Part shown: piece after piece, positions 1 to 64,000 of the stretch
How the letters are laid out: every line of letters begins with the position of its first letter
How positions within the stretch are numbered: the stretch's first letter is position 1
Assembly: GCF_058153355.1 (NCBI RefSeq)
Contig: NZ_CM177019.1
DNA length: 64,000 bases
Reading direction: 5' to 3' (one strand)
Notes under the pieces: generated by a model
Database searches by the model: none
The model's input: only the letters and a program-made list of their open reading frames with translations
Told to the model about the DNA's origin: nothing
Translations under genes and position numbers: made by a program

Positions 1-2107
1 AAGCAACAAACGCCGCCAGCATCGACGGTACAAAATGCGTGGTCGTTACGCCATATTCAGCAAAGAATTGCTGCATAGCGAGCGGATCGCGGTGCGCTTC
101 CGGTTCAGCCATCACCAGTTTCGCCCCGGCAATAAACGGCCAGAAAAACTCCCACACCGAGACATCAAAACTGCACGGCGTTTTTTGGGCAACAACATCT
201 TCGCCTGTGAGCGGGTAGTGGTTTTGCATCCATAATAGGCGGTTAACGATAGCCGTCTGCCCGACCATCACCCCTTTCGGCCTGCCGGTGGAACCGGAGG
301 TGAAGATGATATAAGCCGTGTGGTGCGGTTGTGAAAGTTGCAGCGGCGCACTGACCTGCGGTGTAAGCGGGGCGTTATAGCAAAGACTGGTTAAATTGGG
401 GATATCGCTAAAGCGCGGCAGTTGATCATCGGTGGTGATTAACAGTGACGGACGCGCATCTTCCAGCATCATTTTCAGGCGATCGTCTGGATAGCCCGTA
501 TCCAGCGGTAGCCAGGCCGCACCAGCTTCAACTATCGCATGTAGCGCCATAGTCAAAAAGACCGAGCGCGGTAGTGCCACCGCTACGCTGTCGCCAGGTT
601 TAACGCCGCGCTCACGCAGCAGATTCGCCAGCGCCACCACCTGCTCGCGCATTTCCCGATAACTGAACTGGTAACGCACATCTGCCAGTGCCGGAGCATC
701 CGGCGTTTTTGCCGCCTGTTCTGCCACCAGCGCGCTCAGTGTGGTTTCTGGAATCTCAACCTGAGTGGCGTTGATCTGCGCCAGCTGTGCATACTCTTCT
801 GGCAGCAGAATATCGACATCGCCGCACAACCGCGCCGGATCCGCGGCAAACTGCGCCGTCAGCATTTTCAGCCGTTCAGCATGCTTGATTAACGTTGGCT
901 CATCGTAACGCTGTTTATTGGCGAGGATCTCAATACTCAAATCACCGTTTTCATCCGGGAAAAGGGCCAGTTCAAGGTCATTAACCGGACCGGTTGCCAG
1001 GGTATGGGTTTGCGCCTGTACCCCCGGAATATCTAACTGATAATCAAATACTTTAATATTGAGCACCGGACCGAACAGCGGTTCCTCTCCCGCCGCGCGC
1101 CCGCTGTCACGGACAATTTGTTCGGCATCGTAACGTTGATGACGACGCATTTTTTTCAGTTGTGCCGCTAGTCGTGCTGCCAGTTGCGGCAATGTTTCTT
1201 GTGCCTCAATGTGAATACCCAACGGCAACACGTTGAGCACGGGTCCGGTAGCCGTCAGCGCCGCTGAGCCCAGTCGACGCATAAAGATAAATCCGGCGGC
1301 GTAGTCCATGCGGTTGCACAATCGCCCCAGCCACAAAGCCGCCAGCGCAAGGGCTATATCGGTACGTTGTACACCTGAAAGTTGCGTAGCCAACTGGCGG
1401 AATTCCCCGCCGTTAAATTCCAGTTTCAGACGCAAAATATCTGCCGAGGCGCTGCGCCCTGGTAAAGGGGCCGGAGAAAGTGACGCGGGCGGTGGTAGTT
1501 GACGACGCTGTTCCGCCCAGAATGCCGCATCACGCTGCCAGGCTTCGCTTTCGCGGTACTGCTGGTACTCTTCCACGACATCAGCGAAAGGCGTAAACGG
1601 CGAAGCAGGCGTTGGTTCGCCACACCCCCATGCACAGTAAATGTTGGCGATCTGGCGGGTAATGACCGGGAAACTGAAGCCATCGACCAGCAAATGGTGG
1701 TAACGCTGATACCAGTACCAGCGGTTATCTGCCACCTGTATCAGTTGATGAAAAACCAGAGGTTTACCGCTATCGACGCGCAGATCTTGTTGCAAATCCG
1801 CCTGCATTAATGCCTGCGCAGTACCGTGCGGATCAATGTTGGTTCGCAGGTCGATAATTTCTGGCAGTTCGAACGTCAGCGCATCATCGACCCATTGCCA
1901 GACTTCGCCGTTATCTTCCGTAAAACGCATCCGCAGCGTATCTGCTTGCGCTAATCCGGCAACCACCGCGCGAGCCAGTAATGGCGCATCAACATCTCCG
2001 GTTAACTCAACGTAATGCGCCACGCTCCAGGCGGAGGGTAAATCCGACAGTTTTTCTGCCATCCAGATGCCGGGCTGTGCGGCAACTAAAGGTAAATGCT
2101 GGCTCAT
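1..2107 (-). CDS. entF: Enterobactin non-ribosomal peptide synthetase EntF, N-terminal ~700 aa (condensation domain and start of adenylation domain); gene runs off the window edge
   Basis: Minus-strand reading frame open from 2107 to position 1 with no stop; translation begins MSQHLPLVAAQPGIWMAEKL, matching EntF as recalled. ATG overlaps the ybdZ stop (ATGA). Not in the ORF track because it is truncated by the window. Confidence 0.92.
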   Translation of the reverse strand, partial: MSQHLPLVAAQPGIWMAEKLSDLPSAWSVAHYVELTGDVDAPLLARAVVAGLAQADTLRMRFTEDNGEVWQWVDDALTFELPEIIDLRTNIDPHGTAQALMQADLQQDLRVDSGKPLVFHQLIQVADNRWYWYQRYHHLLVDGFSFPVITRQIANIYCAWGCGEPTPASPFTPFADVVEEYQQYRESEAWQRDAAFWAEQRRQLPPPASLSPAPLPGRSASADILRLKLEFNGGEFRQLATQLSGVQRTDIALALAALWLGRLCNRMDYAAGFIFMRRLGSAALTATGPVLNVLPLGIHIEAQETLPQLAARLAAQLKKMRRHQRYDAEQIVRDSGRAAGEEPLFGPVLNIKVFDYQLDIPGVQAQTHTLATGPVNDLELALFPDENGDLSIEILANKQRYDEPTLIKHAERLKMLTAQFAADPARLCGDVDILLPEEYAQLAQINATQVEIPETTLSALVAEQAAKTPDAPALADVRYQFSYREMREQVVALANLLRERGVKPGDSVAVALPRSVFLTMALHAIVEAGAAWLPLDTGYPDDRLKMMLEDARPSLLITTDDQLPRFSDIPNLTSLCYNAPLTPQVSAPLQLSQPHHTAYIIFTSGSTGRPKGVMVGQTAIVNRLLWMQNHYPLTGEDVVAQKTPCSFDVSVWEFFWPFIAGAKLVMAEPEAHRDPLAMQQFFAEYGVTTTHFVPSMLAAFVA

Positions 2108-2322
2108 TGCGCCTCCTGCTGCTGGATGAAATTCGCCGGTGTCAGAGTACGCCAGTGGGCGTCCAGCCACTGCTGGCAGGACGCCTGTGACTGCGGCTGA
2201 CACACAACATCCCAGCCTGCCGGTAAGGCGCACTGTTGCGGCCACAGACTGAATTGCCCCTGCGCATTGCGTAAAATGTAAAACACGCCCTGCGGATCAT
2301 CGAAGGGATTACTGAATGCCAT
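2104..2322 (-). CDS. ybdZ: MbtH-like protein YbdZ (enterobactin synthesis accessory protein), 72 aa
   Basis: ORF track 2104..2328; internal ATG at 2322 gives MAFSNPFDDPQGVFYILRN, the recalled YbdZ N-terminus; position between fes and entF. Confidence 0.9.
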   Translation of the reverse strand: MAFSNPFDDPQGVFYILRNAQGQFSLWPQQCALPAGWDVVCQPQSQASCQQWLDAHWRTLTPANFIQQQEAQ

Positions 2323-2324
2323 AT

Positions 2325-3527
2325 TCAACTCCTGTCATGGAAAAGTGGTTGCCAGAGGTCGATTAGCCCCTGCATCAAGCCACCGCGCCAACAAAGCGCA
2401 TCATGTCCGCCGTCAACCTGACGCCAGAAAATGGATTCTTTTAGGGGGGCTAATTGCGCATACAGCGCCTGATTGGCCCGCATGATCATCGGCTCGCGAA
2501 GACCCGCTTCCAGCACAATGCGCAGACCTTCGGCGCTAACTTCACCAGCTTTGAGCTGTTCAAGTAACACGCCCTCTTGCTGCCCGCCCCGATGCGGCCA
2601 CCAGTACGATCCCGACTGGCTTAATACACAGCCAAAGCGTTCAGGCCAGTGCAGTCCGGCATACAGCGCGGAAAGTCCACCAAAACTCTGCCCTGCGACC
2701 ACGGTGCGATCGGCGTGATCGCTAAAGGGGGCGATAGTTTTCACCTGGGGTAATAACTCTTGCTGTACTGCCAGCCAGAAATCCGCATTACACGGCAGTT
2801 CGTGGGCACGTTGCGTGGTGTCGATAGCGTCGATCAACACGTACACGGCGGGAGGAAGTTGCTGACGATGGGTCAACGAAGTCAGCACAGGCCAGACGGG
2901 CATACTCTGCGCCCAAAATTCGCCATCAAGTAAAACTGCCAGCGGACGTTCTTCTGCTGTTGCATCGCCGGTGGTAAAAATCCATACACGGCGTGAATTT
3001 TTCAACCGTTCACTTTTCCAGATAATTTCTTTGGCAGGCGTTTCTGGCGCTTGCGGACAATCCCATCCTGGTTGCAGGGGCGCTTGCGGCATTTCGAGTG
3101 CAGAAACAGCGTGCCCTCGCCCGCCTTTCCAGCTTTGTGGATTTAGCGGATCGGCTATCGCCTGGGGTAATAGTTTTCGCCAGCCTTCGCGCAATTCGAG
3201 GCGATCAGGTGATGGTGCAGAAAAAATGTCATCACGTTCGGTAGGAATAAAACAGTAGCTGCCGCGCCAGTTGGCATTGAGTTGTGTCGTCCACTGCCAG
3301 ACATCGGTCCCTGCAATTCGCTGCATCGACTGGGGCTGGCTGTTCTGATGGTGATCGGTCACGCCAGTGATATAGACCCATACGCGCTTTATCGTCGAGT
3401 GGTCTTCAGAACCTTGTGGATCACGCCACCAGAAAGTGACCTGATACATTTCGTCATTCAGACGCTGACATTCCGGGCCATGTTTCGACTGCCACCAGCT
3501 CTCACTTCCTACTTTTAACGCCGTCAC
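2325..3527 (-). CDS. fes: Enterochelin (ferric enterobactin) esterase Fes
   Basis: 400-aa ORF starting MTALKVGSESWWQSKHGPE; contains esterase motif GQSFGG; divergent from fepA across a Fur-box region. Exact start not verified. Confidence 0.93.
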   Translation of the reverse strand: MTALKVGSESWWQSKHGPECQRLNDEMYQVTFWWRDPQGSEDHSTIKRVWVYITGVTDHHQNSQPQSMQRIAGTDVWQWTTQLNANWRGSYCFIPTERDDIFSAPSPDRLELREGWRKLLPQAIADPLNPQSWKGGRGHAVSALEMPQAPLQPGWDCPQAPETPAKEIIWKSERLKNSRRVWIFTTGDATAEERPLAVLLDGEFWAQSMPVWPVLTSLTHRQQLPPAVYVLIDAIDTTQRAHELPCNADFWLAVQQELLPQVKTIAPFSDHADRTVVAGQSFGGLSALYAGLHWPERFGCVLSQSGSYWWPHRGGQQEGVLLEQLKAGEVSAEGLRIVLEAGLREPMIMRANQALYAQLAPLKESIFWRQVDGGHDALCWRGGLMQGLIDLWQPLFHDRS

Positions 3528-3569
3528 ACCATAACCCCATGTTTACTGTGCAATTTTTCATTGATTGCA

Positions 3570-3625
3570 GAAATATATTGATAATATTATTGATAACTAT
3601 TTGCATTTGCAATAGCGTAATGGCG
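3570..3625. promoter_or_regulatory. Bidirectional fes / fepA-entD promoter region with overlapping Fur boxes
   Basis: Sequence attgataatattattgataactatttgcatttgcaat resembles iterated Fur-box hexamers (GATAAT/ATTATC) in an AT-rich divergent intergenic region. Confidence 0.6.
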
Positions 3626-3769
3626 CGCCGTGGGAAGCGCGGACATTAATTAACCAACTGCACTGCGTGTCTTTCAGGATCAAAGGTTTTCGCGGTAGCG
3701 GGATACGTCGTATTGATGACGACTACGCCCGACAGTTGCAATTCGTGGCAAAAATGCAGGAATAAAACA

Positions 3770-6010
3770 ATGAACAAGAAGATTCATTCCCTGGCCTTGT
3801 TGGTCAATCTGGGGATTTATGGGGTAGCGCAGGCACAAGAGCCAACCGATACTCCTGTTTCACATGACGATACTATTGTCGTTACCGCCGCCGAGCAGAA
3901 CTTGCAGGCGCCTGGCGTTTCGACCATCACCGCAGATGAAATCCGCAAAAACCCGGTTGCCCGCGATGTATCGGAGATCATTCGTACCATGCCTGGCGTT
4001 AACCTGACCGGTAACTCCACCAGTGGTCAGCGTGGTAATAATCGCCAGATTGATATTCGCGGCATGGGTCCGGAAAATACGCTGATTTTGATTGACGGTA
4101 AGCCTGTCAGCAGCCGTAACTCGGTGCGTCAGGGCTGGCGTGGCGAGCGTGATACCCGTGGTGATACCTCCTGGGTGCCGCCTGAAATGATTGAACGTAT
4201 TGAAGTTCTGCGTGGTCCGGCAGCTGCGCGTTATGGCAACGGCGCGGCGGGCGGCGTGGTTAACATCATTACCAAAAAAGGCAGCGGCGAGTGGCACGGC
4301 TCCTGGGATGCTTATTTCAATGCGCCAGAGCATAAAGAGGAAGGTGCCACCAAACGCACCAATTTCAGCTTGACCGGTCCGCTGGGCGACGAATTCAGCT
4401 TCCGTTTATATGGCAACCTCGACAAAACTCAGGCTGATGCGTGGGATATTAACCAGGGCCATCAGTCAGCGCGTGCCGGAACGTATGCCACGACGTTACC
4501 AGCCGGGCGCGAAGGGGTGATCAACAAAGATATCAATGGCGTGGTGCGTTGGGACTTCGCCCCTATGCAATCACTCGAACTTGAAGCGGGCTACAGCCGC
4601 CAGGGTAACCTGTATGCAGGTGATACCCAAAACACCAACTCCGATTCCTATACGCGCTCGAAATATGGCGATGAAACCAACCGCCTGTATCGCCAGAACT
4701 ACTCGCTGACCTGGAACGGTGGCTGGGATAACGGCGTGACCACCAGCAATTGGGTGCAGTACGAACACACCCGTAACTCGCGTATACCGGAAGGTTTGGC
4801 GGGCGGCACCGAAGGGAAATTTAACGAAAAAGCGACACAAGATTTCGTCGATATCGATCTTGATGACGTGATGTTGCACAGCGAAGTTAACCTGCCGATT
4901 GATTTCCTCGTTAACCAGACGCTGACGCTGGGGACTGAGTGGAATCAGCAGCGGATGAAGGACTTAAGTTCCAACACCCAGGCGCTGACCGGAACGAATA
5001 CCGGCGGTGCTATTGATGGTGTAAGTGCCACTGACCGTAGCCCATATTCAAAGGCAGAAATTTTCTCGCTATTTGCCGAAAACAACATGGAGCTGACTGA
5101 CAGCACCATCGTAACGCCGGGGCTGCGTTTCGATCATCACAGCATTGTCGGCAATAACTGGAGTCCGGCGCTGAATATATCGCAAGGTTTAGGCGATGAC
5201 TTCACGCTGAAAATGGGCATCGCCCGTGCTTATAAAGCGCCGAGCCTGTACCAGACTAACCCGAACTACATTCTCTACAGTAAAGGTCAGGGCTGCTATG
5301 CCAGCGCGGGCGGCTGCTATTTGCAAGGTAATGATGACCTGAAAGCGGAAACCAGCATCAACAAAGAGATTGGTCTGGAGTTCAAACGCGACGGCTGGCT
5401 GGCGGGCGTCACCTGGTTCCGTAACGATTATCGCAATAAGATTGAAGCGGGCTATGTGGCTGTAGGGCAAAACGCAGTCGGCACCGATCTCTATCAGTGG
5501 GATAACGTGCCGAAAGCGGTGGTTGAAGGTCTGGAAGGATCGTTAAACGTACCGGTTAGCGAAACGGTGATGTGGACCAACAACATCACTTATATGCTGA
5601 AGAGTGAAAACAAAACCACGGGCGACCGTTTATCGATCATCCCGGAGTATACGTTGAACTCAACGCTGAGCTGGCAGGCACGGGAAGATTTGTCGATGCA
5701 AACGACCTTCACCTGGTACGGCAAGCAGCAGCCGAAGAAGTACAACTATAAAGGTCAGCCAGCGGTTGGACCGGAAACCAAAGAAATTAGCCCTTACAGC
5801 ATTGTTGGCCTGAGCGCGACCTGGGATGTGACGAAGAATGTCAGTCTGACCGGCGGCGTGGACAACCTGTTCGACAAGCGTTTGTGGCGAGCGGGTAATG
5901 CCCAGACCACGGGCGATTTGGCAGGAGCCAACTATATCGCGGGTGCCGGGGCGTATACCTATAACGAGCCGGGACGTACATGGTATATGAGCGTAAACAC
6001 TCACTTCTGA
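3770..6010 (+). CDS. fepA: TonB-dependent ferric enterobactin outer-membrane receptor FepA, 746 aa
   Basis: ORF track 3713..6010; internal ATG at 3770 gives MNKKIHSLALLVNLGIYGVAQAQEPTDT (signal peptide), the recalled FepA start; C-terminal aromatic residue typical of beta-barrel OMPs. Confidence 0.95.
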   Translation: MNKKIHSLALLVNLGIYGVAQAQEPTDTPVSHDDTIVVTAAEQNLQAPGVSTITADEIRKNPVARDVSEIIRTMPGVNLTGNSTSGQRGNNRQIDIRGMGPENTLILIDGKPVSSRNSVRQGWRGERDTRGDTSWVPPEMIERIEVLRGPAAARYGNGAAGGVVNIITKKGSGEWHGSWDAYFNAPEHKEEGATKRTNFSLTGPLGDEFSFRLYGNLDKTQADAWDINQGHQSARAGTYATTLPAGREGVINKDINGVVRWDFAPMQSLELEAGYSRQGNLYAGDTQNTNSDSYTRSKYGDETNRLYRQNYSLTWNGGWDNGVTTSNWVQYEHTRNSRIPEGLAGGTEGKFNEKATQDFVDIDLDDVMLHSEVNLPIDFLVNQTLTLGTEWNQQRMKDLSSNTQALTGTNTGGAIDGVSATDRSPYSKAEIFSLFAENNMELTDSTIVTPGLRFDHHSIVGNNWSPALNISQGLGDDFTLKMGIARAYKAPSLYQTNPNYILYSKGQGCYASAGGCYLQGNDDLKAETSINKEIGLEFKRDGWLAGVTWFRNDYRNKIEAGYVAVGQNAVGTDLYQWDNVPKAVVEGLEGSLNVPVSETVMWTNNITYMLKSENKTTGDRLSIIPEYTLNSTLSWQAREDLSMQTTFTWYGKQQPKKYNYKGQPAVGPETKEISPYSIVGLSATWDVTKNVSLTGGVDNLFDKRLWRAGNAQTTGDLAGANYIAGAGAYTYNEPGRTWYMSVNTHF

Positions 6011-6042
6011 TGCTAACGTCAGATTGTTGACAAAGTGCGCGT

Positions 6043-6150
6043 CGTTCATGCCGGATGCGGCGTGAACGCCTTATCCGGCCTACAAAAATCTTGCCAATTC
6101 AATATATTGCAGGATAGTGTAGGCCTGATAAGCGTAGCGCATCAGGCAGT
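6043..6150. repeat. REP (repetitive extragenic palindromic) elements between fepA and entD
   Basis: gccggatgcggcgtgaacgccttatccggcctac and inverted partner gtaggcctgataagcgtagcgcatcaggc are canonical E. coli REP sequences. Confidence 0.65.
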
Positions 6151-6184
6151 TTTGCGTTTGTCATCAGTCTCTAATATGGTCGAT

Positions 6185-6805
6185 ATGAAAACTACGCATA
6201 CCTCCCTCCCCTTTGCCGGACATACGCTGCATTTTGTTGAGTTCGATCCAGTAAATTTTCGCGAGCAGGATTTACTCTGGCTGCCACACTACGCACAACT
6301 GCAACACGCTGGACGTAAACGTAAAACAGAGCATTTAGCCGGACGGATCGCTGCTGTTTACGCCTTGCGGGAATATGGCTATAAATGTGTGCCCGCAATC
6401 GGCGAGCTACGCCAACCTGTGTGGCCTGCGGAGGTATACGGCAGTATTAGCCACTGCGGGACTACAGCATTAGCCGTGGTATCTCGTCAACCGATTGGCA
6501 TTGATATCGAAGAGATTTTCTCTGTACAAACCGCAAGAGAATTGACAGACAACATTATTACACCAGCAGAACACGAGCGACTCGCAGAATGCGGTTTAAC
6601 CTTTTCTCTGGCGCTGACACTGGCATTTTCCGCCAAAGAGAGCGCATTTAAGGAAAGCAAGATACAGGCCGCTCAAGGTTTTCTGGGTTATCAGATAATT
6701 AGCTGGAATAAACAGCAGATCATCATTCGACTAGAGGATGAGCAGTTTGCTGTGCACTGGCAGATAAAAGAAAAAATAGTCATAACGCTGTGCCAACACG
6801 ATTAA
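6185..6805 (+). CDS. entD: Enterobactin synthase phosphopantetheinyl transferase EntD, 206 aa
   Basis: ORF track 6035..6805; ATG at 6185 gives MKTTHTSLPFAGHTLHFVEFDP, the recalled EntD start; downstream of fepA on the same strand. Confidence 0.9.
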   Translation: MKTTHTSLPFAGHTLHFVEFDPVNFREQDLLWLPHYAQLQHAGRKRKTEHLAGRIAAVYALREYGYKCVPAIGELRQPVWPAEVYGSISHCGTTALAVVSRQPIGIDIEEIFSVQTARELTDNIITPAEHERLAECGLTFSLALTLAFSAKESAFKESKIQAAQGFLGYQIISWNKQQIIIRLEDEQFAVHWQIKEKIVITLCQHD

Positions 6806-6825
6806 TTGACAACATCTGGTACGAT

Positions 6826-7290
6826 TCGCCCGCAGCCATCACTGACCACGGGCGAAAGTGTAAAGCAGGTGCCTTACCATCCTGACCTAACAACCGGATA
6901 TGCGGGGATTACTCCCCGCACAACGGCTACTTCTTCGGTTCGTAAGCGAGAACAGCCCTGAACTCAATATTACGTTCCTTTACGGTGAACTCACACAGCG
7001 AGTCGCCGACCAGAAGCGTAAATCCCAGCACTGTCAAACACAGCACTATGACCGCCACAAGGGCATATTTCGTCAGCATGTTTATATTGCCTCCATGCGA
7101 AGAAGGGACTACCATCCAAATTGTCTGGTTTGGAGTGGCGGCCCCAGGGTTGATAGAAATATCTCCTGGGGCTTCATCTTTCCAGACCTCAGAGTAAACC
7201 TGAAACCGGAAAGCTTCAGGCACCCGCCGTTATCTTACCCTTCCTTAGCAAAATGGCTGTTTATTTATACAGTGAGTCCTGTTTCGGACT
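6826..7290. repeat. Tandem repeat unit 1 of a hok/sok-type locus (~465 bp)
   Basis: Near-identical to 7328..7792 at an offset of 502 bp (direct tandem duplication with a few substitutions). Confidence 0.85.
6927..7079 (-). CDS. Hok-family type I toxin (membrane peptide), 50 aa, tandem copy 1
   Basis: C-terminal 50 aa of minus ORF 6927..7223: [50 protein letters not shown]; Hok/Gef family signature. Confidence 0.8.
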
Positions 7291-7327
7291 TCTGTTGGCA
7301 AAACTGATCATTGCCCTTAAAACGACA

Positions 7328-7792
7328 TCGCCCGCAGCCATCACTGACCGCGGGCGAAAGTGTAAAGCAGGTGCCTTACCATCCTGACCTGACAACCGGA
7401 TATGCGGGGATTACTCCCCGCACAACGGCTACTTCTTCGGTTCGTAAGCGAGAACAGCCTTAAACTCAATATTACGTTCCTTTACGGTGAACTCACACAG
7501 CGAGTCGCCGACAAGAAGCGTAAATCCCAGCACCGTCAAACACAGCACTATGACTGCCACAAAGGCATATTTCGTCAGCATGTTTATATTGCCTCCATGC
7601 GAAGAAGGGACTACCATCCAAATTGTTCGGGTTTGGAGTGGCAGCCCCAGGGTTGATAGAAATATCTCCTGGGGCTTCATCTTCCAGACCTCAGAGTAAA
7701 CCTGAAACCGGAAAGCTTCAGGCACCCGCCGTTATCTTACCCTTCCTTAGCAAAATAGCTGTTTATTTATACAGTTGGTCTTATTTCGGACT
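7328..7792. repeat. Tandem repeat unit 2 of a hok/sok-type locus (~465 bp)
   Basis: Direct repeat of 6826..7290. Confidence 0.85.
7429..7581 (-). CDS. hokE: Hok-family type I toxin HokE-like, 50 aa, tandem copy 2 (adjacent to ybdK)
   Basis: [50 protein letters not shown]; position next to ybdK matches the hokE locus of K-12. Confidence 0.8.
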
Positions 7793-8023
7793 TCTCACTA
7801 CGCATTAGATCAACCGAAACTAAGCCAGTTTTTCCTTCGCCCCTCAATCGTCAAAATTCTCCGCCGCCAGCCAGCTCTGCCATAACCTGGCACATTGCAA
7901 AAGTAGCCAAATTGCTTCAGTAGCAATCAGTTCACCATCACCAAAAAAAAAGAAACATTCCAGAACTTCCGCATCTCCCCCGGCCGCTCCCACTTCTATA
8001 CTGAAATGAAAACGCCAACATAA

Positions 8024-9151
<1,128 letters not shown>

Positions 9152-9216
9152 GTCGGGAATTGCCTTACAGAAGAATATCCCTGACAATGGTGTTTTAACT
9201 TACATTTAACAATGTT

Positions 9217-9465
9217 ATGAAACACCCTTTAGAAACCTTAACCACCGCAGCAGGCATTTTGCTGATGGCTTTCCTCTCTTGCCTGCTGCTGCCCGCCCCC
9301 GCACTGGGACTGACGCTGGCACAAAAACTGGTGAACACGTTCCATCTGATGGATCTTAGCCAGCTTTACACTTTATTGTTTTGCCTGTGGTTTTTAGTGC
9401 TGGGCGCAATTGAGTATTTTGTTCTGCGCTTTATCTGGCGACGCTGGTTCTCGCTGGCGGATTAA
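9217..9465 (+). CDS. ybdJ: Small inner-membrane protein YbdJ, 82 aa
   Basis: 82-aa ORF with two hydrophobic segments; synteny ybdK-ybdJ-ybdF. Confidence 0.8.
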
Positions 9466-9529
9466 ACGTCGATTATCGCCGTACTTCACGGCATACTTTG
9501 CTTATTCTCCTTCGCCTAAAGGAACGTTT

Positions 9530-9898
9530 ATGGATAAGCAATCACTGCACGAAACGGCGAAACGCCTGGCCCTTGAGTTACCCTTTGTCGAGCTTTGCTG
9601 GCCTTTTGGCCCGGAGTTCGATGTTTTTAAAATTGGCGGCAAGATTTTTATGCTGTCGTCGGAGCTGCGCGGCGTCCCCTTTATCAATTTGAAGTCCGAT
9701 CCACAAAAATCCCTGTTAAATCAGCAGATATACCCGAGCATTAAGCCAGGGTATCACATGAATAAGAAGCACTGGATTTCAGTGTATCCAGGCGATGAGA
9801 TCTCCGAAGCGTTACTGCGCGATCTTATCGATGATTCATGGAATTTAGTGGTTGATGGCTTATCTAAACGCGATCAAAAAAGAGTGCGCCCAGAGTAA
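9530..9898 (+). CDS. ybdF: Uncharacterized protein YbdF, 122 aa
   Basis: ORF track 9410..9898; internal ATG at 9530 ([19 protein letters not shown]) gives 122 aa, consistent with YbdF. Confidence 0.82.
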
Positions 9899-9992
9899 AA
9901 GCGAAAATCTATAGCGCATTTTTCTCGCTTACCATTTCTTGTTGAACCTTGTAATCTGCTGGCACGCAAAATTACTTACACATGGAGTCTTT

Positions 9993-10646
9993 ATGGATAT
10001 CATTTCTGTCGCCTTAAAGCGTCATTCCACTAAGGCATTTGATGCCAGCAATAAACTTACCCCGGAACAGGCCGAGCAGATCAAAATGCTGCTGCAGTAC
10101 AGCCCATCCAGCACCAACTCCCAGCCGTGGCATTTTATTGTTGCCAGCACGGAAGAAGGCAAAGCGCGTGTTGCCAAATCCGCCGCCGATAATTACGTGT
10201 TCAACGAGCGCAAAATGCTTGATGCCTCGCACGTCGTGGTGTTCTGCGCGAAAACCGCGATGGACGATGCCTGGCTGAAACAGGTTGTTGACCAGGAAGA
10301 TGCCGATGGCCGCTTTGCCACGCCGGAAGCGAAAGCCGCGAACGATAAAGGTCGCAAATTCTTCGCCGATATGCACCGTAAAGATCTGCATGATGATGCT
10401 GAGTGGATGGCAAAACAGGTTTACCTCAACGTCGGTAACTTCCTGCTGGGCGTTGCGGCGCTGGGTCTGGACGCGGTGCCAATCGAAGGTTTTGACGCAG
10501 CAATCCTCGATGAAGAATTCGGTTTGAAAGAGAAAGGCTACACCAGCCTGGTGGTTGTTCCGGTAGGTCATCACAGCGTCGAAGATTTCAACGCTACACT
10601 GCCGAAATCCCGTCTGCCGCAAAACATCACCATAACTGAAGTGTAA
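9993..10646 (+). CDS. nfsB: Oxygen-insensitive NAD(P)H nitroreductase NfsB, 217 aa
   Basis: ORF track 9939..10646; ATG at 9993 gives [19 protein letters not shown], the recalled NfsB start. Confidence 0.93.
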
Positions 10647-10654
10647 TTCTCCTT

Positions 10655-10676
10655 TGCCGGGCATCCGCCCGGCTAT
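10655..10676 (+). terminator. Possible terminator hairpin after nfsB
   Basis: Perfect stem gccgggc-atcc-gcccggc immediately after the nfsB stop, followed by a weak T-rich tract (tatttcc). Confidence 0.4.
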
Positions 10677-10705
10677 TTCCCCTCAGATTATCCTGATTTG
10701 CATAA

Positions 10706-12001
<1,296 letters not shown>

Positions 12002-12008
12002 TTAAAAA

Positions 12009-12039
12009 ACCGCTCTCATCGAATGGATGAGAGCGGTTT
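12009..12039. terminator. Bidirectional rho-independent terminator between convergent ybdG and pheP
   Basis: Stem-loop accgctctcatc-gaatg-gatgagagcggtt flanked by A-run upstream and T-run downstream. Confidence 0.65.
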
Positions 12040-12080
12040 AGGATGGTTGACATCGTTTTGTCGGATGTAGCGTGAACGCC

Positions 12081-13457
12081 TTATTTCCGACGCAGCGTTT
12101 TAAACGCCACAAACAGGAATACAATCCACACTGGCAGCAAAATCGCTGACAAGCGCATATCATCCAACGTGCACATCAGCAGCAAAATCATGCCGAGGAA
12201 GGCAATGCAGAGATAATTGCCGAATGGATAAAGCAGCGCTTTAAACTGTGTTTCACGCCCCTGACGTCGCATCGCCGCGCGAAAACGCAGATGCGCCAGA
12301 CAGATCATAATCCAGTTCAACAGCAACGTTGCCACCACCAGCGCCATCAGCAGACCAAACGCTTTTTGCGGCAGCAGATAGTTAATCAGCACCACCAGAG
12401 AAGTGATCGCCCCGGAAAGCATCAGCGAGTTGATCGGCACACCGCGATGGCTAACGCGGGTAAGAAACTTCGGCGCATTACCCTGCACAGAAAGGCCAAA
12501 CAGCATGCGGCTGTTGGAGTAAACCCCACTGTTATAGACCGACAACGATGCCACCAGAATGACGAAATTCAGCGCAGAAGCCACCACATTGCTGTCGAGA
12601 TTATGGAAAATCATCACAAACGGGCTACTGTTAGATTTCACTTCCACCCACGGATAGAGCGCCAGTAAAACCACCAGTGAACCGATATAAAACAGCAGGA
12701 TGCGATAAACCACCTGATTTACCGCTTTTGGAATACTTTTTTCCGGATCGCGCGCTTCAGCCGCAGTAATCCCAATCAGTTCCAGCCCGCCGAAGGAAAA
12801 CATGATCACCGCCAAGGACAAAATCAGCCCATTCCAGCCCGTGGCGAAGAAACCACCATAGCGCCAAAGGTTGTCGATACTGGCTTTCTCACCGCCGTGA
12901 CCAGAAAACAGCAGCCACAGGCCAAAGCCGATCATGCCGATAATTGCCAGCACTTTAATCAGCGCAAACCAGAACTCAGTTTCGCCATATAAGCGCACGT
13001 TCACCAGGTTAACAGCGTTGATGATAATAAAGAAGGCGGCAGCCCAGATCCAGGTGGGAACATCCGGGAACCAGTACTGCATATAGATGCCCGCAGCGGT
13101 CAGCTCAGCCATCCCCACCAGTACGAACATCACCCAGTAGTTCCAGCCTGAGAGGAAGCCCGCAAACGGTCCCCAGTATTTATAGGCAAAGTGGGCAAAC
13201 GAACCGGATACCGGCTCCTCAACCACCATCTCGCCAAGCTGGCGCATAATCAGGAAAGCAATGATCCCGGCGACGCCGTAGCCCAACAAGACAGCCGGAC
13301 CTGCCATCTGAATCGCCGGGCCAATGCCAAGAAACAGACCAGTACCAATAGCGCCACCCAGCGCAATCAGTTGAATATGACGGTTATGTAATCCGCGATG
13401 AAGCGTCGGCTCTTTATTCGACGCAGTATCTTCCGATACGGTTGACGCGTTTTTCAC
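12081..13457 (-). CDS. pheP: Phenylalanine-specific permease PheP, 458 aa (GTG start)
   Basis: ORF track 12081..13493; GTG at 13457 gives (M)KNASTVSEDTASNKEPTLHRGLHNRHIQLIALGG, matching PheP; APC-family permease. Confidence 0.93.
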   Translation of the reverse strand: MKNASTVSEDTASNKEPTLHRGLHNRHIQLIALGGAIGTGLFLGIGPAIQMAGPAVLLGYGVAGIIAFLIMRQLGEMVVEEPVSGSFAHFAYKYWGPFAGFLSGWNYWVMFVLVGMAELTAAGIYMQYWFPDVPTWIWAAAFFIIINAVNLVNVRLYGETEFWFALIKVLAIIGMIGFGLWLLFSGHGGEKASIDNLWRYGGFFATGWNGLILSLAVIMFSFGGLELIGITAAEARDPEKSIPKAVNQVVYRILLFYIGSLVVLLALYPWVEVKSNSSPFVMIFHNLDSNVVASALNFVILVASLSVYNSGVYSNSRMLFGLSVQGNAPKFLTRVSHRGVPINSLMLSGAITSLVVLINYLLPQKAFGLLMALVVATLLLNWIMICLAHLRFRAAMRRQGRETQFKALLYPFGNYLCIAFLGMILLLMCTLDDMRLSAILLPVWIVFLFVAFKTLRRK

Positions 13458-13558
13458 GCCTTTCCCCTGTGTGTCTTTTTTGTTGAGGGGCACCTTTTAA
13501 CATTTAGTGCCCATCGTCGCAAGACACAATCCACACGGTTAAACCGGGTATCTTGCTT

Positions 13559-16500
13559 TTATTTCCGTACCCGGTGTCGGTGCAGCCACATCAGCTTATA
13601 CGCCGCCGGAATAATAAACAGCGACAGCAAAGGTGCGGTGATCATGCCGCCAATCATCGGCGCGGCAATCCGGCTCATCACCTCTGAACCTGCCCCCGTT
13701 CCCCACAAAATCGGCAGCAGACCCGCGATAATCACCGCCACCGTCATCGCTTTCGGGCGCACGCGCAGTACCGCGCCGTGATATAACGCTTCATCCAGCT
13801 TCTGCTCGCTGAATGTTTGCGGATTATCCAGGGATGGATCTGCCTCTATGGCGTGACGTAAATACATCAGCATCACCACGCCAAATTCGGCGGCGACTCC
13901 CGCGAGGGCGATAAAGCCAGTGCCCGTTGCCACGGAAAGATGAAAATCCATCCACCACAGCAACCAGATACCACCCACCAGCGCAAACGGTACGCTGCTG
14001 ATAATCAGTAACGCTTCACCCACGCGACGGAACGCCAGATACAACAGCACGAAGATGATCATCAGCGTCATCGGCACCATGAGTTTCAACTTATGGTTGG
14101 CGCGCTCCAGTAGCTCGAACTGCCCGGAGAATGCCACGCTGGTGCCCGGTTTTAACTGCACTTTCCCGGCAATCGCTTTTTGCAGATCGTGAACCACCGA
14201 CACCATGTCACGATCGCGGGCGTCGATATAAATCCAGCTCGTCGGGCGCGCATTCTCGGTTTTCAGCATCGACGGTCCAATGGAGACTTTAACGTCGGCC
14301 ACATCCGCCAGGGTGATTTGCTGCTTCATCGGCGTCAGGATCGGTAGCTGGCGCAGCGCCTGCAGGCTGTCGCGCCAGCTTTGCGAATAACGCAGATTAA
14401 TTGGATAACGGGCAATCCCTTCCACCGTTTCGCCAACCATCGCCCCGCCCACCGCAGAAGTCACAAACAACTGCACATCCGCCACCGTCATACCGTAACG
14501 CGCGGCTTTTTCACGGTTAATCTCAACGTTGATATAGCGCCCACCTTCCAGACGCTCAGCAAGAGCAGAAGCCACGCCTGGCACCGTTCGCGCCACTTCT
14601 TCAATTTGCTCCGCCATCGCGTCGATATCCGCCAGCACAGTGCCGGAAACTTTAATGCCGATGGGGCTTTTAATGCCGGTTGAGAGCATATCGATACGGT
14701 TACGAATTGGCGGCACCCACAGATTTGCCAGCCCCGGCAGACGCACGGTGTTGTCCAGTTCCTCAATGATTTTGTCCATCGTCATGCCTGGCCGCCACTG
14801 ATCCTGTGGCTTAAGCTGGATGGTCGTTTCTACCATCTCCAGCGGTGCGGAGTCGGTGGCGGTTTCCGCTTTCCCGGTTTTGCCAAACACCCGCGCCACT
14901 TCCGGCACGCTCATAATCAGCTTGTCGGTTTTTTGCAGCATACTCGCCGCCTCTGCTGCGGAAATCCCCGGCAGCGTCGATGGCATATACAACAAGTCGC
15001 CTTCATTGATCTGCGGTAAAAATTCCCCGCCAACTTTATTGAGCGGCCAGAGAACCGTCAGCACCGAAAGCGCTGCCACCAGCAGCGTGGTTTTCGGCCA
15101 GTGTAGTACTTTCAGCAACAGCGGATGATAAACACGAATCAAAAAGCGATTGAGCGGGTTACTGCTTTCTGGCGGAATTTTGCCACGGATCCAGTAGCCC
15201 ATCAGGATCGGGATCACTACGATCGCCAGCAGCGCCGCGCCCGCCATCGCATACGTTTTGGTGAACGCCAGCGGGCCAAACAGACGCCCTTCCTGTCCTT
15301 CCAGAGTAAAGATCGGGATAAACGACAACGTGATAATCAGCAAGCTGATAAACAGCGCCGGCCCCACTTCAACAGATGCATCGGTGATCACCTGCCAGCG
15401 CGTTTTATTATCCAGCGTGGCGTCAGGATGCTGGTGCTGCCACTCTTCCAGCCGTTTATGCGCATTCTCGATCATGACGATAGCGGCATCGACCATCGCC
15501 CCGACGGCAATCGCAATACCGCCCAGCGACATAATATTGGCATTCAGCCCCTGGAAGTGCATGATAATAAAAGCAATACACAACCCCAGCGGCAACGAAA
15601 TAATCGCCACCAGTGCCGAGCGCACATGCCAGAGAAACAGCGCGCAGACCATCGCCACCACAATAAACTCTTCCAGCAACTTGCCGCTGAGGTTGTCGAT
15701 GGCGCGGTCAATAAGCTGGCTGCGATCGTATGTTGTAACTATCTCTACGCCTTCCGGCAGACTGCTTTTCAGCGTTTCCAGTTTGTCCTTCACGGCGGCG
15801 ATCACTTCACGGGCGTTTTTGCCGGAACGCAGGATCACCACCCCGCCCGCCACTTCGCCTTCGCCGTTCAGTTCGGCAATGCCCCGGCGCATCTCCGGGC
15901 CAACCTGGACCTTCGCAACATCACGCAGATAAACGGGTACACCATTTTCACTGGCTTTTAAAACGATGTGATTGAAGTCGTCGAGCGTTTGCAGATAGCC
16001 GCTGGCGCGCACCATATATTCCGCTTCCGCCAGTTCGATCGACGAACCGCCCGCTTCCTGGTTTGAAGCATCCAGCGCGCTTTTTACTTCGGCGAGACTG
16101 ATGCCATATTGCGCCAGGCGCTGTGGATCGATAACCACCTGATACTCTTTCACCACACCGCCCACCGACGCCACTTCCGCAACGTCAGGGATGGTTTTTA
16201 GCTCATATTTGAGAAACCAGTCCTGCAATGAGCGTAAATCGGCCAGATCGTGCTTACCGCTGCGATCCACCAGTGCATATTCATAGATCCAGCCAACACC
16301 CGTGGCATCTGGCCCCAACTCGGCGCTGACTCCCGCAGGCAGCTTACCCTGTACCTGGTTGAGGTACTCCAGCACCCGCGAGCGCGCCCAGTACGGATCG
16401 GTGCCATCTTCGAAAATGACATACACATAAGAGTCGCCAAACTGCGAGAAACCGCGCACAGTCTTCGCGCCAGGTACTGACAACATGGTGGTGGTTAGCG

Positions 16501-16702
16501 GATAAGTCACCTGATTTTCAACGATTTGCGGTGCCTGACCGGGATAGCTGGTTTTAATAATCACCTGCACATCGGAGAGATCCGGCAGCGCATCCACTGG
16601 CGTGTTAATGATAGTCCAGGTGCCCCAGATACTCAGAAACAACGCGCCCATCAGCACCAGAAAACGGTTCGCCACCGAGCGACGAATAATCCATTCAATC
16701 AT
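13559..16702 (-). CDS. cusA: RND-family Cu(I)/Ag(I) efflux pump inner-membrane transporter CusA, 1047 aa
   Basis: 1047-aa ORF starting [29 protein letters not shown]; heavy-metal RND transporter; last gene of cusCFBA. Confidence 0.96.
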
Positions 16703-16713
16703 TGGTTATTCCC

Positions 16714-17937
16714 TCAATGCGCATGGGTAGCACTTTCAGAGCGCATCCGCTCCAGTGCGCCAGAAATATTGGCTTCAGAATCAATCAGGAACAGGCCGCT
16801 GGAAACCACCTTTTCACCTTCCGCCAGACCAGAACGTAGCGCGGTGACGCCTTGCGACGCCTGGAAAACAGCAACGCGTTTCGGTACAAAGCGCCCGTCG
16901 GCATCAACGGTAATCACCCGCTGTTCGTTACCAGTATCAATCAGTGCCTGTGACGGAATGAGCAGCATCGGTTCGCTGGCGGTGTTGAGTTGCAACCAGG
17001 CGTTCATTCCCGGTTTTAGCGCCTCGTCGGCGTTGTCGACTTCCAGACGCAGTTGCAGCGTGCGGGTCGCGGCATCCACGCCGGGTAGAAGGGTCCATTT
17101 GCGGATGCTGAGCGTTTTATCCGGTCGCGCCGGAACGGTGAGCGTAAACTGCGAGGCATCTTTCACCAGCCAGGCGATGGACTCCGGGATCGCAGCAGTG
17201 ACCCACACCGGGTCCATACCCTGAATTTTCGCGACCACATTATCTTTGGCGATATTCATTCCCGCGCGCAGATCAAACGCGGTGATCACGCCATCAATGG
17301 GCGCTTTGAGCGTAAAGCGAGTCTGGATTTTTTGCGTGGTAATCAGGCGGCGAATATCGGCCTCCGGCATTCCCGCCAGCCGCAGGCGTTCAAGAATGCC
17401 TTCAGTCTGGGTCGCCGTCCCGCCGGTTTCGCGCAGCAGTAAATACTCACTCTGCGCTTCCACCCAGTCGGGAATGGTCAGGTCGAGAAGCGGTGTGCCC
17501 TTTTGCACTTTATCGCCCACGGTGAGCGGATACACCTTGTCGATAAACCCGGCGGCGCGGGCCTGCACAATGGCAAACTGATACTCGTTGTAACTCACAT
17601 TCGCCGGGAAACTCTGGGCAAAAGTCAGCGGCCCGCGCGTGACGGTCGCCGTTTTCACCCCCAGATTTTGCGTCTGGGTCGGGTCAATGCGCACACCAGA
17701 CACAGAACTCTCTTCATCGGCATATTTCGGCACCAGATCCATATCCATAAACGGCGATTTACCTGGTTTATCGAACCGCGTATTGGGATACATTGGATCG
17801 TACCAGAATAAGACTTTACGTTCTGCGGTCGACGTTTTTTCTGCGGGCGGTTCAGCCTTTGCAAACCAGGTAAAACCTGCCGCAGAAATAATACCGCCCG
17901 CGATCATGCTGCCGATAATAAGCGCGATTTTTTTCAT
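16714..17937 (-). CDS. cusB: Cu(I)/Ag(I) efflux membrane fusion protein CusB, 407 aa
   Basis: 407-aa ORF MKKIALIIGSMIAGGIISAAGFTWF; 11-nt gap to cusA; synteny. Confidence 0.95.
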   Translation of the reverse strand: MKKIALIIGSMIAGGIISAAGFTWFAKAEPPAEKTSTAERKVLFWYDPMYPNTRFDKPGKSPFMDMDLVPKYADEESSVSGVRIDPTQTQNLGVKTATVTRGPLTFAQSFPANVSYNEYQFAIVQARAAGFIDKVYPLTVGDKVQKGTPLLDLTIPDWVEAQSEYLLLRETGGTATQTEGILERLRLAGMPEADIRRLITTQKIQTRFTLKAPIDGVITAFDLRAGMNIAKDNVVAKIQGMDPVWVTAAIPESIAWLVKDASQFTLTVPARPDKTLSIRKWTLLPGVDAATRTLQLRLEVDNADEALKPGMNAWLQLNTASEPMLLIPSQALIDTGNEQRVITVDADGRFVPKRVAVFQASQGVTALRSGLAEGEKVVSSGLFLIDSEANISGALERMRSESATHAH

Positions 17938-17952
17938 CTCATTAAACCTGGG

Positions 17953-18285
17953 TTACTGGCTGACTTTAATATCCTGTAATAAAGAAAGGTTGCCCTGCTG
18001 GACAAAATTAAACGCTACTTTGTCGCCAGTTTTAATTTCACTCATTTTCGTCTGCGGGGTGATGGTAAAGCGCATGGTCATCTCCGGCCAGTTCACTGCG
18101 GCAATCGGATCGTGGTGGATGGTGATTTTTTTGCTTTCCAGATCAACACCTTTTACCACACCGGTGGCGCTAATAACCTGTGGTTGTGCTTCGCTCATGG
18201 TTTCATGGTGATGTTCGTTAGCCTGGGCATTAAAGCCAATAACAGTAAACAGACTGAACATTACGACTTGCAGTGCTTTTTTCAT
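17953..18285 (-). CDS. cusF: Periplasmic copper/silver chaperone CusF, 110 aa
   Basis: 110-aa ORF with signal peptide MKKALQVVMFSLFTVIGFNAQA and metal-binding H/M/W residues. Confidence 0.93.
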   Translation of the reverse strand: MKKALQVVMFSLFTVIGFNAQANEHHHETMSEAQPQVISATGVVKGVDLESKKITIHHDPIAAVNWPEMTMRFTITPQTKMSEIKTGDKVAFNFVQQGNLSLLQDIKVSQ

Positions 18286-18307
18286 TATTCTCTCCTGGAG
18301 TTAAAAT

Positions 18308-19690
18308 TTATTGCTGCCAACCGCCACCCAGGGCGGTATATAAGGAAACTTCGTTAACCTGACGGGCATAATTCAGGTCGAGTAAAATTTGTCGGGTTGC
18401 AAATAAGGAACGCTCGGCATCCAGCACTTCCAGATAACTTACCGCGCCGTGCTGATATAATGCCCGCGCCCGTTGCAAAGTAATTTGCAGCGACGCCAGA
18501 TAACGCTGCTGGGCGCTGATTTGATCGTTCAGGCTTTGACGTAATGCAAGCGCATCTGCCACTTCTTTAAAGGCGTTCTGAATTTTCTGTTCATAATTCA
18601 CCACCGACTGCTGCTGGCGAATTTCGGCGATATCCAGATTGGCCTGGTTGCGTCCAGAATTAAAAATGGGGATCTCAATTTTGGGAATAAAATTCCACAT
18701 CCCGCTGCTGGCGTTAAATAATGATGACAGATCGCTGCTGGCGGTTGATATTCCACTGGTCAGGCTTATAGACGGGAAAAATGCCGCACGCGCAGCACCA
18801 ATATTGGCATTGGCCGCCATTAACGCGTGTTCAGCTTCCATAATATCCGGGCGCTGCAATAAGATTTGCGACGACAAGCCCGCCGGTAATTTAACGCTTT
18901 GCAGGCTGTCGCTGTTTACTGTCTGCGCTTGCGGCAGCTTGCCGTAGTTTCCCAATAACAGTTGCAATGCATTATTCGCCTGCGCCAGTTCCCCCTGACG
19001 TTTAGCGATATCACTGCGGGTACTTTCTATCACCCCGCGAGCCTGTTCCAGCGCCAGAACATTGCTGCTACCGGTCAACAGTTGTTTTTCAACAAACGCA
19101 TATGACTGCTGATAATTACGCAGCGTTTCTTCGGCTATTTGTAATTGCGCATAAGCCAGTTGCTGATTGAAATAGCTTTGCGCGACATTAGAAACCAGCA
19201 GAATATGCACCGCGCGCTGAGCTTCCTCAGTGGCTAAATAATTTTGTCGCTCGGCTTCGCTCATGTTCTTTAAGCGACCGAAAAAATCGAGATCAAAGCT
19301 GGCGTTAAGGCCAGTCGAGAACTCCCGCGTCGTGGCTGAATCGCCTTTAAGATTGCCGCTCCAGCTGCCGCTACCCTCGCCATTGAGCTGCGGGTAGCGG
19401 TCGGCATCGGTCAGACGATATTGCGCCCGTGCCTCCTGCACTTTCAGCGTCGCCATGCGCAAATCCCGATTATTCACCAGCGCCTCGCTAATCAGCGTCT
19501 TCACCTGATTATCAACAAAAAAGGTGCGCCAGCCCGCGTTCTGGTAGTTATCTACTGCGTTAACCAGGCCGTTCTGGCTGAGTGAGAACTGCTGCGGCAC
19601 GGGCATTGCCGGACGCTGATAATCCGGTGCCAGTGAACAACCGGTTAGCGCAAGGGCCACACAAAATGGCAGAAGTTTACAAGGAGACAT
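18308..19690 (-). CDS. cusC: Outer-membrane efflux channel CusC (TolC-like lipoprotein)
   Basis: ORF track 18308..19696; MSPCKLLPFCVALALTGCSLAPDYQRP contains a lipobox (LTGC); start codon choice approximate. Confidence 0.93.
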   Translation of the reverse strand: MSPCKLLPFCVALALTGCSLAPDYQRPAMPVPQQFSLSQNGLVNAVDNYQNAGWRTFFVDNQVKTLISEALVNNRDLRMATLKVQEARAQYRLTDADRYPQLNGEGSGSWSGNLKGDSATTREFSTGLNASFDLDFFGRLKNMSEAERQNYLATEEAQRAVHILLVSNVAQSYFNQQLAYAQLQIAEETLRNYQQSYAFVEKQLLTGSSNVLALEQARGVIESTRSDIAKRQGELAQANNALQLLLGNYGKLPQAQTVNSDSLQSVKLPAGLSSQILLQRPDIMEAEHALMAANANIGAARAAFFPSISLTSGISTASSDLSSLFNASSGMWNFIPKIEIPIFNSGRNQANLDIAEIRQQQSVVNYEQKIQNAFKEVADALALRQSLNDQISAQQRYLASLQITLQRARALYQHGAVSYLEVLDAERSLFATRQILLDLNYARQVNEVSLYTALGGGWQQ

Positions 19691-19759
19691 AGGCACATAA
19701 TTTCTGGTGATTTTATGCCGCCAACTTTACACGCCAGGCTCTGATTTTCCGGTGACAGG

Positions 19760-19781
19760 AAAATGACAAAATTGTCATTTT
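19760..19781. promoter_or_regulatory. CusR box in the divergent cusC / cusR promoter region
   Basis: Perfect palindrome aaaatgacaaaattgtcatttt between cusC and cusR, matching the recalled CusR binding site. Confidence 0.75.
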
Positions 19782-19846
19782 ACCAATAAGCGATTGCCAT
19801 CTGATCCCGCTACTCTAGAATTGCCCGGGCAACATGTGGAGGAAAT

Positions 19847-20530
19847 ATGAAACTGTTGATTGTCGAAGATGAAAAGAAAACCGGAGAATACTTGACCAAA
19901 GGGTTAACCGAAGCCGGTTTTGTGGTCGATTTGGCCGACAACGGGCTGAATGGCTACCATCTGGCGATGACCGGAGATTATGACCTGATAATCCTCGATA
20001 TTATGCTGCCGGACGTGAACGGCTGGGATATCGTGCGCATGTTGCGCTCCGCCAATAAAGGGATGCCGATTCTGTTGCTTACCGCGCTTGGCACCATTGA
20101 ACATCGCGTCAAGGGGCTGGAGTTGGGGGCAGATGACTACCTGGTGAAACCGTTCGCTTTTGCTGAACTGCTGGCGCGGGTGCGGACTCTACTGCGTCGC
20201 GGGGCGGCGGTGATTATCGAAAGTCAGTTTCAGGTTGCCGATTTAATGGTTGATCTGGTCAGCCGCAAAGTCACCCGCAGCGGCACGCGCATCACTTTGA
20301 CCACAAAAGAATTTACCCTGCTGGAATTTTTCCTCCGCCATCAGGGCGAAGTGCTGCCCCGCTCGCTTATCGCCTCGCAGGTGTGGGACATGAATTTCGA
20401 CAGCGACACTAACGCCATTGATGTGGCGGTGAAGCGGCTGCGCGGCAAAATCGACAACGACTTTGAGCCAAAGCTAATTCAGACCGTGCGCGGCGTAGGC
20501 TATATGCTTGAGGTGCCGGATGGCCAGTAA
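19847..20530 (+). CDS. cusR: Copper-responsive two-component response regulator CusR (OmpR family), 227 aa
   Basis: 227-aa [28 protein letters not shown]; receiver plus winged-helix domains. Confidence 0.95.
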
Positions 20531-21968
20531 GCCGTTTCAGCGCCCGTTTTCGCTGGCAACCCGCCTGACCTTTTTTATCAGCCTTGCCACCATTGCAGCG
20601 TTTTTCGTCTTTGCCTGGATCATGATCCACTCGGTAAAAGTGCATTTTGCCGAGCAGGATATTAATGATTTAAAAGAGATTAGCGCCACATTCAGGCGTG
20701 TTCTTAATCATCCCGAAGAGACACAAGCCCGACGCTTAATGACGCTGGAAGATATCGTCAGTGGTTATTCCAACGTGTTGATTTCTCTGACAGATAGCCA
20801 CGGCAAAACGGTGTATCACTCCCCCGGTGCGCCGGATATCCGCGAGTTTGCACGTGATGCCATACCCGATAAAGACGCTCGGAGCGGCGAGGTATATCTC
20901 CTTTCCGGCCCAACAAAGATGATGCCAGGCCACGGTCACGGGCATATGGAACACAGCAACTGGCGGATGATTAGCTTGCCGGTTGGCCCGCAGGTGGATG
21001 GCAAACCGATTTATACGCTCTACATCGCGCTGTCTATCGATTTTCATCTTCATTACATTAATGATTTGATGAATAAACTTATTATGACCGCATCGATCAT
21101 CAGCATCCTGATCGTCTTTATCGTGCTGCTGGCGGTACATAAAGGCCACGCGCCAATTCGCAGCGTCAGCCGTCAAATCCAGAACATTACCTCGAAAGAT
21201 CTCGACGTTCGCCTCGATCCACAGACCGTGCCGATTGAGCTGGAACAACTGGTACTGTCGTTCAACCATATGATCGAGCGTATTGAAGATGTCTTTACCC
21301 GCCAGTCCAATTTCTCAGCGGATATCGCTCACGAAATTCGTACGCCGATTACGAATCTTATAACGCAAACGGAAATTGCCCTCAGCCAGTCGCGCAGCCA
21401 GAAGGAGCTGGAAGATGTGCTCTACTCTAATCTCGAAGAGCTGACGCGAATGGCGAAAATGGTCAGCGATATGCTGTTTCTCGCCCAGGCCGATAACAAC
21501 CAGTTAATCCCCGAAAAGAAAATGCTCAACCTGGCGGATGAAGTCGGCAAAGTGTTCGATTTTTTCGAGGCATTAGCGGAAGATCGTGGCGTGGTGCTGC
21601 GGTTTGTTGGCGACGAATGTCAGGTTGCGGGCGATCCGCTGATGCTGCGTCGGGCGTTAAACAACCTGCTTTCTAATGCCTTGCGTTATACGCCACCCGG
21701 AGAGGCAATTTTAGTGCGCTGCCAGACGGTCGATCACCTGGTGCAAGTTACCGTCGAAAACCCTGGTACGCCCATTGCGCCTGAGCACTTACCGCGATTG
21801 TTTGACCGTTTCTACCGCGTTGATCCTTCCCGCCAGCGAAAAGGTGAAGGTAGCGGCATTGGGCTGGCGATAGTGAAATCAATTGTTGTCGCGCATAAAG
21901 GCACGGTTGCGGTAACGTCAGATGCGCGGGGGACAAGGTTTGTTATCGGGCTACCGGAGAGGGAGTGA
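20520..21968 (+). CDS. cusS: Copper/silver sensor histidine kinase CusS
   Basis: ORF track 20508..21968; ATG at 20520 gives [29 protein letters not shown]-box [11 protein letters not shown]; overlaps cusR end by 11 nt. Confidence 0.93.
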
Positions 21969-22325
21969 TTGGTCAGATAATGCAGTGGATGTTAATTGAA
22001 TTGAGAATTAGCTATTTCGTCACGAGAAAAAGCGTAAAATCCGTTTCGTGCAGATGGTGAGTTTTATCAGGGTATGGCGGTAGCGCAACTGTCTTTGGAT
22101 AATATATGTGATATGAATACATACCCCTAACAACTTCACTAACTAAATACTTAGTTTAGTTATATTAATTTGCATAATACAAACTCATCACCACGATATG
22201 TCATATATTTATAGTCAGCAATCTGGATATATTATTATATAAATGCCATATGGAAATAAAAATTATTATTTAATTCAATATGTAAATTTTACTCTTAACT
22301 ATTTTCGCAGGATAAACCAGCCTCT

Positions 22326-22772
22326 ATGAATATGACTAAAAAAGAAGCATTAGCATTCCTTGCTCTAAATCAACCTATGCCTAATGATTATGACATCACT
22401 CAGGAACTTATCGATAAATATGACGACGTAAGACTTTATTTTTGTGCAAATCCTGCTGAAGAGGCCATACCGTTATTTTTACAATCCTTTGGGGAAGGTG
22501 ATGGCTTAGGAGTATATCAGTTGGTCGAAGATTTTTTGTACAAGTGTGATAAAAACATTGTAGCTTCAAATATAGCCAACATACTGGAAAATCCTCTGAC
22601 AATAAAAAGTGTCCGATATTGGTGTACATTATTAGCAATGGCTTTTCCCGATAACACCTTAATTAAAGGATTAAATATTTCTCTACAATCTGATGATGAA
22701 GATACCCGAGACATGGCTATGTTAAGTTTAAAGATGATTACAGAGGAATATAAAACATTTGAATTCCAATAA
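22326..22772 (+). CDS. Hypothetical acidic 148-aa protein in an AT-rich islet between cusS and nfrB; no family assignable from sequence alone
   Basis: Uninterrupted 148-aa ORF (MNMTKKEALAFLALNQPMPNDYDITQELIDKYDD...) in a ~1.2 kb stretch of about 30-35% GC; helical/acidic composition; no obvious Shine-Dalgarno sequence, so coding status is uncertain. Confidence 0.45.
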   Translation: MNMTKKEALAFLALNQPMPNDYDITQELIDKYDDVRLYFCANPAEEAIPLFLQSFGEGDGLGVYQLVEDFLYKCDKNIVASNIANILENPLTIKSVRYWCTLLAMAFPDNTLIKGLNISLQSDDEDTRDMAMLSLKMITEEYKTFEFQ

Positions 22773-23213
22773 TTCCCCCTTGCATAAAAGATCACCATCA
22801 TGACAAAAACACAAGCAAAGTTGCTTATTTATAAAGCATTTGTTATTTTAACGTTCATTATTTCCCGGTTGAATATTAAACTTAATTAATCTAAAGAGAA
22901 ATGAAGTTAGCCTTCCTGTACCCACAGCAACGCCGTCTTTTTGTTCAGCACGGGGAAAATGTTCTCCCCTGCTCACCTCCTCCAGGCACTTCCACAACAT
23001 GATGACCTGATCGGTTGCCGCCTATCCTCCTCACTAAGACCTTCACCTCCGCGCTTTTGCCTACATCCTGCACAATCGGCAACTTTTATAACCAGTGTAA
23101 AAATAACGTGCCGCAATAATCCTACCTATTAATGATAAAAAGCTGTCACAATTCATAAAAAACTTTAATATACGCCACCCTAAACATAACCAGCGTTAAT
23201 GTAAGGTTTTTGT

Positions 23214-32789: not shown

Positions 32790-35399
32790 TTATGAGCCAG
32801 GATGTGTGCAAACTGCCGAAATAACAGTGACGGCTTGCTGTAAGCTTTGCTTCGGCAATACATAGTGCGCAATGCAGCGTGAGTTCGCGCCGTCTCCCCA
32901 CTGAACCAGTAATTCACCAGACAATGGCGCACCACTTAAATAAACTTGCCCGTCATCACCCACCATACTGGTTATTCCGGTACTGTTTTCCCGTACCAGT
33001 GATCCAAACGGCACCGGTTTTCCGCCCTGGGTAACGGTAATGAGCGCCCGCACGCCTATGCGGGTATCAAAATTGGCACGAACCAACGCGCCTTGCGTCG
33101 GCACAACGCTGCTAATATTTTTTTCAACATCGATGGAATTCCCCATCGTATTGGTATCAAGCGCGATACGGTTATACCGATAAACCGTGGCATACGGCAT
33201 CACCGCATAGCCGCGCCAGTCGGTTAAAATTCCAGTTTGATTTTCAACGCGTACACCGCCTGCGCCAGGCGCTTTAATCAAAACATTGGTATCCCCTAAA
33301 GGCTGGCTCAGCGTTATACCATTTTCATGCCCGACCACACCGCCAGACAGCTGCCAGTTAACGTCATGTTGATCGCGGTCGTAGTTATACCCGACCCCCA
33401 GCGTACCGTAAGCGGCCTGCCAGTTTGCCGTGGCGCTGCCCGTGTACCCATTATTCGAGGTATCGCCCTGGCTTACGTGATAACTCAGGTTGTGGCCTTC
33501 CAGTAAGGTCCCACCAACGCCTGCCAGCCAGCTATTTTGCCCGTTGCTGTTACGGTTGGCGTTAAAGGAGGCATAAGCGCGATCGAGCGCATTTTCCCGG
33601 GTGTAGCGACGTTTGGTCAGAACATTGAAAGGCACTGAAACATTAAGTCCGACAATACGTTCGTTATCGGGGATCCCTACAGATTCATTCCACGAAAATG
33701 AGAGTGAATAACTGATGCCAACCCAGCTGCTGGTATACCCCACCTGATACCAGGTATCTGAATCCGAAGTATTCCAGTATTTTTGATGGGTACCAGAAAT
33801 ATAAAGCGAGCCAAAGTCATTAAGTGATTGTGAAATATTTAACTGCAAACGGTCTTTACGACTAAAGCGTAAATTGTGGTAATTCACGATTATCGGTTCA
33901 TCGCGATGCTCACCGTCATAATCGTAATCATATTCGTACCCCTCCATTCGACGATACGCAACATCATCAAGGGTATAAAAACCTTGTGTCGAATAGCGGT
34001 AACCCATTAACTGAAAATTGGTGCCGAAAGTGTTCATTGATTTCGCATAGAGGAAGCGAATGGAATCCCCCTCATGACGACTGTCGTCGGCTAACTGACT
34101 GCGCGCATGCGTTACATCCAGCGACACTGCGCCCCAGTTCCCGAGGTTGCGCCCCAGCCCTAACAAAAAGGCGGTGTAATTTGCAGATAATTGCGTCCCG
34201 CCGTAGGCAGTAAATTCCTGTGGTAAACCGCCGAGTGCCGTGCCCTGAAAAAAGAAAGGCGACGATTGCTGACTATTACCGCTACGAAAATCGCCCGCCG
34301 TCAGGTCAAATTTGAAACGCCCTTCGCGTTGTAAAATTGGCACTGTTGAATACGGAATAGTGTAATTCTGCTGATTACCATCGCGCTCGTCGATGGTGAC
34401 GTCCAGATCGCCATTTGAAGATGTCGGGTGCAAATCTGTAATTTCGAAAGCGCCGGGGGAAACATAGCTTTGATAGATAATAAAACCATTTTGCCGAATC
34501 GTTAGCTGGGCCGCCGTACGGGCAATCCCACGTACCGTTGGGGCAAACCCTTGCTGGCTATCTGGATACATATTATCAGAAGAATAAAGCCGTACACCGC
34601 GAAATCCGACGCCATCGAAAATATCACTCCCTGTATTACCGTCTCCCATTACCAGTTCACTTTTCAGCGGAATAATGGCGCGCTGTACCCAGGTGCCAAT
34701 ATTATTCCACTGTTCTGAATGATATCCATTTCCGCGAAAATAGTTCCAGGAACCATTGTTGCGTAAACGCCACGGGCCAATATTAATCCCACTGAGTTCA
34801 CTAAAAAAATAGCTATCGTTACTATTACCTCTGTTACCGGTGAAATTATAATTCAGGAGTAAAGCAGGAATACCTTCATCCCACTCTTCAGGCGGAATGT
34901 AACCGTGAGCGCTACTCAACAACGCTATCTGAGGAATAGTGATGTTCAGGCGCATCGCTGCAAAATCAAAGTTAATTGTGGCATCAGGTACAGCTTTCAG
35001 TAAATTAATGCATTTATTATTTTGCTGCTGGGCTAACTCGGGGAATGCACTGCTATTAAGGCCAATTCGTTCAAGGAGTGCCTGGTTAAAACAAGGCATT
35101 AATCCACCTGATTTATCACCTGTATTTACTGTCGTCGATTCAAATACGATATCCTGTGAACCAATGAACTCATCATTACGCCAGAGATCCACCCGATACA
35201 CACCCGCAGGTTGATGATTACCTCTCTCAAAGCGCGATAAATCAGCAACGGATGTGCCATTCTCTAATAAAAATGCCGGGTTGAAATAACTTTCCGCATA
35301 GCTTAAAAAGGAGGGTAAAATGGCAAGAGATGAATAACAAATTCCGGCCAGACACCAGGTATACCTCTGCGGAATATCCGTAATAGTGGGTATTTTCAT
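32790..35399 (-). CDS. sfmD: Fimbrial outer-membrane usher SfmD
   Basis: 869-aa ORF, typical usher size; synteny between chaperone and adhesin genes. Confidence 0.92.
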
Positions 35400-35429
35400 A
35401 ATTAGCTCTGATATTGTCAGATGATTCGG

Positions 35430-36122
35430 TTAGTTTAAGTTCACTTCTCTGACCGGGGTTACTGAACCATAATCATTAACGGTCTGAAATTTCAGCTTTC
35501 CCTGTACTCCTGAGGGTAAGGGAATTTGTGAATTAACTCTGGGTGCAGCCATAGCATTCCCCAACTTTTGGCTGCCCACTTGCAGGTTAACCAGGGTGAC
35601 ATAAAAAGGTGATGGATTATGAACATTGATATAGTTACCGGATCGCGAAAACTTGAGTGTGTCCGGCGCTTCTGCGGGTAATTCTTGTAGTTGAATTGGA
35701 CGGAGAAATAACTTCATGCGCGATAAAATCGCCAGTTGCAAAACATTCCTGCCGTTCAATGCATTTTTATCTACCGAAGGGATCGTCTTAACATTCATCC
35801 AGAACAAAGACTCACGATCTGCCGCCAGCGGTGGACCGGTGTAAATAATACGCAAGGTATTTTCGCTTTTGGGTTCACTAACAAACAGTGGCGGTGTAAT
35901 GATGAATGACTTTTCTTTTACACCGCTACTGTTTTCAATCCACGAATTGACCAGAAAGCGCTCATTGGTATGGCTATTTCTAATCCATACCGCAGTCTGT
36001 TTAGCATCGGCGGGATAAATAATACGCGTGGCACCTAATGCGATCCCTCCGGCAGCATGGGCGCTGGCCGAAATGATTAAATAAAATATAATGGGCATCA
36101 ATAACTTTATTTTAGTCATCAT
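35430..36122 (-). CDS. sfmC: Periplasmic fimbrial chaperone SfmC, 230 aa
   Basis: 230-aa ORF with signal peptide and PapD-like features. Confidence 0.92.
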
Positions 36123-36341
36123 AGTTAATACGCCTTGTGTATTCCTGACGGCAAAAATAAGGAGTATAAAGAAATGATTGCTTTGGTTTATTACAACACA
36201 TCATTCCCTTTTCATTTAATAAAGCGGCATGATACAAAGTGAGCGTGATTTCGATTTACATTGCCACCATACCGCTTCAGACAACCGGTACATTACTTTG
36301 TTATAAGACGTGATATATAATTCAAAACTACGTAGTTTTGA

Positions 36342-36884
36342 TTATTCGTATCTCATAATAAAAGTCGCGTCAGCATTTGCTTGCCCTGCTGATGCACTTG
36401 TACCGGTGCCTTTATAACGCGCAGAAAAATGAAGAACGTTGGTCCCGGGGATCAAGTTCTGGTTGGTTGAGAAGCTATTCCCATCAGGTTTGAGAATTGC
36501 GGATGTATTATCAAGTATTTCAATACCGACACCCGTTGCTGTTGTTGTATTGGTACTGGATGCAATGGCCAATAAATTATCATTGATTGCATCCGCCTGA
36601 CCAGAAAATGCAACGGCAGCATTAGCGGCAACAACAGGATCGCAGTCGTTCAACTGTATAGTGAATGGAATTAATGCAGAGGTATTACCAACAGCATTGA
36701 AAATATCGGTACGATATTGACCGAGTGTGACAACCTGGTCTGCCGAGTCAGTATTCACTGAACAGGCAGCATTCACCAGTTCGCCTTCAAAGTGAATTGT
36801 ACCGCCATCTACAACGGCAGCATAACTACCCGTAGCGGCTAATAGTGCGGCAGCCAGCGCAGACGAAATAAATCTTAATTTCAT
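36342..36884 (-). CDS. sfmA: Fimbrial major subunit SfmA (type 1-like pilin), 180 aa
   Basis: ORF track 36342..36917; ATG at 36884 gives [22 protein letters not shown] signal peptide; pilin-like C-terminus. Confidence 0.9.
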
Positions 36885-37355
36885 ATATATTCCTTCAATC
36901 TCATTTATCGACTCCACATCCGTATATAACCGATTACTTTATTTAAGACACTGATAGTAGTAAAATTCCTTTTTATCCTCTAAGAATGTCTTAATTGAAA
37001 ATATGCACTCTATTCTAAAAAATAGAGAGCCCCGTTAGATGAATATTTCCGCGCAAAATATATTCAACACAAATATAGACCTGAAGCGGTAAATTACCAG
37101 GCTGAAAATTCTTTTTATATTGTCAGGTATTTCTTAAATTATCTTAATCCTTAGACAAGGAAATAAATCAGTTCCAGATTTACAACGTCATCATGGACGA
37201 AAAATGAAGCTTTCAATCTCAGCGACGGTGCGCCTCACCTTCGCAAGAGGTCGCTTCACGCGATAAATCTGAAACGAAAACTGACAGCACGCCCCGCTTC
37301 TGACAAAATAGGCGCATCCCCTTCGACCTACGTAACAGATGGAATCCTCTCTCTG

Positions 37356-38222
37356 ATGGCAGCAAAGATTATTGACGGTAAAACGATTGCGCAGCAGGTG
37401 CGCTCTGAAGTTGCTCAAAAAGTTCAGGCACGTATTGCAGCTGGACTGCGGGCACCAGGACTGGCCGTAGTACTGGTGGGTAGCAACCCTGCATCGCAAA
37501 TTTATGTCGCAAGCAAACGCAAAGCTTGTGAAGAAGTCGGGTTCGTCTCCCGTTCTTATGACCTCCCGGAAACCACCAGCGAAGCGGAGCTGCTGGAGCT
37601 TATCGATGCGCTGAATGCCGACAACACCATTGATGGCATTCTGGTCCAACTGCCGTTACCGGCGGGTATTGATAACGTCAAAGTGCTGGAACGAATTCAC
37701 CCGGACAAAGACGTTGACGGTTTCCATCCTTATAACGTCGGTCGTCTATGCCAGCGCGCGCCGCGTCTACGTCCTTGCACCCCGCGTGGGATCGTCACAC
37801 TGCTTGAGCGATACAACATTGATACCTTCGGTCTTAACGCCGTGGTGATTGGCGCATCGAATATCGTCGGTCGCCCAATGAGCATGGAACTGTTGCTCGC
37901 AGGTTGCACCACCACCGTGACTCACCGCTTCACTAAAAATCTGCGTCATCACGTAGAAAATGCCGATCTATTGATCGTTGCCGTCGGTAAGCCAGGCTTT
38001 ATTCCCGGTGACTGGATCAAAGAAGGCGCAATTGTGATTGATGTCGGCATCAACCGTCTGGAAAATGGCAAAGTTGTGGGCGACGTCGTGTTTGAAGACG
38101 CGGCTAAACGCGCCTCATACATTACGCCTGTTCCGGGCGGCGTTGGCCCGATGACGGTTGCCACGCTGATTGAAAACACGCTACAGGCGTGCGTTGAGTA
38201 TCATGATCCACAGGGTGAGTAA
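37356..38222 (+). CDS. folD: Bifunctional methylenetetrahydrofolate dehydrogenase/cyclohydrolase FolD, 288 aa
   Basis: 288-aa [26 protein letters not shown]; highly conserved. Confidence 0.96.
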
Positions 38223-38223
38223 C

Positions 38224-38436
38224 ATGGCGACATTTTCTTTAGGTAAACATCCGCACGTTGAGCTGTGCGACTTGCTGAAACTGGAAGGCTGGAGCGAAAG
38301 CGGCGCGCAGGCGAAAATCGCGATTGCCGAAGGCCAGGTGAAAGTCGACGGCGCGGTTGAAACGCGCAAACGCTGCAAAATCGTCGCCGGTCAGACAGTG
38401 AGTTTTGCAGGTCACAGCGTACAGGTTGTTGCCTGA
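38224..38436 (+). CDS. ybcJ: S4-domain RNA-binding protein YbcJ, 70 aa
   Basis: ATG at 38224 gives MATFSLGKHPHVELCDLLKLEGW; immediately after folD. Confidence 0.85.
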   Translation: MATFSLGKHPHVELCDLLKLEGWSESGAQAKIAIAEGQVKVDGAVETRKRCKIVAGQTVSFAGHSVQVVA

Positions 38437-38543
38437 TCCCTTTCCCGGCCTGTATCAACAGGCCGGTTCTCTTTTCAGACTTTTGCCCTCTACGCCCCGT
38501 TCATCCATGCTGATAGCATCGACATTTTGCCGAAGCGACCATC

Positions 38544-39065
38544 ATGCCAACCGTTATTACGCACGCCGCCGTTCCCCTTTGCATTGGTTTAGGGTTGGGT
38601 TCGAAAGTCATCCCTCCGCGCCTGTTATTTGCCGGAATCATCCTGGCGATGCTGCCCGATGCTGATGTATTGACATTTAAATTTGGCGTTGCTTACGGCA
38701 ATGTTTTTGGTCATCGCGGGTTCACCCATTCGCTGGTGTTTGCGTTTGTTGTCCCGCTGTTATGTGTGCTGATTGGACGTCGATGGTTCAGGGCTGGGCT
38801 GATTCGCTGCTGGCTGTTTTTAACCGTTTCGTTGCTATCGCACAGCTTGCTGGATTCGGTAACCACTGGCGGTAAAAGCGTTGGCTGGCTGTGGCCGTGG
38901 TCAGATGAACGCTTTTTCGCTCCCTGGCAGGTGATTAAAGTCGCGCCGTTTGCATTGTCTCGTTACACCACGCCGTACGGGCATCAGGTGATTATTTCTG
39001 AATTGATGTGGGTGTGGTTGCCGGGGATGCTACTGATGGGAATGTTGTGGTGGCGCAGACGATAA
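38544..39065 (+). CDS. ybcI: Inner-membrane protein YbcI (metal-dependent hydrolase-like), 173 aa
   Basis: 173-aa hydrophobic ORF; synteny. Confidence 0.85.
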   Translation: MPTVITHAAVPLCIGLGLGSKVIPPRLLFAGIILAMLPDADVLTFKFGVAYGNVFGHRGFTHSLVFAFVVPLLCVLIGRRWFRAGLIRCWLFLTVSLLSHSLLDSVTTGGKSVGWLWPWSDERFFAPWQVIKVAPFALSRYTTPYGHQVIISELMWVWLPGMLLMGMLWWRRR

Positions 39066-39089
39066 CCGGATGCGAAAACTCGCATCCGG
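39066..39089. terminator. Bidirectional terminator hairpin between convergent ybcI and cysS
   Basis: Perfect 9-bp stem ccggatgcg-aaaact-cgcatccgg. Confidence 0.55.
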
Positions 39090-39100
39090 CAATAGCGCAA

Positions 39101-40486
39101 TTACTTACGACGCCAGGTGGTCCCTTGCGGGCCATCTTCCAGCACGATCCCCATCTCGTTAAGACGGTCACGCGCCGCATCTGCCGCCGCCCAGTCTTTC
39201 GCTTTACGGGCATCCAGACGCTGTTGAATTAACGCTTCAATCTCAGCCACTTCGCTGTCGTCTGCCTGCGCGCCGCTTTGCAGGAACGCTTCCGGTTCTT
39301 GCTCCAGCAGGCCCAATACAGCGGAAAGTTTACGCAGGTGAGATGCCATTGCATTCGCCGCTGCCATATCTTCTGCTTTCAGACGGTTCACTTCACGCGC
39401 CATATCAAACAGCACGGAATAGGCTTCCGGGGTGTTGAAATCGTCGTCCATCGCTTCAATAAAGCGCGCTTCAAACGCTTCACCACCCGCAGGAGCAACG
39501 GTTTTATCTGTGCCGCGCAGCGCAGTGTAGAGACGCTCCAGTGCCGCACGCGCCTGCTTCAGGTTCTCTTCGCTGTAGTTCAGCTGGCTGCGATAGTGCC
39601 CCGACATCAGGAAGTAACGCACGGTTTCGGCATCGTAGTATTTCAGCACATCGCGCACGGTAAAGAAGTTACCCAGCGATTTGGACATCTTCTCTCGGTC
39701 AACCATTACCATCCCCGAGTGCATCCAGTAGTTCACATACTGGCCATCATGGGCACAGGTGGACTGCGCGATTTCGTTCTCGTGGTGCGGGAACATCAGG
39801 TCAGAACCGCCGCCGTGGATATCAAAGTGGTTACCCAGCTGCTTGCAGTTCATTGCCGAACATTCAATGTGCCAGCCTGGACGGCCCGCGCCCCACGGAG
39901 ACGGCCAGCTCGGTTCGCCCTCTTTCGACATCTTCCACAGAACGAAGTCCATCGGGTTGCGTTTGTCGTCGACCACGTCAACGCGCGCGCCTGCCTGCAG
40001 CTGGTCGAGATCCTGACGCGACAGCACGCCATAAGTTGGATCGGTCGGTACGTCGAACATCACGTCGCCGTTGTCCGCCACATAAGCGTGACCTTTGGCG
40101 ATCAGTTGTTCAGTGAGTTCAATAATTTCTGCGATATGGTGCGTCGCGCGCGGCTCCATATCCGGGCGCAGAATGTTCAAAGCATCAAAATCTTTGTGCA
40201 TTTCGGCGATCATGCGATCCACCAGCGCTACAAAGCTTTCGCCATTTTCATTGGCACGCTTGATGATTTTGTCGTCGATATCGGTAATGTTGCGCACATA
40301 CTTCAGCTTATAGCCGAGGAAACGCAGATAGCGCGCAACCACGTCAAAGGCAACAAAGGTACGCCCGTGACCGATATGACAGAGATCGTAAACGGTGATT
40401 CCACACACGTACATGCCGACTTCCCCGGCGTGAATAGGCTTAAATTCCTCTTTTTGGCGTGTCAGAGTATTGAAGATTTTTAGCAT
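39101..40486 (-). CDS. cysS: Cysteinyl-tRNA synthetase CysS, 461 aa
   Basis: 461-aa [18 protein letters not shown] with HIGH ([13 protein letters not shown]) and KMSKS motifs. Confidence 0.97.
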
Positions 40487-40659
40487 CGAAGATTCCGTTT
40501 AGACATGTGTGGGTAATTGAGTTGCGTATAATACCCATATTTCCCGCGCGAATCAGCATACATTGCGTGATGATCCGATCGTGCGGTTATGCTATAACAC
40601 CACCCTATATATGACCCGAATCGGGTTGAAGCACCAATCAAACGGAACAGGATGCAAAA

Positions 40660-41154
40660 ATGGTTACTTTCCACACCAATCACGGCGATATTGTCATCAA
40701 AACTTTTGACGATAAAGCACCTGAAACAGTTAAAAACTTCCTGGACTACTGCCGCGAAGGTTTTTACAACAACACCATTTTCCACCGTGTTATCAACGGC
40801 TTTATGATTCAGGGCGGCGGTTTTGAGCCAGGCATGAAGCAAAAAGCCACCAAAGAACCGATCAAAAACGAAGCCAACAACGGTCTGAAAAATACCCGTG
40901 GTACGCTGGCAATGGCCCGTACTCAGGCACCGCACTCTGCAACTGCACAGTTCTTCATCAACGTGGTTGATAACGACTTCCTGAACTTCTCTGGCGAAAG
41001 CCTGCAAGGTTGGGGTTACTGCGTGTTTGCTGAAGTGGTTGAAGGCATGGACGTGGTTGACAAAATCAAAGGTGTAGCAACCGGTCGTAGCGGTATGCAC
41101 CAGGACGTGCCAAAAGAAGACGTTATCATTGAAAGCGTGACCGTTAGCGAGTAA
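40660..41154 (+). CDS. ppiB: Peptidyl-prolyl cis-trans isomerase B (cyclophilin) PpiB, 164 aa
   Basis: 164-aa [30 protein letters not shown]; cyclophilin fold. Confidence 0.96.
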
Positions 41155-41156
41155 TC

Positions 41157-41879
41157 GTGGCGACACTCTTTATTGCAGATCTTCATCTCTGCGCGGAAGA
41201 ACCGGCGATCACCGCCGGTTTTCTGCGTTTTTTAGCGGGGGAAGCCCGCAAGGCCGACGCGCTGTATATTCTTGGCGATCTGTTTGAAGCATGGATTGGC
41301 GATGACGATCCCAACCCACTCCATCGCCAGATGGCCGCAGCGATCAAAGCGGTGTCCGATTCCGGTGTTCCCTGTTATTTCATTCATGGCAACCGTGATT
41401 TTCTGCTCGGCAAACGCTTTGCCCGTGAAAGTGGCATGACGTTATTGCCGGAAGAAAAGGTGCTCGAACTTTATGGTCGCCGGGTGTTGATTATGCATGG
41501 CGACACGCTGTGCACCGATGACGCGGGTTATCAGGCTTTTCGCGCCAAAGTCCACAAACCCTGGCTGCAAACGCTATTCCTCGCCCTGCCGTTGTTTGTG
41601 CGTAAACGCATTGCCGCGCGAATGCGCGCGAACAGCAAAGAAGCCAACAGCAGTAAATCGCTGGCGATCATGGACGTTAACCAAAACGCGGTGGTCAGTG
41701 CGATGGAAAAACATCAGGTGCAATGGCTGATCCACGGGCATACCCATCGCCCGGCGATCCATGAACTTATCGCCAATCAGCAACCTGCTTTCCGCGTCGT
41801 GCTGGGAGCCTGGCATACGGAAGGTTCAATGGTGAAAGTCACGGCGGATGACGTTGAGCTGATTCATTTTCCGTTTTAA
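41157..41879 (+). CDS. lpxH: UDP-2,3-diacylglucosamine hydrolase LpxH, 240 aa
   Basis: 240-aa [14 protein letters not shown] with calcineurin-like phosphoesterase motifs; 2-nt gap after ppiB. Confidence 0.94.
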
Positions 41880-41995
41880 ATACCCGCAACTTTGCTGATT
41901 TCACAGCCACGCAACCGTTTTCCTTGCTCTCTTTCCGTGCTATTCTCTGTGCCCTCTAAAGCCGAGAGTTGTGCACCACAGGAGTTTTAAGACGC

Positions 41996-42505
41996 ATGTC
42001 TTCCCGCAATAATCCGGCGCGTGTCGCCATCGTGATGGGGTCCAAAAGCGACTGGGCTACCATGCAGTTCGCCGCCGAAATCTTCGAAATCCTGAATGTC
42101 CCGCACCACGTTGAAGTGGTTTCTGCTCACCGCACCCCCGATAAACTGTTCAGCTTCGCCGAAAGTGCCGAAGAGAACGGTTATCAGGTGATTATTGCTG
42201 GCGCAGGCGGCGCAGCGCACCTGCCGGGCATGATTGCCGCCAAAACGCTGGTGCCAGTGCTGGGTGTGCCAGTACAGAGCGCCGCACTGAGCGGTGTCGA
42301 TAGCCTCTACTCCATCGTACAAATGCCGCGCGGCATTCCGGTGGGTACGCTGGCGATTGGTAAAGCTGGCGCGGCAAACGCGGCGTTACTGGCAGCACAA
42401 ATTCTTGCAACTCATGATAAAGAACTGCACCAGCGTTTGAATGACTGGCGCAAAGCCCAGACTGATGAAGTGCTGGAAAACCCGGACCCGCGAGGTGCGG
42501 CATGA
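41996..42505 (+). CDS. purE: N5-carboxyaminoimidazole ribonucleotide mutase PurE, 169 aa
   Basis: ORF track 41969..42505; ATG at 41996 gives [20 protein letters not shown]. Confidence 0.96.
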
Positions 42506-43569
42506 AACAGGTTTGCGTCCTCGGTAACGGGCAGTTAGGCCGTATGTTGCGCCAGGCAGGCGAACCGTTAGGCATTGCTGTCTGGCCGGTCGGGCTGGAC
42601 GCTGAACCGGCGGCGGTGCCCTTTCAACAAAGCGTGATTACCGCTGAGATCGAACGCTGGCCGGAAACCGCATTAACGCGCGAGTTGGCACGCCATCCGG
42701 CCTTTGTGAACCGCGATGTGTTCCCAATTATTGCCGACCGTCTGACTCAGAAGCAGCTTTTCGACAAGCTTCACCTGCCGACCGCACCGTGGCAGTTACT
42801 TGCCGATCGCAGTGAGTGGCCTGCAGTGTTTGATCGTTTAGGTGAACTGGCGATTGTTAAGCGTCGCACTGGTGGCTATGACGGTCGCGGTCAATGGCGT
42901 TTACGCGCCGATGAAACCGCACAGTTACCGACTGAATGCTACGGCGAATGTATTGTCGAGCAGGGCATTAACTTCTCTGGCGAAGTATCGCTGGTTGGCG
43001 CGCGCGGCTTTGATGGCAGCACTGTGTTTTATCCGCTGACGCATAACCTGCATCAGGACGGTATTTTGCGCACCAGCGTCGCTTTCCCGCAGGCCAACGC
43101 ACAGCAGCAGGCGCAGGCCGAAGAGATGCTGTCGGCGATTATGCAGGAGCTGGGCTATGTTGGCGTGATGGCGATGGAGTGTTTTGTCACCCCGCAAGGT
43201 CTGCTGATCAACGAACTGGCTCCGCGTGTACATAACAGTGGTCACTGGACGCAAAACGGTGCCAGCATCGGCCAGTTTGAGCTGCATCTGCGGGCAATTA
43301 CCGATCTGCCGTTACCGCAACCGGTGGTCAATAGCCCGTCAGTGATGATCAACCTGATTGGTAGCGATGTGAACTATGACTGGCTGAAACTGCCGCTGGT
43401 GCATCTGCACTGGTACGACAAAGAAGTGCGTCCGGGCCGTAAGGTGGGGCATCTGAATTTGACCGACAGCGACACATCGCGTCTGACCGCAACGCTGGAA
43501 GCTTTAATCCCGCTGCTGCCGCCAGAGTATGCCAGCGGCGTGATGTGGGCGCAGAGTAAGTTCAGTTAA
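42502..43569 (+). CDS. purK: N5-carboxyaminoimidazole ribonucleotide synthase PurK, 355 aa
   Basis: 355-aa ATP-grasp [19 protein letters not shown]; start overlaps purE stop (ATGA). Confidence 0.96.
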
Positions 43570-43584
43570 CCTGGTACTCATATT

Positions 43585-43790
43585 CCTGCCGGATGCGGCG
43601 TGAACGCCTTATCCGGCCTACTAATCCGGTACCCATTGTAGGCCTGATAAGAGGCGTCAAGCGTCGCATCAGGCATGGTGCGCCGATTACCGGATGCGGC
43701 GTGAACGCCTTATCCGACTACCAATCCGGTACCCATTGTAGGCCTGATAAGAGGCGTCAAGCGTCGCATCAGGCATGGTGCGCCATATGC
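43585..43790. repeat. BIME/REP cluster: two ~100-bp direct repeats each containing inverted REP elements
   Basis: ccggatgcggcgtgaacgccttatccg...gtaggcctgataagaggcgtcaagcgtcgcatcaggcatggtgcgcc occurs twice in tandem between convergent purK and ybcF. Confidence 0.75.
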
Positions 43791-43802
43791 TGGATGCTCC
43801 CA

Positions 43803-44699
43803 TCACGACAGCGAAATACAGGTCCCCGCTTCGCCCGCCAGCGTCTCTTCAATCCGCGATAACGCCCCAATCCACGCAGGTTTACCACGGCTTCTGACAT
43901 AGCCACTCACCGCCGTTACCTTCGGTCCCATCGCCCCATCGGCTTTGGCAAATGGCGCTAACTCATCCGGTGTGGCATGGGGAATGGCGCGTTGCTGCGG
44001 CGTTCCCCAGTTTTCATAAACCGCATCAGCATCGGTGAGGATCACCAGTCCATCGGCATTAATCTGCTCGGCAAGCAACGCCGCGGCGAGATCTTTATCA
44101 ATCACCGCTTCACTCCCTGCTCCGTCATCCGTCACCGGAACACCGCCGCCGCCACTGCAAATCACCACATGCCCCTCTTTGAGCAACAACTCGATGGCTT
44201 CGCTGTCGAGAATTTTACGAGGCTGGGGAGATGCCACCACCCGGCGTAAATATTTGCCATCACGCTTCATTTGCCAGCCGTAAGTCGTTTCCAGTGCCTC
44301 TTGTTCTTCTGGCTGATAAACCGGGCCGATAAACTTCTCTGGCTGCAAAAACGCCGGATCATCAGGCGAAACTTCAATGCGCGTCAGCATCGTCGTGACA
44401 GGCGGCATCTGCGGCTGTGCGCTCAAGCTCTGCGCCAGCATATAGCCAATCATCCCCTGGCTTTCCGCCACCAGCACATCCAGCGGATACGGTTCTACCT
44501 CTTTCCACGCCAGATTCTGTAACGCCAGCAGCCCCACCTGTGGCCCGTTGCCGTGAACAATCGCCAGCCGATAAGAACGGGCCAGGCGCGCCAGTGCGGG
44601 TACAGCACTGGCAATGTTGCGATATTGATTTTCTGCCGTCAGCGCTTCGCCGCGCTGGAGTAAGGCGTTGCCCCCAAGAGCCACAACCAGTGTTTTCAT
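43803..44699 (-). CDS. ybcF: Carbamate kinase-like protein YbcF (ArcC family)
   Basis: 298-aa [21 protein letters not shown], amino-acid kinase family; synteny with ylbF-ylbE-fdrA. Confidence 0.88.
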
Positions 44700-45511
44700 G
44701 GTGTTCCTTGTAATAATTGTTGACCAAGCCAGAACCCCAGCAGCGTATCTGCCCCTGACGTATGCCCCAGCGCCAGCAGCGAATCAATCGCAACAGCGGT
44801 ACGTTTCGGGCAACTCAGAGCATGAACAAAGTGCAGGAGTGGCGAGGCGAAATATCCTTGCGCGGCGTAACGTAAATAATTAACGCTCACCGCCGTGGTA
44901 ACGAGTTGAAGATTGTCGGAACAGGCAAAAAACGGGCGACCGGAGCGCGCATCTAAAGCGCCAAAATACCAGGCCGCCAGCAGCATTCCGCTCAGCGTGT
45001 CATCATGACTCGGCGTTAATCCCGGCCCTTTACCCAGCCAGTGCCGCCAGTCGGTCTTAACGCCATTGAGCGCGGCCTGAAAACAGTGACGAAACTGGCG
45101 TAATTCAGCGGGAAGCGGATCGCCTGCCGCCAACGCCAGCGGCCCGAAAAGCCCGGTTTCCTCCGCGCGTTGCATCCATGCCGCTGCAAGCGGTTGAGGA
45201 TGCGCAGGCGGCGTAATACGCAGCAAACAATAACGCTGTGGCTGTTTAACCGTGAAACGCCCGAGGCGAATCCCTTGAGCCATAACCTGCGGTCGTTCAT
45301 TGCCGCATAATCCACCGCATAACGCATCGAATTGTGCGCGGCGAAGCACCCATCCTCCGGGACCGAAACCACTTCCCTGACGATGTAGCGTTAACAGTTC
45401 GCCGCTTTCTGTCAGCAGATTAATCGCCCGCCGCCAGATGCCCGCTAACCGCCAGGACTGGCGATAGTCAGGTGCACTACGACTGGCAAGCAGAGGATGG
45501 ATGATCGTCAT
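44696..45511 (-). CDS. ylbF: Uncharacterized protein YlbF (DUF2877), 271 aa
   Basis: ORF track 44696..45604; internal ATG at 45511 ([16 protein letters not shown]) gives 271 aa; 4-nt overlap with ybcF. Confidence 0.82.
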
Positions 45512-45521
45512 TGCGCGTTCC

Positions 45522-46781
45522 TCAACCAATCCCCATGCTTTCAGCCAGAGCTTCCAGCGCCTGTTCAAAGCACGCCAGCGGTGCCCGCACAGTGCCTGCG
45601 CCAATCTGCCCGATCCCCGCCTCTTTATGGGCGATACCCGTATTGATGAGTGGTGTAATGCCGGTTTCTACCACGCGACGAATATCCAGCCCCAGACACG
45701 CGCCCTGGAAATCCCAGCCAGGGATCTGCAACTGCATATTGCGCTCAAGGAAGATTTCTGCCATCTCTTCAGATACAGCTCTGGCTGCTTCCATACCACC
45801 TGCACCGACAAAGCGTGTTACGCCAGGGGCGGCGATCATTGCCGCACCACCGATACCAAAGGTTTCGGTAATCGCGCTATCGCCCATATCCGGGTTCGCC
45901 TGCACCTGCGAGAAGCCGGTGAAAAACAGACCTTGGGGAGTGTTTACAGGCGCAGTAAACCAGCGTTCGCCCAGCCCGCTGACCCGAATCCCGAACATAC
46001 TGCCGTTGCGGGTCATAGCCGTAACGATGCTGCCTGCGCGGATCATCGCACCAGTATCCATCGCCGCCTTGCAGTAAGCCATCGCGAGGTTAAGGAAGAA
46101 CTGATCGGTCACGCTGAGGAAATCCATCACTTCCGCAATGTGCTGTTTATCATGATCGAGGCGAGCAATTTGTGGGGCCAGCGCACGCATTAACAGTGCT
46201 GAGGAAGCAATATTGCGTTGATGAAACTCATCGCCCATCGTAATGCCCTGCGCCATCATCGCCGTGAGATCGATACCGCGCTCCATGCGCCCCAGCGCCG
46301 CGCTTAATACTGGCATTAACACATCGCGCATCCAGCGATGGCGAGTCAGGACATCTTCGCCGTAAGCGCCAAAACGCATCACTTTACCGATACCTTCATT
46401 GAGGTTGCAGTACGCCCGGTTACCGTCGGTCACGTTCTCGACCACCAGCATCGGCATACTGGCAGAAGTAATTCCGCCCATTGGCCCGACGGCATTCACA
46501 TGGTGACAAGGAATGAAGTTCACTTCCCCCTGCTCCAGCATCGCCAGTGCCTGCGCTTCATCTTTCGCCCAGCCTTCAAACAGACACGCACCCACGCACG
46601 CCCCTTTCATGGGGCCGGTCATCTCCTGCCAGCGCATCGGCGGCCCGGCGTGAAGCAGTGTTTTGCCCGGGTGTAGTTCACTGATAAGTGAAGAAGCCGG
46701 TTGCACATCCAGCCAGTGTGGACGAGCGCGACGAATTTGTTCGATAACCGCAGCATTGGCTTGCGCCACTGATGTAAACAT
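45522..46781 (-). CDS. ylbE: Uncharacterized protein YlbE (DUF1116), 419 aa, intact
   Basis: Uninterrupted 419-aa [26 protein letters not shown]; synteny. Confidence 0.85.
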
Positions 46782-46790
46782 GGGAACCCC

Positions 46791-48458
46791 TTATTGCAAA
46801 CGTTCTAATAAACGAGCCAGTTTTTTATTGCCGCCAGCGACTGGTGACCATTGGTAATGCACAACCGGTTTGCTGGCGCTTTGTAGTTCCAGCGCAAAGC
46901 TGCGTAATCCGATGTTAATCACGGCGACGTTTTCCAGTAGTGACGGTGTGTGTTGCTGTGTGGCAGGCGAGAGCGGATGAATTAACGCCGCCGCCAGCAA
47001 GGTGGCTTCCGGCAGCGAACTCACTACCGCGATCCCTGCATCTTCCAGCGTGGCGATTTGTTGCGAGCGGCATTGCGGGTCACGTTCAGTGCCTGTCACT
47101 GTGGCAATGGCATACAGTGGTTGATTGTCTGAACGCGCGGCACAGGCTTTTTGCCAGGCGCTTACCAGCGAGGCTGCAGGATCGGCAGTCGCACCGAAGC
47201 CAATCACCACATCAAGCAGCAATACGCGCACTTGCGCTTTAGCGCCGAGATCGGCAATTAACTGGTTGCGTAAGGTTGGGTCGATCATCGGATGGGGACG
47301 CCCGACGGTGTAGAAATCATCGCCGAGGTCAATGATCTGGTGACCATCGGCGTCCAGCATCATGCCGTGATGATGGGCATCGTCGGCTACCACGCCAAGA
47401 TGCCTGGCAAGTAATCCCGCCGCTTCGGCGGCCAGCGTACCGCCGGTATACAAGCCGCAAATAAGTCCGCTGCTGGCAGGCGCTATCGCGTTACGTCGCG
47501 CCGTAACGCGTGAAAGCAGGCAAGCCAGACGCGCGGCCTCATCCAGCGAGGAGGCAAACCAGACATTCTCGTCGCGGGCCACCGCCGGGATATAACCTAA
47601 AAACAGCGCCACCGTTGGTTTGCCGGTTGCTTTCATGGCATTAACAATTTTCAGACGCACAGCTTCGGCAGGCGGTTTTGAAACAAACGCCAGCACTTCG
47701 CTTTTCTCATCTACACTGAGCATTTCCAGCGCCGTTAGCGCACTGATGCCGCCCACGTCACGGCTGAGGTCGCGCCCGCCAAGACCAATCGCGTGAGTAA
47801 TTCCCTCACCTGCCAGTGCAATCTGCGAACACAGTTCCTGAATCCCGGTACCGGAAGCGCCAATGACGCCAATGTTGCCTTCCGGCATCACGTTAGCAAA
47901 AGCCAGCGGCGTGGCGGCAATCATCGATGTACCGCAGTCCGGCCCCATCACCAGCAAACCTTTTTCCCGCGCGCGGGTTTTAAGTTGGATTTCATCTTCC
48001 AGCGTGACGTTATCGGAGAACATCATCACGTTGAGGTTGCGATCCAGCGCCTGGTTCGCCAGTTCCGCCGCATACTCGCCAGCCACTGAAATCAGCGCCA
48101 GATTGGCATTGGGTAATTTCTGACTGGCACTGTCCCAGCGACGTACCTGCGTCAACGCCTGGCTGCTGCCTGTACCCTGTGCCAGTTGTTTTAGCGCCTC
48201 TTCAAGCTGCCGCATAATCGCCTGCGCGATCCCTGCATCCGCCGCTTCGCTACGAATCGCCACGCAAATATCGTTCGGCGTGGCGTGATTAAAATCGTCA
48301 TGCCAGAAACCTGTAGTCTCTAATAACGCTTTATTGGCGGGCGTACCCATCATTACGGAAACATCATCAACATTTTCTGATTCGCTGAGTTTTCGTGAAA
48401 TAATCATTAAACTGACCGAATCCTGAAAACACCCTTTTTTAATAAAGGCGTGGATCAT
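46791..48458 (-). CDS. fdrA: FdrA (acyl-CoA synthetase NDP-forming-like / CoA-binding), 555 aa
   Basis: 555-aa ORF MIHAFIKKGCFQDSVSLMIISRKL; succinyl-CoA-synthetase-like domains; synteny. Confidence 0.88.
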   Translation of the reverse strand: MIHAFIKKGCFQDSVSLMIISRKLSESENVDDVSVMMGTPANKALLETTGFWHDDFNHATPNDICVAIRSEAADAGIAQAIMRQLEEALKQLAQGTGSSQALTQVRRWDSASQKLPNANLALISVAGEYAAELANQALDRNLNVMMFSDNVTLEDEIQLKTRAREKGLLVMGPDCGTSMIAATPLAFANVMPEGNIGVIGASGTGIQELCSQIALAGEGITHAIGLGGRDLSRDVGGISALTALEMLSVDEKSEVLAFVSKPPAEAVRLKIVNAMKATGKPTVALFLGYIPAVARDENVWFASSLDEAARLACLLSRVTARRNAIAPASSGLICGLYTGGTLAAEAAGLLARHLGVVADDAHHHGMMLDADGHQIIDLGDDFYTVGRPHPMIDPTLRNQLIADLGAKAQVRVLLLDVVIGFGATADPAASLVSAWQKACAARSDNQPLYAIATVTGTERDPQCRSQQIATLEDAGIAVVSSLPEATLLAAALIHPLSPATQQHTPSLLENVAVINIGLRSFALELQSASKPVVHYQWSPVAGGNKKLARLLERLQ

Positions 48459-48774
48459 AACAACTCCTTAAAAATTGCACCCATGGCAATTGCACGAGCA
48501 ATGTTAATGTGGCGATTACGGTATCGATGGATGGTGATAAATAAGGTGATGAATATCACACAGACATTATTAACAAAAGAATTCAAATAACCGCCAGACT
48601 ATTACGCGTTATTTTTTAATAAGCATAGTTGTTTTAAAAACCAGGTTAAAAGCGAGCGGATTATCAAATAAATTCTAACTATATTTTTTTGCCTGTCTGG
48701 ATCACATAATCCAGATATTTTCCCTGTATGTTAATTGCAGTCATGCTTCACACCGTCGTTAAAAAGGAAGACAG

Positions 48775-49824
48775 ATGAAAATCAGTCGGGAAACACTCCA
48801 CCAGCTAATCGAGAATAAACTCTGTCAGGCTGGGTTAAAACGTGAGCACGCTGCAACCGTGGCTGAAGTATTGGTTTACGCCGATGCCAGAGGGATCCAC
48901 TCTCATGGCGCGGTGCGCGTTGAATACTACGCAGAGCGCATATCAAAAGGCGGCACCAACCGCGAACCAGAGTTTCGTCTTGAAGAAACCGGACCGTGCT
49001 CGGCAATTTTACATGCCGACAATGCCGCCGGACAGGTCGCGGCAAAAATGGGTATGGAACATGCCATCAAAACCGCCCAGCAAAAAGGCGTTGCGGTGGT
49101 CGGTATCAGCCGGATAGGTCACAGCGGCGCAATCTCTTATTTTGTGCAGCAGGCAGCCCGCGCCGGATTGATTGGCATTTCGATGTGCCAGTCCGATCCA
49201 ATGGTGGTGCCGTTTGGCGGCGCGGAAATTTACTACGGCACTAACCCACTGGCCTTTGCCGCGCCGGGAGAAGGCGACGAGATCCTTACTTTTGATATGG
49301 CGACTACCGTACAGGCATGGGGAAAAGTGCTCGACGCCCGCTCGCGCAATATGTCTATCCCGGATACCTGGGCGGTCGATAAAAACGGTGCACCAACAAC
49401 CGATCCCTTCGCGGTTAACGCCCTGCTCCCGGCTGCCGGACCGAAAGGTTATGGCCTGATGATGATGATCGACGTCCTCTCAGGCGTCTTACTCGGCTTA
49501 CCGTTCGGGCGTCAGGTCAGTTCGATGTATGACGATTTACACGCCGGACGTAATTTGGGGCAATTACATGTAGTTATTAACCCGAACTTTTTCTCCTCCA
49601 GCGAATTATTCCGTCAACATCTTAGCCAGACCATGCGCGAATTAAATGCCATAACCCCCGCGCCCGGTTTTAACCAGGTTTATTATCCCGGACAGGATCA
49701 GGATATTAAACAACGCAAAGCCGCCGTCGAAGGCATCGAAATTGTTGATGATATTTACCAGTATTTAATTTCCGACGCGCTTTATAACACGTCATACGAA
49801 ACGAAAAATCCCTTTGCGCAATAA
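48775..49824 (+). CDS. allD: Ureidoglycolate dehydrogenase AllD, 349 aa
   Basis: 349-aa ORF MKISRETLHQLIENKLCQAGL; Ldh_2 family. Confidence 0.92.
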   Translation: MKISRETLHQLIENKLCQAGLKREHAATVAEVLVYADARGIHSHGAVRVEYYAERISKGGTNREPEFRLEETGPCSAILHADNAAGQVAAKMGMEHAIKTAQQKGVAVVGISRIGHSGAISYFVQQAARAGLIGISMCQSDPMVVPFGGAEIYYGTNPLAFAAPGEGDEILTFDMATTVQAWGKVLDARSRNMSIPDTWAVDKNGAPTTDPFAVNALLPAAGPKGYGLMMMIDVLSGVLLGLPFGRQVSSMYDDLHAGRNLGQLHVVINPNFFSSSELFRQHLSQTMRELNAITPAPGFNQVYYPGQDQDIKQRKAAVEGIEIVDDIYQYLISDALYNTSYETKNPFAQ

Positions 49825-49845
49825 TTGTTGAGACAGGACTTTCTT

Positions 49846-51081
49846 ATGATTACACATTTCCGTCAAGCCATAGAAGAAACGCTGCCCTGGCTTTCCTCTT
49901 TTGGCGCTGACCCAACGGGTGGAATGACCCGTTTACTTTATTCGCCGGAGTGGCTGGAAACCCAGCAGCAATTTAAAAAAAGAATGGCAGCAAGTGGGCT
50001 GGAAACACGTTTCGATGAAGTGGGGAATTTATACGGCCGCCTGAACGGCAGCGAATACCCTCAGGAAGTGATTCTGAGCGGTTCGCATATTGATACCGTG
50101 GTTAACGGCGGTAACCTCGACGGACAATTCGGCGCACTGGCGGCGTGGCTGGCGATTGACTGGCTGAAAACGCAATACGGCGCGCCGCTGCGAACGGTCG
50201 AAGTGGTGGCAATGGCGGAAGAAGAAGGCAGCCGCTTCCCGTATGTCTTCTGGGGCAGTAAAAATATCTTTGGGCTGGCGAATCCTGACGACGTGCGGAA
50301 TATCTGTGATGCCAAAGGAAATAGTTTTGTCGATGCGATGAAGGCTTGTGGATTTACTCTGCCCGCCGCCCCACTGGCTCCGCGTCAGGACATCAAAGCC
50401 TTTGTCGAACTGCATATCGAACAGGGTTGTGTGCTGGAAAGTAATGGTCAGTCAATTGGCGTGGTGAATGCGATTGTCGGGCAACGTCGCTACACGGTGA
50501 CGCTGAACGGCGAATCAAACCATGCAGGCACCACGCCGATGGGTTATCGTCGTGATACGGTTTACGCTTTCAGTCGCATTTGCCATCAGTCAGTTGAGAA
50601 AGCGAAAAAGATGGGCGATCCGCTGGTGCTGACCTTTGGCAAGGTGGAGCCGCGCCCGAATACGGTGAATGTAGTGCCGGGTAAAACCACGTTCACTATT
50701 GATTGTCGTCATACCGACACTGCCGTGTTGCGCGATTTTACCCAACAGTTAGAAAACGACATGCGGGCGATTTGCGATGAAATGGACATTGGTATTGATA
50801 TCGATTTATGGATGGACGAAGAACCCGTGCCGATGAACAAGGAGCTTGTCGCCACCCTGACAGAATTGTGTGAAAGCGAAAAACTGAATTATCGGGTAAT
50901 GCACAGTGGTGCCGGGCACGACGCACAAATTTTCGCGCCTCGCGTGCCGACCTGCATGATTTTCATTCCCAGCATCAACGGGATCAGCCATAACCCGGCG
51001 GAACGCACCAATATTACCGACCTTGCCGAAGGGGTCAAAACGTTGGCACTCATGCTTTATCAACTTGCCTGGCAGAAATAA
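49846..51081 (+). CDS. allC: Allantoate amidohydrolase AllC, 411 aa
   Basis: ORF track 49825..51081; ATG at 49846 gives MITHFRQAIEETLPWL; M20 peptidase family. Confidence 0.92.
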   Translation: MITHFRQAIEETLPWLSSFGADPTGGMTRLLYSPEWLETQQQFKKRMAASGLETRFDEVGNLYGRLNGSEYPQEVILSGSHIDTVVNGGNLDGQFGALAAWLAIDWLKTQYGAPLRTVEVVAMAEEEGSRFPYVFWGSKNIFGLANPDDVRNICDAKGNSFVDAMKACGFTLPAAPLAPRQDIKAFVELHIEQGCVLESNGQSIGVVNAIVGQRRYTVTLNGESNHAGTTPMGYRRDTVYAFSRICHQSVEKAKKMGDPLVLTFGKVEPRPNTVNVVPGKTTFTIDCRHTDTAVLRDFTQQLENDMRAICDEMDIGIDIDLWMDEEPVPMNKELVATLTELCESEKLNYRVMHSGAGHDAQIFAPRVPTCMIFIPSINGISHNPAERTNITDLAEGVKTLALMLYQLAWQK

Positions 51082-51091
51082 GGAGTTATAA

Positions 51092-51877
51092 ATGGGATAT
51101 TTAAATAACGTCACCGGTTACCGCGATGATTTACTGGCTAACCGTGCGATTGTTAAACACGGTAATTTCGCGCTGCTAACCCCGGACGGTCTGGTAAAAA
51201 ATATTATTCCGGGCTTTGAAAATTGTGACGCAACAATCCTCTCCACGCCAAAGCTGGGGGCCTCTTTTGTTGATTATCTGGTCACACTGCATCAAAACGG
51301 CGGCAACCAACAGGGCTTCGGTGGTGAAGGAATTGAAACGTTCCTGTATGTGATCTCTGGAAATATCACTGCCAAAGCCGAAGGGAAAACATTTACCTTA
51401 AGCGAAGGTGGTTATCTTTATTGCCCGCCAGGCTCCTTAATGACTTTTGTTAACGCCCAGGCCGAAGACAGCCAAATCTTTTTATATAAGCGTCGCTATG
51501 TTCCGGTAGAAGGTCATGCGCCGTGGCTGGTTTCTGGCAATGCCAGCGAACTGGAACGCATTCATTATGAAGGCATGGACGATGTTATTCTGCTGGATTT
51601 TCTGCCCAAAGAGTTAGGTTTTGATATGAACATGCATATCCTCTCTTTTGCGCCAGGTGCCAGCCACGGTTATATCGAAACTCACGTCCAGGAACACGGT
51701 GCCTATATTCTTTCCGGTCAGGGGGTTTATAACCTCGACAATAACTGGATCCCGGTGAAAAAAGGCGATTACATCTTTATGGGCGCTTATTCCTTACAGG
51801 CTGGTTATGGCGTAGGACGTGGTGAAGCGTTCAGCTATATTTACTCGAAAGATTGCAACCGTGATGTTGAGATTTAA
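51092..51877 (+). CDS. allE: (S)-ureidoglycine aminohydrolase AllE (YlbA), cupin, 261 aa
   Basis: 261-aa ORF MGYLNNVTGYRDDLLANRAIVKHGNF; synteny after allC. Confidence 0.9.
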   Translation: MGYLNNVTGYRDDLLANRAIVKHGNFALLTPDGLVKNIIPGFENCDATILSTPKLGASFVDYLVTLHQNGGNQQGFGGEGIETFLYVISGNITAKAEGKTFTLSEGGYLYCPPGSLMTFVNAQAEDSQIFLYKRRYVPVEGHAPWLVSGNASELERIHYEGMDDVILLDFLPKELGFDMNMHILSFAPGASHGYIETHVQEHGAYILSGQGVYNLDNNWIPVKKGDYIFMGAYSLQAGYGVGRGEAFSYIYSKDCNRDVEI

Positions 51878-52007
51878 GTCATACCACTCGCCTGATTATT
51901 TTTAGCTATGTTGGATTTTGCCACGGTTTATACCGTGGCTTTTTTTTTGTAGTCAATTCAGGTAAAAAAAGATGCGATATAAATCGCATCCGCTTTAAAG
52001 GTAAGAG

Positions 52008-53153
52008 TCAGTTTTTAATTCCCTGACCTATTTTAATGGCGCAGGCAATATTTCGCGCGCTGTTGAAGAGATTGGTTTCACCGCTTGCGAGCACTTCGGC
52101 TAAAGGTGCCAAACGTGGCAAAATGCTGAACACCGCGTCAATGCCGTACTGGTGCACCACTTCCACGCCATCACCCAATACGCCAGCAATCCCAATCACC
52201 GGGACATTAAACTGCTTCGCCACCGATGCCACACCCAGCGGCGCTTTACCGCCTGCCGTTTGCGAGTCGATGCGCCCTTCCCCGGTGATCACCAGTGCTG
52301 CACCCTGCACCGCCTGCGCAAGATTGACCGCATTCAACACAATCTCAATACCCGGTTTAATATCCGCATTGAGGAATACCGCTGCGGCAATTCCCATGCC
52401 TCCGGCCGCGCCGCCGCCCGCCATCTGGCAGACGTTGATTTCAGTTAGCTGTTGTAAAACACGGGCGTAATTTTGCAGCCCCTGTTCCAGCTCTTCGACC
52501 ATTTCTGGCGTTGCCCCTTTTTGCGGGCCAAACACCGCCGCCGCGCCGCGTGCCCCTACCAACGGATTATCTACATCGCACGCTACTTCAATATGGCAGT
52601 TCGCCAGGCGCGGATCGCACTCCTCCATCTCAATGCTTGCCACGCGCGCTAAATTGCCGCCGTTAGCCACCAGCACCTGACCGTCGGCATCGAGAAAACG
52701 CACACCGAGCGCCTGCGCCATGCCCATACCGCCGTCGACCGTCGCGCTACCACCAATGCCGAGAATAATATGGCGAATATCGTTATCCAGCGCATGGCGA
52801 ATTAACTCCCCCGTACCAAAACTGGAGGCCAGCAACGGATTACGCTTTTCAGGCTCGACCAGCATCAGGCCACTTGCAGCCGCCATCTCAATCACCGCCG
52901 TTTTCCCGTCGCCGGTAAGGCCATAAAAAGCATTCACTGTTTCCCCCATCGGCCCACAGACTTCAAGCGTCACGATTTTGCCGCCCGTCGCGGCGACCAT
53001 CGCCTCCACCGTCCCTTCGCCGCCATCCGCTATCGGCAGACAGATATAGTGCGCATCGGGAAAGAGGGTCGAAAACCCGGCTTTAATTGCCTGACAACAT
53101 TTTTCTGCACTTAAGCTCTCTTTAAACGAGTCTGGTGCAATGACAATTTTCAT
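52008..53153 (-). CDS. glxK: Glycerate 2-kinase GlxK, 381 aa
   Basis: ORF track 52008..53159; ATG at 53153 gives [27 protein letters not shown]. Confidence 0.92.
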
Positions 53154-53174
53154 TATCAATCCTTTTTCAACAAA

Positions 53175-54476
53175 TTATTCGATGCGTTCCCACGGAATAA
53201 GATTATCCATAAGAACAGCCAGTAAAATTCCGACCAGTAAGCCGTTACTGAGCAGAGGACGAAGCGTTAATGGAAGGTCTTGCAGATACACAGGCGGTAA
53301 TGCCATTAAAAATATGCCGACAAATAACGGCAATGCGAGTCGATAAATATTGCGAGCGGTAAACGTGATTTGCTGGCTAAACACCAGCGCGGAAAAGAGT
53401 AAAGGCAGATAAGAAACCAGCATGACCGCGCTACTGACTGGTAAGGGGATACTGCAAAACAGTCGCGTGAGTGCCGGAACCAGTGCCACCAGCAGGCAAA
53501 TAACGCTGCCATAAATAAACGAACGCCGCGTGTAATCGCCAGTCTGGGTTAATAAACCAATGGATGAAACAAACGGTGAAAATGGAATTACCGCCAGCGG
53601 CACGGTTATCAGCGTCATAAATCCGGTCGCCACAAAGCTGCGACGATAACGCGTATTCCCCGCGCCCTGTTGCGGATAAAAAACATCCGTGCCACGAATC
53701 GCACCGTAGGTATTGCTGATATTTACCAGACCTGTAATCACCGCCGTCAGAATAATCCCCGGCAACAAAGCACCGCCACTGCCAAGCGGGAACCACTGCC
53801 AGTGCAACTCACCGGAAAGCGAGTGCGAAGAAGGAAAGCAAAAGTACCACAACAACCAGCCGGTTATGGTACCGACCAGCAGGCCATAACGGGCAAAACG
53901 TTGCGGCAGAAAAATAATCATTGCCAGTACCAGGCACATCACCGCCACCGAGAGCGCGAACGGCGGTAACTGAATTTTAAAATTCGGGTCGGCTATGCCA
54001 AACGGCAGGCCGAGCATACCTTTGAAAAAGATAGTGGTCAGCTGCGCGCCCAGCATCAACATAAACAAGACCATCACCGACGGCGTAAATAACCGCGCCA
54101 GGCGATGACCTAATCCGCTAAAACCAATCAACATCGTCAGCACGCCAGAAATCGCAATCCCCACCGCCAGACTGGTAGCGATATCGTTGATCGGGGTCCC
54201 GCGCGATGCTTCGCCAAGGGTAATAGTAAGGATGGTTCCCCACCACAGGCCACCCGGCCCTTCCATAATAGCGCGACGATGACCGCAGAACGCCTGAGCG
54301 AAGCAGGCCAGTGCGGTAGCAAGAAAAGCATATTGCGTGAGCGTAAGCAGGCTACTTTGCGGCAACTGAAAAGCAGAAAGTAGCGTAGGAGGAACCACAA
54401 CCGTGTTGCAAAAAATAAAGAAAAACCACTGAAATCCTGATAACAGGCTTTCGCGGCTGACTGCAAAATTGAACAT
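53175..54476 (-). CDS. ybbY: Putative purine/uracil permease YbbY, 433 aa
   Basis: ORF track 53175..54482; NCS2-family membrane protein; start at MFNFAVSRESLL. Confidence 0.88.
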   Translation of the reverse strand: MFNFAVSRESLLSGFQWFFFIFCNTVVVPPTLLSAFQLPQSSLLTLTQYAFLATALACFAQAFCGHRRAIMEGPGGLWWGTILTITLGEASRGTPINDIATSLAVGIAISGVLTMLIGFSGLGHRLARLFTPSVMVLFMLMLGAQLTTIFFKGMLGLPFGIADPNFKIQLPPFALSVAVMCLVLAMIIFLPQRFARYGLLVGTITGWLLWYFCFPSSHSLSGELHWQWFPLGSGGALLPGIILTAVITGLVNISNTYGAIRGTDVFYPQQGAGNTRYRRSFVATGFMTLITVPLAVIPFSPFVSSIGLLTQTGDYTRRSFIYGSVICLLVALVPALTRLFCSIPLPVSSAVMLVSYLPLLFSALVFSQQITFTARNIYRLALPLFVGIFLMALPPVYLQDLPLTLRPLLSNGLLVGILLAVLMDNLIPWERIE

Positions 54477-54532
54477 AAACACACCTTAACCGGAGAATGC
54501 CCGCCGCAAGGACGGGCATTGCAGGGGCCAGA

Positions 54533-55894
54533 TTACTGCTGATGTTTAAGGATAAATTGACCTTTCGGCGCAACAGGGAAGCCCTGTTCGATGTCGTAAA
54601 TCACATCACCACGTAAGAGGGTTTTCGTGATACGCGCGCCAATGGTACGGCCAACATACGGGCTGACTTTGTGGCGATATTCCAGATCGTCATTGGTAAG
54701 AACATAGCTGCTATTCGGCTGAATGAAGACGAAGTCGGCATCTTTTCCTGGGGCGATCCGGCCTTTTTGCTGCAAACCGAAAATATCTGCTGCGTTAGTT
54801 GCCATTAATTTGCCGAACATCGGCAGAGACATACCACGTTTCTGTACCGCTTCATCGAACATCACGTCCATGCAGCTTTGCAGACCGGCGATACCGCCCC
54901 ATGCTTTCATAATGTTACCGGCTTTCATTTCCGGCGGGCATGGAGAGTGGTCGGAAACCAGGCAGTCGATTTCACCGTTAAACAGTTTTTCCCACATGCC
55001 TTTCTGGTTTTCCAGATCGCGGATCGGTGGTGAACACTTCGCCAGAGTACCGATTTCTTCGAACTGATCGGTATCCAGCACAAAGTAATGCGGGCAGGAT
55101 TCACAGGTAACATCCTGGCCTTCCTGACGTGCACGAGTCACTTCCTCAACACCTTCCGGGCTGCTGATATGACAAACGTGCAGACGGCAACCAGCAACTT
55201 TCGCCAGGTACAGCACGCGGCGAATCGCTTCCACTTCGGTAAATACCGGACGCGAAGCCACATAGTCATGTGCGGTTACGCGACCTTCACGTTTCGCTTC
55301 TTCGCCCAGTTCGTCACAGATCAGCGCGTTTTCGCAGTGCACCAGCACCGGCTGTCCCAGTTCGCCCAGCTTCTGCGCACCTTTGAAGAACTGCCAGTCA
55401 TTGACGTCACGGAAGTCGTTGTCGATACCGCGATCGCCACAGGTCGCAACGAAGCATTTGAAGCCGACAACGCCCACTTCATCCAGCTCATGCAGACGGT
55501 CGATGTTGTAAGACACCAGGCCACCGAGTTGCGCCGCATCGATAGTCAGCTTGCCTTTAGCGGCATCAAACTTCAGTTCAATCGATGCGCGGTCAACCGT
55601 TGCAGGCTGCTGGTTGAGCGGCATTTCGATCATGGTGGTGATACCCCCTTTTGCCGCTGCGCGAGTACCCGTTTCATAACCTTCCCAGTGGCTACGACCC
55701 GGTTCAGAAATATGGGTGTGCGCATCAACCATGCCTGGCGAAACCACCAGACCAGACGCATCCATAACTTCTTTTGCATCGCCCAGATCCTGACCGATAG
55801 CAGCAATTTTTCCGCCTTTAACGGCGATATCTACAACGCGAGCTTCGTTTTCTAAAATAACGGTGCCGTTTTTAATGATTAAATCAAAAGACAT
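54533..55894 (-). CDS. allB: Allantoinase AllB, 453 aa
   Basis: ORF track 54533..55942; ATG at 55894 gives [28 protein letters not shown]; amidohydrolase motifs (DAHTH). Confidence 0.93.
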
Positions 55895-55954
55895 AACAAA
55901 CTCCTTGTAAAATACAGATTGGTTTTTTAACTCAATGTTCAATATCGGGATTAA

Positions 55955-64000: not shown

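Follow-up and report, generated by a model that had tools for sequence, protein, structure and literature searches.

The window analysed here, 64,000 nucleotides of contig NZ_CM177019.1, is a segment of the Escherichia coli chromosome that extends from entF to allS. It is reversed in orientation with respect to K-12 MG1655, where it corresponds to positions of roughly 531–618 kb. The first 6 kb of the window matched 5,415 of 5,426 complete E. coli genomes with a top identity of 99.2%, and the top match of an internal 25-kb query was 98.4%. Strain N96 is the most similar complete strain, with gene-by-gene identities to the window of 95%–99.8%. The window lacks the DLP12 prophage, ompT, appY and IS186 but otherwise has the gene order of K-12.

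Six pairs of adjacent genes in this segment overlap or abut. Each junction was read from the window sequence, and all gene models were checked for start codon, stop codon and reading frame. This analysis confirmed the gene identities and the coordinates of all six junctions named in the original prediction (Table 1). The same junctions are annotated alike in the RefSeq entries of strains 24A16CRGN010 and N96 and in K-12 MG1655. Between K-12 and the window the junction sequences differ by 0–5 bases, none of which lies in a start codon, a stop codon or a Shine-Dalgarno (SD) motif. For K-12, the 14-nt overlap of nfrB and nfrA is already in print (PMC8669469, Fig. 1B). The six junctions are part of the reference annotation and show no departure from the known pattern.

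An SD-like motif was found 4–12 nt before all six downstream starts, in each case within the upstream gene. The energies of the duplexes with the anti-SD sequence ranged from -5.4 to -10.3 kcal/mol. The strongest of the six (-10.3 kcal/mol) belongs to entF and is kept in K-12; on the minus strand the ybdZ/entF junction reads ...CAGGAGGCGCAATGAGCC. The start codon of cusS is built from a cusR Asp codon, GAT, and the G that follows. At the nfrA/ybcH junction the two abutting genes share one reading frame, and the GGAG listed in Table 1 could serve as the SD of ybcH.

Table 1. Junctions, SD-like motifs and next in-frame start codons of the genes under study (window coordinates; for alternative starts, the distance from the annotated start)
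Feature	Position	Strand	Description
ybdZ/entF, ATGA	2104..2107	-	ybdZ TGA 2106..2104, entF ATG 2107..2105
entF SD, AGGAGG	2112..2117	-	inside the ybdZ CDS, 4 nt before the ATG
fes/ybdZ, spacing +2	2320..2327	-	fes TGA, 2 nt, ybdZ ATG
cusS SD-like, GAGGTG	20510..20515	+	inside cusR
cusR/cusS, 11-nt overlap	20520..20530	+	cusS ATG at 20520, cusR TAA ends at 20530
nfrA SD-like, GGAG	25427..25430	+	inside nfrB
nfrB/nfrA, 14-nt overlap	25438..25451	+	nfrA ATG at 25438, nfrB TAA ends at 25451
GGAG	28396..28399	+	inside conserved NfrA C-terminal codons (...GVHW*)
nfrA/ybcH, TAAATG, spacing 0	28408..28413	+	nfrA TAA ends at 28410, ybcH ATG starts at 28411
folD/ybcJ, spacing +1	38220..38226	+	folD TAA, 1 nt, ybcJ ATG
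ppiB/lpxH, spacing +2	41152..41159	+	ppiB TAA, 2 nt, lpxH GTG
purK SD-like, GAGGTG	42492..42497	+	inside purE
purE/purK, ATGA	42502..42505	+	purE stop overlaps purK start
ylbF (allH)/ybcF (allK), ATGA	44696..44699	-	ylbF stop overlaps ybcF start
ybcF SD-like, AAGGA	44705..44709	-	inside ylbF
cusS next in-frame start	+34 codons		would delete first transmembrane helix
nfrA next in-frame start	+20 codons		would delete signal peptide
ybcH next in-frame start	+7 codons and beyond		would delete signal peptide
purK next in-frame start	+14 codons		would delete GxGxxG strand-loop
entF next in-frame start	+15 codons		would delete PLVAAQPGIW, first condensation-domain motif
ybcF next in-frame start	+5 codons		would delete carbamate kinase VVALGGNA motif

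The overlaps had been described as pervasive, a term that the gene spacing of the window does not bear out. Among the 41 adjacent gene pairs on the same strand five overlap (12%), compared with ~15% reported for most prokaryote groups and for E. coli (PMC6728339; PMC5318159). Four further pairs are spaced at 0 to +3, and 11 of the 41 pairs (27%) fall within the range of -8 to +10. An enrichment of overlaps in the window was rejected: the binomial test at an overlap rate of 15% gave P(X>=5) = 0.76, and the test for the -8 to +10 class gave P(X>=11) = 0.79, the rate being set to 820 of about 2,600 pairs, where the latter figure is our own rough total. The number of 820 E. coli pairs at -8 to +10 is a published one and stands against 1,630 pairs spaced at more than +20 (PMC10666635). 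In its frequency of overlaps the window equals the genome average or lies slightly under it. A spacing of exactly -4 was observed for three pairs and the neighbouring values for none; these three pairs reflect the known genome-wide spike at -4 and are not peculiar to the region.

Three equally tight junctions of the window were absent from the original prediction, namely fes/ybdZ, folD/ybcJ and ppiB/lpxH. At the purK loci of related bacteria the spacing of ppiB/lpxH varied from -8 to +18, and that of folD/ybcJ was mostly -1 or +1.

In all six pairs the genes lie on the same strand with no space for a terminator or a promoter between them. Co-transcription of fdrA-ylbE-ylbF-ybcF (allFGHK) was demonstrated by RT-PCR in published work, and nfrBA-ybcH has been regarded as a single operon (PMC8669469); for ybdZ/entF, cusRS and purEK the single transcript was taken from the annotation. 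The proposed translational coupling can be judged against reporter assays that found coupling in four of five native ATGA pairs of E. coli (PMC6728339). The remaining ATGA pair, bioBF, was uncoupled in the assay construct and initiated independently (PMC6728339). Coupling is efficient at spacings of -4 to +3 and falls as overlaps grow beyond 4 nt towards -25. A spacer of ~20 nt nearly abolishes reinitiation (PMC10666635). Spacings of -4 are in strong excess genome-wide, and those of -8 to +10 have been treated as predictive of coupling (PMC10666635). Three of the six pairs, ybdZ/entF, purE/purK and ylbF/ybcF (-4 each), and nfrA/ybcH (0) lie inside the range of -4 to +3. For these four junctions coupling is a reasonable inference from the sequence. 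In contrast, cusR/cusS (-11) and nfrB/nfrA (-14) lie outside both ranges, and here the case for coupling is weaker because its efficiency drops beyond an overlap of 4 nt.

The predicted energy needed to open the mRNA at positions -15 to +5 around the start lent weak support to coupling, with a median of 9.5 kcal/mol for tightly spaced downstream genes versus 6.2 kcal/mol for the others (n = 9 versus 41), a marginal difference (one-sided p = 0.048). The starts of nfrA (5.2 kcal/mol) and ybcF (4.7 kcal/mol) are predicted to be accessible enough for independent initiation. A published coupling test by premature stop codons was not found in the literature for any of the six pairs.

Taken together, we consider the six junctions to be ordinary junctions within the operons fes-ybdZ-entF, cusRS, nfrBA-ybcH, purEK and allFGHK at which translation of the two genes is probably linked (probability of about 0.85). 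At each of them the start codon of the second gene, with its SD, lies inside the 3' end of the first gene or immediately adjoins it. [quoted passage not shown] The junctions spaced at -4 and 0 are the likeliest sites of such re-initiation or opening, which would be less efficient at cusRS and nfrBA. Coupling of this kind would link the two expression levels without equalising them; the ratio would be set by the efficiency of reinitiation together with independent initiation.

Known gene pairs share features with those of the window. With the coupled ATGA pairs trpB-trpA, hyfHI, astDB and menDH the pairs of the window share co-directional genes within an operon and an SD inside the upstream gene. 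Three window pairs overlap by the 4 nt of this class, the commonest bacterial spacing class, and one abuts, whereas cusRS and nfrBA, unlike the class, lie where coupling efficiency falls. Counterparts of cusRS are ompR-envZ and other two-component operons in which regulator and kinase genes overlap; in ompR-envZ the regulator gene also comes first and the start of the kinase gene lies within the 3' end of the regulator gene, although the overlap there is 4 nt as opposed to 11 nt in cusRS. Translation of envZ was reported to depend on translation of ompR as far as its normal stop. At the same time OmpR is present at ~3,500 molecules per cell, far above what would suit a 1:1 partner.

The overlaps had been put forward for a check of their conservation in relatives. 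The genes stay tightly spaced from genus to genus, and the precise length of the overlap drifts. For some relatives the gene calls were automatic, and the junction sequences were inspected by eye. For purE/purK, a PurK scan with one genome per species gave 80 loci, which belong to the Enterobacterales, Orbales and Pasteurellales, and 77 scorable species. ATGA (-4) was present in 60 of these 77 species, TAATG (-1) in five, a spacing of +1 in three and of +10 to +23 in another three. In the Pasteurellaceae the gap between the two genes measured +69 to +249 nt and contained hairpins of inverted sequences resembling uptake signals. Most of the sampled Enterobacterales carry a motif of the GAGG/GGGAGG type at the position of the purK SD.

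The nfrB-nfrA-ybcH operon is kept at five loci from Citrobacter to Rhodanobacter. These operons were reached via YbcH homologues, as a search with the NfrA N-terminus gave mostly fragments. The nfrB/nfrA spacing at the five loci was -14, -4, -4, +1 and -4, and values of -1 and -4 were found in Plesiomonas and a metagenome contig. For nfrA/ybcH the relatives' loci gave -1, 0, -1, -1 and -4, and the NfrA and YbcH N-termini of the relatives were all signal peptides. Among cus-type regulator/kinase pairs the spacing was -11 in a homologue on a Salmonella plasmid, -8 in silRS, -8 in Acinetobacter and -4 in Ralstonia. In four of five cus-type pairs, cusRS included, the kinase ATG is formed from the C-terminal Asp codon GAT of the regulator plus a G. 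A match to pcoS had no adjacent pcoR in the gene table of its plasmid, which is itself incomplete. The ybdZ/entF spacing was -4 in three of four relatives, namely Yokenella and two more (YbdZ identity 68–70%), and +9 in Izhakiella. The ylbF/ybcF pair is joined by ATGA in those E. coli sequences that were inspected, is spaced by +3 (GGATAAACCATG) in four genera other than Escherichia and by +187 in a Serratia; in all of these genera the ybcF start lies at the same residue. The E. coli ATGA looks like a recent loss of an older stop codon, since the spacing is +3 in other genera and the ybcF start is unchanged. The wide purE/purK gap of the Pasteurellaceae and the +3 spacing of ylbF/ybcF in other genera show that the exact overlap is not required. 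Across these relatives the start codons are conserved, as is the close spacing of the genes, but the exact overlap is not.

Such drift raises the question of whether the exact overlaps arose neutrally, when a mutation removed or shifted a stop codon, or a small indel altered the 3' end of the upstream gene, and this gene happened to run into the next start, with no selected function beyond the packing of genes in an operon. A change of a single nucleotide that removed the ancestral stop would explain the step from +3 to ATGA at ylbF/ybcF. Likewise, nfrA/ybcH of E. coli reads TGGTAAATG (0) where relatives have TGGTAATG (-1), the spacing of nfrB/nfrA drifts from -14 to +1 and that of ppiB/lpxH over the range given above, and the overlap frequency of the window does not exceed the background. 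However, nfrBA-ybcH, the cus-type pairs and purEK of the Enterobacterales stay within a narrow band of -14 to +3 over large evolutionary distances, the -4 class is far more common genome-wide than its neighbours, and most of the ATGA pairs that were tested proved to be coupled. As an account of the junctions as a whole we therefore regard neutral origin as possible but rather unlikely. It is compatible with linked translation within operons as far as the exact length is concerned, and not as far as tightness is concerned.

The longer overlaps (-8, -11 and -14) all lie in one reading phase. These overlaps might have been selected for inefficient reinitiation, which would fix a low ratio of kinase to regulator or of outer-membrane protein to synthase; overlap length would then set the ratio of the two proteins instead of equalising them. 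This idea draws on the persistence of the overlaps at varying lengths and on the ~8-fold excess of CusR over CusS; we consider it quite unlikely. The excess was calculated from an absolute proteome of K-12 covering seven conditions, in which the mass fraction was ~1.6–2.4e-4 for CusR and 4.4–5.5e-5 for CusS (Mori et al. 2021). With masses of 25.4 and 54.1 kDa these values correspond to a CusR:CusS molar ratio of 7.6–9.2, a figure that derives from general proteome data and not from a dedicated study. Among the rows listed from the tables of Mori et al. (2021) were cusR, cusS and entF, while purE, purK and ybdZ were not found, and the comparison of abundances was limited to the cusR/cusS pair.

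The original prediction had gone one step further and read the overlaps as a sign of stoichiometric co-expression within each pair. CusR and CusS are signalling partners whose contact is transient. That the overlaps would enforce equal synthesis of both proteins of a pair is hard to reconcile with their molar ratio of ~8–9:1 in K-12, and we hold it to be very unlikely. Genome-wide data speak against it as well: the relative translation efficiencies of 73 overlapping E. coli ORF pairs vary essentially as much as those of 253 non-overlapping pairs (PMC5318159). Subunits of heteromeric complexes are 4.5-fold enriched among closely spaced E. coli pairs, which would favour equal synthesis, but complex subunits make up 30.4% of these pairs and the other 69.6% are not complexes (PMC10666635).

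Among the six pairs, equal synthesis is favoured by YbdZ, an MbtH-family protein (PF03621), which binds the adenylation domain of EntF and forms a 1:1 complex with EntF in the crystal structure (PDB 5JA1). This is the only documented 1:1 complex among the six pairs. Close co-production of YbdZ and EntF is plausible because some NRPS proteins carry a fused MbtH-like domain. However, proteins of this family are also able to serve clusters other than their own, and strict 1:1 co-synthesis is therefore not required; the ybdZ/entF ATGA is not universal among close relatives either, as the Izhakiella junction demonstrates. NfrB, NfrA and YbcH were proposed to be parts of one trans-envelope secretion machine, but YbcH is dispensable for infection by phage N4, and the motility phenotype requires it only in part (PMC8669469). 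YlbF (AllH) is one of the subunits of oxamate transcarbamylase, and YbcF (AllK) is a separate carbamate kinase, the next enzyme. PurE and PurK are separate enzymes too; they are joined only in a docking model, a preprint that proposes PurK:PurE of 4:8. Data on relative abundance were not found in the literature for the five pairs other than cusR/cusS. None of the gene names searched for occurs in the supplementary data of Burkhardt et al. (2017) or of a ribosome-profiling paper on E. coli, and a full-text search for papers that mention ribosome profiling along with several of the genes yielded none.

For each downstream gene all in-frame ATG, GTG and TTG codons were listed, beginning at the preceding stop and extending 45 codons past the start. 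In every case the annotated start had the best or the only SD-like motif among the candidates. Homologues share the same first residue as the downstream proteins of the window. The sequence of the E. coli PurK crystal structure matches residues 1–354, the EntF and YbdZ chains of PDB 5JA1 begin at residue 1 after a two-residue tag, and the alignment of distant carbamate kinases to YbcF begins at residues 2–4. The original prediction would have lost its overlaps if downstream starts were the conserved ones in homologues. We looked for such starts and did not find them, because the downstream candidates would delete essential N-termini and because homologues and structures begin at the same residue. 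Alternative downstream start codons were rejected for the loss of N-terminal elements. The notion that some overlaps are annotation artefacts, with true starts lying further 3', is scarcely credible: start codon prediction is generally error-prone and upstream TTG codons are also present in the cusS and nfrA ORFs, but use of the next in-frame starts at +5 to +34 codons would in each case sacrifice a catalytic motif, a signal peptide or a transmembrane helix, the alignments of homologues begin at residue 1, and the PurK, EntF and YbdZ structures as well as the YbcF alignments agree with the annotated starts. The start codons of the six downstream genes, as originally chosen, are correct.

The value of the six junctions lies mainly in quality control. 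Start codons and operon structure of the region are sound, and it resembles the rest of the E. coli genome. They also call for caution in reading gene overlaps: an overlap of start and stop codons suggests linked translation and not equal protein output, as cusRS with its ratio of ~8:1 and the genome-wide data illustrate.

Within 6927-7727 the window contains two hokE/sok toxin-antitoxin loci in tandem, whereas E. coli K-12 MG1655 has one hokE followed by IS186 at this position. An islet of 1.25 kb with a low GC content (28-36%) lies between cusS and nfrB (21969-23213), where the gap in K-12 amounts to 149 nt. No Pfam match was obtained for the 148-aa open reading frame of this islet. Its coverage never exceeded 71% in any complete E. 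coli genome, and its first ~357 nt lie outside the best matches among these genomes. The product of the preceding gene cusS (20520-21968) comprises 482 aa in the window and in the most similar complete strain N96, whereas both K-12 and strain 24A16CRGN010 encode a version of 480 aa.

Between argU and envY K-12 possesses the prophage DLP12 together with ompT and appY, all of which are absent from the window (30245-30610). The adjacent fimZ (30610-31241) has lost 1 nt relative to strain N96. This gene is probably a pseudogene, since the deletion breaks it into two open reading frames. The coordinates of the individual features are compiled in the table.

Features of the window outside the main gene pairs
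Feature	Position	Remark
ES036	6085-6126	between fepA and entD; Rfam match
hokE, first copy	6927-7079	
sok, first copy	7071-7225	
hokE, second copy	7429-7581	
sok, second copy	7573-7727	
islet ORF, 148 aa	22326-22772	between cusS and nfrB
tRNA-Arg(TCT)	30291-30367	directly after envY
fimZ ORF fragments	30547-31014 and 31053-31241	split caused by 1-nt deletion
naRNA4, REP-derived	43641-43719	between purK and ybcF; Rfam match
sRNA STnc480	51884-51950	3' of allE; Rfam match

Megablast matched many extra places per genome, probably because the window carries the REP element naRNA4.

The purE-purK spacers of Pasteurellaceae (loci L077 and L080-L084 of the PurK scan) measure 69-249 nt and harbour ACCGCACTT/AAGTGCGGT-type inverted repeats with T runs downstream of them. 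These repeats look like uptake-signal-sequence hairpins or terminators. In the same scan the neighbourhood of purK, up to a distance of 10 kb, yielded no homologue of ylbF or ybcF for E. coli SCPM-O-B-8794 (L006) or E. albertii (L007). Thus, the allFGHK cluster (fdrA-ylbE-ylbF-ybcF) seems to be missing or relocated in some Escherichia.

At the nfrA/ybcH junction (28408-28413) the TAA of nfrA and the ATG of ybcH share one reading frame. Consequently, ribosomes reading through the nfrA stop codon would yield a hypothetical NfrA-YbcH fusion product.

Follow-up and report, generated by a model that had tools for sequence, protein, structure and literature searches.

Does the hokE locus beside entD carry IS186 in this strain, as it does in Escherichia coli K-12, and if it does not, could the hok genes here have kept their regulation intact? 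The original prediction, made from the letters of this DNA, placed an un-inserted, ancestral junction at 6806-6826, between the entD stop codon and the first hok repeat. Our analysis of the whole 64-kb stretch of DNA (the window) indicates that the locus is very probably an empty-site allele of a known IS186 hot spot, with two full hokE/sokE modules in tandem; nothing interrupts their transcripts, for which a closure by tac-fbi pairing is predicted. The site that is empty, however, lies inside the hok 3' UTR and not at the entD junction.

The genes of the locus are arranged in the order fes (-), fepA (+), entD (+), two hok/sok units (-) and ybdK (+), which is the reverse of the K-12 order, and their coordinates are collected in Table 1. 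EntD is identical to K-12 EntD at 191 of 206 residues and contains both phosphopantetheinyl-transferase domains (Pfam 4PPT_N and ACPS), and the extent of the gene equals that of the RefSeq entD annotation in another sequenced locus (L005). The two hok/sok units are 96-97% identical and repeat with a period of 502 bp, each having a 1-nt indel relative to the other in its leader. Both hok ORFs are intact and match Pfam HOK_GEF (PF01848; 33.3 and 32.4 bits, cut-off 22), and each Hok peptide has two substitutions relative to K-12 HokE. The leaders match the Rfam sok family (RF01794), with 83.9 bits for unit 1 (at 7071-7225) and 76.4 bits for unit 2, where the gathering score is 59. On the strand opposite hok unit 1 there is an ORF of 135 aa (6900-7307, +) without a Pfam match, whose counterparts in RefSeq are named 'hypothetical protein' and are often marked 'frameshifted'; it is probably a spurious call.

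Table 1 Features of the entD-hok/sok-ybdK locus, in window coordinates
Feature	Position	Strand	Basis
entD, phosphopantetheinyl transferase	6185-6805	+	ORF list, 206 aa, TAA stop at 6803-6805
entD-hok spacer, 20 bp	6806-6825	.	K-12 sequence identical
hok/sok unit 1, entD-proximal	6826-7293	-	repeat search; Rfam sok RF01794
3'-terminal stem-loop of hok mRNA 1, TCGCCCGTGGTCAGTGATGGCTGCGGGCGA, no T-run after	6826-6855	-	fold, alignment, terminator scan
fbi element 1, predicted, AGGCACCU	6867-6874	-	ViennaRNA pairing probabilities 0.88-1.0
Hairpin GCGGGGATTACTCCCCGC, empty IS186 target, K-12 IS186B site	6902-6919	.	K-12 alignment, motif
hok CDS 1, 50 aa	6927-7079	-	Pfam HOK_GEF, translation
mok-like in-frame extension, putative	7080-7115	-	translation; analogy with in-frame mokC of K-12
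Putative Sok 1 promoter (-35 TTGCCT, -10 TACCAT)	7087-7092, 7110-7115	+	inspection
Sok antisense RNA 1, predicted	7123-7181	+	K-12 sokE 607733-607792 mapped through alignment
tac element and 5' end of hok mRNA 1, predicted, GGGUGCCU	7218-7225	-	Rfam model, fold
Inter-unit spacer, 34 bp, unique to tandem arrangement	7294-7327	.	repeat search, alignment
hok/sok unit 2, ybdK-proximal	7328-7795	-	repeat search; Rfam sok, Pfam
3'-terminal stem-loop of unit 2, tail TGTCGTTTTA	7328-7357	-	fold, terminator scan
fbi element 2, predicted	7369-7376	-	fold
Second hairpin GCGGGGATTACTCCCCGC, empty IS186 target	7404-7421	.	motif; occupied in strain A3176 (L003)
hok CDS 2	7429-7581	-	Pfam HOK_GEF, translation
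Sok antisense RNA 2, predicted	~7625-7684	+	alignment
tac element 2, predicted	7720-7727	-	Rfam model, fold
ybdK, glutamate-cysteine ligase family 2, far edge of locus	8033-9151	+	ORF list, domain match

The absence of the element is straightforward. As had been claimed, about 20 bp separate the entD stop from the first hok repeat, and the further claim that neither a transposase ORF nor a terminal inverted repeat is present agrees with blastn, tblastn and a repeat scan of the 64 kb. With K-12 IS186B as query, blastn against the window gave chance matches of at most 22 nt only, and the best tblastn match to the K-12 InsL transposase had E = 0.67. The ORF list for 6000-8100 holds no InsL-like ORF, and the 23-nt terminal inverted repeat CATAAGCGCTAACTTAAGGGTTG found no match on either strand of the window with up to five mismatches. 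The question of chance hardly applies to this result, because the finding is the absence of a mobile element.

To see how common this arrangement is, we counted the alternative junctions in 5,426 complete E. coli genomes; the counts are approximate, since the search joins nearby pieces. The uninterrupted order entD, 3' UTR, hok occurs in 2,898 genomes (53%), and the junction between tandem units, including the 34-bp spacer, in 2,507 (46%). An entD-side junction to an IS186 oriented as in K-12 was counted in 1,676 genomes (31%), which is an upper bound and overlaps with the empty-site count for genomes that have the IS in copy 2, such as H34, while the opposite orientation accounts for another 235 (4%), so that IS186 is present at the hokE locus in about 35% of the set. 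Other alleles also occur. There are single-copy IS-free alleles (N1229, L002), and strain AST215 carries a deletion (L007 2550-3069), equivalent to window positions 6819-7025, which removes the hok 3' UTR together with roughly two-thirds of the CDS, so that entD and ybdK have nothing but the leader/Sok part between them.

The next question is whether the uninterrupted units could still be regulated in the canonical way. According to the tac/fbi model, the full-length hok mRNA is inactive, and 3' trimming allows it to refold, after which it is either bound by Sok or translated in a mok-coupled manner (PMC9841398). The putative 5' end of the hok mRNA was set at position 1 of the Rfam model, and in ViennaRNA minimum-free-energy folds of the full-length transcripts of both units nt 1-8 (GGGUGCCU) pair with AGGCACCU with a probability of 0.85-1.0, a pairing that depends in part on this choice of 5' end. 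In both folds the paired AGGCACCU is followed by a strong terminal stem-loop. In the window, the 5' tac element would thus pair with fbi to give a closed, untranslatable full-length mRNA, which slow 3' trimming would open, leading either to Sok binding and RNase III cleavage or to mok-coupled translation of Hok. A putative mok start is provided by an in-frame ATG 12 codons upstream of each hok gene (7113-7115 and 7615-7617), for which K-12 has no mokE annotation.

The antisense side is likewise predicted from alignment and inspection. A TTGCCT-17-TACCAT element ends 7 nt before the mapped 5' end of sokE and scores below the threshold of the consensus scan, and a hairpin with a U-rich tail, a putative Sok terminator, is found at the mapped location of K-12 sokE. 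The scan for sigma-70 consensus promoters over 6700-8050 found none, the proposed hok and Sok promoters being weak matches. The two units differ most at the predicted Sok 5' end (7123-7135 versus 7625-7638), which reads GTCTGG-TTTGG in unit 1 and GTTCGGGTTTGG in unit 2; K-12 and N1229 have the unit-2 type. In plasmid R1 the 5' region of Sok initiates target recognition, and this divergence could limit cross-talk between the two modules.

At their 3' ends the units also differ. The stem-loop of unit 2 is followed by the T-rich tail TGTCGTTTTA (7320-7357) and was called terminator-like, whereas after that of unit 1, as in K-12, comes ATCGTACC, which lacks a T-run (6818-6855), and therefore unit-1 transcripts might continue antisense into entD.

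[quoted passage not shown] The present locus differs from R1 in being chromosomal and in having as putative mok start an in-frame 12-codon extension. These features support the view that both units retain the elements that canonical hok regulation would use, and it is plausible, as a prediction, that the regulation itself has been retained intact here.

Both units could instead be silent or decaying remnants, in which case the absence of the IS would have no regulatory or physiological consequence, a reading that we consider unlikely yet by far the most serious of the alternatives. A recent preprint states, citing Pedersen and Gerdes 1999, that the IS-free chromosomal hokA and hokC and the hokB of K-12 gave no post-segregational killing and no activation by rifampicin (bioRxiv 10.1101/2025.08.07.668861). 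As IS-free chromosomal hok loci gave no such killing, 'intact' need not mean 'active', and the lack of a consensus promoter in our scan, the 1-nt leader indels between the copies and the occurrence of deletion alleles such as that of AST215 point in the same direction. On the other hand, both ORFs are intact and within two substitutions of the toxic K-12 HokE; the leader RNA scores above the Rfam gathering threshold, the tac-fbi complementarity is conserved, and the tandem arrangement is kept in almost half of the complete genomes. We prefer the reading of two full modules that would be capable of canonical regulation.

To locate the site that is occupied in K-12, we compared the window with MG1655, where hokE (607836-607988), IS186B (insL2, 608007-609351) and entD (609459-610079) follow one another, with ybdK and sokE beyond hokE. 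The K-12 copy of IS186 named in the original prediction is thus real, and the annotation does place it between hokE and entD. The window is nevertheless identical to K-12 base for base over 6794-6855, including the junction at 6806-6826, an identity that the original prediction had itself listed as a refutation, and the IS is found some 100 bp deeper in the locus. On the entD side, window 5901-6916 aligns with K-12 610363-609348 and reaches the edge of the IS, while on the hok side window 7407-8200 (with 6905-7293 of unit 1 as the alternative) aligns with K-12 608010-607216. The two alignments overlap by 12 nt, at window 6905-6916, and these 12 nt (GGGATTACTCCC) are single in the window and stand on both sides of IS186B in K-12, which upholds the claim of an un-inserted state. 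The target duplication in K-12 amounts to 10-12 bp, depending on where the ends of the IS are placed within the G/C runs. The insertion point of K-12 is therefore 6905-6916, within the 6902-6919 hairpin of the hok 3' UTR. Because the IS lies inside this hairpin, a 107-bp piece of the hok 3' UTR (609352-609458) stays behind in K-12, between IS186B and the stop codon of entD. An exact search for the 24-mer GATGGTAAGGCACCTGCTTTACAC, from the conserved hok 3' UTR, against contigs of one genome per species gave no matches.

The hokE/sokE locus of K-12 (b4415/b4835, with insL2 as b0582) has the same position and the same entD and ybdK flanks as the locus in the window. It has one hok unit with IS186B in the 3' UTR hairpin, whereas the two units of the window are both IS-free; after removal of the IS and one target copy, the K-12 sequence is collinear with each window unit and 93% identical. 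In K-12, the upstream flank corresponds to unit 2 and the downstream flank to unit 1. Very probably IS186B transposed into the hairpin of the single K-12 hokE, duplicating 10-12 bp, and so separated from the hok transcript its final ~95 nt, which now lie 1.3 kb away from the coding part. These ~95 nt comprise fbi and the terminal stem-loop, which are severed in K-12 because the insertion point lies between the hok stop and fbi. According to one study, IS186 in the hokC/gef gene of K-12 would likewise disrupt fbi and 3' processing (PMC3562002).

The hairpin has the properties of a preferred target. It starts 7 nt past the hok stop codon in both units, and GGGGATTACTCCCC (6904-6917 and 7406-7419) is an exact GGGG(N6)CCCC with the core GGGG-ATTACT-CCCC, in agreement with the published IS186 target, 5'-GGGG(N6/N7)CCCC-3'. 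This target has few instances in E. coli (19 + 35 loci), and IS186 enters it in both orientations (PMC5009759). The window contains only two GGGG(N6)CCCC motifs, each in a hok hairpin, and shows no enrichment of the motif (two found versus 0.71 expected, with 16 of 100 shuffles reaching two). In the hokC (gef)/sokC locus of K-12, IS186A occupies the homologous hairpin GGGGATCACTCCCC, also just 3' of the hok stop; this is another paralogue at another site (dnaJ-nhaA), with ATCACT instead of ATTACT as the target core. Strain E400634 (L004) has IS186 in the entD-proximal hairpin in the orientation opposite to K-12, and in strain A3176 (L003), where there are two hok units, the element occupies the unit-2 hairpin. 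The hits in K-12 hokE, in hokC and in these two strains identify the hairpin as a recurrent IS186 target.

In E400634 the IS is flanked by GGGATTGCTCCC on the entD side and by GGGATTACTCCC on the hok side (L004 1403-1418 and 2755-2770). These flanks are not identical, unlike those of a fresh target duplication, and possible explanations are a later point mutation or IS-IS recombination between two hairpins that deleted one hok unit. A broader proposal, which we regard as improbable, is that the hairpin is a built-in landing pad, hit independently across lineages, where selection may favour insertions that detune the hok toxins by uncoupling fbi and 3' processing, and where IS-IS recombination may collapse two units into one, as the unequal flanks in E400634 hint.

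The comparison also gives a direction to the change. The target is duplicated in K-12 and precise excision is rare, so the polarity runs from empty to occupied, which confirms that the window holds the uninterrupted, pre-insertion sequence and that the K-12 hokE allele is the derived, IS-disrupted one. A very small probability attaches to a secondary empty site, where an ancestor would have carried IS186 and lost it again when the element excised precisely or when homologous recombination brought in an empty allele. Exposure to the element is plausible, as about one in three complete E. coli genomes has it at this locus, and E. coli does recombine, the identity of the region being mosaic, with 97.5% for the best match and 95.3% for most. 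Yet no footprint is left, the target being single and perfect in both copies, and the whole 64-kb window is without IS186; among 857 events recorded across 520 mutation-accumulation lines, excision was seen once (PMC5009759), and loss through recombination would still restore the ancestral sequence state. Virtually no weight remains for a literal reading in which the K-12 IS186 lies in the 20-bp spacer, outside hok, with the spacer here as its empty site: the gene-order annotation would allow it, but the K-12 alignments refute 6806-6826 as the insertion site through the identity over 6794-6855 and the 107-bp remnant of the hok 3' UTR that separates IS186B from the entD stop, and no GGGG(N6/7)CCCC motif occurs in the spacer.

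A pre-insertion hokE locus is not new in itself, since IS-free, intact and duplicated hokE has already been published and the empty site is the common wild-type state. In the adherent-invasive strain NRG857c, hokE is duplicated in tandem (577,301-577,453 and 577,805-577,957), with hok loci that are intact and IS-free (PMC7232551), E. coli W has multiple hokE copies compared with one in K-12 (PMC3032704), and a preprint describes hok 'islets' that result from local duplication (bioRxiv 10.1101/2025.08.07.668861). NRG857c (hok-2.1/hok-2.2), E. coli W and strain 042 (hokE x2) resemble the window in having two hokE copies ~502-504 bp apart, and their sequences differ from it by a few percent. This strain, like most E. 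coli, thus has an uninterrupted hokE, and the insertion site is now pinned to one hairpin. For annotation, the 107 bp beside entD in K-12 can be read as the 3' end of hokE, cut off from the gene, and native hokE/sokE regulation should be better studied in strains such as the present one than in K-12.

Among the 5,426 complete E. coli genomes, the best match over 6000-8100 reaches 97.5% identity and most reach 95.3%, while over 20 kb (8000-28000) the highest identity is 97.9% and most genomes lie at ~95-96%. From this ceiling, the window should derive from an Escherichia lineage that is absent or scarce among complete RefSeq E. coli genomes. Between fepA and entD, at 6039-6126, there are REP-type palindromic elements, with an Rfam match to ES036 (44.4 bits versus a gathering score of 37.6) and a match to naRNA4 below threshold.

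Finally, in each of the two hok genes codon 46 is a TAC with a G after it (CTTACGAA; minus strand, 6941-6944 and 7443-7446). In the hokC, hokD and hokE mRNAs, A-to-I editing by TadA in a UACG context recodes Tyr46 to Cys (bioRxiv 10.1101/2025.08.07.668861), and the context found here matches the one reported.

Follow-up and report, generated by a model that had tools for sequence, protein, structure and literature searches.

The locus described here lies between entD and ybdK on an Escherichia coli chromosome and consists of two head-to-tail units, each with a small toxin gene on the minus strand. All positions refer to the window, which is the whole stretch of 64,000 nt that was analysed. The two units have a length of 468 bp each and are 96-97% identical according to the repeat finder and the pairwise alignment:

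6826..7293, minus strand: unit a, complete hokE/sokE module, entD-proximal (direct-repeat families D1-D3, pairwise alignment)
7294..7327, no strand: inter-unit spacer of 34 nt, together with the adjoining unit ends a marker of the tandem state (unrepeated within the window)
7328..7795, minus strand: unit b, complete hokE/sokE module, ybdK-proximal (repeat finder and alignment)
6927..7079, minus strand: hokE-a coding sequence, 50 aa and stop, L7/R41 variant (ORF, Pfam PF01848)
7429..7581, minus strand: hokE-b coding sequence, 50 aa and stop, F7/K41 variant (ORF, exact protein WP_176225438.1)

The repeat finder returned three collinear direct-repeat blocks, namely 6826-7125 versus 7328-7627 (97%), 7124-7180 versus 7627-7683 (96%) and 7180-7293 versus 7682-7795 (96%). 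The offset from unit to unit is 502 or 503 nt, with two single-base indels between them, in agreement with the original prediction of two repeat units at an offset of 502 bp. This is far beyond a chance repeat. That the units encode 50-aa toxins on the minus strand differing by L/F at residue 7 and R/K at residue 41 had also been predicted, and the ORF translations agree exactly, since L7F and R41K are the only differences between the two proteins. In the transcribed 400 nt, 13 positions differ between the units. Among the sampled units, the deletion of A45 and L7F are private to copy b.

The hokE protein matches the Pfam family HOK_GEF (PF01848) over the entire model (positions 1-42 of 42, residues 5-46, E=3.9e-8, 33.2 bits). 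At NCBI, each of the two sequences has an identical entry under the name 'type I toxin-antitoxin system toxin HokE', HokE-a being seen on at least 1000 contigs and HokE-b on 3 contigs only. The NCBIfam scores were below the curated cut-offs, with 49.0 and 46.8 bits for the HokA equivalog NF007290 (cut-off 89) and 39.5 bits for the Hok subfamily model NF007279 (cut-off 73). Since this search gave no HokE-specific model, the sub-threshold scores are no argument against HokE. At the level of RNA, the Rfam model RF01794 (gathering score 59) was matched on the hok-sense strand over its full length with 83.9 bits for unit a and 76.4 bits for unit b, and the gene order fepA-entD-hokE-ybdK is maintained. 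The assignment of both units as hok/sok-type loci is supported by these matches. The predicted elements of the two hok mRNAs are as follows:

6826..7225, minus strand: predicted full-length hokE-a mRNA, 400 nt (Rfam match begins at 7225)
7328..7727, minus strand: predicted full-length hokE-b mRNA, 400 nt (Rfam match begins at 7727)
7071..7225, minus strand: hok-a leader with tac element, ucb hairpin, Sok-target hairpin and hok Shine-Dalgarno sequence (RF01794 model positions 1-157)
7573..7727, minus strand: hok-b leader (RF01794)
7218..7225, minus strand: tac-like 5' element of hokE-a, GGGUGCCU (pairs with mRNA nt 352-359)
6867..6874, minus strand: fbi-like 3' element of hokE-a, AGGCACCU (fold; retained in the 30-allele consensus fold)
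7720..7727, minus strand: tac-like element of hokE-b (fold)
7369..7376, minus strand: fbi-like element of hokE-b (fold)
6826..6856, minus strand: 3'-terminal GC-rich hairpin of hokE-a, with no U-tract after it (fold, inverted-repeat arm)
7328..7357, minus strand: 3'-terminal hairpin of hokE-b, followed by UGUCGUUUUA (the sole terminator-like site in the scan)

The 5' ends of the mRNAs are predicted, as they were placed by alignment to position 1 of the Rfam model. For the hokE-a mRNA we calculated a minimum free energy (MFE) of -172.3 kcal/mol, which corresponds to z = -7.28 when compared to shuffled sequences, and the hokE-b mRNA shows the same fold architecture. In the MFE and centroid structures of both mRNAs, nt 1-8 are paired with nt 352-359. 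The consensus structure calculated from 30 alleles retains this pairing, which places the fbi-like site approximately 45 nt from the mRNA 3' end. Because the tac and fbi pairs are almost invariant across the 30 alleles, covariation speaks neither for nor against this pairing. When folded alone, the first 150 nt form a 5'-proximal hairpin sequestering the tac element, which resembles the metastable structure of plasmid R1. In each unit, a GGAGG Shine-Dalgarno sequence precedes an intact Hok ORF. A consensus scan of 6700-8050 revealed no sigma-70-like site with at least 9 of 12 matches, and a terminator for copy b only; the sole candidate for a hok promoter is a -10-like TAAGAT. The upstream AUGs, one at nt 49 and one at nt 111, do not vary among the alleles. 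The frame opened at nt 49 is a uORF of 22 codons in copy a, whereas in copy b it gives an 83-aa fusion in frame, and in other alleles an out-of-frame overlap of 62 codons. A mok gene was searched by homology to R1, and at the R1-equivalent position a start codon is missing.

On the opposite strand a Sok antisense gene is predicted in each unit, and a LexA box core is located upstream of each hok gene:

7087..7115, plus strand: predicted Sok-a promoter, TTGCCT-17-TACCAT (pattern search; 8/12 match, under the 9/12 of the scan)
7589..7617, plus strand: predicted Sok-b promoter, 29-mer identical to that of copy a (pattern search)
7121..7182, plus strand: predicted Sok-a RNA of approximately 62 nt, with an 11-nt single-stranded 5' tail, a hairpin and a U-rich tail (fold, -24.1 kcal/mol)
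7623..7684, plus strand: predicted Sok-b RNA (fold and complementarity)
7257..7272, no strand: LexA box core CTGT-N8-ACAG upstream of hokE-a (pattern match)
7759..7774, no strand: LexA box core upstream of hokE-b (pattern match)

The predicted Sok-a is complementary to nt 44-105 of the hok-a mRNA. For the K-12 ybdK/sokE region, the same promoter hexamers were reported under an RpoD-SELEX peak, and our promoter assignment is based on the 8/12 match together with this independent report. The motif CTGT-N8-ACAG has two perfect matches in the whole 64-kb window, one per unit, while 0.69 are expected by chance. The literature lists hokE in the LexA regulon, with a known SOS box, and each of the two units carries a box that would qualify it for the LexA (SOS) regulon. 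The original prediction had considered that one copy could be a dead remnant lacking the elements for its expression. In both copies, however, we found the ORF, the Shine-Dalgarno sequence, the promoter-proximal DNA, the LexA box, the fold-back, the 3' hairpin and the predicted promoter and terminator of Sok to be retained.

[quoted passage not shown] They differ from R1 in that the nucleotide identity is only approximately 44% (190 of 435 columns in a global alignment), the leader is 27 nt shorter, an AUG at the R1 mok position is absent, and the modules are chromosomal and carry a LexA box.

To describe the distribution of the tandem arrangement, a 63-nt query across the spacer (7280-7342) was used. 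It was found in 2400 of 5426 complete E. coli genomes (approximately 44%). Three divergent Escherichia lineages, namely E. whittamii, Escherichia sp. MOD1-EC7003 and strain SCPM-O-B-8794, also have a tandem at this position between entD and ybdK. All tandem arrays that we examined, in E. coli as in the other species, share a homologous 34-nt junction, whose sequence could not be traced to the flanks that single-copy loci have today. The exact haplotype of the window is absent from the complete-genome set, the closest sequence of which reaches 96.8% identity over this region. The original prediction that the pair is an old duplication which was kept, and no artefact, is borne out by the junction shared with these complete genomes and with other Escherichia. 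A false expansion of a single locus into two during assembly has nothing in its favour beyond the general risk at repeats; the 13 differences in the transcribed part, additional differences in the promoter-distal region, the unique spacer and the wide occurrence of the same junction make it practically negligible as an explanation.

The tandem hokE pair is already known, being annotated in databases and mentioned in published work. RefSeq annotates the locus as hokE (x2), and also as x3, and in the literature a 'hok-2.2, duplication of hok-2.1 (hokE)' was described for the AIEC strain NRG857c. The tandem hokE of O157:H7 Xuzhou21, of AIEC NRG857c and of the RefSeq 'hokE (x2)' entries shares with the window the locus, the period of approximately 502 bp and the homologous 34-nt junction. 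The pair in the window is the same thing and differs in its allele content alone. Since it is common and already annotated, we consider it as real but ordinary. Its origin is in line with the literature, according to which hok 'islets' arise by local duplication. Adjacent paralogous toxin and antisense units which arose by local duplication are likewise found in ldrABC/rdl, ibs/sib, zorO-orzO/zorP-orzP and the hok islets. We also considered that positions a and b represent two clean orthologous lineages. This idea was dropped in favour of mosaic exchange, because position-a and position-b units are mixed in the neighbour-joining tree.

The situation in K-12 is different. In a K-12-type genome we found a single hokE beside an IS4-like IS421-family (IS186) transposase, just as the original prediction had stated. 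The K-12 hokE/sokE locus lies at the same entD-ybdK site, its unit is approximately 96% identical and encodes the same Hok family protein, and copies a and b share its LexA box core as well as the 29-mer of its Sok promoter. However, K-12 has one unit with IS186 inserted in the 3' UTR hairpin and flanked by a 12-bp target duplication, while the two units of the window are uninterrupted. In K-12 the insertion splits the fbi element and the 3' hairpin from the remainder of the unit.

Taken as a whole, the locus very probably comprises two hokE/sokE type I modules side by side, each of them complete, between entD and ybdK on the E. coli chromosome, which go back to one ancient local duplication and vary in copy number (one, two or occasionally three) across E. 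coli and related Escherichia. Judged from their sequences, both copies look equally competent. By analogy to hok/sok of plasmid R1 and to published work on hokE, transcription would be repressed by LexA and induced upon DNA damage. The fold-back pairing would lock the full-length mRNA against translation, until slow trimming at the 3' end strips the fbi element and allows the leader to refold. Two fates would then await the refolded mRNA, namely capture by Sok followed by degradation, or translation via an upstream frame coupled to hok, which would give rise to a membrane-damaging peptide. Editing by TadA, which would change Tyr46 to Cys, may also be required for full toxicity.

Alternatively, one or both copies could be intact in sequence yet not expressed or not toxic, as was once proposed for chromosomal hok genes. 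In line with this, the mok frame is inconsistent across alleles, copy b encodes a rare protein variant and carries its private 1-nt deletion, and IS186, ISEcp1 and IS150 insertions at the hokE locus are tolerated in many strains. Moreover, deletion of hokE in K-12 was reported to have no persistence phenotype, and hokA, hokB and hokC, according to a summary by citing authors of earlier work, caused neither post-segregational killing nor a response to rifampicin. However, the ORF is intact in 30 of 30 sampled units, blocks of 30 to 40 nt are invariant among them, and between Escherichia species the units are better conserved than the neighbouring entD (94-96.6% versus 84-92% identity). Further, the Sok-target hairpin shows compensatory AU to GC changes, and according to a preprint the HokE coding sequence is toxic upon overexpression. 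We regard inert relics as improbable.

If both modules are active, the question arises whether the two Sok RNAs distinguish between the two hok mRNAs. The regions concerned are:

7108..7140, minus strand: Sok-target hairpin of hokE-a, mRNA nt 86-118, a diversity hotspot (pi, compensatory changes)
7610..7643, minus strand: Sok-target hairpin of hokE-b, approximate coordinates (folds, alignment)
mRNA nt 97-101, minus strand: stretch discriminating between a and b, ACC-AGACAA in a and ACCCGAACAA in b

One possibility is that both Sok RNAs act on both hok mRNAs, and that the duplication alters only the dosage of an SOS-inducible toxin and its antitoxin. The two predicted Sok RNAs have 57 of approximately 62 positions in common, without any difference in the hairpin or in 11 nt of the tail, and the promoters, LexA boxes and Shine-Dalgarno regions of the two units are identical as well. 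Duplexes of the Sok tail with the non-cognate target are strongly favourable, with -41.6 and -45.9 kcal/mol versus -56 kcal/mol for the cognate ones. On the other hand, the differences are concentrated in the single-stranded 5' tail and the target loop, and it is at these two elements that binding between Sok and hok of R1 nucleates. In the ibs/sib loci, paralogous antitoxins discriminate between their targets. Endogenous chromosomal Sok RNAs were reported to give no protection against R1 hok, showing that the specificity of Sok can be narrow. For zorO/orzO, experiments were reported in which the paralogous antitoxins tell their targets apart, whereas for the hokE pair a discrimination is only suggested by sequence. 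We consider redundant cross-regulation as less likely than not.

It is also conceivable that each Sok acts efficiently on its own hok mRNA only, because the Sok 5' tail and the target loop have diverged. The co-resident copies would then be functionally orthogonal, and a shared loop allele would be barred by selection on these two elements, which would either be diversifying or counteract their homogenisation through gene conversion. In the Sok-target hairpin (columns 86-118) pi is 0.138, compared to an overall mean of 0.038 and to 0.002 in the following 30 nt, and 4 of the 13 differences between a and b fall into the Sok 5' tail of approximately 20 nt. At least ten different loop alleles exist, in a natural series of one, two and three copies, and they are independent of position a or b. 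The major loop alleles (1122 places in 1120 genomes, 2233 in 2223 and 2336 in 2330) are doubled in less than 1% of their carriers. Pairs that are nearly identical elsewhere may differ in the hairpin, as in L006 with three differences in 369 nt outside and two in 33 nt inside.

In the first test, none of 13 co-resident pairs was identical in the target region, which was not significant (P=0.21). Among 17 genomes with more than one copy, co-resident units never had the same loop allele (P=0.014 if alleles assort at random), but the same test on 11 distinct haplotypes gave P=0.085; these P values carry no correction for phylogeny, and in this sequence of results the pattern is suggestive only. 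A few old, diverged haplotypes with common ancestry could yield the same picture, and the stability of the non-cognate duplexes argues against strict insulation. Further, a cis-antisense pair stays complementary under any mutation, so the target region may simply be weakly constrained. We put orthogonality forward tentatively and consider it rather unlikely. The hairpin pattern may reflect insulated regulation or merely old divergence. We found no earlier report of the hotspot and of the near-absence of co-resident copies with the same loop, which we regard as suggestive.

As a feature of the genome, the tandem hokE matters little, since it is a common and annotated copy-number polymorphism of a known locus. 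It has some modest uses, however. Almost half of the complete E. coli genomes have two intact hokE copies with a LexA box on each, and K-12, with its single and IS186-disrupted copy, is a poor reference for hokE. In work on the SOS response, persistence or toxin knock-outs in strains other than K-12, both copies need to be deleted. Further, the series of one, two and three copies with diverse loop alleles is a ready system for the analysis of cross-talk between cis-antisense RNAs. If the copies were indeed orthogonal, the SOS-inducible toxin switches of a genome, two or three in number, would be regulated independently of each other instead of forming a redundant pair, and the hypervariable loop together with the scarcity of same-allele pairs would be the signature of this.

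The hokE locus of the window consists of two 468-bp units in head-to-tail orientation, which differ by substitutions and two single-base indels. The repeat finder returned three collinear direct-repeat blocks at an offset of 502/503 (6826-7125 vs 7328-7627, 97% identity; 7124-7180 vs 7627-7683, 96%; 7180-7293 vs 7682-7795, 96%). The pairwise alignment agrees with this and with the original prediction of two such units about 502 bp apart. Both of the predicted 50-aa Hok toxins are present in the minus-strand ORF list, with the expected exchanges L7F and R41K between copy a (entD-proximal) and copy b (ybdK-proximal), and the transcribed regions differ at 13 positions only.

6927-7079, minus strand: hokE-a coding sequence, 50 aa
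7429-7581, minus strand: hokE-b coding sequence, 50 aa
7294-7327: spacer between the units, 34 nt, present once and not repeated in the pairwise alignment

The array is flanked by fepA and entD on one side and by ybdK, ybdJ, ybdF, nfsB and the cus operon on the other. Since the best complete E. coli genome shows 98.3% identity over 12 kb downstream of the repeat, the window belongs to an E. coli chromosome of a lineage absent from the complete-genome set. The Hok protein matches Pfam HOK_GEF over its full length (E=3.9e-8), while an NCBIfam search returned only the HokA and the generic Hok models, both under cut-off. The exact Hok-a and Hok-b sequences exist in NCBI, both under the name "type I toxin-antitoxin system toxin HokE", the former in at least 1000 contigs and the latter, with F7, in 3 contigs only. 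The interpretation of both units as hok/sok-type modules is thus supported.

The tandem is not an assembly artefact. With a 63-nt query spanning the spacer (7280-7342), matches were obtained in 2400 of 5426 complete E. coli genomes at 2470 places, with at most three per genome. The RefSeq annotation contains two hokE genes for O157:H7 Xuzhou21, among others, and three for strain R32_14_1F. The approximately 70 surplus places suggest that dozens of genomes harbor at least three units. When one genome of each GTDB species was scanned, tandem pairs with a homologous spacer were found between entD and ybdK in E. whittamii, Escherichia sp. MOD1-EC7003 and strain SCPM-O-B-8794, and single units in E. 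albertii and Escherichia sp. E1V33. These between-species pairs and the homologous spacer at a shared site are in line with the proposed old age of the duplication. Moreover, neither copy looks like a dead remnant, a possibility raised at the outset: the ORFs are intact in all 30 distinct aligned units, blocks such as alignment columns 111-160 and 271-300 show practically no variation, and between species the hokE unit is better conserved (94-96.6% identity) than entD (84-92%; ybdK, 91-96%).

Tandem hokE was already known. For AIEC NRG857c, "Hok-2.1, homologous to hokE" and "Hok-2.2, duplication of hok-2.1" are listed 504 bp apart (PMC7232551), and a 2025-26 bioRxiv survey places 10% of hok genes (13.5% of the chromosomal ones in Escherichia) in islets of 2-6 copies which arose by local duplication. 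The hokE/sokE pair is therefore common, annotated and published.

K-12-type genomes contain one hokE unit next to an IS186, as stated in the original prediction. The insertion lies in the GGGG-N6-CCCC hairpin of the hok 3' UTR, where unit positions 80-91 (12 bp) are duplicated, so that the fbi element (the pairing element near the mRNA 3' end) and the 3' hairpin are split from the remaining unit. The same breakpoint was found in unit b of three hokE loci from other genomes (L027, L029, L030) and also in unit a of L029. The hairpin is a recurrent target of IS186 (IS4-like, IS421 family); other insertions in the locus are ISEcp1 (L007) and IS150 (L023).

6904-6917 and 7406-7419: GGGG-N6-CCCC hairpin (IS186 site) in the window
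1573-1663 and 3001-3390 of locus L003: coordinates for the same IS186 insertion site
2047-3520 of locus L004 (E. coli R32_14_1F): three-unit hokE array with three different Sok-target loop alleles and two spacer variants

The outer boundaries of IS-free single-copy loci are exactly those of the tandem, the units did not form position-a and position-b clades, the spacers of the three-copy array are of two different types, and co-resident copies have lineage-private substitutions in common, such as V17A and G25R in both E. whittamii copies. Together, these observations suggest an old duplication that has since been reshaped by unequal crossing-over and gene conversion. The array of R32_14_1F is probably the product of an unequal exchange in which two different tandem haplotypes took part. 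In the E. coli genomes L013, L021 and L022, genes for an SDR-family oxidoreductase and an ABC transporter are located left of the tandem in place of entD, indicating that the adjoining region was rearranged or replaced.

Both units match Rfam RF01794 (gathering score 59). Although this model is named 'sok antitoxin', both of its matches run in the sense direction of hok and stop at the hok start codon; at this locus it thus describes the hok leader and not the antisense RNA. Its position 1 was taken as the 5' end of the hok mRNA.

7071-7225, minus strand: RF01794 ("sok") match, unit a, 83.9 bits
7573-7727, minus strand: RF01794 ("sok") match, unit b, 76.4 bits
6826-7225, minus strand: predicted hokE-a mRNA, 400 nt
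7328-7727, minus strand: predicted hokE-b mRNA, 400 nt
7087-7115, plus strand: predicted Sok-a promoter, TTGCCT-17-TACCAT
7589-7617, plus strand: predicted Sok-b promoter, TTGCCT-17-TACCAT
7121-7182, plus strand: predicted Sok-a RNA, ~62 nt
7623-7684, plus strand: predicted Sok-b RNA, ~62 nt

The elements expected of a hok mRNA were predicted in both copies. In each MFE structure, nt 1-8 (GGGUGCCU; tac) pair with nt 352-359 (AGGCACCU; fbi), followed by a GC-rich terminal hairpin; the pairing is also present in the centroid, computed for copy a only. The MFE of the copy-a mRNA is -172.3 kcal/mol (shuffles, -132.6 +/- 5.5; z = -7.28). This predicted fold-back is shared with plasmid R1 hok mRNA (summarised in PMC9841398), and an R1-type mRNA, retrieved and folded here, adopted the same fold. 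When folded alone, the first 150 nt give a 5'-proximal hairpin that sequesters tac, matching the "metastable" structure described for R1 (PMC9841398). For the hok promoter, the sole candidate is a -10-like TAAGAT located 7 nt before the assumed start. All 30 alleles have AUGs at nt 49 and nt 111. The frame opened at nt 49 varies: in copy a it is a uORF of 22 codons that stops 29 nt short of hok, in copy b an in-frame fusion of 83 aa, and in other alleles an out-of-frame overlap of 62 codons. This leaves the equivalent of mok, the upstream overlapping frame, ambiguous. The bioRxiv survey also found mok prediction not trivial.

The predicted Sok RNA starts ~7 nt downstream of its promoter, is complementary to hok leader nt 44-105, and has a strong hairpin between a single-stranded 5' tail of 11 nt and a U-rich tail. 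The promoter was missed by a consensus scan because it matches at 8/12 positions only. K-12 has the identical 29-mer, and a ybdK/sokE RpoD-SELEX peak lists the same hexamers (PMC3946193).

The Sok-target hairpin (7108-7140 and about 7610-7643; columns 86-118) is the diversity peak of the whole locus. Among the 30 alleles, pi reaches 0.138 in the hairpin, compared with an overall value of 0.038; it is 0.020 for the remaining 5' UTR and 0.002 for the 30 nt following the hairpin. At least 10 loop alleles occur in 35 sampled units, and the ~20-nt Sok tail holds 4 of the 13 differences between copies a and b. Compensatory AU to GC changes in two stem pairs indicate that the hairpin is maintained while the loop and the Sok 5' tail vary. 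Among 17 genomes with several copies, which represent 11 different allele combinations, no co-resident pair shared a loop allele (P = 0.014 under random assortment, 0.085 after haplotype collapse; 0.21 in a smaller earlier test). Allele-specific 39-40-nt megablast queries for the three commonest alleles matched 1122 places in 1120 genomes, 2233 in 2223 and 2336 in 2330, so each is present twice in <1% of its carriers. This pattern fits selection for orthogonal Sok/hok pairs, a reading which we consider less likely than not. It would also be expected if the region is weakly constrained and a few haplotypes that diverged long ago were simply inherited. The predicted non-cognate tail duplexes (-41.6 and -45.9 kcal/mol; cognate, -56 kcal/mol) are still strong. 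The hotspot and the non-shared alleles are the one aspect that may be new.

Further features were noted in the window.

6942-6944 and 7444-7446: Tyr46 codon UAC within a UACG motif
6900-7307, 6985-7197 and 7402-7656, plus strand: ORFs antisense to the hok leader, of unequal length between units (similar: L009, 1249-1518)
6020-6126: REP-like elements in the fepA-entD gap (Rfam ES036, 44.4 bits, above gathering score; naRNA4 below it)
51884-51950, minus strand: STnc480 sRNA
30294-30367, minus strand: tRNA (tRNA-Arg by synteny with locus L019)
43641-43719, minus strand: naRNA4

The last three exceed the Rfam gathering scores and are unrelated to hokE. The REP-like elements overlap a long GTG-start ORF extending entD upstream. 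The 30-nt block around Tyr46 (GCUGUUCUCGCUUACGAACCGAAGAAGUA; columns 271-300), essentially invariant in all 30 alleles, has its UACG also in R1-type hok; this would fit an editing substrate, as a bioRxiv preprint reports A-to-I editing of hokE mRNA by TadA at this codon (Tyr to Cys46). RefSeq/PGAP annotates antisense 'hypothetical protein' ORFs of ~85-90 aa in many genomes, often flagged for frameshifts or internal stops; these appear to be spurious predictions on top of the hok/sok RNA region.

Finally, each unit contains one perfect LexA-box core CTGT-N8-ACAG, which reads CTGTATAAATAAACAG on the hok strand; the 64-kb window has no further match.

7257-7272: LexA-box core, unit a
7759-7774: LexA-box core, unit b

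That hokE belongs to the known SOS genes, with an SOS box already described, was not mentioned in the original prediction. By analogy to R1 hok/sok and from the membership of hokE in the SOS regulon, the pair would act as two SOS-inducible hok/sok modules, and the duplication would mean the doubling of an SOS-inducible toxin gene.

Follow-up and report, generated by a model that had tools for sequence, protein, structure and literature searches.

Background

Immunity genes that stand apart from their toxins, either alone as orphans or side by side in poly-immunity arrays, have been described for the polymorphic toxins of the Rhs, CDI and T6SS types (Zhang et al. 2012, PMC3482391; Poole et al. 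2011, PMC3150448). Some of the actual or proposed immunity proteins of Rhs/T6SS loci are HEAT-repeat proteins, among them Imm-HEAT, E. coli YibA (PDB 1OYZ) and SPC1578 of Salmonella Paratyphi C (PMC7400221). A 2026 paper on P. aeruginosa describes Tde5, a beta-beta-alpha-metal DNase (PMC13392607, PDB 12FS) whose activity needs H296, H297 and H327, together with one of its immunity proteins, Tdi5a, an all-helical, HEAT-like protein of ~160 aa that occludes the Tde5 active site via a large electrostatic interface; the Tde5 gene ends within the reading frame for its immunity protein (PMC13392607). At the scale of whole islands, EHEC EDL933 carries vgrG1 (z0707), a DUF1795 gene, rhsF (z0705) and rhsG (z0702) in that order (PMC7216683).

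Between cusS and nfrB in the 64-kb stretch of DNA analysed here (the window) lies a gene that, judged by the gene neighbourhoods of its homologues and at the level of its family, is most probably an orphan immunity gene from an effector-immunity pair of the Rhs/T6SS type. Like the orphan genes and arrays already described, it is a small gene of a putative immunity family, without a toxin, in a strain-variable island; unlike the poly-immunity arrays, the copy in the window is a single-gene remnant, and unlike the described immunity families, both its family and the associated toxin domain are without a Pfam or NCBIfam model. Degenerate Rhs/poly-immunity islands with an orphan immunity gene are already familiar in kind, and no new kind of system is involved. 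What appears to be new is the assignment at the level of the family, the pairing in several phyla of a HEAT-like immunity family with a nuclease-like toxin tip, both of them unnamed.

The cusS-nfrB spacer

In the window, cusS (20520..21968, plus strand) ends with its stop codon at 21968 and nfrB (23214..25451, plus strand) begins with a GTG at 23214, leaving a spacer of 1245 bp (21969..23213). The corresponding spacer of E. coli K-12 MG1655 is 149 bp. GC content, measured over 300-bp segments, drops to 0.29-0.36 at 22050-22950, whereas cusS and nfrB have values of about 0.50-0.57. Towards the right, at 22800-23250, it is 0.41-0.44, and the strongly AT-rich portion is therefore only ~900 bp long. 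A single ORF, at 22326..22772 on the plus strand, starts with ATG and encodes 148 aa; it is intact, and it is the only spacer ORF of at least 100 aa whose product has homologues, the remaining ORFs being short or antisense inside the spacer. The first-pass annotation, made from the sequence alone, had described an AT-rich islet with one clean 148-aa ORF between these two genes and had given K-12 a shorter spacer, and on each of these points it was right.

The borders of the islet do not coincide exactly with those of the spacer. On the left, K-12-type homology by blastn ends at 21947, inside cusS, and the predicted cusS product ends in ...VIGLPERE, as it does in other island-bearing strains, versus ...VITLPA in the K-12 type. 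The islet proper runs from 21948 to 23064, and K-12-type strains have 14 bp in its place (blastn against a K-12-type locus, L003). On the right, positions 23065..23213 form a conserved region upstream of nfrB that is found in nearly all E. coli.

Signals for expression were looked for in the same region. A promoter and terminator scan gave two promoter-like sites versus 5.8 expected in shuffled sequences, and no terminators, a result that gives evidence on expression in neither direction. The sole sigma-70-like match upstream of the ORF (TTTATA-16-TATTAT, 22208..22235, plus strand) is not above chance, and the candidate Shine-Dalgarno sequence, AGGA, is 13 nt away from the ATG. A search of Rfam over 21800-23400 returned no match at E <= 1. 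The C-rich stretch at 22900-23080 was considered as a possible small RNA or regulatory element, and this was rejected; the stretch has no Rfam match and is island DNA common to other strains.

The 148-aa protein

The product of the ORF is acidic, with a pI of 4.25 and a net charge of -12.5. As had been said of it at first sight, it carries no recognisable motif: Pfam, NCBIfam, PADLOC and PHROGs all gave no match, Pfam not even at E <= 10, and a single-sequence search of the PDB returned a chance match only. Structure prediction was more informative. The model is all-alpha and confidently predicted to be a HEAT-like solenoid, in which antiparallel helix pairs form four HEAT-like repeats. The family profile matches the alphaRep HEAT designs (E = 7e-9), and distant members of the family carry Pfam HEAT_2 (PF13646), whereas the window protein itself has no Pfam match. 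Residues 54-69 form the loop SFGEGDGLGVYQLVED, which is acidic and has the conserved pattern GEGDG.GVYQ.VED.

A collection of 5.8 billion proteins contained 40 relatives of the protein, from Escherichia, Citrobacter, Cronobacter, Klebsiella aerogenes, Hafnia, Snodgrassella, Gilliamella, Vibrio and an actinomycete. All 20 of the residues that are invariant in the family are kept in the window copy. In the closest genome copy, that of strain 2017-02-2CC, proline 17 is replaced by serine (P17S) where the rest of the family is invariant, and the copy of the 118UI type is changed at the nearly invariant D33.

Membership in two known groups of immunity proteins was considered and rejected. The SUKH (SMI1/KNR4) family was dismissed because the fold differs, the predicted structure being all-alpha and not alpha+beta, and the protein has no Pfam match to that family; SUKH genes do occur beside the ORF, as separate neighbours, in several of the E. 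coli loci (L001, L002 and L053-57). Imm-HEAT, which is paired with Ntox34 and Tox-REase-7 (Zhang et al. 2012), was dismissed because the toxin differs: the partner toxin discussed below matches neither of these, has no Pfam match, and carries a motif unlike the Ntox34 motif of PMC3482391. YibA, a protein of 280 aa, gave a marginal match to the family profile (E = 0.42). Its gene presumably adjoins rhsA in K-12.

Linkage to a C-terminal toxin domain

The core evidence for an effector-immunity pair is gene linkage itself. In seven of seven pairs checked by hand, the homologue of the ORF lies directly downstream of one and the same toxin domain, and either overlaps the toxin gene or begins no more than 14 nt after it, much as in known pairs, where cognate genes follow the toxin tip with frames that overlap or nearly abut. 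The Vibrio mangrovi homologue, 54% identical, begins one base past the stop codon of a gene for a 1625-aa Rhs protein, upstream of which lie PAAR and DUF4123 genes. In Snodgrassella the overlap is with the end of an orphan Rhs C-terminal cassette, and in a metagenomic pair with the gene of a 2077-aa YD-shell protein. Searches from the toxin side added pairs in Cronobacter, Yersinia entomophaga and Clostridium. The linked pair also occurs within E. coli, in 22 of 5426 genomes, where the paralogue of the ORF is 74% identical at the nucleotide level; in strain EC17GD31 this paralogue overlaps an IS3-truncated Rhs C-terminus with the toxin domain, in a tRNA-Asn island.

A species-wide scan, in which the toxin alignment was searched against one genome per bacterial or archaeal species, gave 26 loci in Enterobacterales, Gilliamella, Pseudomonas, Clostridia, Bacillus, Bacteroidota, Verrucomicrobia and Planctomycetes. 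In 24 of them a member of the immunity family, recognised by the family HMM at E values of 1e-33 to 1e-70, follows on the same strand at a distance of 6-57 nt. One of the two exceptions is a toxin fragment of 24 residues; in the other, a toxin pseudogene has the remnant of an immunity gene behind it. Among the seven hand-checked pairs the pairwise identities of toxins and of immunity proteins are correlated (r = 0.84), a value that shared phylogeny explains in part. The two partners also have opposite charges, the toxins having a pI of 9.5-10.3 against 4.25 for the product of the ORF.

This linkage bears directly on two other readings of the ORF. HEAT repeats are generic protein-binding scaffolds and the ORF is on the same strand as the flanking cusS and nfrB, so that a housekeeping or regulatory adaptor unrelated to toxins, serving for example the Cus or Nfr systems, might be imagined. 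We find this hardly credible, since 97% of complete E. coli genomes, K-12 included, do without the ORF and yet have working cus and nfr genes, since the homologues in other genera are at unrelated chromosomal sites, and since a near-perfect linkage to one toxin domain extends over several phyla.

The second reading, in which the ORF supplies the antitoxin to a toxin-antitoxin pair or belongs to a small anti-phage defence module, is very improbable, even though such modules are frequent in AT-rich, strain-variable islets, the product has the small size and the acidity of many antitoxins, and Rhs orphan modules of Salmonella are reported to act in the manner of type II toxin-antitoxin modules (PMC7043789). 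We rejected it because the islet contains no partner ORF and no model matched (PADLOC, 0 families; PHROGs, 0). Further, the predicted structure is a pure HEAT solenoid in which a DNA-binding domain is absent, and the homologues are found in polymorphic-toxin loci or immunity arrays, with none in phage or defence contexts. Of the kinds of horizontally acquired cargo that had been suggested from the composition of the islet, orphan immunity is thus the one that the toxin linkage of the homologues favours, while antitoxins and small defence modules found no support.

The toxin domain

The toxin domain is a basic, C-terminal region of ~116 aa with the motif THTPHH...IN.RK.LH.T.T, located after an Rhs DPxGL (PxxxxDPxGL) boundary or a PT-HINT domain. 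Its carriers are Rhs proteins, PAAR/DUF4123-associated proteins and PT-HINT proteins. The Vibrio mangrovi, Snodgrassella and metagenomic tips have in common the motifs GEDLYVGTY, THTPHH..Q.A.S and IN.RK.LH..T.T and a helical tail, ..LIRQNK... Among 1.84 billion cluster representatives there were 231 relatives, in proteins of up to 3869 aa, and the domain is always C-terminal. A second subfamily, with the pattern TPHH[IV]PS...INMEQP...RHR.TFTYG, is homologous (hhalign probability 99.5%). The cluster names of the second-tier relatives included none that was informative.

Neither a single toxin sequence nor a set of 17 members matched any Pfam family, those of HNH type included. Searches of the PDB with the toxin sequence and two profiles found only the Rhs pre-toxin region or helical noise, and never TseN; a Foldseek search of the PDB with the toxin model likewise gave nothing significant. 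The AF2 model itself (pLDDT 87) has a strand-strand-helix order, with strands at 27-31 (HTPHH) and 46-51 (ITIN) and the start of a helix at 52-55 (..LH). The invariant residues H27, H30, H31, N49 and H55 are laid out along these elements, and we infer from the model a beta-beta-alpha layout with an HH...N...H signature, as in nucleases of the HNH/EndoVII type. On the strength of fold and motif, we think it somewhat probable that the domain is a DNase.

By analogy, the toxin may act most like the T6SS DNases of the TseN/Tde5 type. The primers used for mutagenesis of Tde5 encode ..ESHHMPAD.. and ..KADHEQTA.. around the essential histidines (PMC13392607), and these motifs, in a comparison made from the primer-encoded sequence only, resemble the layout TPHH...RKDLHELT of the toxin domain. 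The likeness is suggestive of a common superfamily. There are also clear differences, since Tde5 is a FIX-domain effector and the THTPHH toxin is an Rhs tip. Tdi5a has been reported by its authors in Pseudomonas only, and its termini as given by primers (MGKMQRLHMM..., ...PFSDIYYAK) show no similarity to the family of the ORF; no Tdi5a chain was among the matches of our sequence and fold searches of the PDB. TseN of Acidovorax citrulli (PMC12574953, PDB 9J9W) is 17% identical to the toxin, with no match at the level of profiles, and was not recovered by Foldseek with the toxin model. Its immunity protein TsiN has an alpha/beta fold and is no HEAT protein, unlike the product of the ORF.

A reduced Rhs/immunity island

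The cusS-nfrB site is a strain-variable Rhs/T6SS immunity hotspot, and the islet in the window is a stripped-down remnant of a strain-variable Rhs toxin/immunity island in which the ORF is the sole intact gene. The suggestion that the islet might vary among strains was borne out by a nucleotide search of 5426 complete E. coli genomes: the ORF is found in 180 of them (~3%), the cargo differs between strains, and the exact 1245-bp arrangement of the window, searched for by megablast of the spacer, is found in none. Strain 2017-02-2CC has, between cusS and nfrB, a SMI1/KNR4 (SUKH) gene, a 122-aa gene and then the ORF, 99.8% identical to that of the window. The cargo of 118UI is much larger (~10.9 kb) and consists of an HNH/EndoVII toxin-2 fragment, two WD40-like genes, a PAAR-like gene, two copies of ISEc1 (ISAs1-like), a SUKH-3 gene, the ORF and a 142-aa gene. 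In E. albertii a 181-aa gene, the ORF and a CdiI_N gene lie upstream of nfrB. The fuller forms thus place the ORF beside SUKH, CdiI-like and other immunity genes, Rhs fragments and ISEc1/H-repeat elements, as in poly-immunity arrays.

At the same site, 03_3469 and GE3 carry complete or degraded versions of a VgrG gene, a DcrB-type chaperone, an Rhs toxin, an immunity gene, SUKH-3, an Rhs fragment and ISEc1, and in 03_3469 this is a full vgrG-DcrB-Rhs element between cusS and nfrB. The order of the genes in the vgrG1 island of EDL933, described in PMC7216683 without mention of cusS, matches that of the 03_3469 element. The tip of the 03_3469 Rhs protein is annotated as a restriction-endonuclease-fold toxin and not as the THTPHH domain. 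We take the EDL933 island to lie at the same chromosomal site. A search of the literature found no publication tying nfrB and cusS to immunity, or nfrB to Rhs and vgrG.

Traces of this larger island can be followed through the spacer. Compared with the common three-gene form, the window is without ~1.09 kb between 22149 and 22201, the deletion junction falling at 22150..22200 and affecting the region of the SUKH and 122-aa genes. Positions 22233..22295 (plus strand) may hold a degenerate 3'-end remnant of the upstream 122/181-aa array gene, a weak tblastn match of 43-56% identity over ~20 aa (E 0.01-0.03). The remnant downstream of the ORF, at 22800..22889 (plus strand), is clear: it is a fusion of 29 codons in which codons 1-13 come from the next array gene, the 142-aa gene of 118UI, and lead into the final ~20 codons of a 178-aa ORF, which corresponds to a deletion of ~940 bp relative to the 118UI form with its junction at 22838/22839. 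Finally, the segment 22968..23064, absent from K-12, is common to the strains with a full vgrG-Rhs element, including those of the 03_3469 type, in which it lies to the right of ISEc1. No VgrG gene, Rhs gene or ISEc1 is present in the 64-kb window.

A protein identical to that of the window occurs in 308 blocks of public assemblies, human gut metagenomes included. All five of the five places shown for it, from isolate genomes and human gut metagenomes, have the three-gene form, and the window is therefore a further-reduced derivative.

Orphan status and selection

A search by tblastn with three variants of the toxin against the 64-kb window and the E. coli cusS-nfrB loci L001-L003 gave nothing better than E = 1, and the 357 bp upstream of the ORF, when translated, showed no toxin remnant. 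With no matching toxin in the window, the gene is classed as an orphan. Among orphan copies dN/dS is 0.09-0.21; it is 0.18 between the window and the 118UI type (dS 0.11), and 0.09 between the window and E. albertii (dS 0.41). The comparison with the toxin-linked paralogue gives 0.13. Values this low indicate that the ORF is a real coding sequence and that it has been under purifying selection without an adjacent toxin.

A gene left behind in this way could also be a non-functional relic, the last piece of a decaying Rhs/immunity island and of no benefit to the cell. The ORF is flanked by the remnants of two genes, and the deletions of ~1.09 kb and ~0.94 kb separate it from fuller forms; the whole island is gone in K-12-type strains; the adjacent toxin is absent; translation and promoter signals at the ORF are weak; and related copies carry the P17S and D33 changes at invariant or nearly invariant positions. 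The intact frame with every invariant residue in place, the low dN/dS at dS values up to 0.41, and the occurrence of the identical protein across so many public assemblies nevertheless make a relic unlikely. The retention of the ORF while both neighbours were deleted also speaks against decay, although on its own it is compatible with selection and also with chance.

Possible role

If the ORF is an orphan immunity gene, the mechanism may be sketched as follows. The partner toxin would be a beta-beta-alpha-metal (HNH-like) DNase, and the immunity protein would bind it 1:1, blocking the active site or the DNA-binding face, with the acidic GEGDG.GVYQ.VED loop and the helical surface acting as a partial charge mimic of DNA. 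In the source strain the sole possible use of the gene would be defence, and it would shield the cell from THTPHH-family toxins that neighbouring bacteria inject. Against the immunity reading stand the rarity of the toxin in E. coli, the unimpressive ribosome-binding and promoter signals at the ORF, and an identity of only 70% between its product and the nearest toxin-linked homologue. Narrow specificity is the rule among immunity proteins. For the copy in the source strain, we put the chance that it is both expressed and protective at about even.

We tentatively propose, with a little less than even confidence, that the THTPHH toxin and its HEAT-like partner form an undescribed effector-immunity family, distantly related to TseN/Tde5, and that Escherichia actively maintains a toxin-less copy of the immunity gene at cusS-nfrB against Rhs attack by other enterobacteria. 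Such a family would span Proteobacteria, Firmicutes, Bacteroidota, Planctomycetes and Verrucomicrobia, and the lineages maintaining the copy would be E. coli, E. albertii and possibly E. fergusonii. Were this so, the single-gene islet of the window would have been kept for defence and the remainder of the island lost.

It is believed that orphan immunity genes help to decide which cells survive contact-dependent attacks in the gut. The present results give a likely function to a 'hypothetical protein' of ~3% of complete E. coli genomes, and point to a clean effector-immunity pair with near-perfect linkage over several phyla and no model in Pfam or NCBIfam. They also offer a simple test case, in which it can be asked whether a lone immunity gene whose product is 70% identical to that of a toxin-linked paralogue of the same species is still protective. 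The cusS-nfrB junction itself is empty in K-12, can hold single orphan immunity genes, and at the other extreme contains a complete vgrG-Rhs element.

The cusS-nfrB site in other strains

The left junction of the islet lies within the 3' end of cusS (window 21947-21968), and the two types of site differ in the protein terminus encoded there. In the window and in the island-bearing strains CusS is 482 aa long and ends in LPERE, whereas in K-12-type strains with an empty site it ends in TLPA and is 480 aa long. Because of these differing ends, the empty K-12 site appears to represent either a deletion or another form of junction, by which the last codons of cusS were re-made.

Larger versions of the spacer are found in other E. 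coli. In strain 118UI (NZ_CP032515.1, 700989-711329) it reaches 10.9 kb and carries a copy of the 148-aa ORF, an HNH/EndoVII 'toxin-2' fragment, two WD40/YVTN-like genes, a PAAR-like gene, a SUKH-3 gene, a 142-aa gene, two copies of ISEc1 and a membrane-like ORF of 178 aa that has no annotation (3969..4505 of locus L002). Strain 03_3469 has at this site a complete element composed of VgrG, a DcrB-related chaperone, Rhs and immunity genes (2078-11990 of locus L025), from which the ORF is absent; its Rhs protein, of 1578 aa, is annotated as a 'restriction endonuclease fold toxin'. On a human gut metagenome contig (L056, 3889-6117) nfrB is called as two genes of 390 and 339 aa, and this allele is possibly disrupted.

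The cusS gene of the window is about 94% identical to that of K-12-type strains, and a 20-kb segment of the window (30000-50000) reaches only 98.5% in its best match among 5426 complete E. coli genomes. On these values, the window derives from an E. coli lineage, or from a close relative of E. coli, for which those genomes include no close representative.

Variation of the putative immunity gene and its toxin loci

The copy of the ORF nearest to that of the window, in E. coli 2017-02-2CC (L001, 3001-3447), is one nucleotide apart and carries P17S, a change at a residue that is invariant across the family alignment of 29 sequences. The 118UI-type allele carries D30N, D33N, D34N, L61F and Y98C. 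These substitutions suggest that some orphan alleles may be subject to drift.

Within E. coli, the THTPHH toxin domain was seen only in a tRNA-Asn-linked island of strain EC17GD31 (L018, 945-12021). There the toxin is borne by an Rhs C-terminus truncated by IS3 and is accompanied by its HEAT immunity gene; the island also contains a DUF2169 gene and one further orphan pair of Rhs-CT and immunity genes. In Pseudomonas sp. TH10 (L050, 3001-3462) the toxin domain is a pseudogene, its match being spanned by no intact ORF, and of the immunity gene behind it no more than the initial ~37 codons remain; the pair has decayed jointly within an array of Rhs cassettes.

In both Vibrio mangrovi (L009, 8525-8731) and Yersinia entomophaga (L020, 1047-1181 and 4482-4576), the HEAT immunity gene is closely followed by genes of the SymE_toxin family, which are encoded on the other strand. 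Such genes could be regular companions of these Rhs cassettes, or their presence could be coincidental.

Follow-up and report, generated by a model that had tools for sequence, protein, structure and literature searches.

Descriptions of BIME-2 arrays, and of how their copy number varies between strains, go back to the 1990s. In the Gilson/Bachellier classification, as summarised in PMC3333891, they combine z2 and y REPs across a short linker, S, and are present in tandem copies. BIME-1 elements, by contrast, are single-copy combinations of z1 and y with a long linker, L, and often with an IHF site (Ton-Hoang et al. 2012, PMC3333891). The copy number of a BIME at any one locus varies from strain to strain, and the units found there are well conserved (PMC3333891).

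Several activities have been attributed to these elements. BIME-2 elements, and mainly their Y REPs, are enriched in gyrase cleavage sites, independently of transcription (PMC6379681); they have also been proposed to act as topological barriers (PMC10592627). At other loci, REP hairpins block 3'-5' exonucleases and act as leaky, partly Rho-dependent attenuators. The REP325 cluster is both a terminator and a stabiliser (bioRxiv 10.64898/2026.03.23.713779). According to the same preprint, REPs between convergent genes are associated with raised expression of the two genes, many such REPs lie in bidirectional terminators, and mRNA half-lives are not uniformly lengthened by REPs.

Here we describe a repeat between purK and ybcF in a 64,000-nt stretch of Escherichia coli DNA, hereafter the window. 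The element is a BIME-2 array, comprising two tandem units that each consist of a Y REP, a short linker and an inverted Z2 REP. It is an ordinary array, already known as a kind and polymorphic as expected, and it matters little alone; K-12 also carries a REP cluster between purK and ybcF. Taking the reading as a whole, we are highly confident that this is a BIME-2 array whose copy number varies by recombination or slippage, and for which roles as a 3'-end barrier, an attenuator and a gyrase site may be proposed by analogy.

Layout and classification of the purK-ybcF array

Tandem Repeats Finder reports a sole array at this place, at 43589-43784, with a period of 100, 2.0 copies, 96% matches, 1% indels and a score of 371. 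A separate repeat search returns pairs of 80 nt at 93% identity with a spacing of 100, and of 27 nt at 100% identity with a spacing of 101. The unit is therefore 100/101 bp long and is present in two head-to-tail copies that are 96% identical, within a purK-ybcF spacer of 233 bp; a 196-nt repeat of this identity is far above chance expectation. These results bear out the sequence-only reading, which had placed a ~100-bp REP unit at 43585-43790, twice in direct tandem and with few mismatches.

That reading had also placed the repeat between convergent genes, and here too it was correct. The purK coding sequence (355 aa, 42502-43569, + strand) is supported by the list of open reading frames, by a match to NCBIfam NF004678 at 671 bits and by RefSeq annotation of homologous loci. 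The ybcF-type carbamate kinase (298 aa, 43803-44699, − strand) is likewise in the list of open reading frames and matches NCBIfam NF006926 at 615 bits, and in other E. coli genomes, too, RefSeq annotates the homologous region with the two genes converging. The purK stop codon, TAA, is at 43567-43569, with the first REP stem starting 18 nt beyond it; on the other side, the ybcF stop codon lies 28 nt from the end of the last REP stem. The length of YbcF itself differs slightly between lineages, being 298 aa in the lineage of the window against 297 aa in K-12 and most strains: the position of the K-12 ybcF stop is a sense codon in the window, where the stop comes one codon further on, at the very edge of the BIME (43803-43808). 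An 89-aa open reading frame at 43593-43862 (+ strand) spans the REPs and continues into ybcF antisense; we treat it as a by-product of the repeat.

Each unit runs from a Y REP through a 16-nt linker to an inverted Z2 REP, and then through a 14-15-nt linker to the next unit. The first Y REP (43588-43621, + strand) matches the 34-nt Y consensus with 0 mismatches and folds into a hairpin of -21.3 kcal/mol, its CTAC foot being at 43618-43621. Next come a short, S-type linker of 16 nt, TAATCCGGTACCCATT (43622-43637), and the first Z2 REP (43638-43674, − strand), which is 37 nt long, inverted relative to the Y and one mismatch from the Z2 pattern; alignment and folding energies single out a private C>G substitution in it, at 43653. 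The inter-unit linker ATGGTGCGCCGATT (43675-43688), delimited from the sequence and the unit alignment, leads to the second Y REP (43689-43722, + strand). In this copy the foot is degenerate, CCG-ACTAC replacing CCGGCCTAC, the lower stem is shorter, and the hairpin is weaker at -15.3 kcal/mol, compared with -21.3 for the first Y; in the alignment the same variant is present in N96, 2013C-4282, MFDS1022581 and 2017-02-2CC. A second short linker, of 15 nt, AATCCGGTACCCATT (43723-43737), precedes the second inverted Z2 REP (43738-43774, − strand), which is again one mismatch from the Z2 pattern and carries a private C>G at 43753. The right flank (43775-43802) contains a remnant of a third Y start, CTGGATGC, at 43790-43797, which is as far as the repeat extends, and abuts the ybcF stop.

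For the Y and Z2 consensus strings used in this assignment, a BIME-1-type element elsewhere in the window serves as an internal check. With these patterns, 0 chance matches are expected, as judged from 100 shuffles of the window. The second CTAC foot is at 43718-43721 and the GTAG feet are at 43638-43641 and 43738-43741. Internal mismatches are present in each REP fold, and the stem beside the CTAC of the second Y is shortened.

Both strands of the array fold better than shuffled sequence (z = -5.2 and -3.6). The 18 units compared are 95% paired; the covariation score is equalled by 65 of 500 shuffles. Since covariation is thus no better than in shuffles, the stems are backed by conservation and not by compensatory change. 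In this strain three of the four stems, those of the two Z2 copies and of the second Y, are weakened.

The array shares with described BIME-2 elements the alternation of Y and Z2, the short linker, the tandem units of ~100 bp and the extragenic site, as well as a strain-dependent copy number and near-identical units within one locus. Nothing essential sets it apart; its peculiarities are the degenerate foot of the second Y and the private, weakening C>G in both Z2 stems. It belongs to a dispersed, high-copy family, with a median of at least 37-38 megablast places per E. coli genome.

With BIME-1, or RIP, elements the array has in common a Y REP and a head-to-head REP pair. BIME-1, however, is single-copy, with a linker of ~35 nt that carries an IHF site and a 29-nt Z1, whereas the present array has tandem units, linkers of 16 nt that lack an IHF site, and a Z2 of 37 nt. 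The window provides its own example for comparison, a BIME-1-type element at 6050-6147 composed of a Y REP (6050-6083), a 35-nt linker (6084-6118) and an inverted Z1 (6119-6147). Its linker contains an IHF motif with one mismatch at 6097-6109, and matches the Rfam family ES036 at 6085-6126 with 44.4 bits against a gathering score of 37.6. The Z1 is the 29-nt form and within the window matches at 6119-6147 alone; from this length it follows that both of the allele families found at purK-ybcF (see below) are of the Y/Z2 type.

The sequence-only reading had stated that BIMEs are binding sites for gyrase and IHF. For BIME-2 in general, gyrase binding is the property reported (PMC6379681). The IHF half of the statement does not apply to this element: IHF binding is a property of the L linker of BIME-1 (PMC3333891), and a search of 43570-43802 for the IHF consensus WATCAANNNNTTR found no site at 0 or 1 mismatch. 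That general statement is also what speaks for an alternative in which the element is of the BIME-1/RIP type and serves mainly for IHF binding. Besides the missing IHF consensus, the linkers of 14-16 nt are not of the long L type, and the Z REP is the long Z2, not Z1. A related proposal would have a REP control the termination of upstream translation by stalling ribosomes. Liang, Rudd and Deutscher reportedly found in 2015 that REPs near stop codons stall ribosomes. A REP-mediated effect on translation is reported to be limited, however, to within about 15 nt of the stop codon, and the stems here are past that limit on both sides, at the distances of 18 nt from the purK stop and 28 nt from the ybcF stop given above. 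We therefore regard this pair of explanations, IHF binding or ribosome stalling, as extremely improbable.

Copy number of the array across E. coli

Comparing the locus between strains, we used as query 300 bp of each coding flank, leaving out the repeat, against about 5,426 complete E. coli genomes. From the ranked matches 60 records were taken at even steps, 59 of which had both flanks, and the spacer length was read in each. At least one representative of each length class was read directly, the other genomes being classed by length alone. The commonest states in this sample are a single unit, with a spacer of 123-135 bp (22/59 genomes), and the K-12 form, with a spacer of 191-201 bp (21/59). 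Five units (529-530 bp) were found in 10 genomes, while two units (229 bp), three units (329-334 bp) and an unrelated insert with no BIME (149 bp) were each found in 2 of the 59. The claim that copy number at this site varies between strains, which the sequence-only reading had made, is confirmed by this comparison, with alleles of one to five units. The purK-ybcF spacer is thus a hypervariable marker, its length in E. coli running from about 123 bp up to 530 bp.

In the K-12 form, as read in MG1655, a Y and a Z2 are followed by a second Y that is mostly deleted, CCGGATGCGGC being joined directly to ACCGGTT, and then by a Z2. Two families of Y/Z2 unit occur at the site, distinguished by their linker and by the length of their Z2: CCGGTACCCATT goes with a Z2 of 37 nt, and CCAACACCGACT with a Z2 of 36 nt. 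The allele of the window has two units with a TAATCC linker, and a two-unit span is present in 6 records among its best matches, namely N96, 2013C-4282, WL297, 2017-02-2CC and two MFDS strains. EC42405, a close relative, has three units by way of an additional copy of the first. Units 1 and 2 differ from one another at the Y tail and the 3' linker, and these differences are common to four aligned relatives, from which we conclude that the duplication is not fresh but predates this group of strains.

The window belongs to a minor lineage of E. coli, being 99.0-99.5% identical to N96, MFDS1022581 and WL297 across sfm-folD, compared with ~97-98% for most strains. Over 41 kb its identity to N96 is 98.3%. 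One segment departs from this: the pheP-cus region at 12084-22149 is 96.9% identical to N96, against 98.3% for the rest of the window, and this divergence in the alignment suggests a recombination tract.

In some strains, EFF60 among them (400-551 of its locus sequence, homologous to 43570-43802), the spacer has no BIME but 149-154 nt of unrelated sequence. This insert contains a C-rich palindrome, CCCCCTCACCCTAACCCTCTCCCC...GGGGCGAGGGG, and is present at full length in 238 of 5,426 genomes; its core of ~50 nt is found at another locus in other strains. It may be a Box C-type repeat. About 3% of the sampled genomes have no BIME at this site, which indicates that the element is dispensable.

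The variation in unit number also bears on whether the locus might be a gene for a small RNA. A junction module made up of the inverted second Y, the linker and the first Z2 (43641-43719, − strand) scores 65.9 bits with the Rfam model for naRNA4, RF02564, whose gathering score is 59.5, and naRNA4 was itself described from REP325, a six-unit Y/Z2 cluster (PMC4550694). On that basis the locus could be proposed to encode a nucleoid-associated small RNA of the naRNA4 type that binds HU and condenses the chromosome. The number of RF02564 matches above threshold, however, equals the number of units minus one: the one-unit and K-12 alleles have none, and alleles of two, three and five units have 1, 2 and 4, respectively. 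The model thus matches any junction of adjacent units. A weak match to the same model, of 32 bits, extends over the right flank at 43741-43806. Such tracking of unit junctions indicates a repeat family shared with REP325 and not a specific gene for a small RNA. The two loci do share their repeat family and unit layout, in addition to the junction that here passes the Rfam threshold, but REP325 consists of six units between tandem genes of one operon (yjdM-yjdN), whereas the present array consists of two units between convergent genes, purK and ybcF. Furthermore, according to a 2026 preprint whose group includes an original naRNA4 author, REP325/naRNA4 does not compact the nucleoid to a measurable extent (bioRxiv 10.64898/2026.03.23.713779). 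We consider it very unlikely that the locus is a naRNA4-type gene. The Rfam naRNA4 model picks out BIME junctions in general, and a match to it should not be taken for an sRNA gene call.

A paired substitution in the two Z2 copies

When the window is compared with 2013C-4282 over 291 nt, there are two differences, and both are C>G changes at the homologous base of the two Z2 copies (43653 and 43753). A search for the G variant, using a 37-nt query in which each 28-mer seed spans the variant base and which covers the 37-nt Z2 subtype only, gave 0 matches in 5,426 genomes. The control query with C, the ancestral Z2, matched at 21,399 places in 5,396 genomes. The substitution falls on the sole stem pair that is variable among units (columns 67/77). 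It makes the Z2 hairpin less stable, at -18.6 instead of -21.8 kcal/mol on the + strand and -15.5 instead of -21.3 kcal/mol on the − strand.

By a rough estimate, the chance that an independent second substitution would be identical and fall on the homologous base is ~1 in 900. This low figure points to transfer from one copy to the other, by gene conversion or unequal exchange, as the likeliest cause of the pair. The alternative is an effect of assembly.

We considered whether assembly or sequencing across a 100-bp tandem repeat could have produced the duplication, or the paired C>G, as an artefact. Short tandem repeats can be mis-polished, in that reads mapping to both copies would write one base into both, and the absence of the G variant from other genomes would fit such an error. 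The duplication itself, however, is hard to explain in this way: at least four independent assemblies that were read directly share both the two units and the differences between them, and the six best-match records named above have the two-unit span. A sequencing error affecting the ACGCGT motif generally was also considered and rejected, given that 13 ACGCGT sites are kept intact and that 0 of 65 other C/G transversions relative to N96 occur in that context. An artefact is, in our judgement, decidedly unlikely, with a small probability left for mis-polishing of the single base in one copy, and copy-to-copy transfer stays the preferred cause of the paired substitution.

The REP transposase, RAYT or TnpA-REP, has to be weighed as the agent acting on this array. 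In vitro, single-stranded BIMEs are cleaved and recombined by TnpA-REP, which is also able to assemble multiple REPs (PMC3333891). Three of the four REPs here have the features that the enzyme requires, namely GTAG/CTAC feet and mismatches in the stem. Against this, perfect 100-bp direct repeats suffice as substrates for slippage or unequal exchange, and either process between the units would be enough without a transposase. The sequence-only reading had suggested looking for RAYT genes elsewhere in the genome; that search was run within the window, where no homologue was found (tblastn with K-12 RayT, best E = 0.74, compared with 3.9e-124 for the K-12 positive control). Nor does any RAYT gene adjoin its REPs in the window, the arrangement by which a REPtron is recognised. 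In N96, the nearest relative, the slot between yafL and flhA of the lateral-flagellar region (44887-45514 of its locus sequence), where K-12 has rayT, is occupied by a hicA/hicB toxin-antitoxin pair, and no RayT match was found in the 167 kb examined. Across the species, a search with K-12 rayT DNA detects the gene in 3,575 of the 5,426 genomes only. A role for RAYT as the agent at this array thus appears unlikely to us, and we prefer recombination or slippage between the repeats. The hicAB pair of N96 adjoins an apparently complete Flag-2 lateral flagellar cluster.

A broader proposal would join these observations: that the C>G pair records a recent copy-to-copy transfer within the array, in a strain whose nearest relative has no RAYT at the usual site, such that host recombination, and not the REP transposase, both homogenises and resizes such arrays. 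We hold this proposal to be rather unlikely. Were it true, the one-to-five-unit alleles might be a strain-specific dial on the 3' ends of the transcripts of purEK and of the ybcF operon. As a clean, small case of concerted evolution among tandem REPs, the paired private mutation lends itself to asking whether RAYT is needed for homogenisation.

Proposed roles and other features of the window

The simplest account of the array is one in which the 100-bp direct repeats would recombine out of register, or slip during replication, and copy number would change as a result. Either this process or gene conversion over short tracts would keep the units alike, with the private C>G pair as a possible trace of it.

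As to function, analogy with the published systems suggests that, when transcribed from either side, the hairpins would form a 3'-end barrier to 3'-5' exonucleases. They may also serve as a leaky, partly Rho-dependent attenuator that limits read-through from each of the convergent genes towards the other. At the level of DNA, the Y REPs would be a preferred site for gyrase. By this comparison, the role of the element would most likely be that of a two-way 3'-end hairpin barrier and gyrase site. An intrinsic terminator, in the sense of a GC-rich hairpin followed by a T/U run, was sought on both strands of 43300-44100, and 0 terminator-like sites were found. The supplements to the gyrase Topo-seq study (PMC6379681) hold no entry for purK or ybcF, and in those of the REP preprint (bioRxiv 10.64898/2026.03.23.713779) the two genes appear in the differential-expression tables only.

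Several features elsewhere in the window were recorded in the course of this analysis. Two matches to the sok antitoxin RNA, at 7071-7225 and 7573-7727 (both − strand; 83.9 and 76.4 bits), indicate duplicated hok/sok modules. The surrounding region, 6826-7797, aligns to several places in N96, where there are copies of IS421 and three hokE genes. At 51884-51950 (− strand) there is an Rfam match to the enterobacterial small RNA STnc480, of 86.1 bits against a gathering score of 72. Finally, a tRNA-Arg with the anticodon TCT (30291-30367, − strand) adjoins the fimZ/sfm fimbrial cluster.

Follow-up and report, generated by a model that had tools for sequence, protein, structure and literature searches.

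An intact allFGHK operon, predicted to encode oxamic transcarbamylase and a catabolic carbamate kinase, with near-identical counterparts in E. coli K-12

The four genes analyzed here, located in a stretch of 64,000 nt from contig NZ_CM177019.1 (assembly GCF_058153355.1; hereafter the window), very probably constitute the allFGHK operon, formerly fdrA-ylbE-ylbF-ybcF, and are predicted to encode oxamic transcarbamylase and a catabolic carbamate kinase (probability about 0.95). They are intact, near-identical orthologues of the K-12 genes in the same arrangement and with a near-identical regulatory region, and we infer that the window copies work like their K-12 counterparts. The module is real, ordinary and already known; the function, co-transcription and regulation of the operon were published between 2022 and 2025, and finding it here carries little weight as a discovery.

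Its annotation is uneven across databases. The names "Acyl-CoA synthetase FdrA" and "DUF1116/DUF2877" persist in many RefSeq records and can hide a solved pathway. Pfam names the two former DUFs AllG (formerly DUF1116) and AllH (formerly DUF2877), and some RefSeq annotation already reads "oxamate carbamoyltransferase subunit AllH family protein."

Gene content and comparison with K-12

ORF listing and translation confirmed four co-directional, closely packed genes on the minus strand, all without internal stops, as described in the initial annotation. Of the spacings given there, the 4-nt overlap of the ylbF stop with the ybcF start (ATGA) and the 10-nt gap between ylbE and ylbF were correct, but fdrA and ylbE are separated by 9 nt, not 10. 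The domain content that it had proposed was also borne out, the matches to the FdrA subfamily, Pfam AllG, Pfam AllH and the carbamate kinase equivalog all being well above their curated cut-offs.

The first gene, allF (fdrA; 46791-48458, minus strand), is a single ORF preceded by AAGGAG and encodes a 555-aa protein, the predicted succinyl-CoA-synthetase-alpha-like subunit of oxamic transcarbamylase. It scored 1027.7 bits against the NCBIfam FdrA subfamily model (cut-off 433), carries the Pfam domains CoA_binding (PF02629, 47.7 bits) and Ligase_CoA (PF00549, 124.1 bits), and matched PDB entry 3DMY ("Protein fdrA") with an E value of 3.7e-295. The intact allG (ylbE; 45522-46781, minus strand) encodes a putative 419-aa subunit with the AllG domain PF06545. 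For allH (ylbF; 44696-45511, minus strand) the mechanical ORF extends to a TTG at 45604; the chosen ATG start, with a GAGGA Shine-Dalgarno sequence, yields a putative 271-aa subunit, which matched PF11392 ("Oxamate carbamoyltransferase subunit AllH") at 102.2 bits and contains the conserved motifs G160-x-G-x-GLTPxxDD and G249-HTSGxD. The residues D170/D171 and H250/S252 of these motifs are invariant, as are H44, H93, H187 and H385 in AllG. The last gene, allK (ybcF; 43803-44699, minus strand), encodes a predicted catabolic carbamate kinase of 298 aa with the amino-acid-kinase fold (PF00696). The NCBIfam carbamate kinase equivalog NF006926 was matched at 614.6 bits (cut-off 416), TIGR00746 was also above its cut-off, and matches to carbamate kinases in PDB had E values from 1.8e-88 to 9e-37. 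Thus adjacent, co-directional genes of the FdrA, PF06545 and PF11392 types are followed, at the end of the unit, by a carbamate kinase gene overlapping allH by 4 nt, as expected for this operon. A consensus scan for internal promoters and terminators yielded fewer sites than it did in shuffled controls; none of them lay between genes.

Compared with allFGHK of E. coli K-12 (b0518, b4572, b0520, and b0521), the gene order, the 9- and 10-nt gaps, the 4-nt overlap, the position between purK and allD and the 316-bp divergent promoter region are common to both. Gene lengths are equal except for one extra allK codon (a C-terminal residue) in the window. Otherwise only allelic divergence of about 4-5% was seen at the nucleotide level. 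All four proteins are full length and syntenic, with amino acid identities to MG1655 of 96.4% for FdrA (without gaps), 98.1% for YlbE, 96.7% for YlbF and 97.7% for YbcF, corresponding to 20, 8, 9, and 7 residue differences. The first three genes contain no indels relative to MG1655, and their synonymous/nonsynonymous codon changes number 48/20, 45/8, and 25/9, respectively, a substitution pattern that shows apparent purifying selection. Of the 5426 complete E. coli genomes compared, no fewer than 5401 contain the 6-kb stretch carrying the module (BLAST, ≥80% coverage); none is more than 97.6% identical across it, and one independent assembly has the same gene order. For the allF-operon, cysS and all-cluster queries, identities to complete E. 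coli genomes stayed at or below 97.6-98.6%; the short envY-fimZ query reached 99.0%, in strain WL297. Exact protein matches came from Logan assemblies only.

Proposed pathway and the role of AllF

In the proposed pathway, AllB, AllC and AllE would convert allantoin to ureidoglycolate, which AllD would oxidize to oxalurate. The three-subunit oxamic transcarbamylase AllF-AllG-AllH would then phosphorolyse oxalurate to oxamate and carbamoyl phosphate, and AllK would pass the phosphate of carbamoyl phosphate to ADP, giving ATP and carbamate, the latter expected to decay to NH3 and CO2. The initial annotation had suggested an anaerobic branch from oxalurate/oxamate to carbamoyl phosphate and ATP; this was right, and experiments in E. 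coli K-12 have since established the branch (PMC9843812, PMC11326118, PMC12535856). Purified K-12 YbcF (AllK) was shown to be a catabolic carbamate kinase and RT-PCR detected a four-gene transcript (Kim & Kim 2022, PMC9843812). The K-12 complex FdrA-YlbE-YlbF (AllFGH) was subsequently identified as oxamic transcarbamylase (Kim & Kim 2024, PMC11326118). The window copies would thus, from their similarity to the K-12 genes, have the same oxalurate/oxamate-carbamoyl phosphate transferase and carbamate kinase activities and be transcribed as a polycistronic mRNA.

The idea that the module might be dispensable for oxamate formation is contradicted by the K-12 genetics, in which deletions abolish or reduce oxamate while allantoin is still consumed, via the glyoxylate branch (PMC11326118). 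No oxamate was formed by the single allF, single allG or triple deletion strains, and the allH deletion formed 1.2 mM vs. 17.7 mM in the wild type; allF, allG and allH together restored oxamate in the triple mutant (PMC11326118). Deletion of ybcF in K-12 gave no growth or flux phenotype (PMC9843812).

The reaction type resembles that of the classical transcarbamylases (ATCase PyrB, OTCase ArgI/ArgF, and YgeW), namely carbamoyl transfer to or from carbamoyl phosphate. However, AllF, AllG and AllH have no sequence or domain similarity to those enzymes (Pfam; PMC11326118), the carbamoyl-phosphate-binding and Asp/Orn-binding domains of OTCase/ATCase not being found in any of the three by Pfam search, and three different subunits take the place of the homotrimeric catalytic core.

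An earlier proposal made FdrA a genuine acyl-CoA ligase, activating oxamate so that it can be degraded further, and assigned the transcarbamylase to YlbE and/or YlbF only (CanOE 2012, PMC3364942). The CoA_binding and Ligase_CoA domains, which AllF shares with succinyl-CoA synthetase alpha and NDP-forming acyl-CoA synthetases, the weak similarity to the former, and the RefSeq name "acyl-CoA synthetase FdrA," still in use, are consistent with such a role. We nevertheless consider it very improbable. Deletion of allF by itself abolishes oxamate formation in K-12, when allF is left out, allGH recovers only about 16% of oxamate in the triple mutant, and the wild type accumulates oxamate as an end product (17.7 of 19.5 mM) (PMC11326118). 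Furthermore, the purified K-12 AllFGH, assayed in the reverse direction, converts oxamate and carbamoyl phosphate with only MgCl2 and Tris, i.e., in the absence of CoA and nucleotide (PMC11326118).

The sequence of FdrA also argues against a ligase. Residues 117-261 of AllF align with residues 65-209 of SucD (22% identity, E value 5e-9). The GHAGA motif of SucD forms its phosphohistidine loop. FdrA gave no significant alignment with E. coli SucD over the phosphohistidine region, alignments with succinyl-CoA synthetase alpha ending at about alpha residue 209-237, and inspection of FdrA residues 286-311 revealed no His. No similarity of FdrA to the ATP-grasp beta subunit SucC was detected, and a Pfam search found no ATP-grasp gene within the operon. 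In contrast to succinyl-CoA synthetase, AllFGH of K-12 works without CoA or nucleotide and requires two unrelated partner subunits. AllF, as a transcarbamylase subunit, may use a succinyl-CoA-synthetase-alpha-like scaffold for CoA-independent formation of an acyl phosphate. Such a step would be akin to the first half-reaction of succinyl-CoA synthetase, the transfer of phosphate to ADP being left to AllK. This possible analogy is drawn only from domain homology and from the phosphohistidine loop and ATP-grasp partner not being found.

The ylbE reading frame and conservation of the arrangement

The initial annotation described ylbE as a single 419-aa ORF, which is correct, and took it to be annotated as frameshifted in MG1655, so that this strain might hold the functional version. 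Taken further, standard E. coli (K-12) would carry ylbE as a pseudogene, the window strain would be unusual in its functional copy and the module would work here and not in the reference. Older MG1655 records (U00096.2 coordinates) did list ylbE as pseudogene fragments, and resequencing papers reported "+G" at 547,831 relative to the older MG1655 reference. We give this reading almost no credence. The current reference, NC_000913.3, was included in our comparison and annotates ylbE (b4572) as an intact gene of 1260 bp and 419 aa, which refutes the pseudogene. The frameshift in the older reference amounts to one missing G in a run of GGGGG, and this run is identical in the window and in NC_000913.3. 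A 2012 study had already noted that no other sequenced E. coli has the frameshift and regarded it as a probable sequencing error (CanOE, PMC3364942). In addition, ylbE is annotated as a protein among the E. coli records listed, and the functional work on AllG was done entirely in K-12 derivatives. An intact ylbE is the normal state in E. coli, and a special status of the window gene, equal in length to that of NC_000913.3 and with the same G5 run, was rejected. The frameshift attributed to MG1655 belongs to an obsolete reference sequence and is unfit for flagging strains as special.

Nothing was found in favor of a chance or decaying arrangement of four ORFs without joint function, which we dismiss in view of its retention in nearly all the E. 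coli genomes and the independent assembly, the purifying-selection pattern, the co-transcription shown in K-12 (PMC9843812) and the paralogous yahE-yahF-yahG-yahI cluster, which repeats the same four protein families. In that K-12 cluster, yahE-yahF-yahG-(yahH)-yahI-yahJ, the AllH-like (DUF2877) YahE, FdrA-like YahF, AllG-like (DUF1116) YahG and carbamate-kinase-like YahI occur together; YahG is 45% identical to YlbE of the window and YahE is 26% identical to YlbF. The yah cluster differs in its order (H-F-G vs. F-G-H), in an extra amidohydrolase (YahJ) and in lying outside the allantoin regulon.

Regulatory region and purK-allK spacer

The start of fdrA (48458, minus strand) and that of allD (48775, plus strand) diverge across 316 bp; therefore, the module lies upstream of allD-allC-allE, and its placement downstream of allDC-ylbA in the initial annotation was wrong. 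The divergent genes allD-allC-allE (ylbA) (48775-51877, plus strand) encode ureidoglycolate dehydrogenase, allantoate amidohydrolase and ureidoglycine aminohydrolase, predicted to catalyze the preceding pathway steps, and matched the MG1655 proteins as full-length single tblastn HSPs (98.3, 98.1, and 98.9%, respectively). Full-length matches likewise cover the remaining allantoin regulon, glxK to allS (52011-63752), so that the whole regulon from allS to allK is present (tblastn).

The regulatory region between allD and allF (48459-48774) has the same length as in MG1655, with 300 of 317 aligned columns identical. This region is common to the divergent allDCE operon, and from a promoter within it the four genes would be transcribed into one mRNA; AllS would activate that promoter in response to allantoin, and ArcA-P in response to anaerobiosis. 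In K-12, AllS and ArcA activate the operon, both being required, and both bind the promoter in EMSA (Kim & Kim 2025, PMC12535856). The homologue of the AllS EMSA fragment (-203/-144) lies at 48602-48661 and is identical to the K-12 fragment at 54 of 60 positions; that of the ArcA-P fragment (-142/-83) lies at 48541-48600, with 56 of 60 positions identical. This homology points to a putative AllS/ArcA-P promoter region in the window. Two candidate sigma-70-like sites on the minus strand, matched by consensus only, are at 48734-48706 and 48699-48672.

At the other end of the module, the convergent purK-allK spacer (43570-43802) carries tandem REP/BIME copies, seen as repeated GCCGGATGCGGCG...GCCTGATAAGACGCGTCAAGCGTCGCATCAGGC units in the alignment with MG1655 and N96, and an Rfam match to naRNA4 (REP-derived) at 43641-43719. 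The spacer probably contains the 3' end of the operon transcript. This REP spacer is 39 bp longer than in MG1655 (233 vs. 194 bp), and its REP/BIME repeats account for the 170,876 places that BLAST returned for the module query.

Organization of the allFGHK locus

The four genes ybcF (allK, 43803-44699, 298 aa), ylbF (allH, 44696-45511, 271 aa), ylbE (allG, 45522-46781, 419 aa), and fdrA (allF, 46791-48458, 555 aa) are all encoded on the minus strand. The ORF list and direct translation found no interruption in any of them, which confirms the four co-directional genes of the initial annotation. For ylbF, the ATG with an upstream GAGGA was chosen as the start (the mechanical ORF reaches a TTG at 45604, within ylbE). 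The 4-nt overlap (ATGA) of ylbF and ybcF and the 10-nt gap between ylbE and ylbF were as first described, but the gap between fdrA and ylbE is 9 nt, not 10 nt. The spacing of all four genes in MG1655 is exactly the same, and a plausible Shine-Dalgarno sequence precedes each of fdrA, ylbE, ylbF, and ybcF. The module had also been placed downstream of allDC-ylbA. This is not the case: fdrA starts at 48458 (−) and allD at 48775 (+), so the two units diverge across an intergenic region of 316 bp, a length shared with MG1655. Long antisense ORFs occur within ylbE (45501-46193, +, 230 aa) and cysS (39278-40483, +, 401 aa); both were regarded as shadow ORFs, the real gene in each case being on the other strand.

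YbcF belongs to the amino-acid kinase family (Pfam) and scored 614.6 bits against the carbamate kinase equivalog of NCBIfam (cut-off 416). YlbF and YlbE matched PF11392 and PF06545, currently named in Pfam "Oxamate carbamoyltransferase subunit AllH" and "Oxamate carbamoyltransferase subunit AllG", respectively. FdrA carries CoA_binding and Ligase_CoA domains (Pfam) and falls in the FdrA subfamily of NCBIfam (1027.7 bits vs. cut-off 433). Identity to the MG1655 proteins was 96.4% for FdrA, 98.1% for YlbE, 96.7% for YlbF, and 97.7% for YbcF, the sole indel being an extra C-terminal residue in YbcF of the window. Synonymous codon differences from MG1655 far outnumbered nonsynonymous ones (48/20, 45/8, and 25/9). 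By every criterion testable at the sequence level, the locus qualifies as an allFGHK operon, and as such it is already known.

The ylbE reading frame in MG1655

The initial annotation regarded ylbE as intact here and frameshifted in MG1655. Comparison with the K-12 annotation did not bear this out: ylbE in NC_000913.3 (b4572, YP_009029994.1) is also annotated as an intact gene of 1260 bp. The frameshift belonged to an earlier MG1655 reference; resequencing against it reportedly gave a "+G" at old coordinate 547,831, by which the ylbE pseudogene becomes an ORF (PMC5460176). One study described an insertion in ylbE, at base 253, as a known variation of common MG1655 stock cultures (PMC4404585), and another reported that the ylbE change gives back the intact ancestral gene (PMC3045373). 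The frameshift site is a GGGGG run at approximately nt 251-255, which is the same in the window and in NC_000913.3. Together with the intact K-12 gene, the identical run indicates that an intact ylbE is the normal state. The sole novelty claimed for the locus thus rests on an obsolete reference sequence.

Function, regulation, and proposed mechanism

In K-12, fdrA-ylbE-ylbF-ybcF form one transcript by RT-PCR, and purified YbcF, renamed AllK, is a carbamate kinase with a KM of 0.47 mM for carbamoyl phosphate (Kim & Kim 2022, PMC9843812). Oxamate production from allantoin was abolished by deletion of allF or allG, and deletion of allH reduced it to 1.2 mM vs. 17.7 mM in the wild type (Kim & Kim 2024, PMC11326118). 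Restoration in the triple mutant required allF, allG, and allH together, and purified AllF-AllG-AllH converted oxamate and carbamoyl phosphate in a mixture of only MgCl2 and Tris, without CoA or nucleotide (PMC11326118). Allantoin under anaerobiosis induced the operon ∼38-fold (Kim & Kim 2025, PMC12535856). The anaerobic function first assigned to the module was therefore correct, but its status as "proposed" has been outdated by the K-12 work (PMC9843812, PMC11326118, PMC12535856). The homologue of the K-12 AllS EMSA fragment (48602-48661) is identical at 54 of 60 positions, and that of the ArcA-P fragment (48541-48600) at 56 of 60.

The pathway steps have been shown for K-12; near-identity and synteny suggest the same for the copies in the window. 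Allantoin would be converted to ureidoglycolate by AllB, AllC, and AllE (YlbA), and ureidoglycolate oxidized to oxalurate by AllD. AllFGH would then phosphorolyse oxalurate to oxamate, an excreted end product, and carbamoyl phosphate, from which AllK would form ATP from ADP, freeing carbamate and hence NH3.

The crystal structure of FdrA itself, 3DMY, was recovered as a match. Residues 117-261 of FdrA align to SucD 65-209 (22% identity, E 5e-9); the phosphohistidine region of SucD lay outside any significant alignment, and FdrA showed no similarity to the ATP-grasp subunit SucC. By analogy with succinyl-CoA synthetase, AllF might supply a CoA-independent acyl-phosphate-forming site, and the separate AllK would then stand in for the phosphohistidine/ATP-grasp half-reaction. 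YlbF homologues share invariant GxGxGLTPxxDD (160-171) and GHTSGxD (249-255) motifs; across Enterobacterales, YlbE is conserved at 71-93% vs. about 50-69% for YlbF.

The locus is neither a classical ATCase/OTCase-fold transcarbamylase nor a true succinyl-CoA-synthetase-type ligase. Among other systems, the closest is the paralogous K-12 cluster yahE-yahF-yahG-yahI-yahJ (4926-11508 of the MG1655 yah-region sequence, L003), in which the four families recur in a different order: DUF2877 YahE, FdrA-like YahF, DUF1116 YahG, and carbamate-kinase-like YahI, with the amidohydrolase YahJ. In RefSeq, none of the five is named for a demonstrated function. The module is a candidate for a second ureide phosphorolysis pathway.

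Distribution and neighboring elements

Of 5426 complete E. coli genomes, 5401 contain the 6-kb stretch at ≥80% coverage, and an identical FdrA protein with the same neighbors occurs in an independent public assembly. From allD to allS (48775-63752), the remaining genes of the allantoin regulon gave full-length single matches at 97.6-100% identity. We searched the complete E. coli genomes with 28300-31400 (envY-fimZ), 39101-40486 (cysS), 43000-49000 (allF operon), and 48459-64000 (all cluster). No match of ≥99% identity was found among them over the three longer queries, the best being 97.6% for the allF operon, 98.6% for cysS, and 98.2% for the all cluster. With the short envY-fimZ query, identity reached 99.0%, in strain WL297. 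Since the same few strains (WL297, 2013C-4282, N96, MFDS1022581, and 2017-02-2CC) recur among the closest matches in three of the four queries, cysS being the exception, the window appears to come from a somewhat divergent E. coli lineage.

The allF-operon query hit 170,876 BLAST places because the convergent purK-ybcF spacer (43570-43802) consists of tandem REP/BIME units. This spacer is 233 bp vs. 194 bp in MG1655 (39 bp longer) and contains a match to naRNA4, a REP-derived nucleoid-associated RNA (Rfam; 43641-43719, −).

The allantoinase gene allB, full length in the window (54536-55894), is annotated as frameshifted in N96, one of the closest relatives (20532-21888 of the N96 sequence L001). 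A match to the enterobacterial sRNA family STnc480 (Rfam; 51884-51950, −; 86.1 bits vs. gathering score 72) sits in the convergent allE-glxK spacer. Between entD and ybdK, a hok/sok toxin-antitoxin unit is present as two tandem 502-bp copies (6826-7795, 96-97% alike). Each has a sok match on the minus strand (Rfam; 7071-7225 and 7573-7727) and a 50-aa Hok frame (MLTKYA...YEPKK) inside a longer minus-strand ORF. The tRNA-Arg(tct) gene argU (30291-30367) is flanked directly by envY and fimZ (29484-31200), and prophage DLP12 and ompT, which presumably occupy this site in K-12, are absent from the interval. The envY-fimZ stretch was matched contiguously in 2416 of the 5426 complete genomes.
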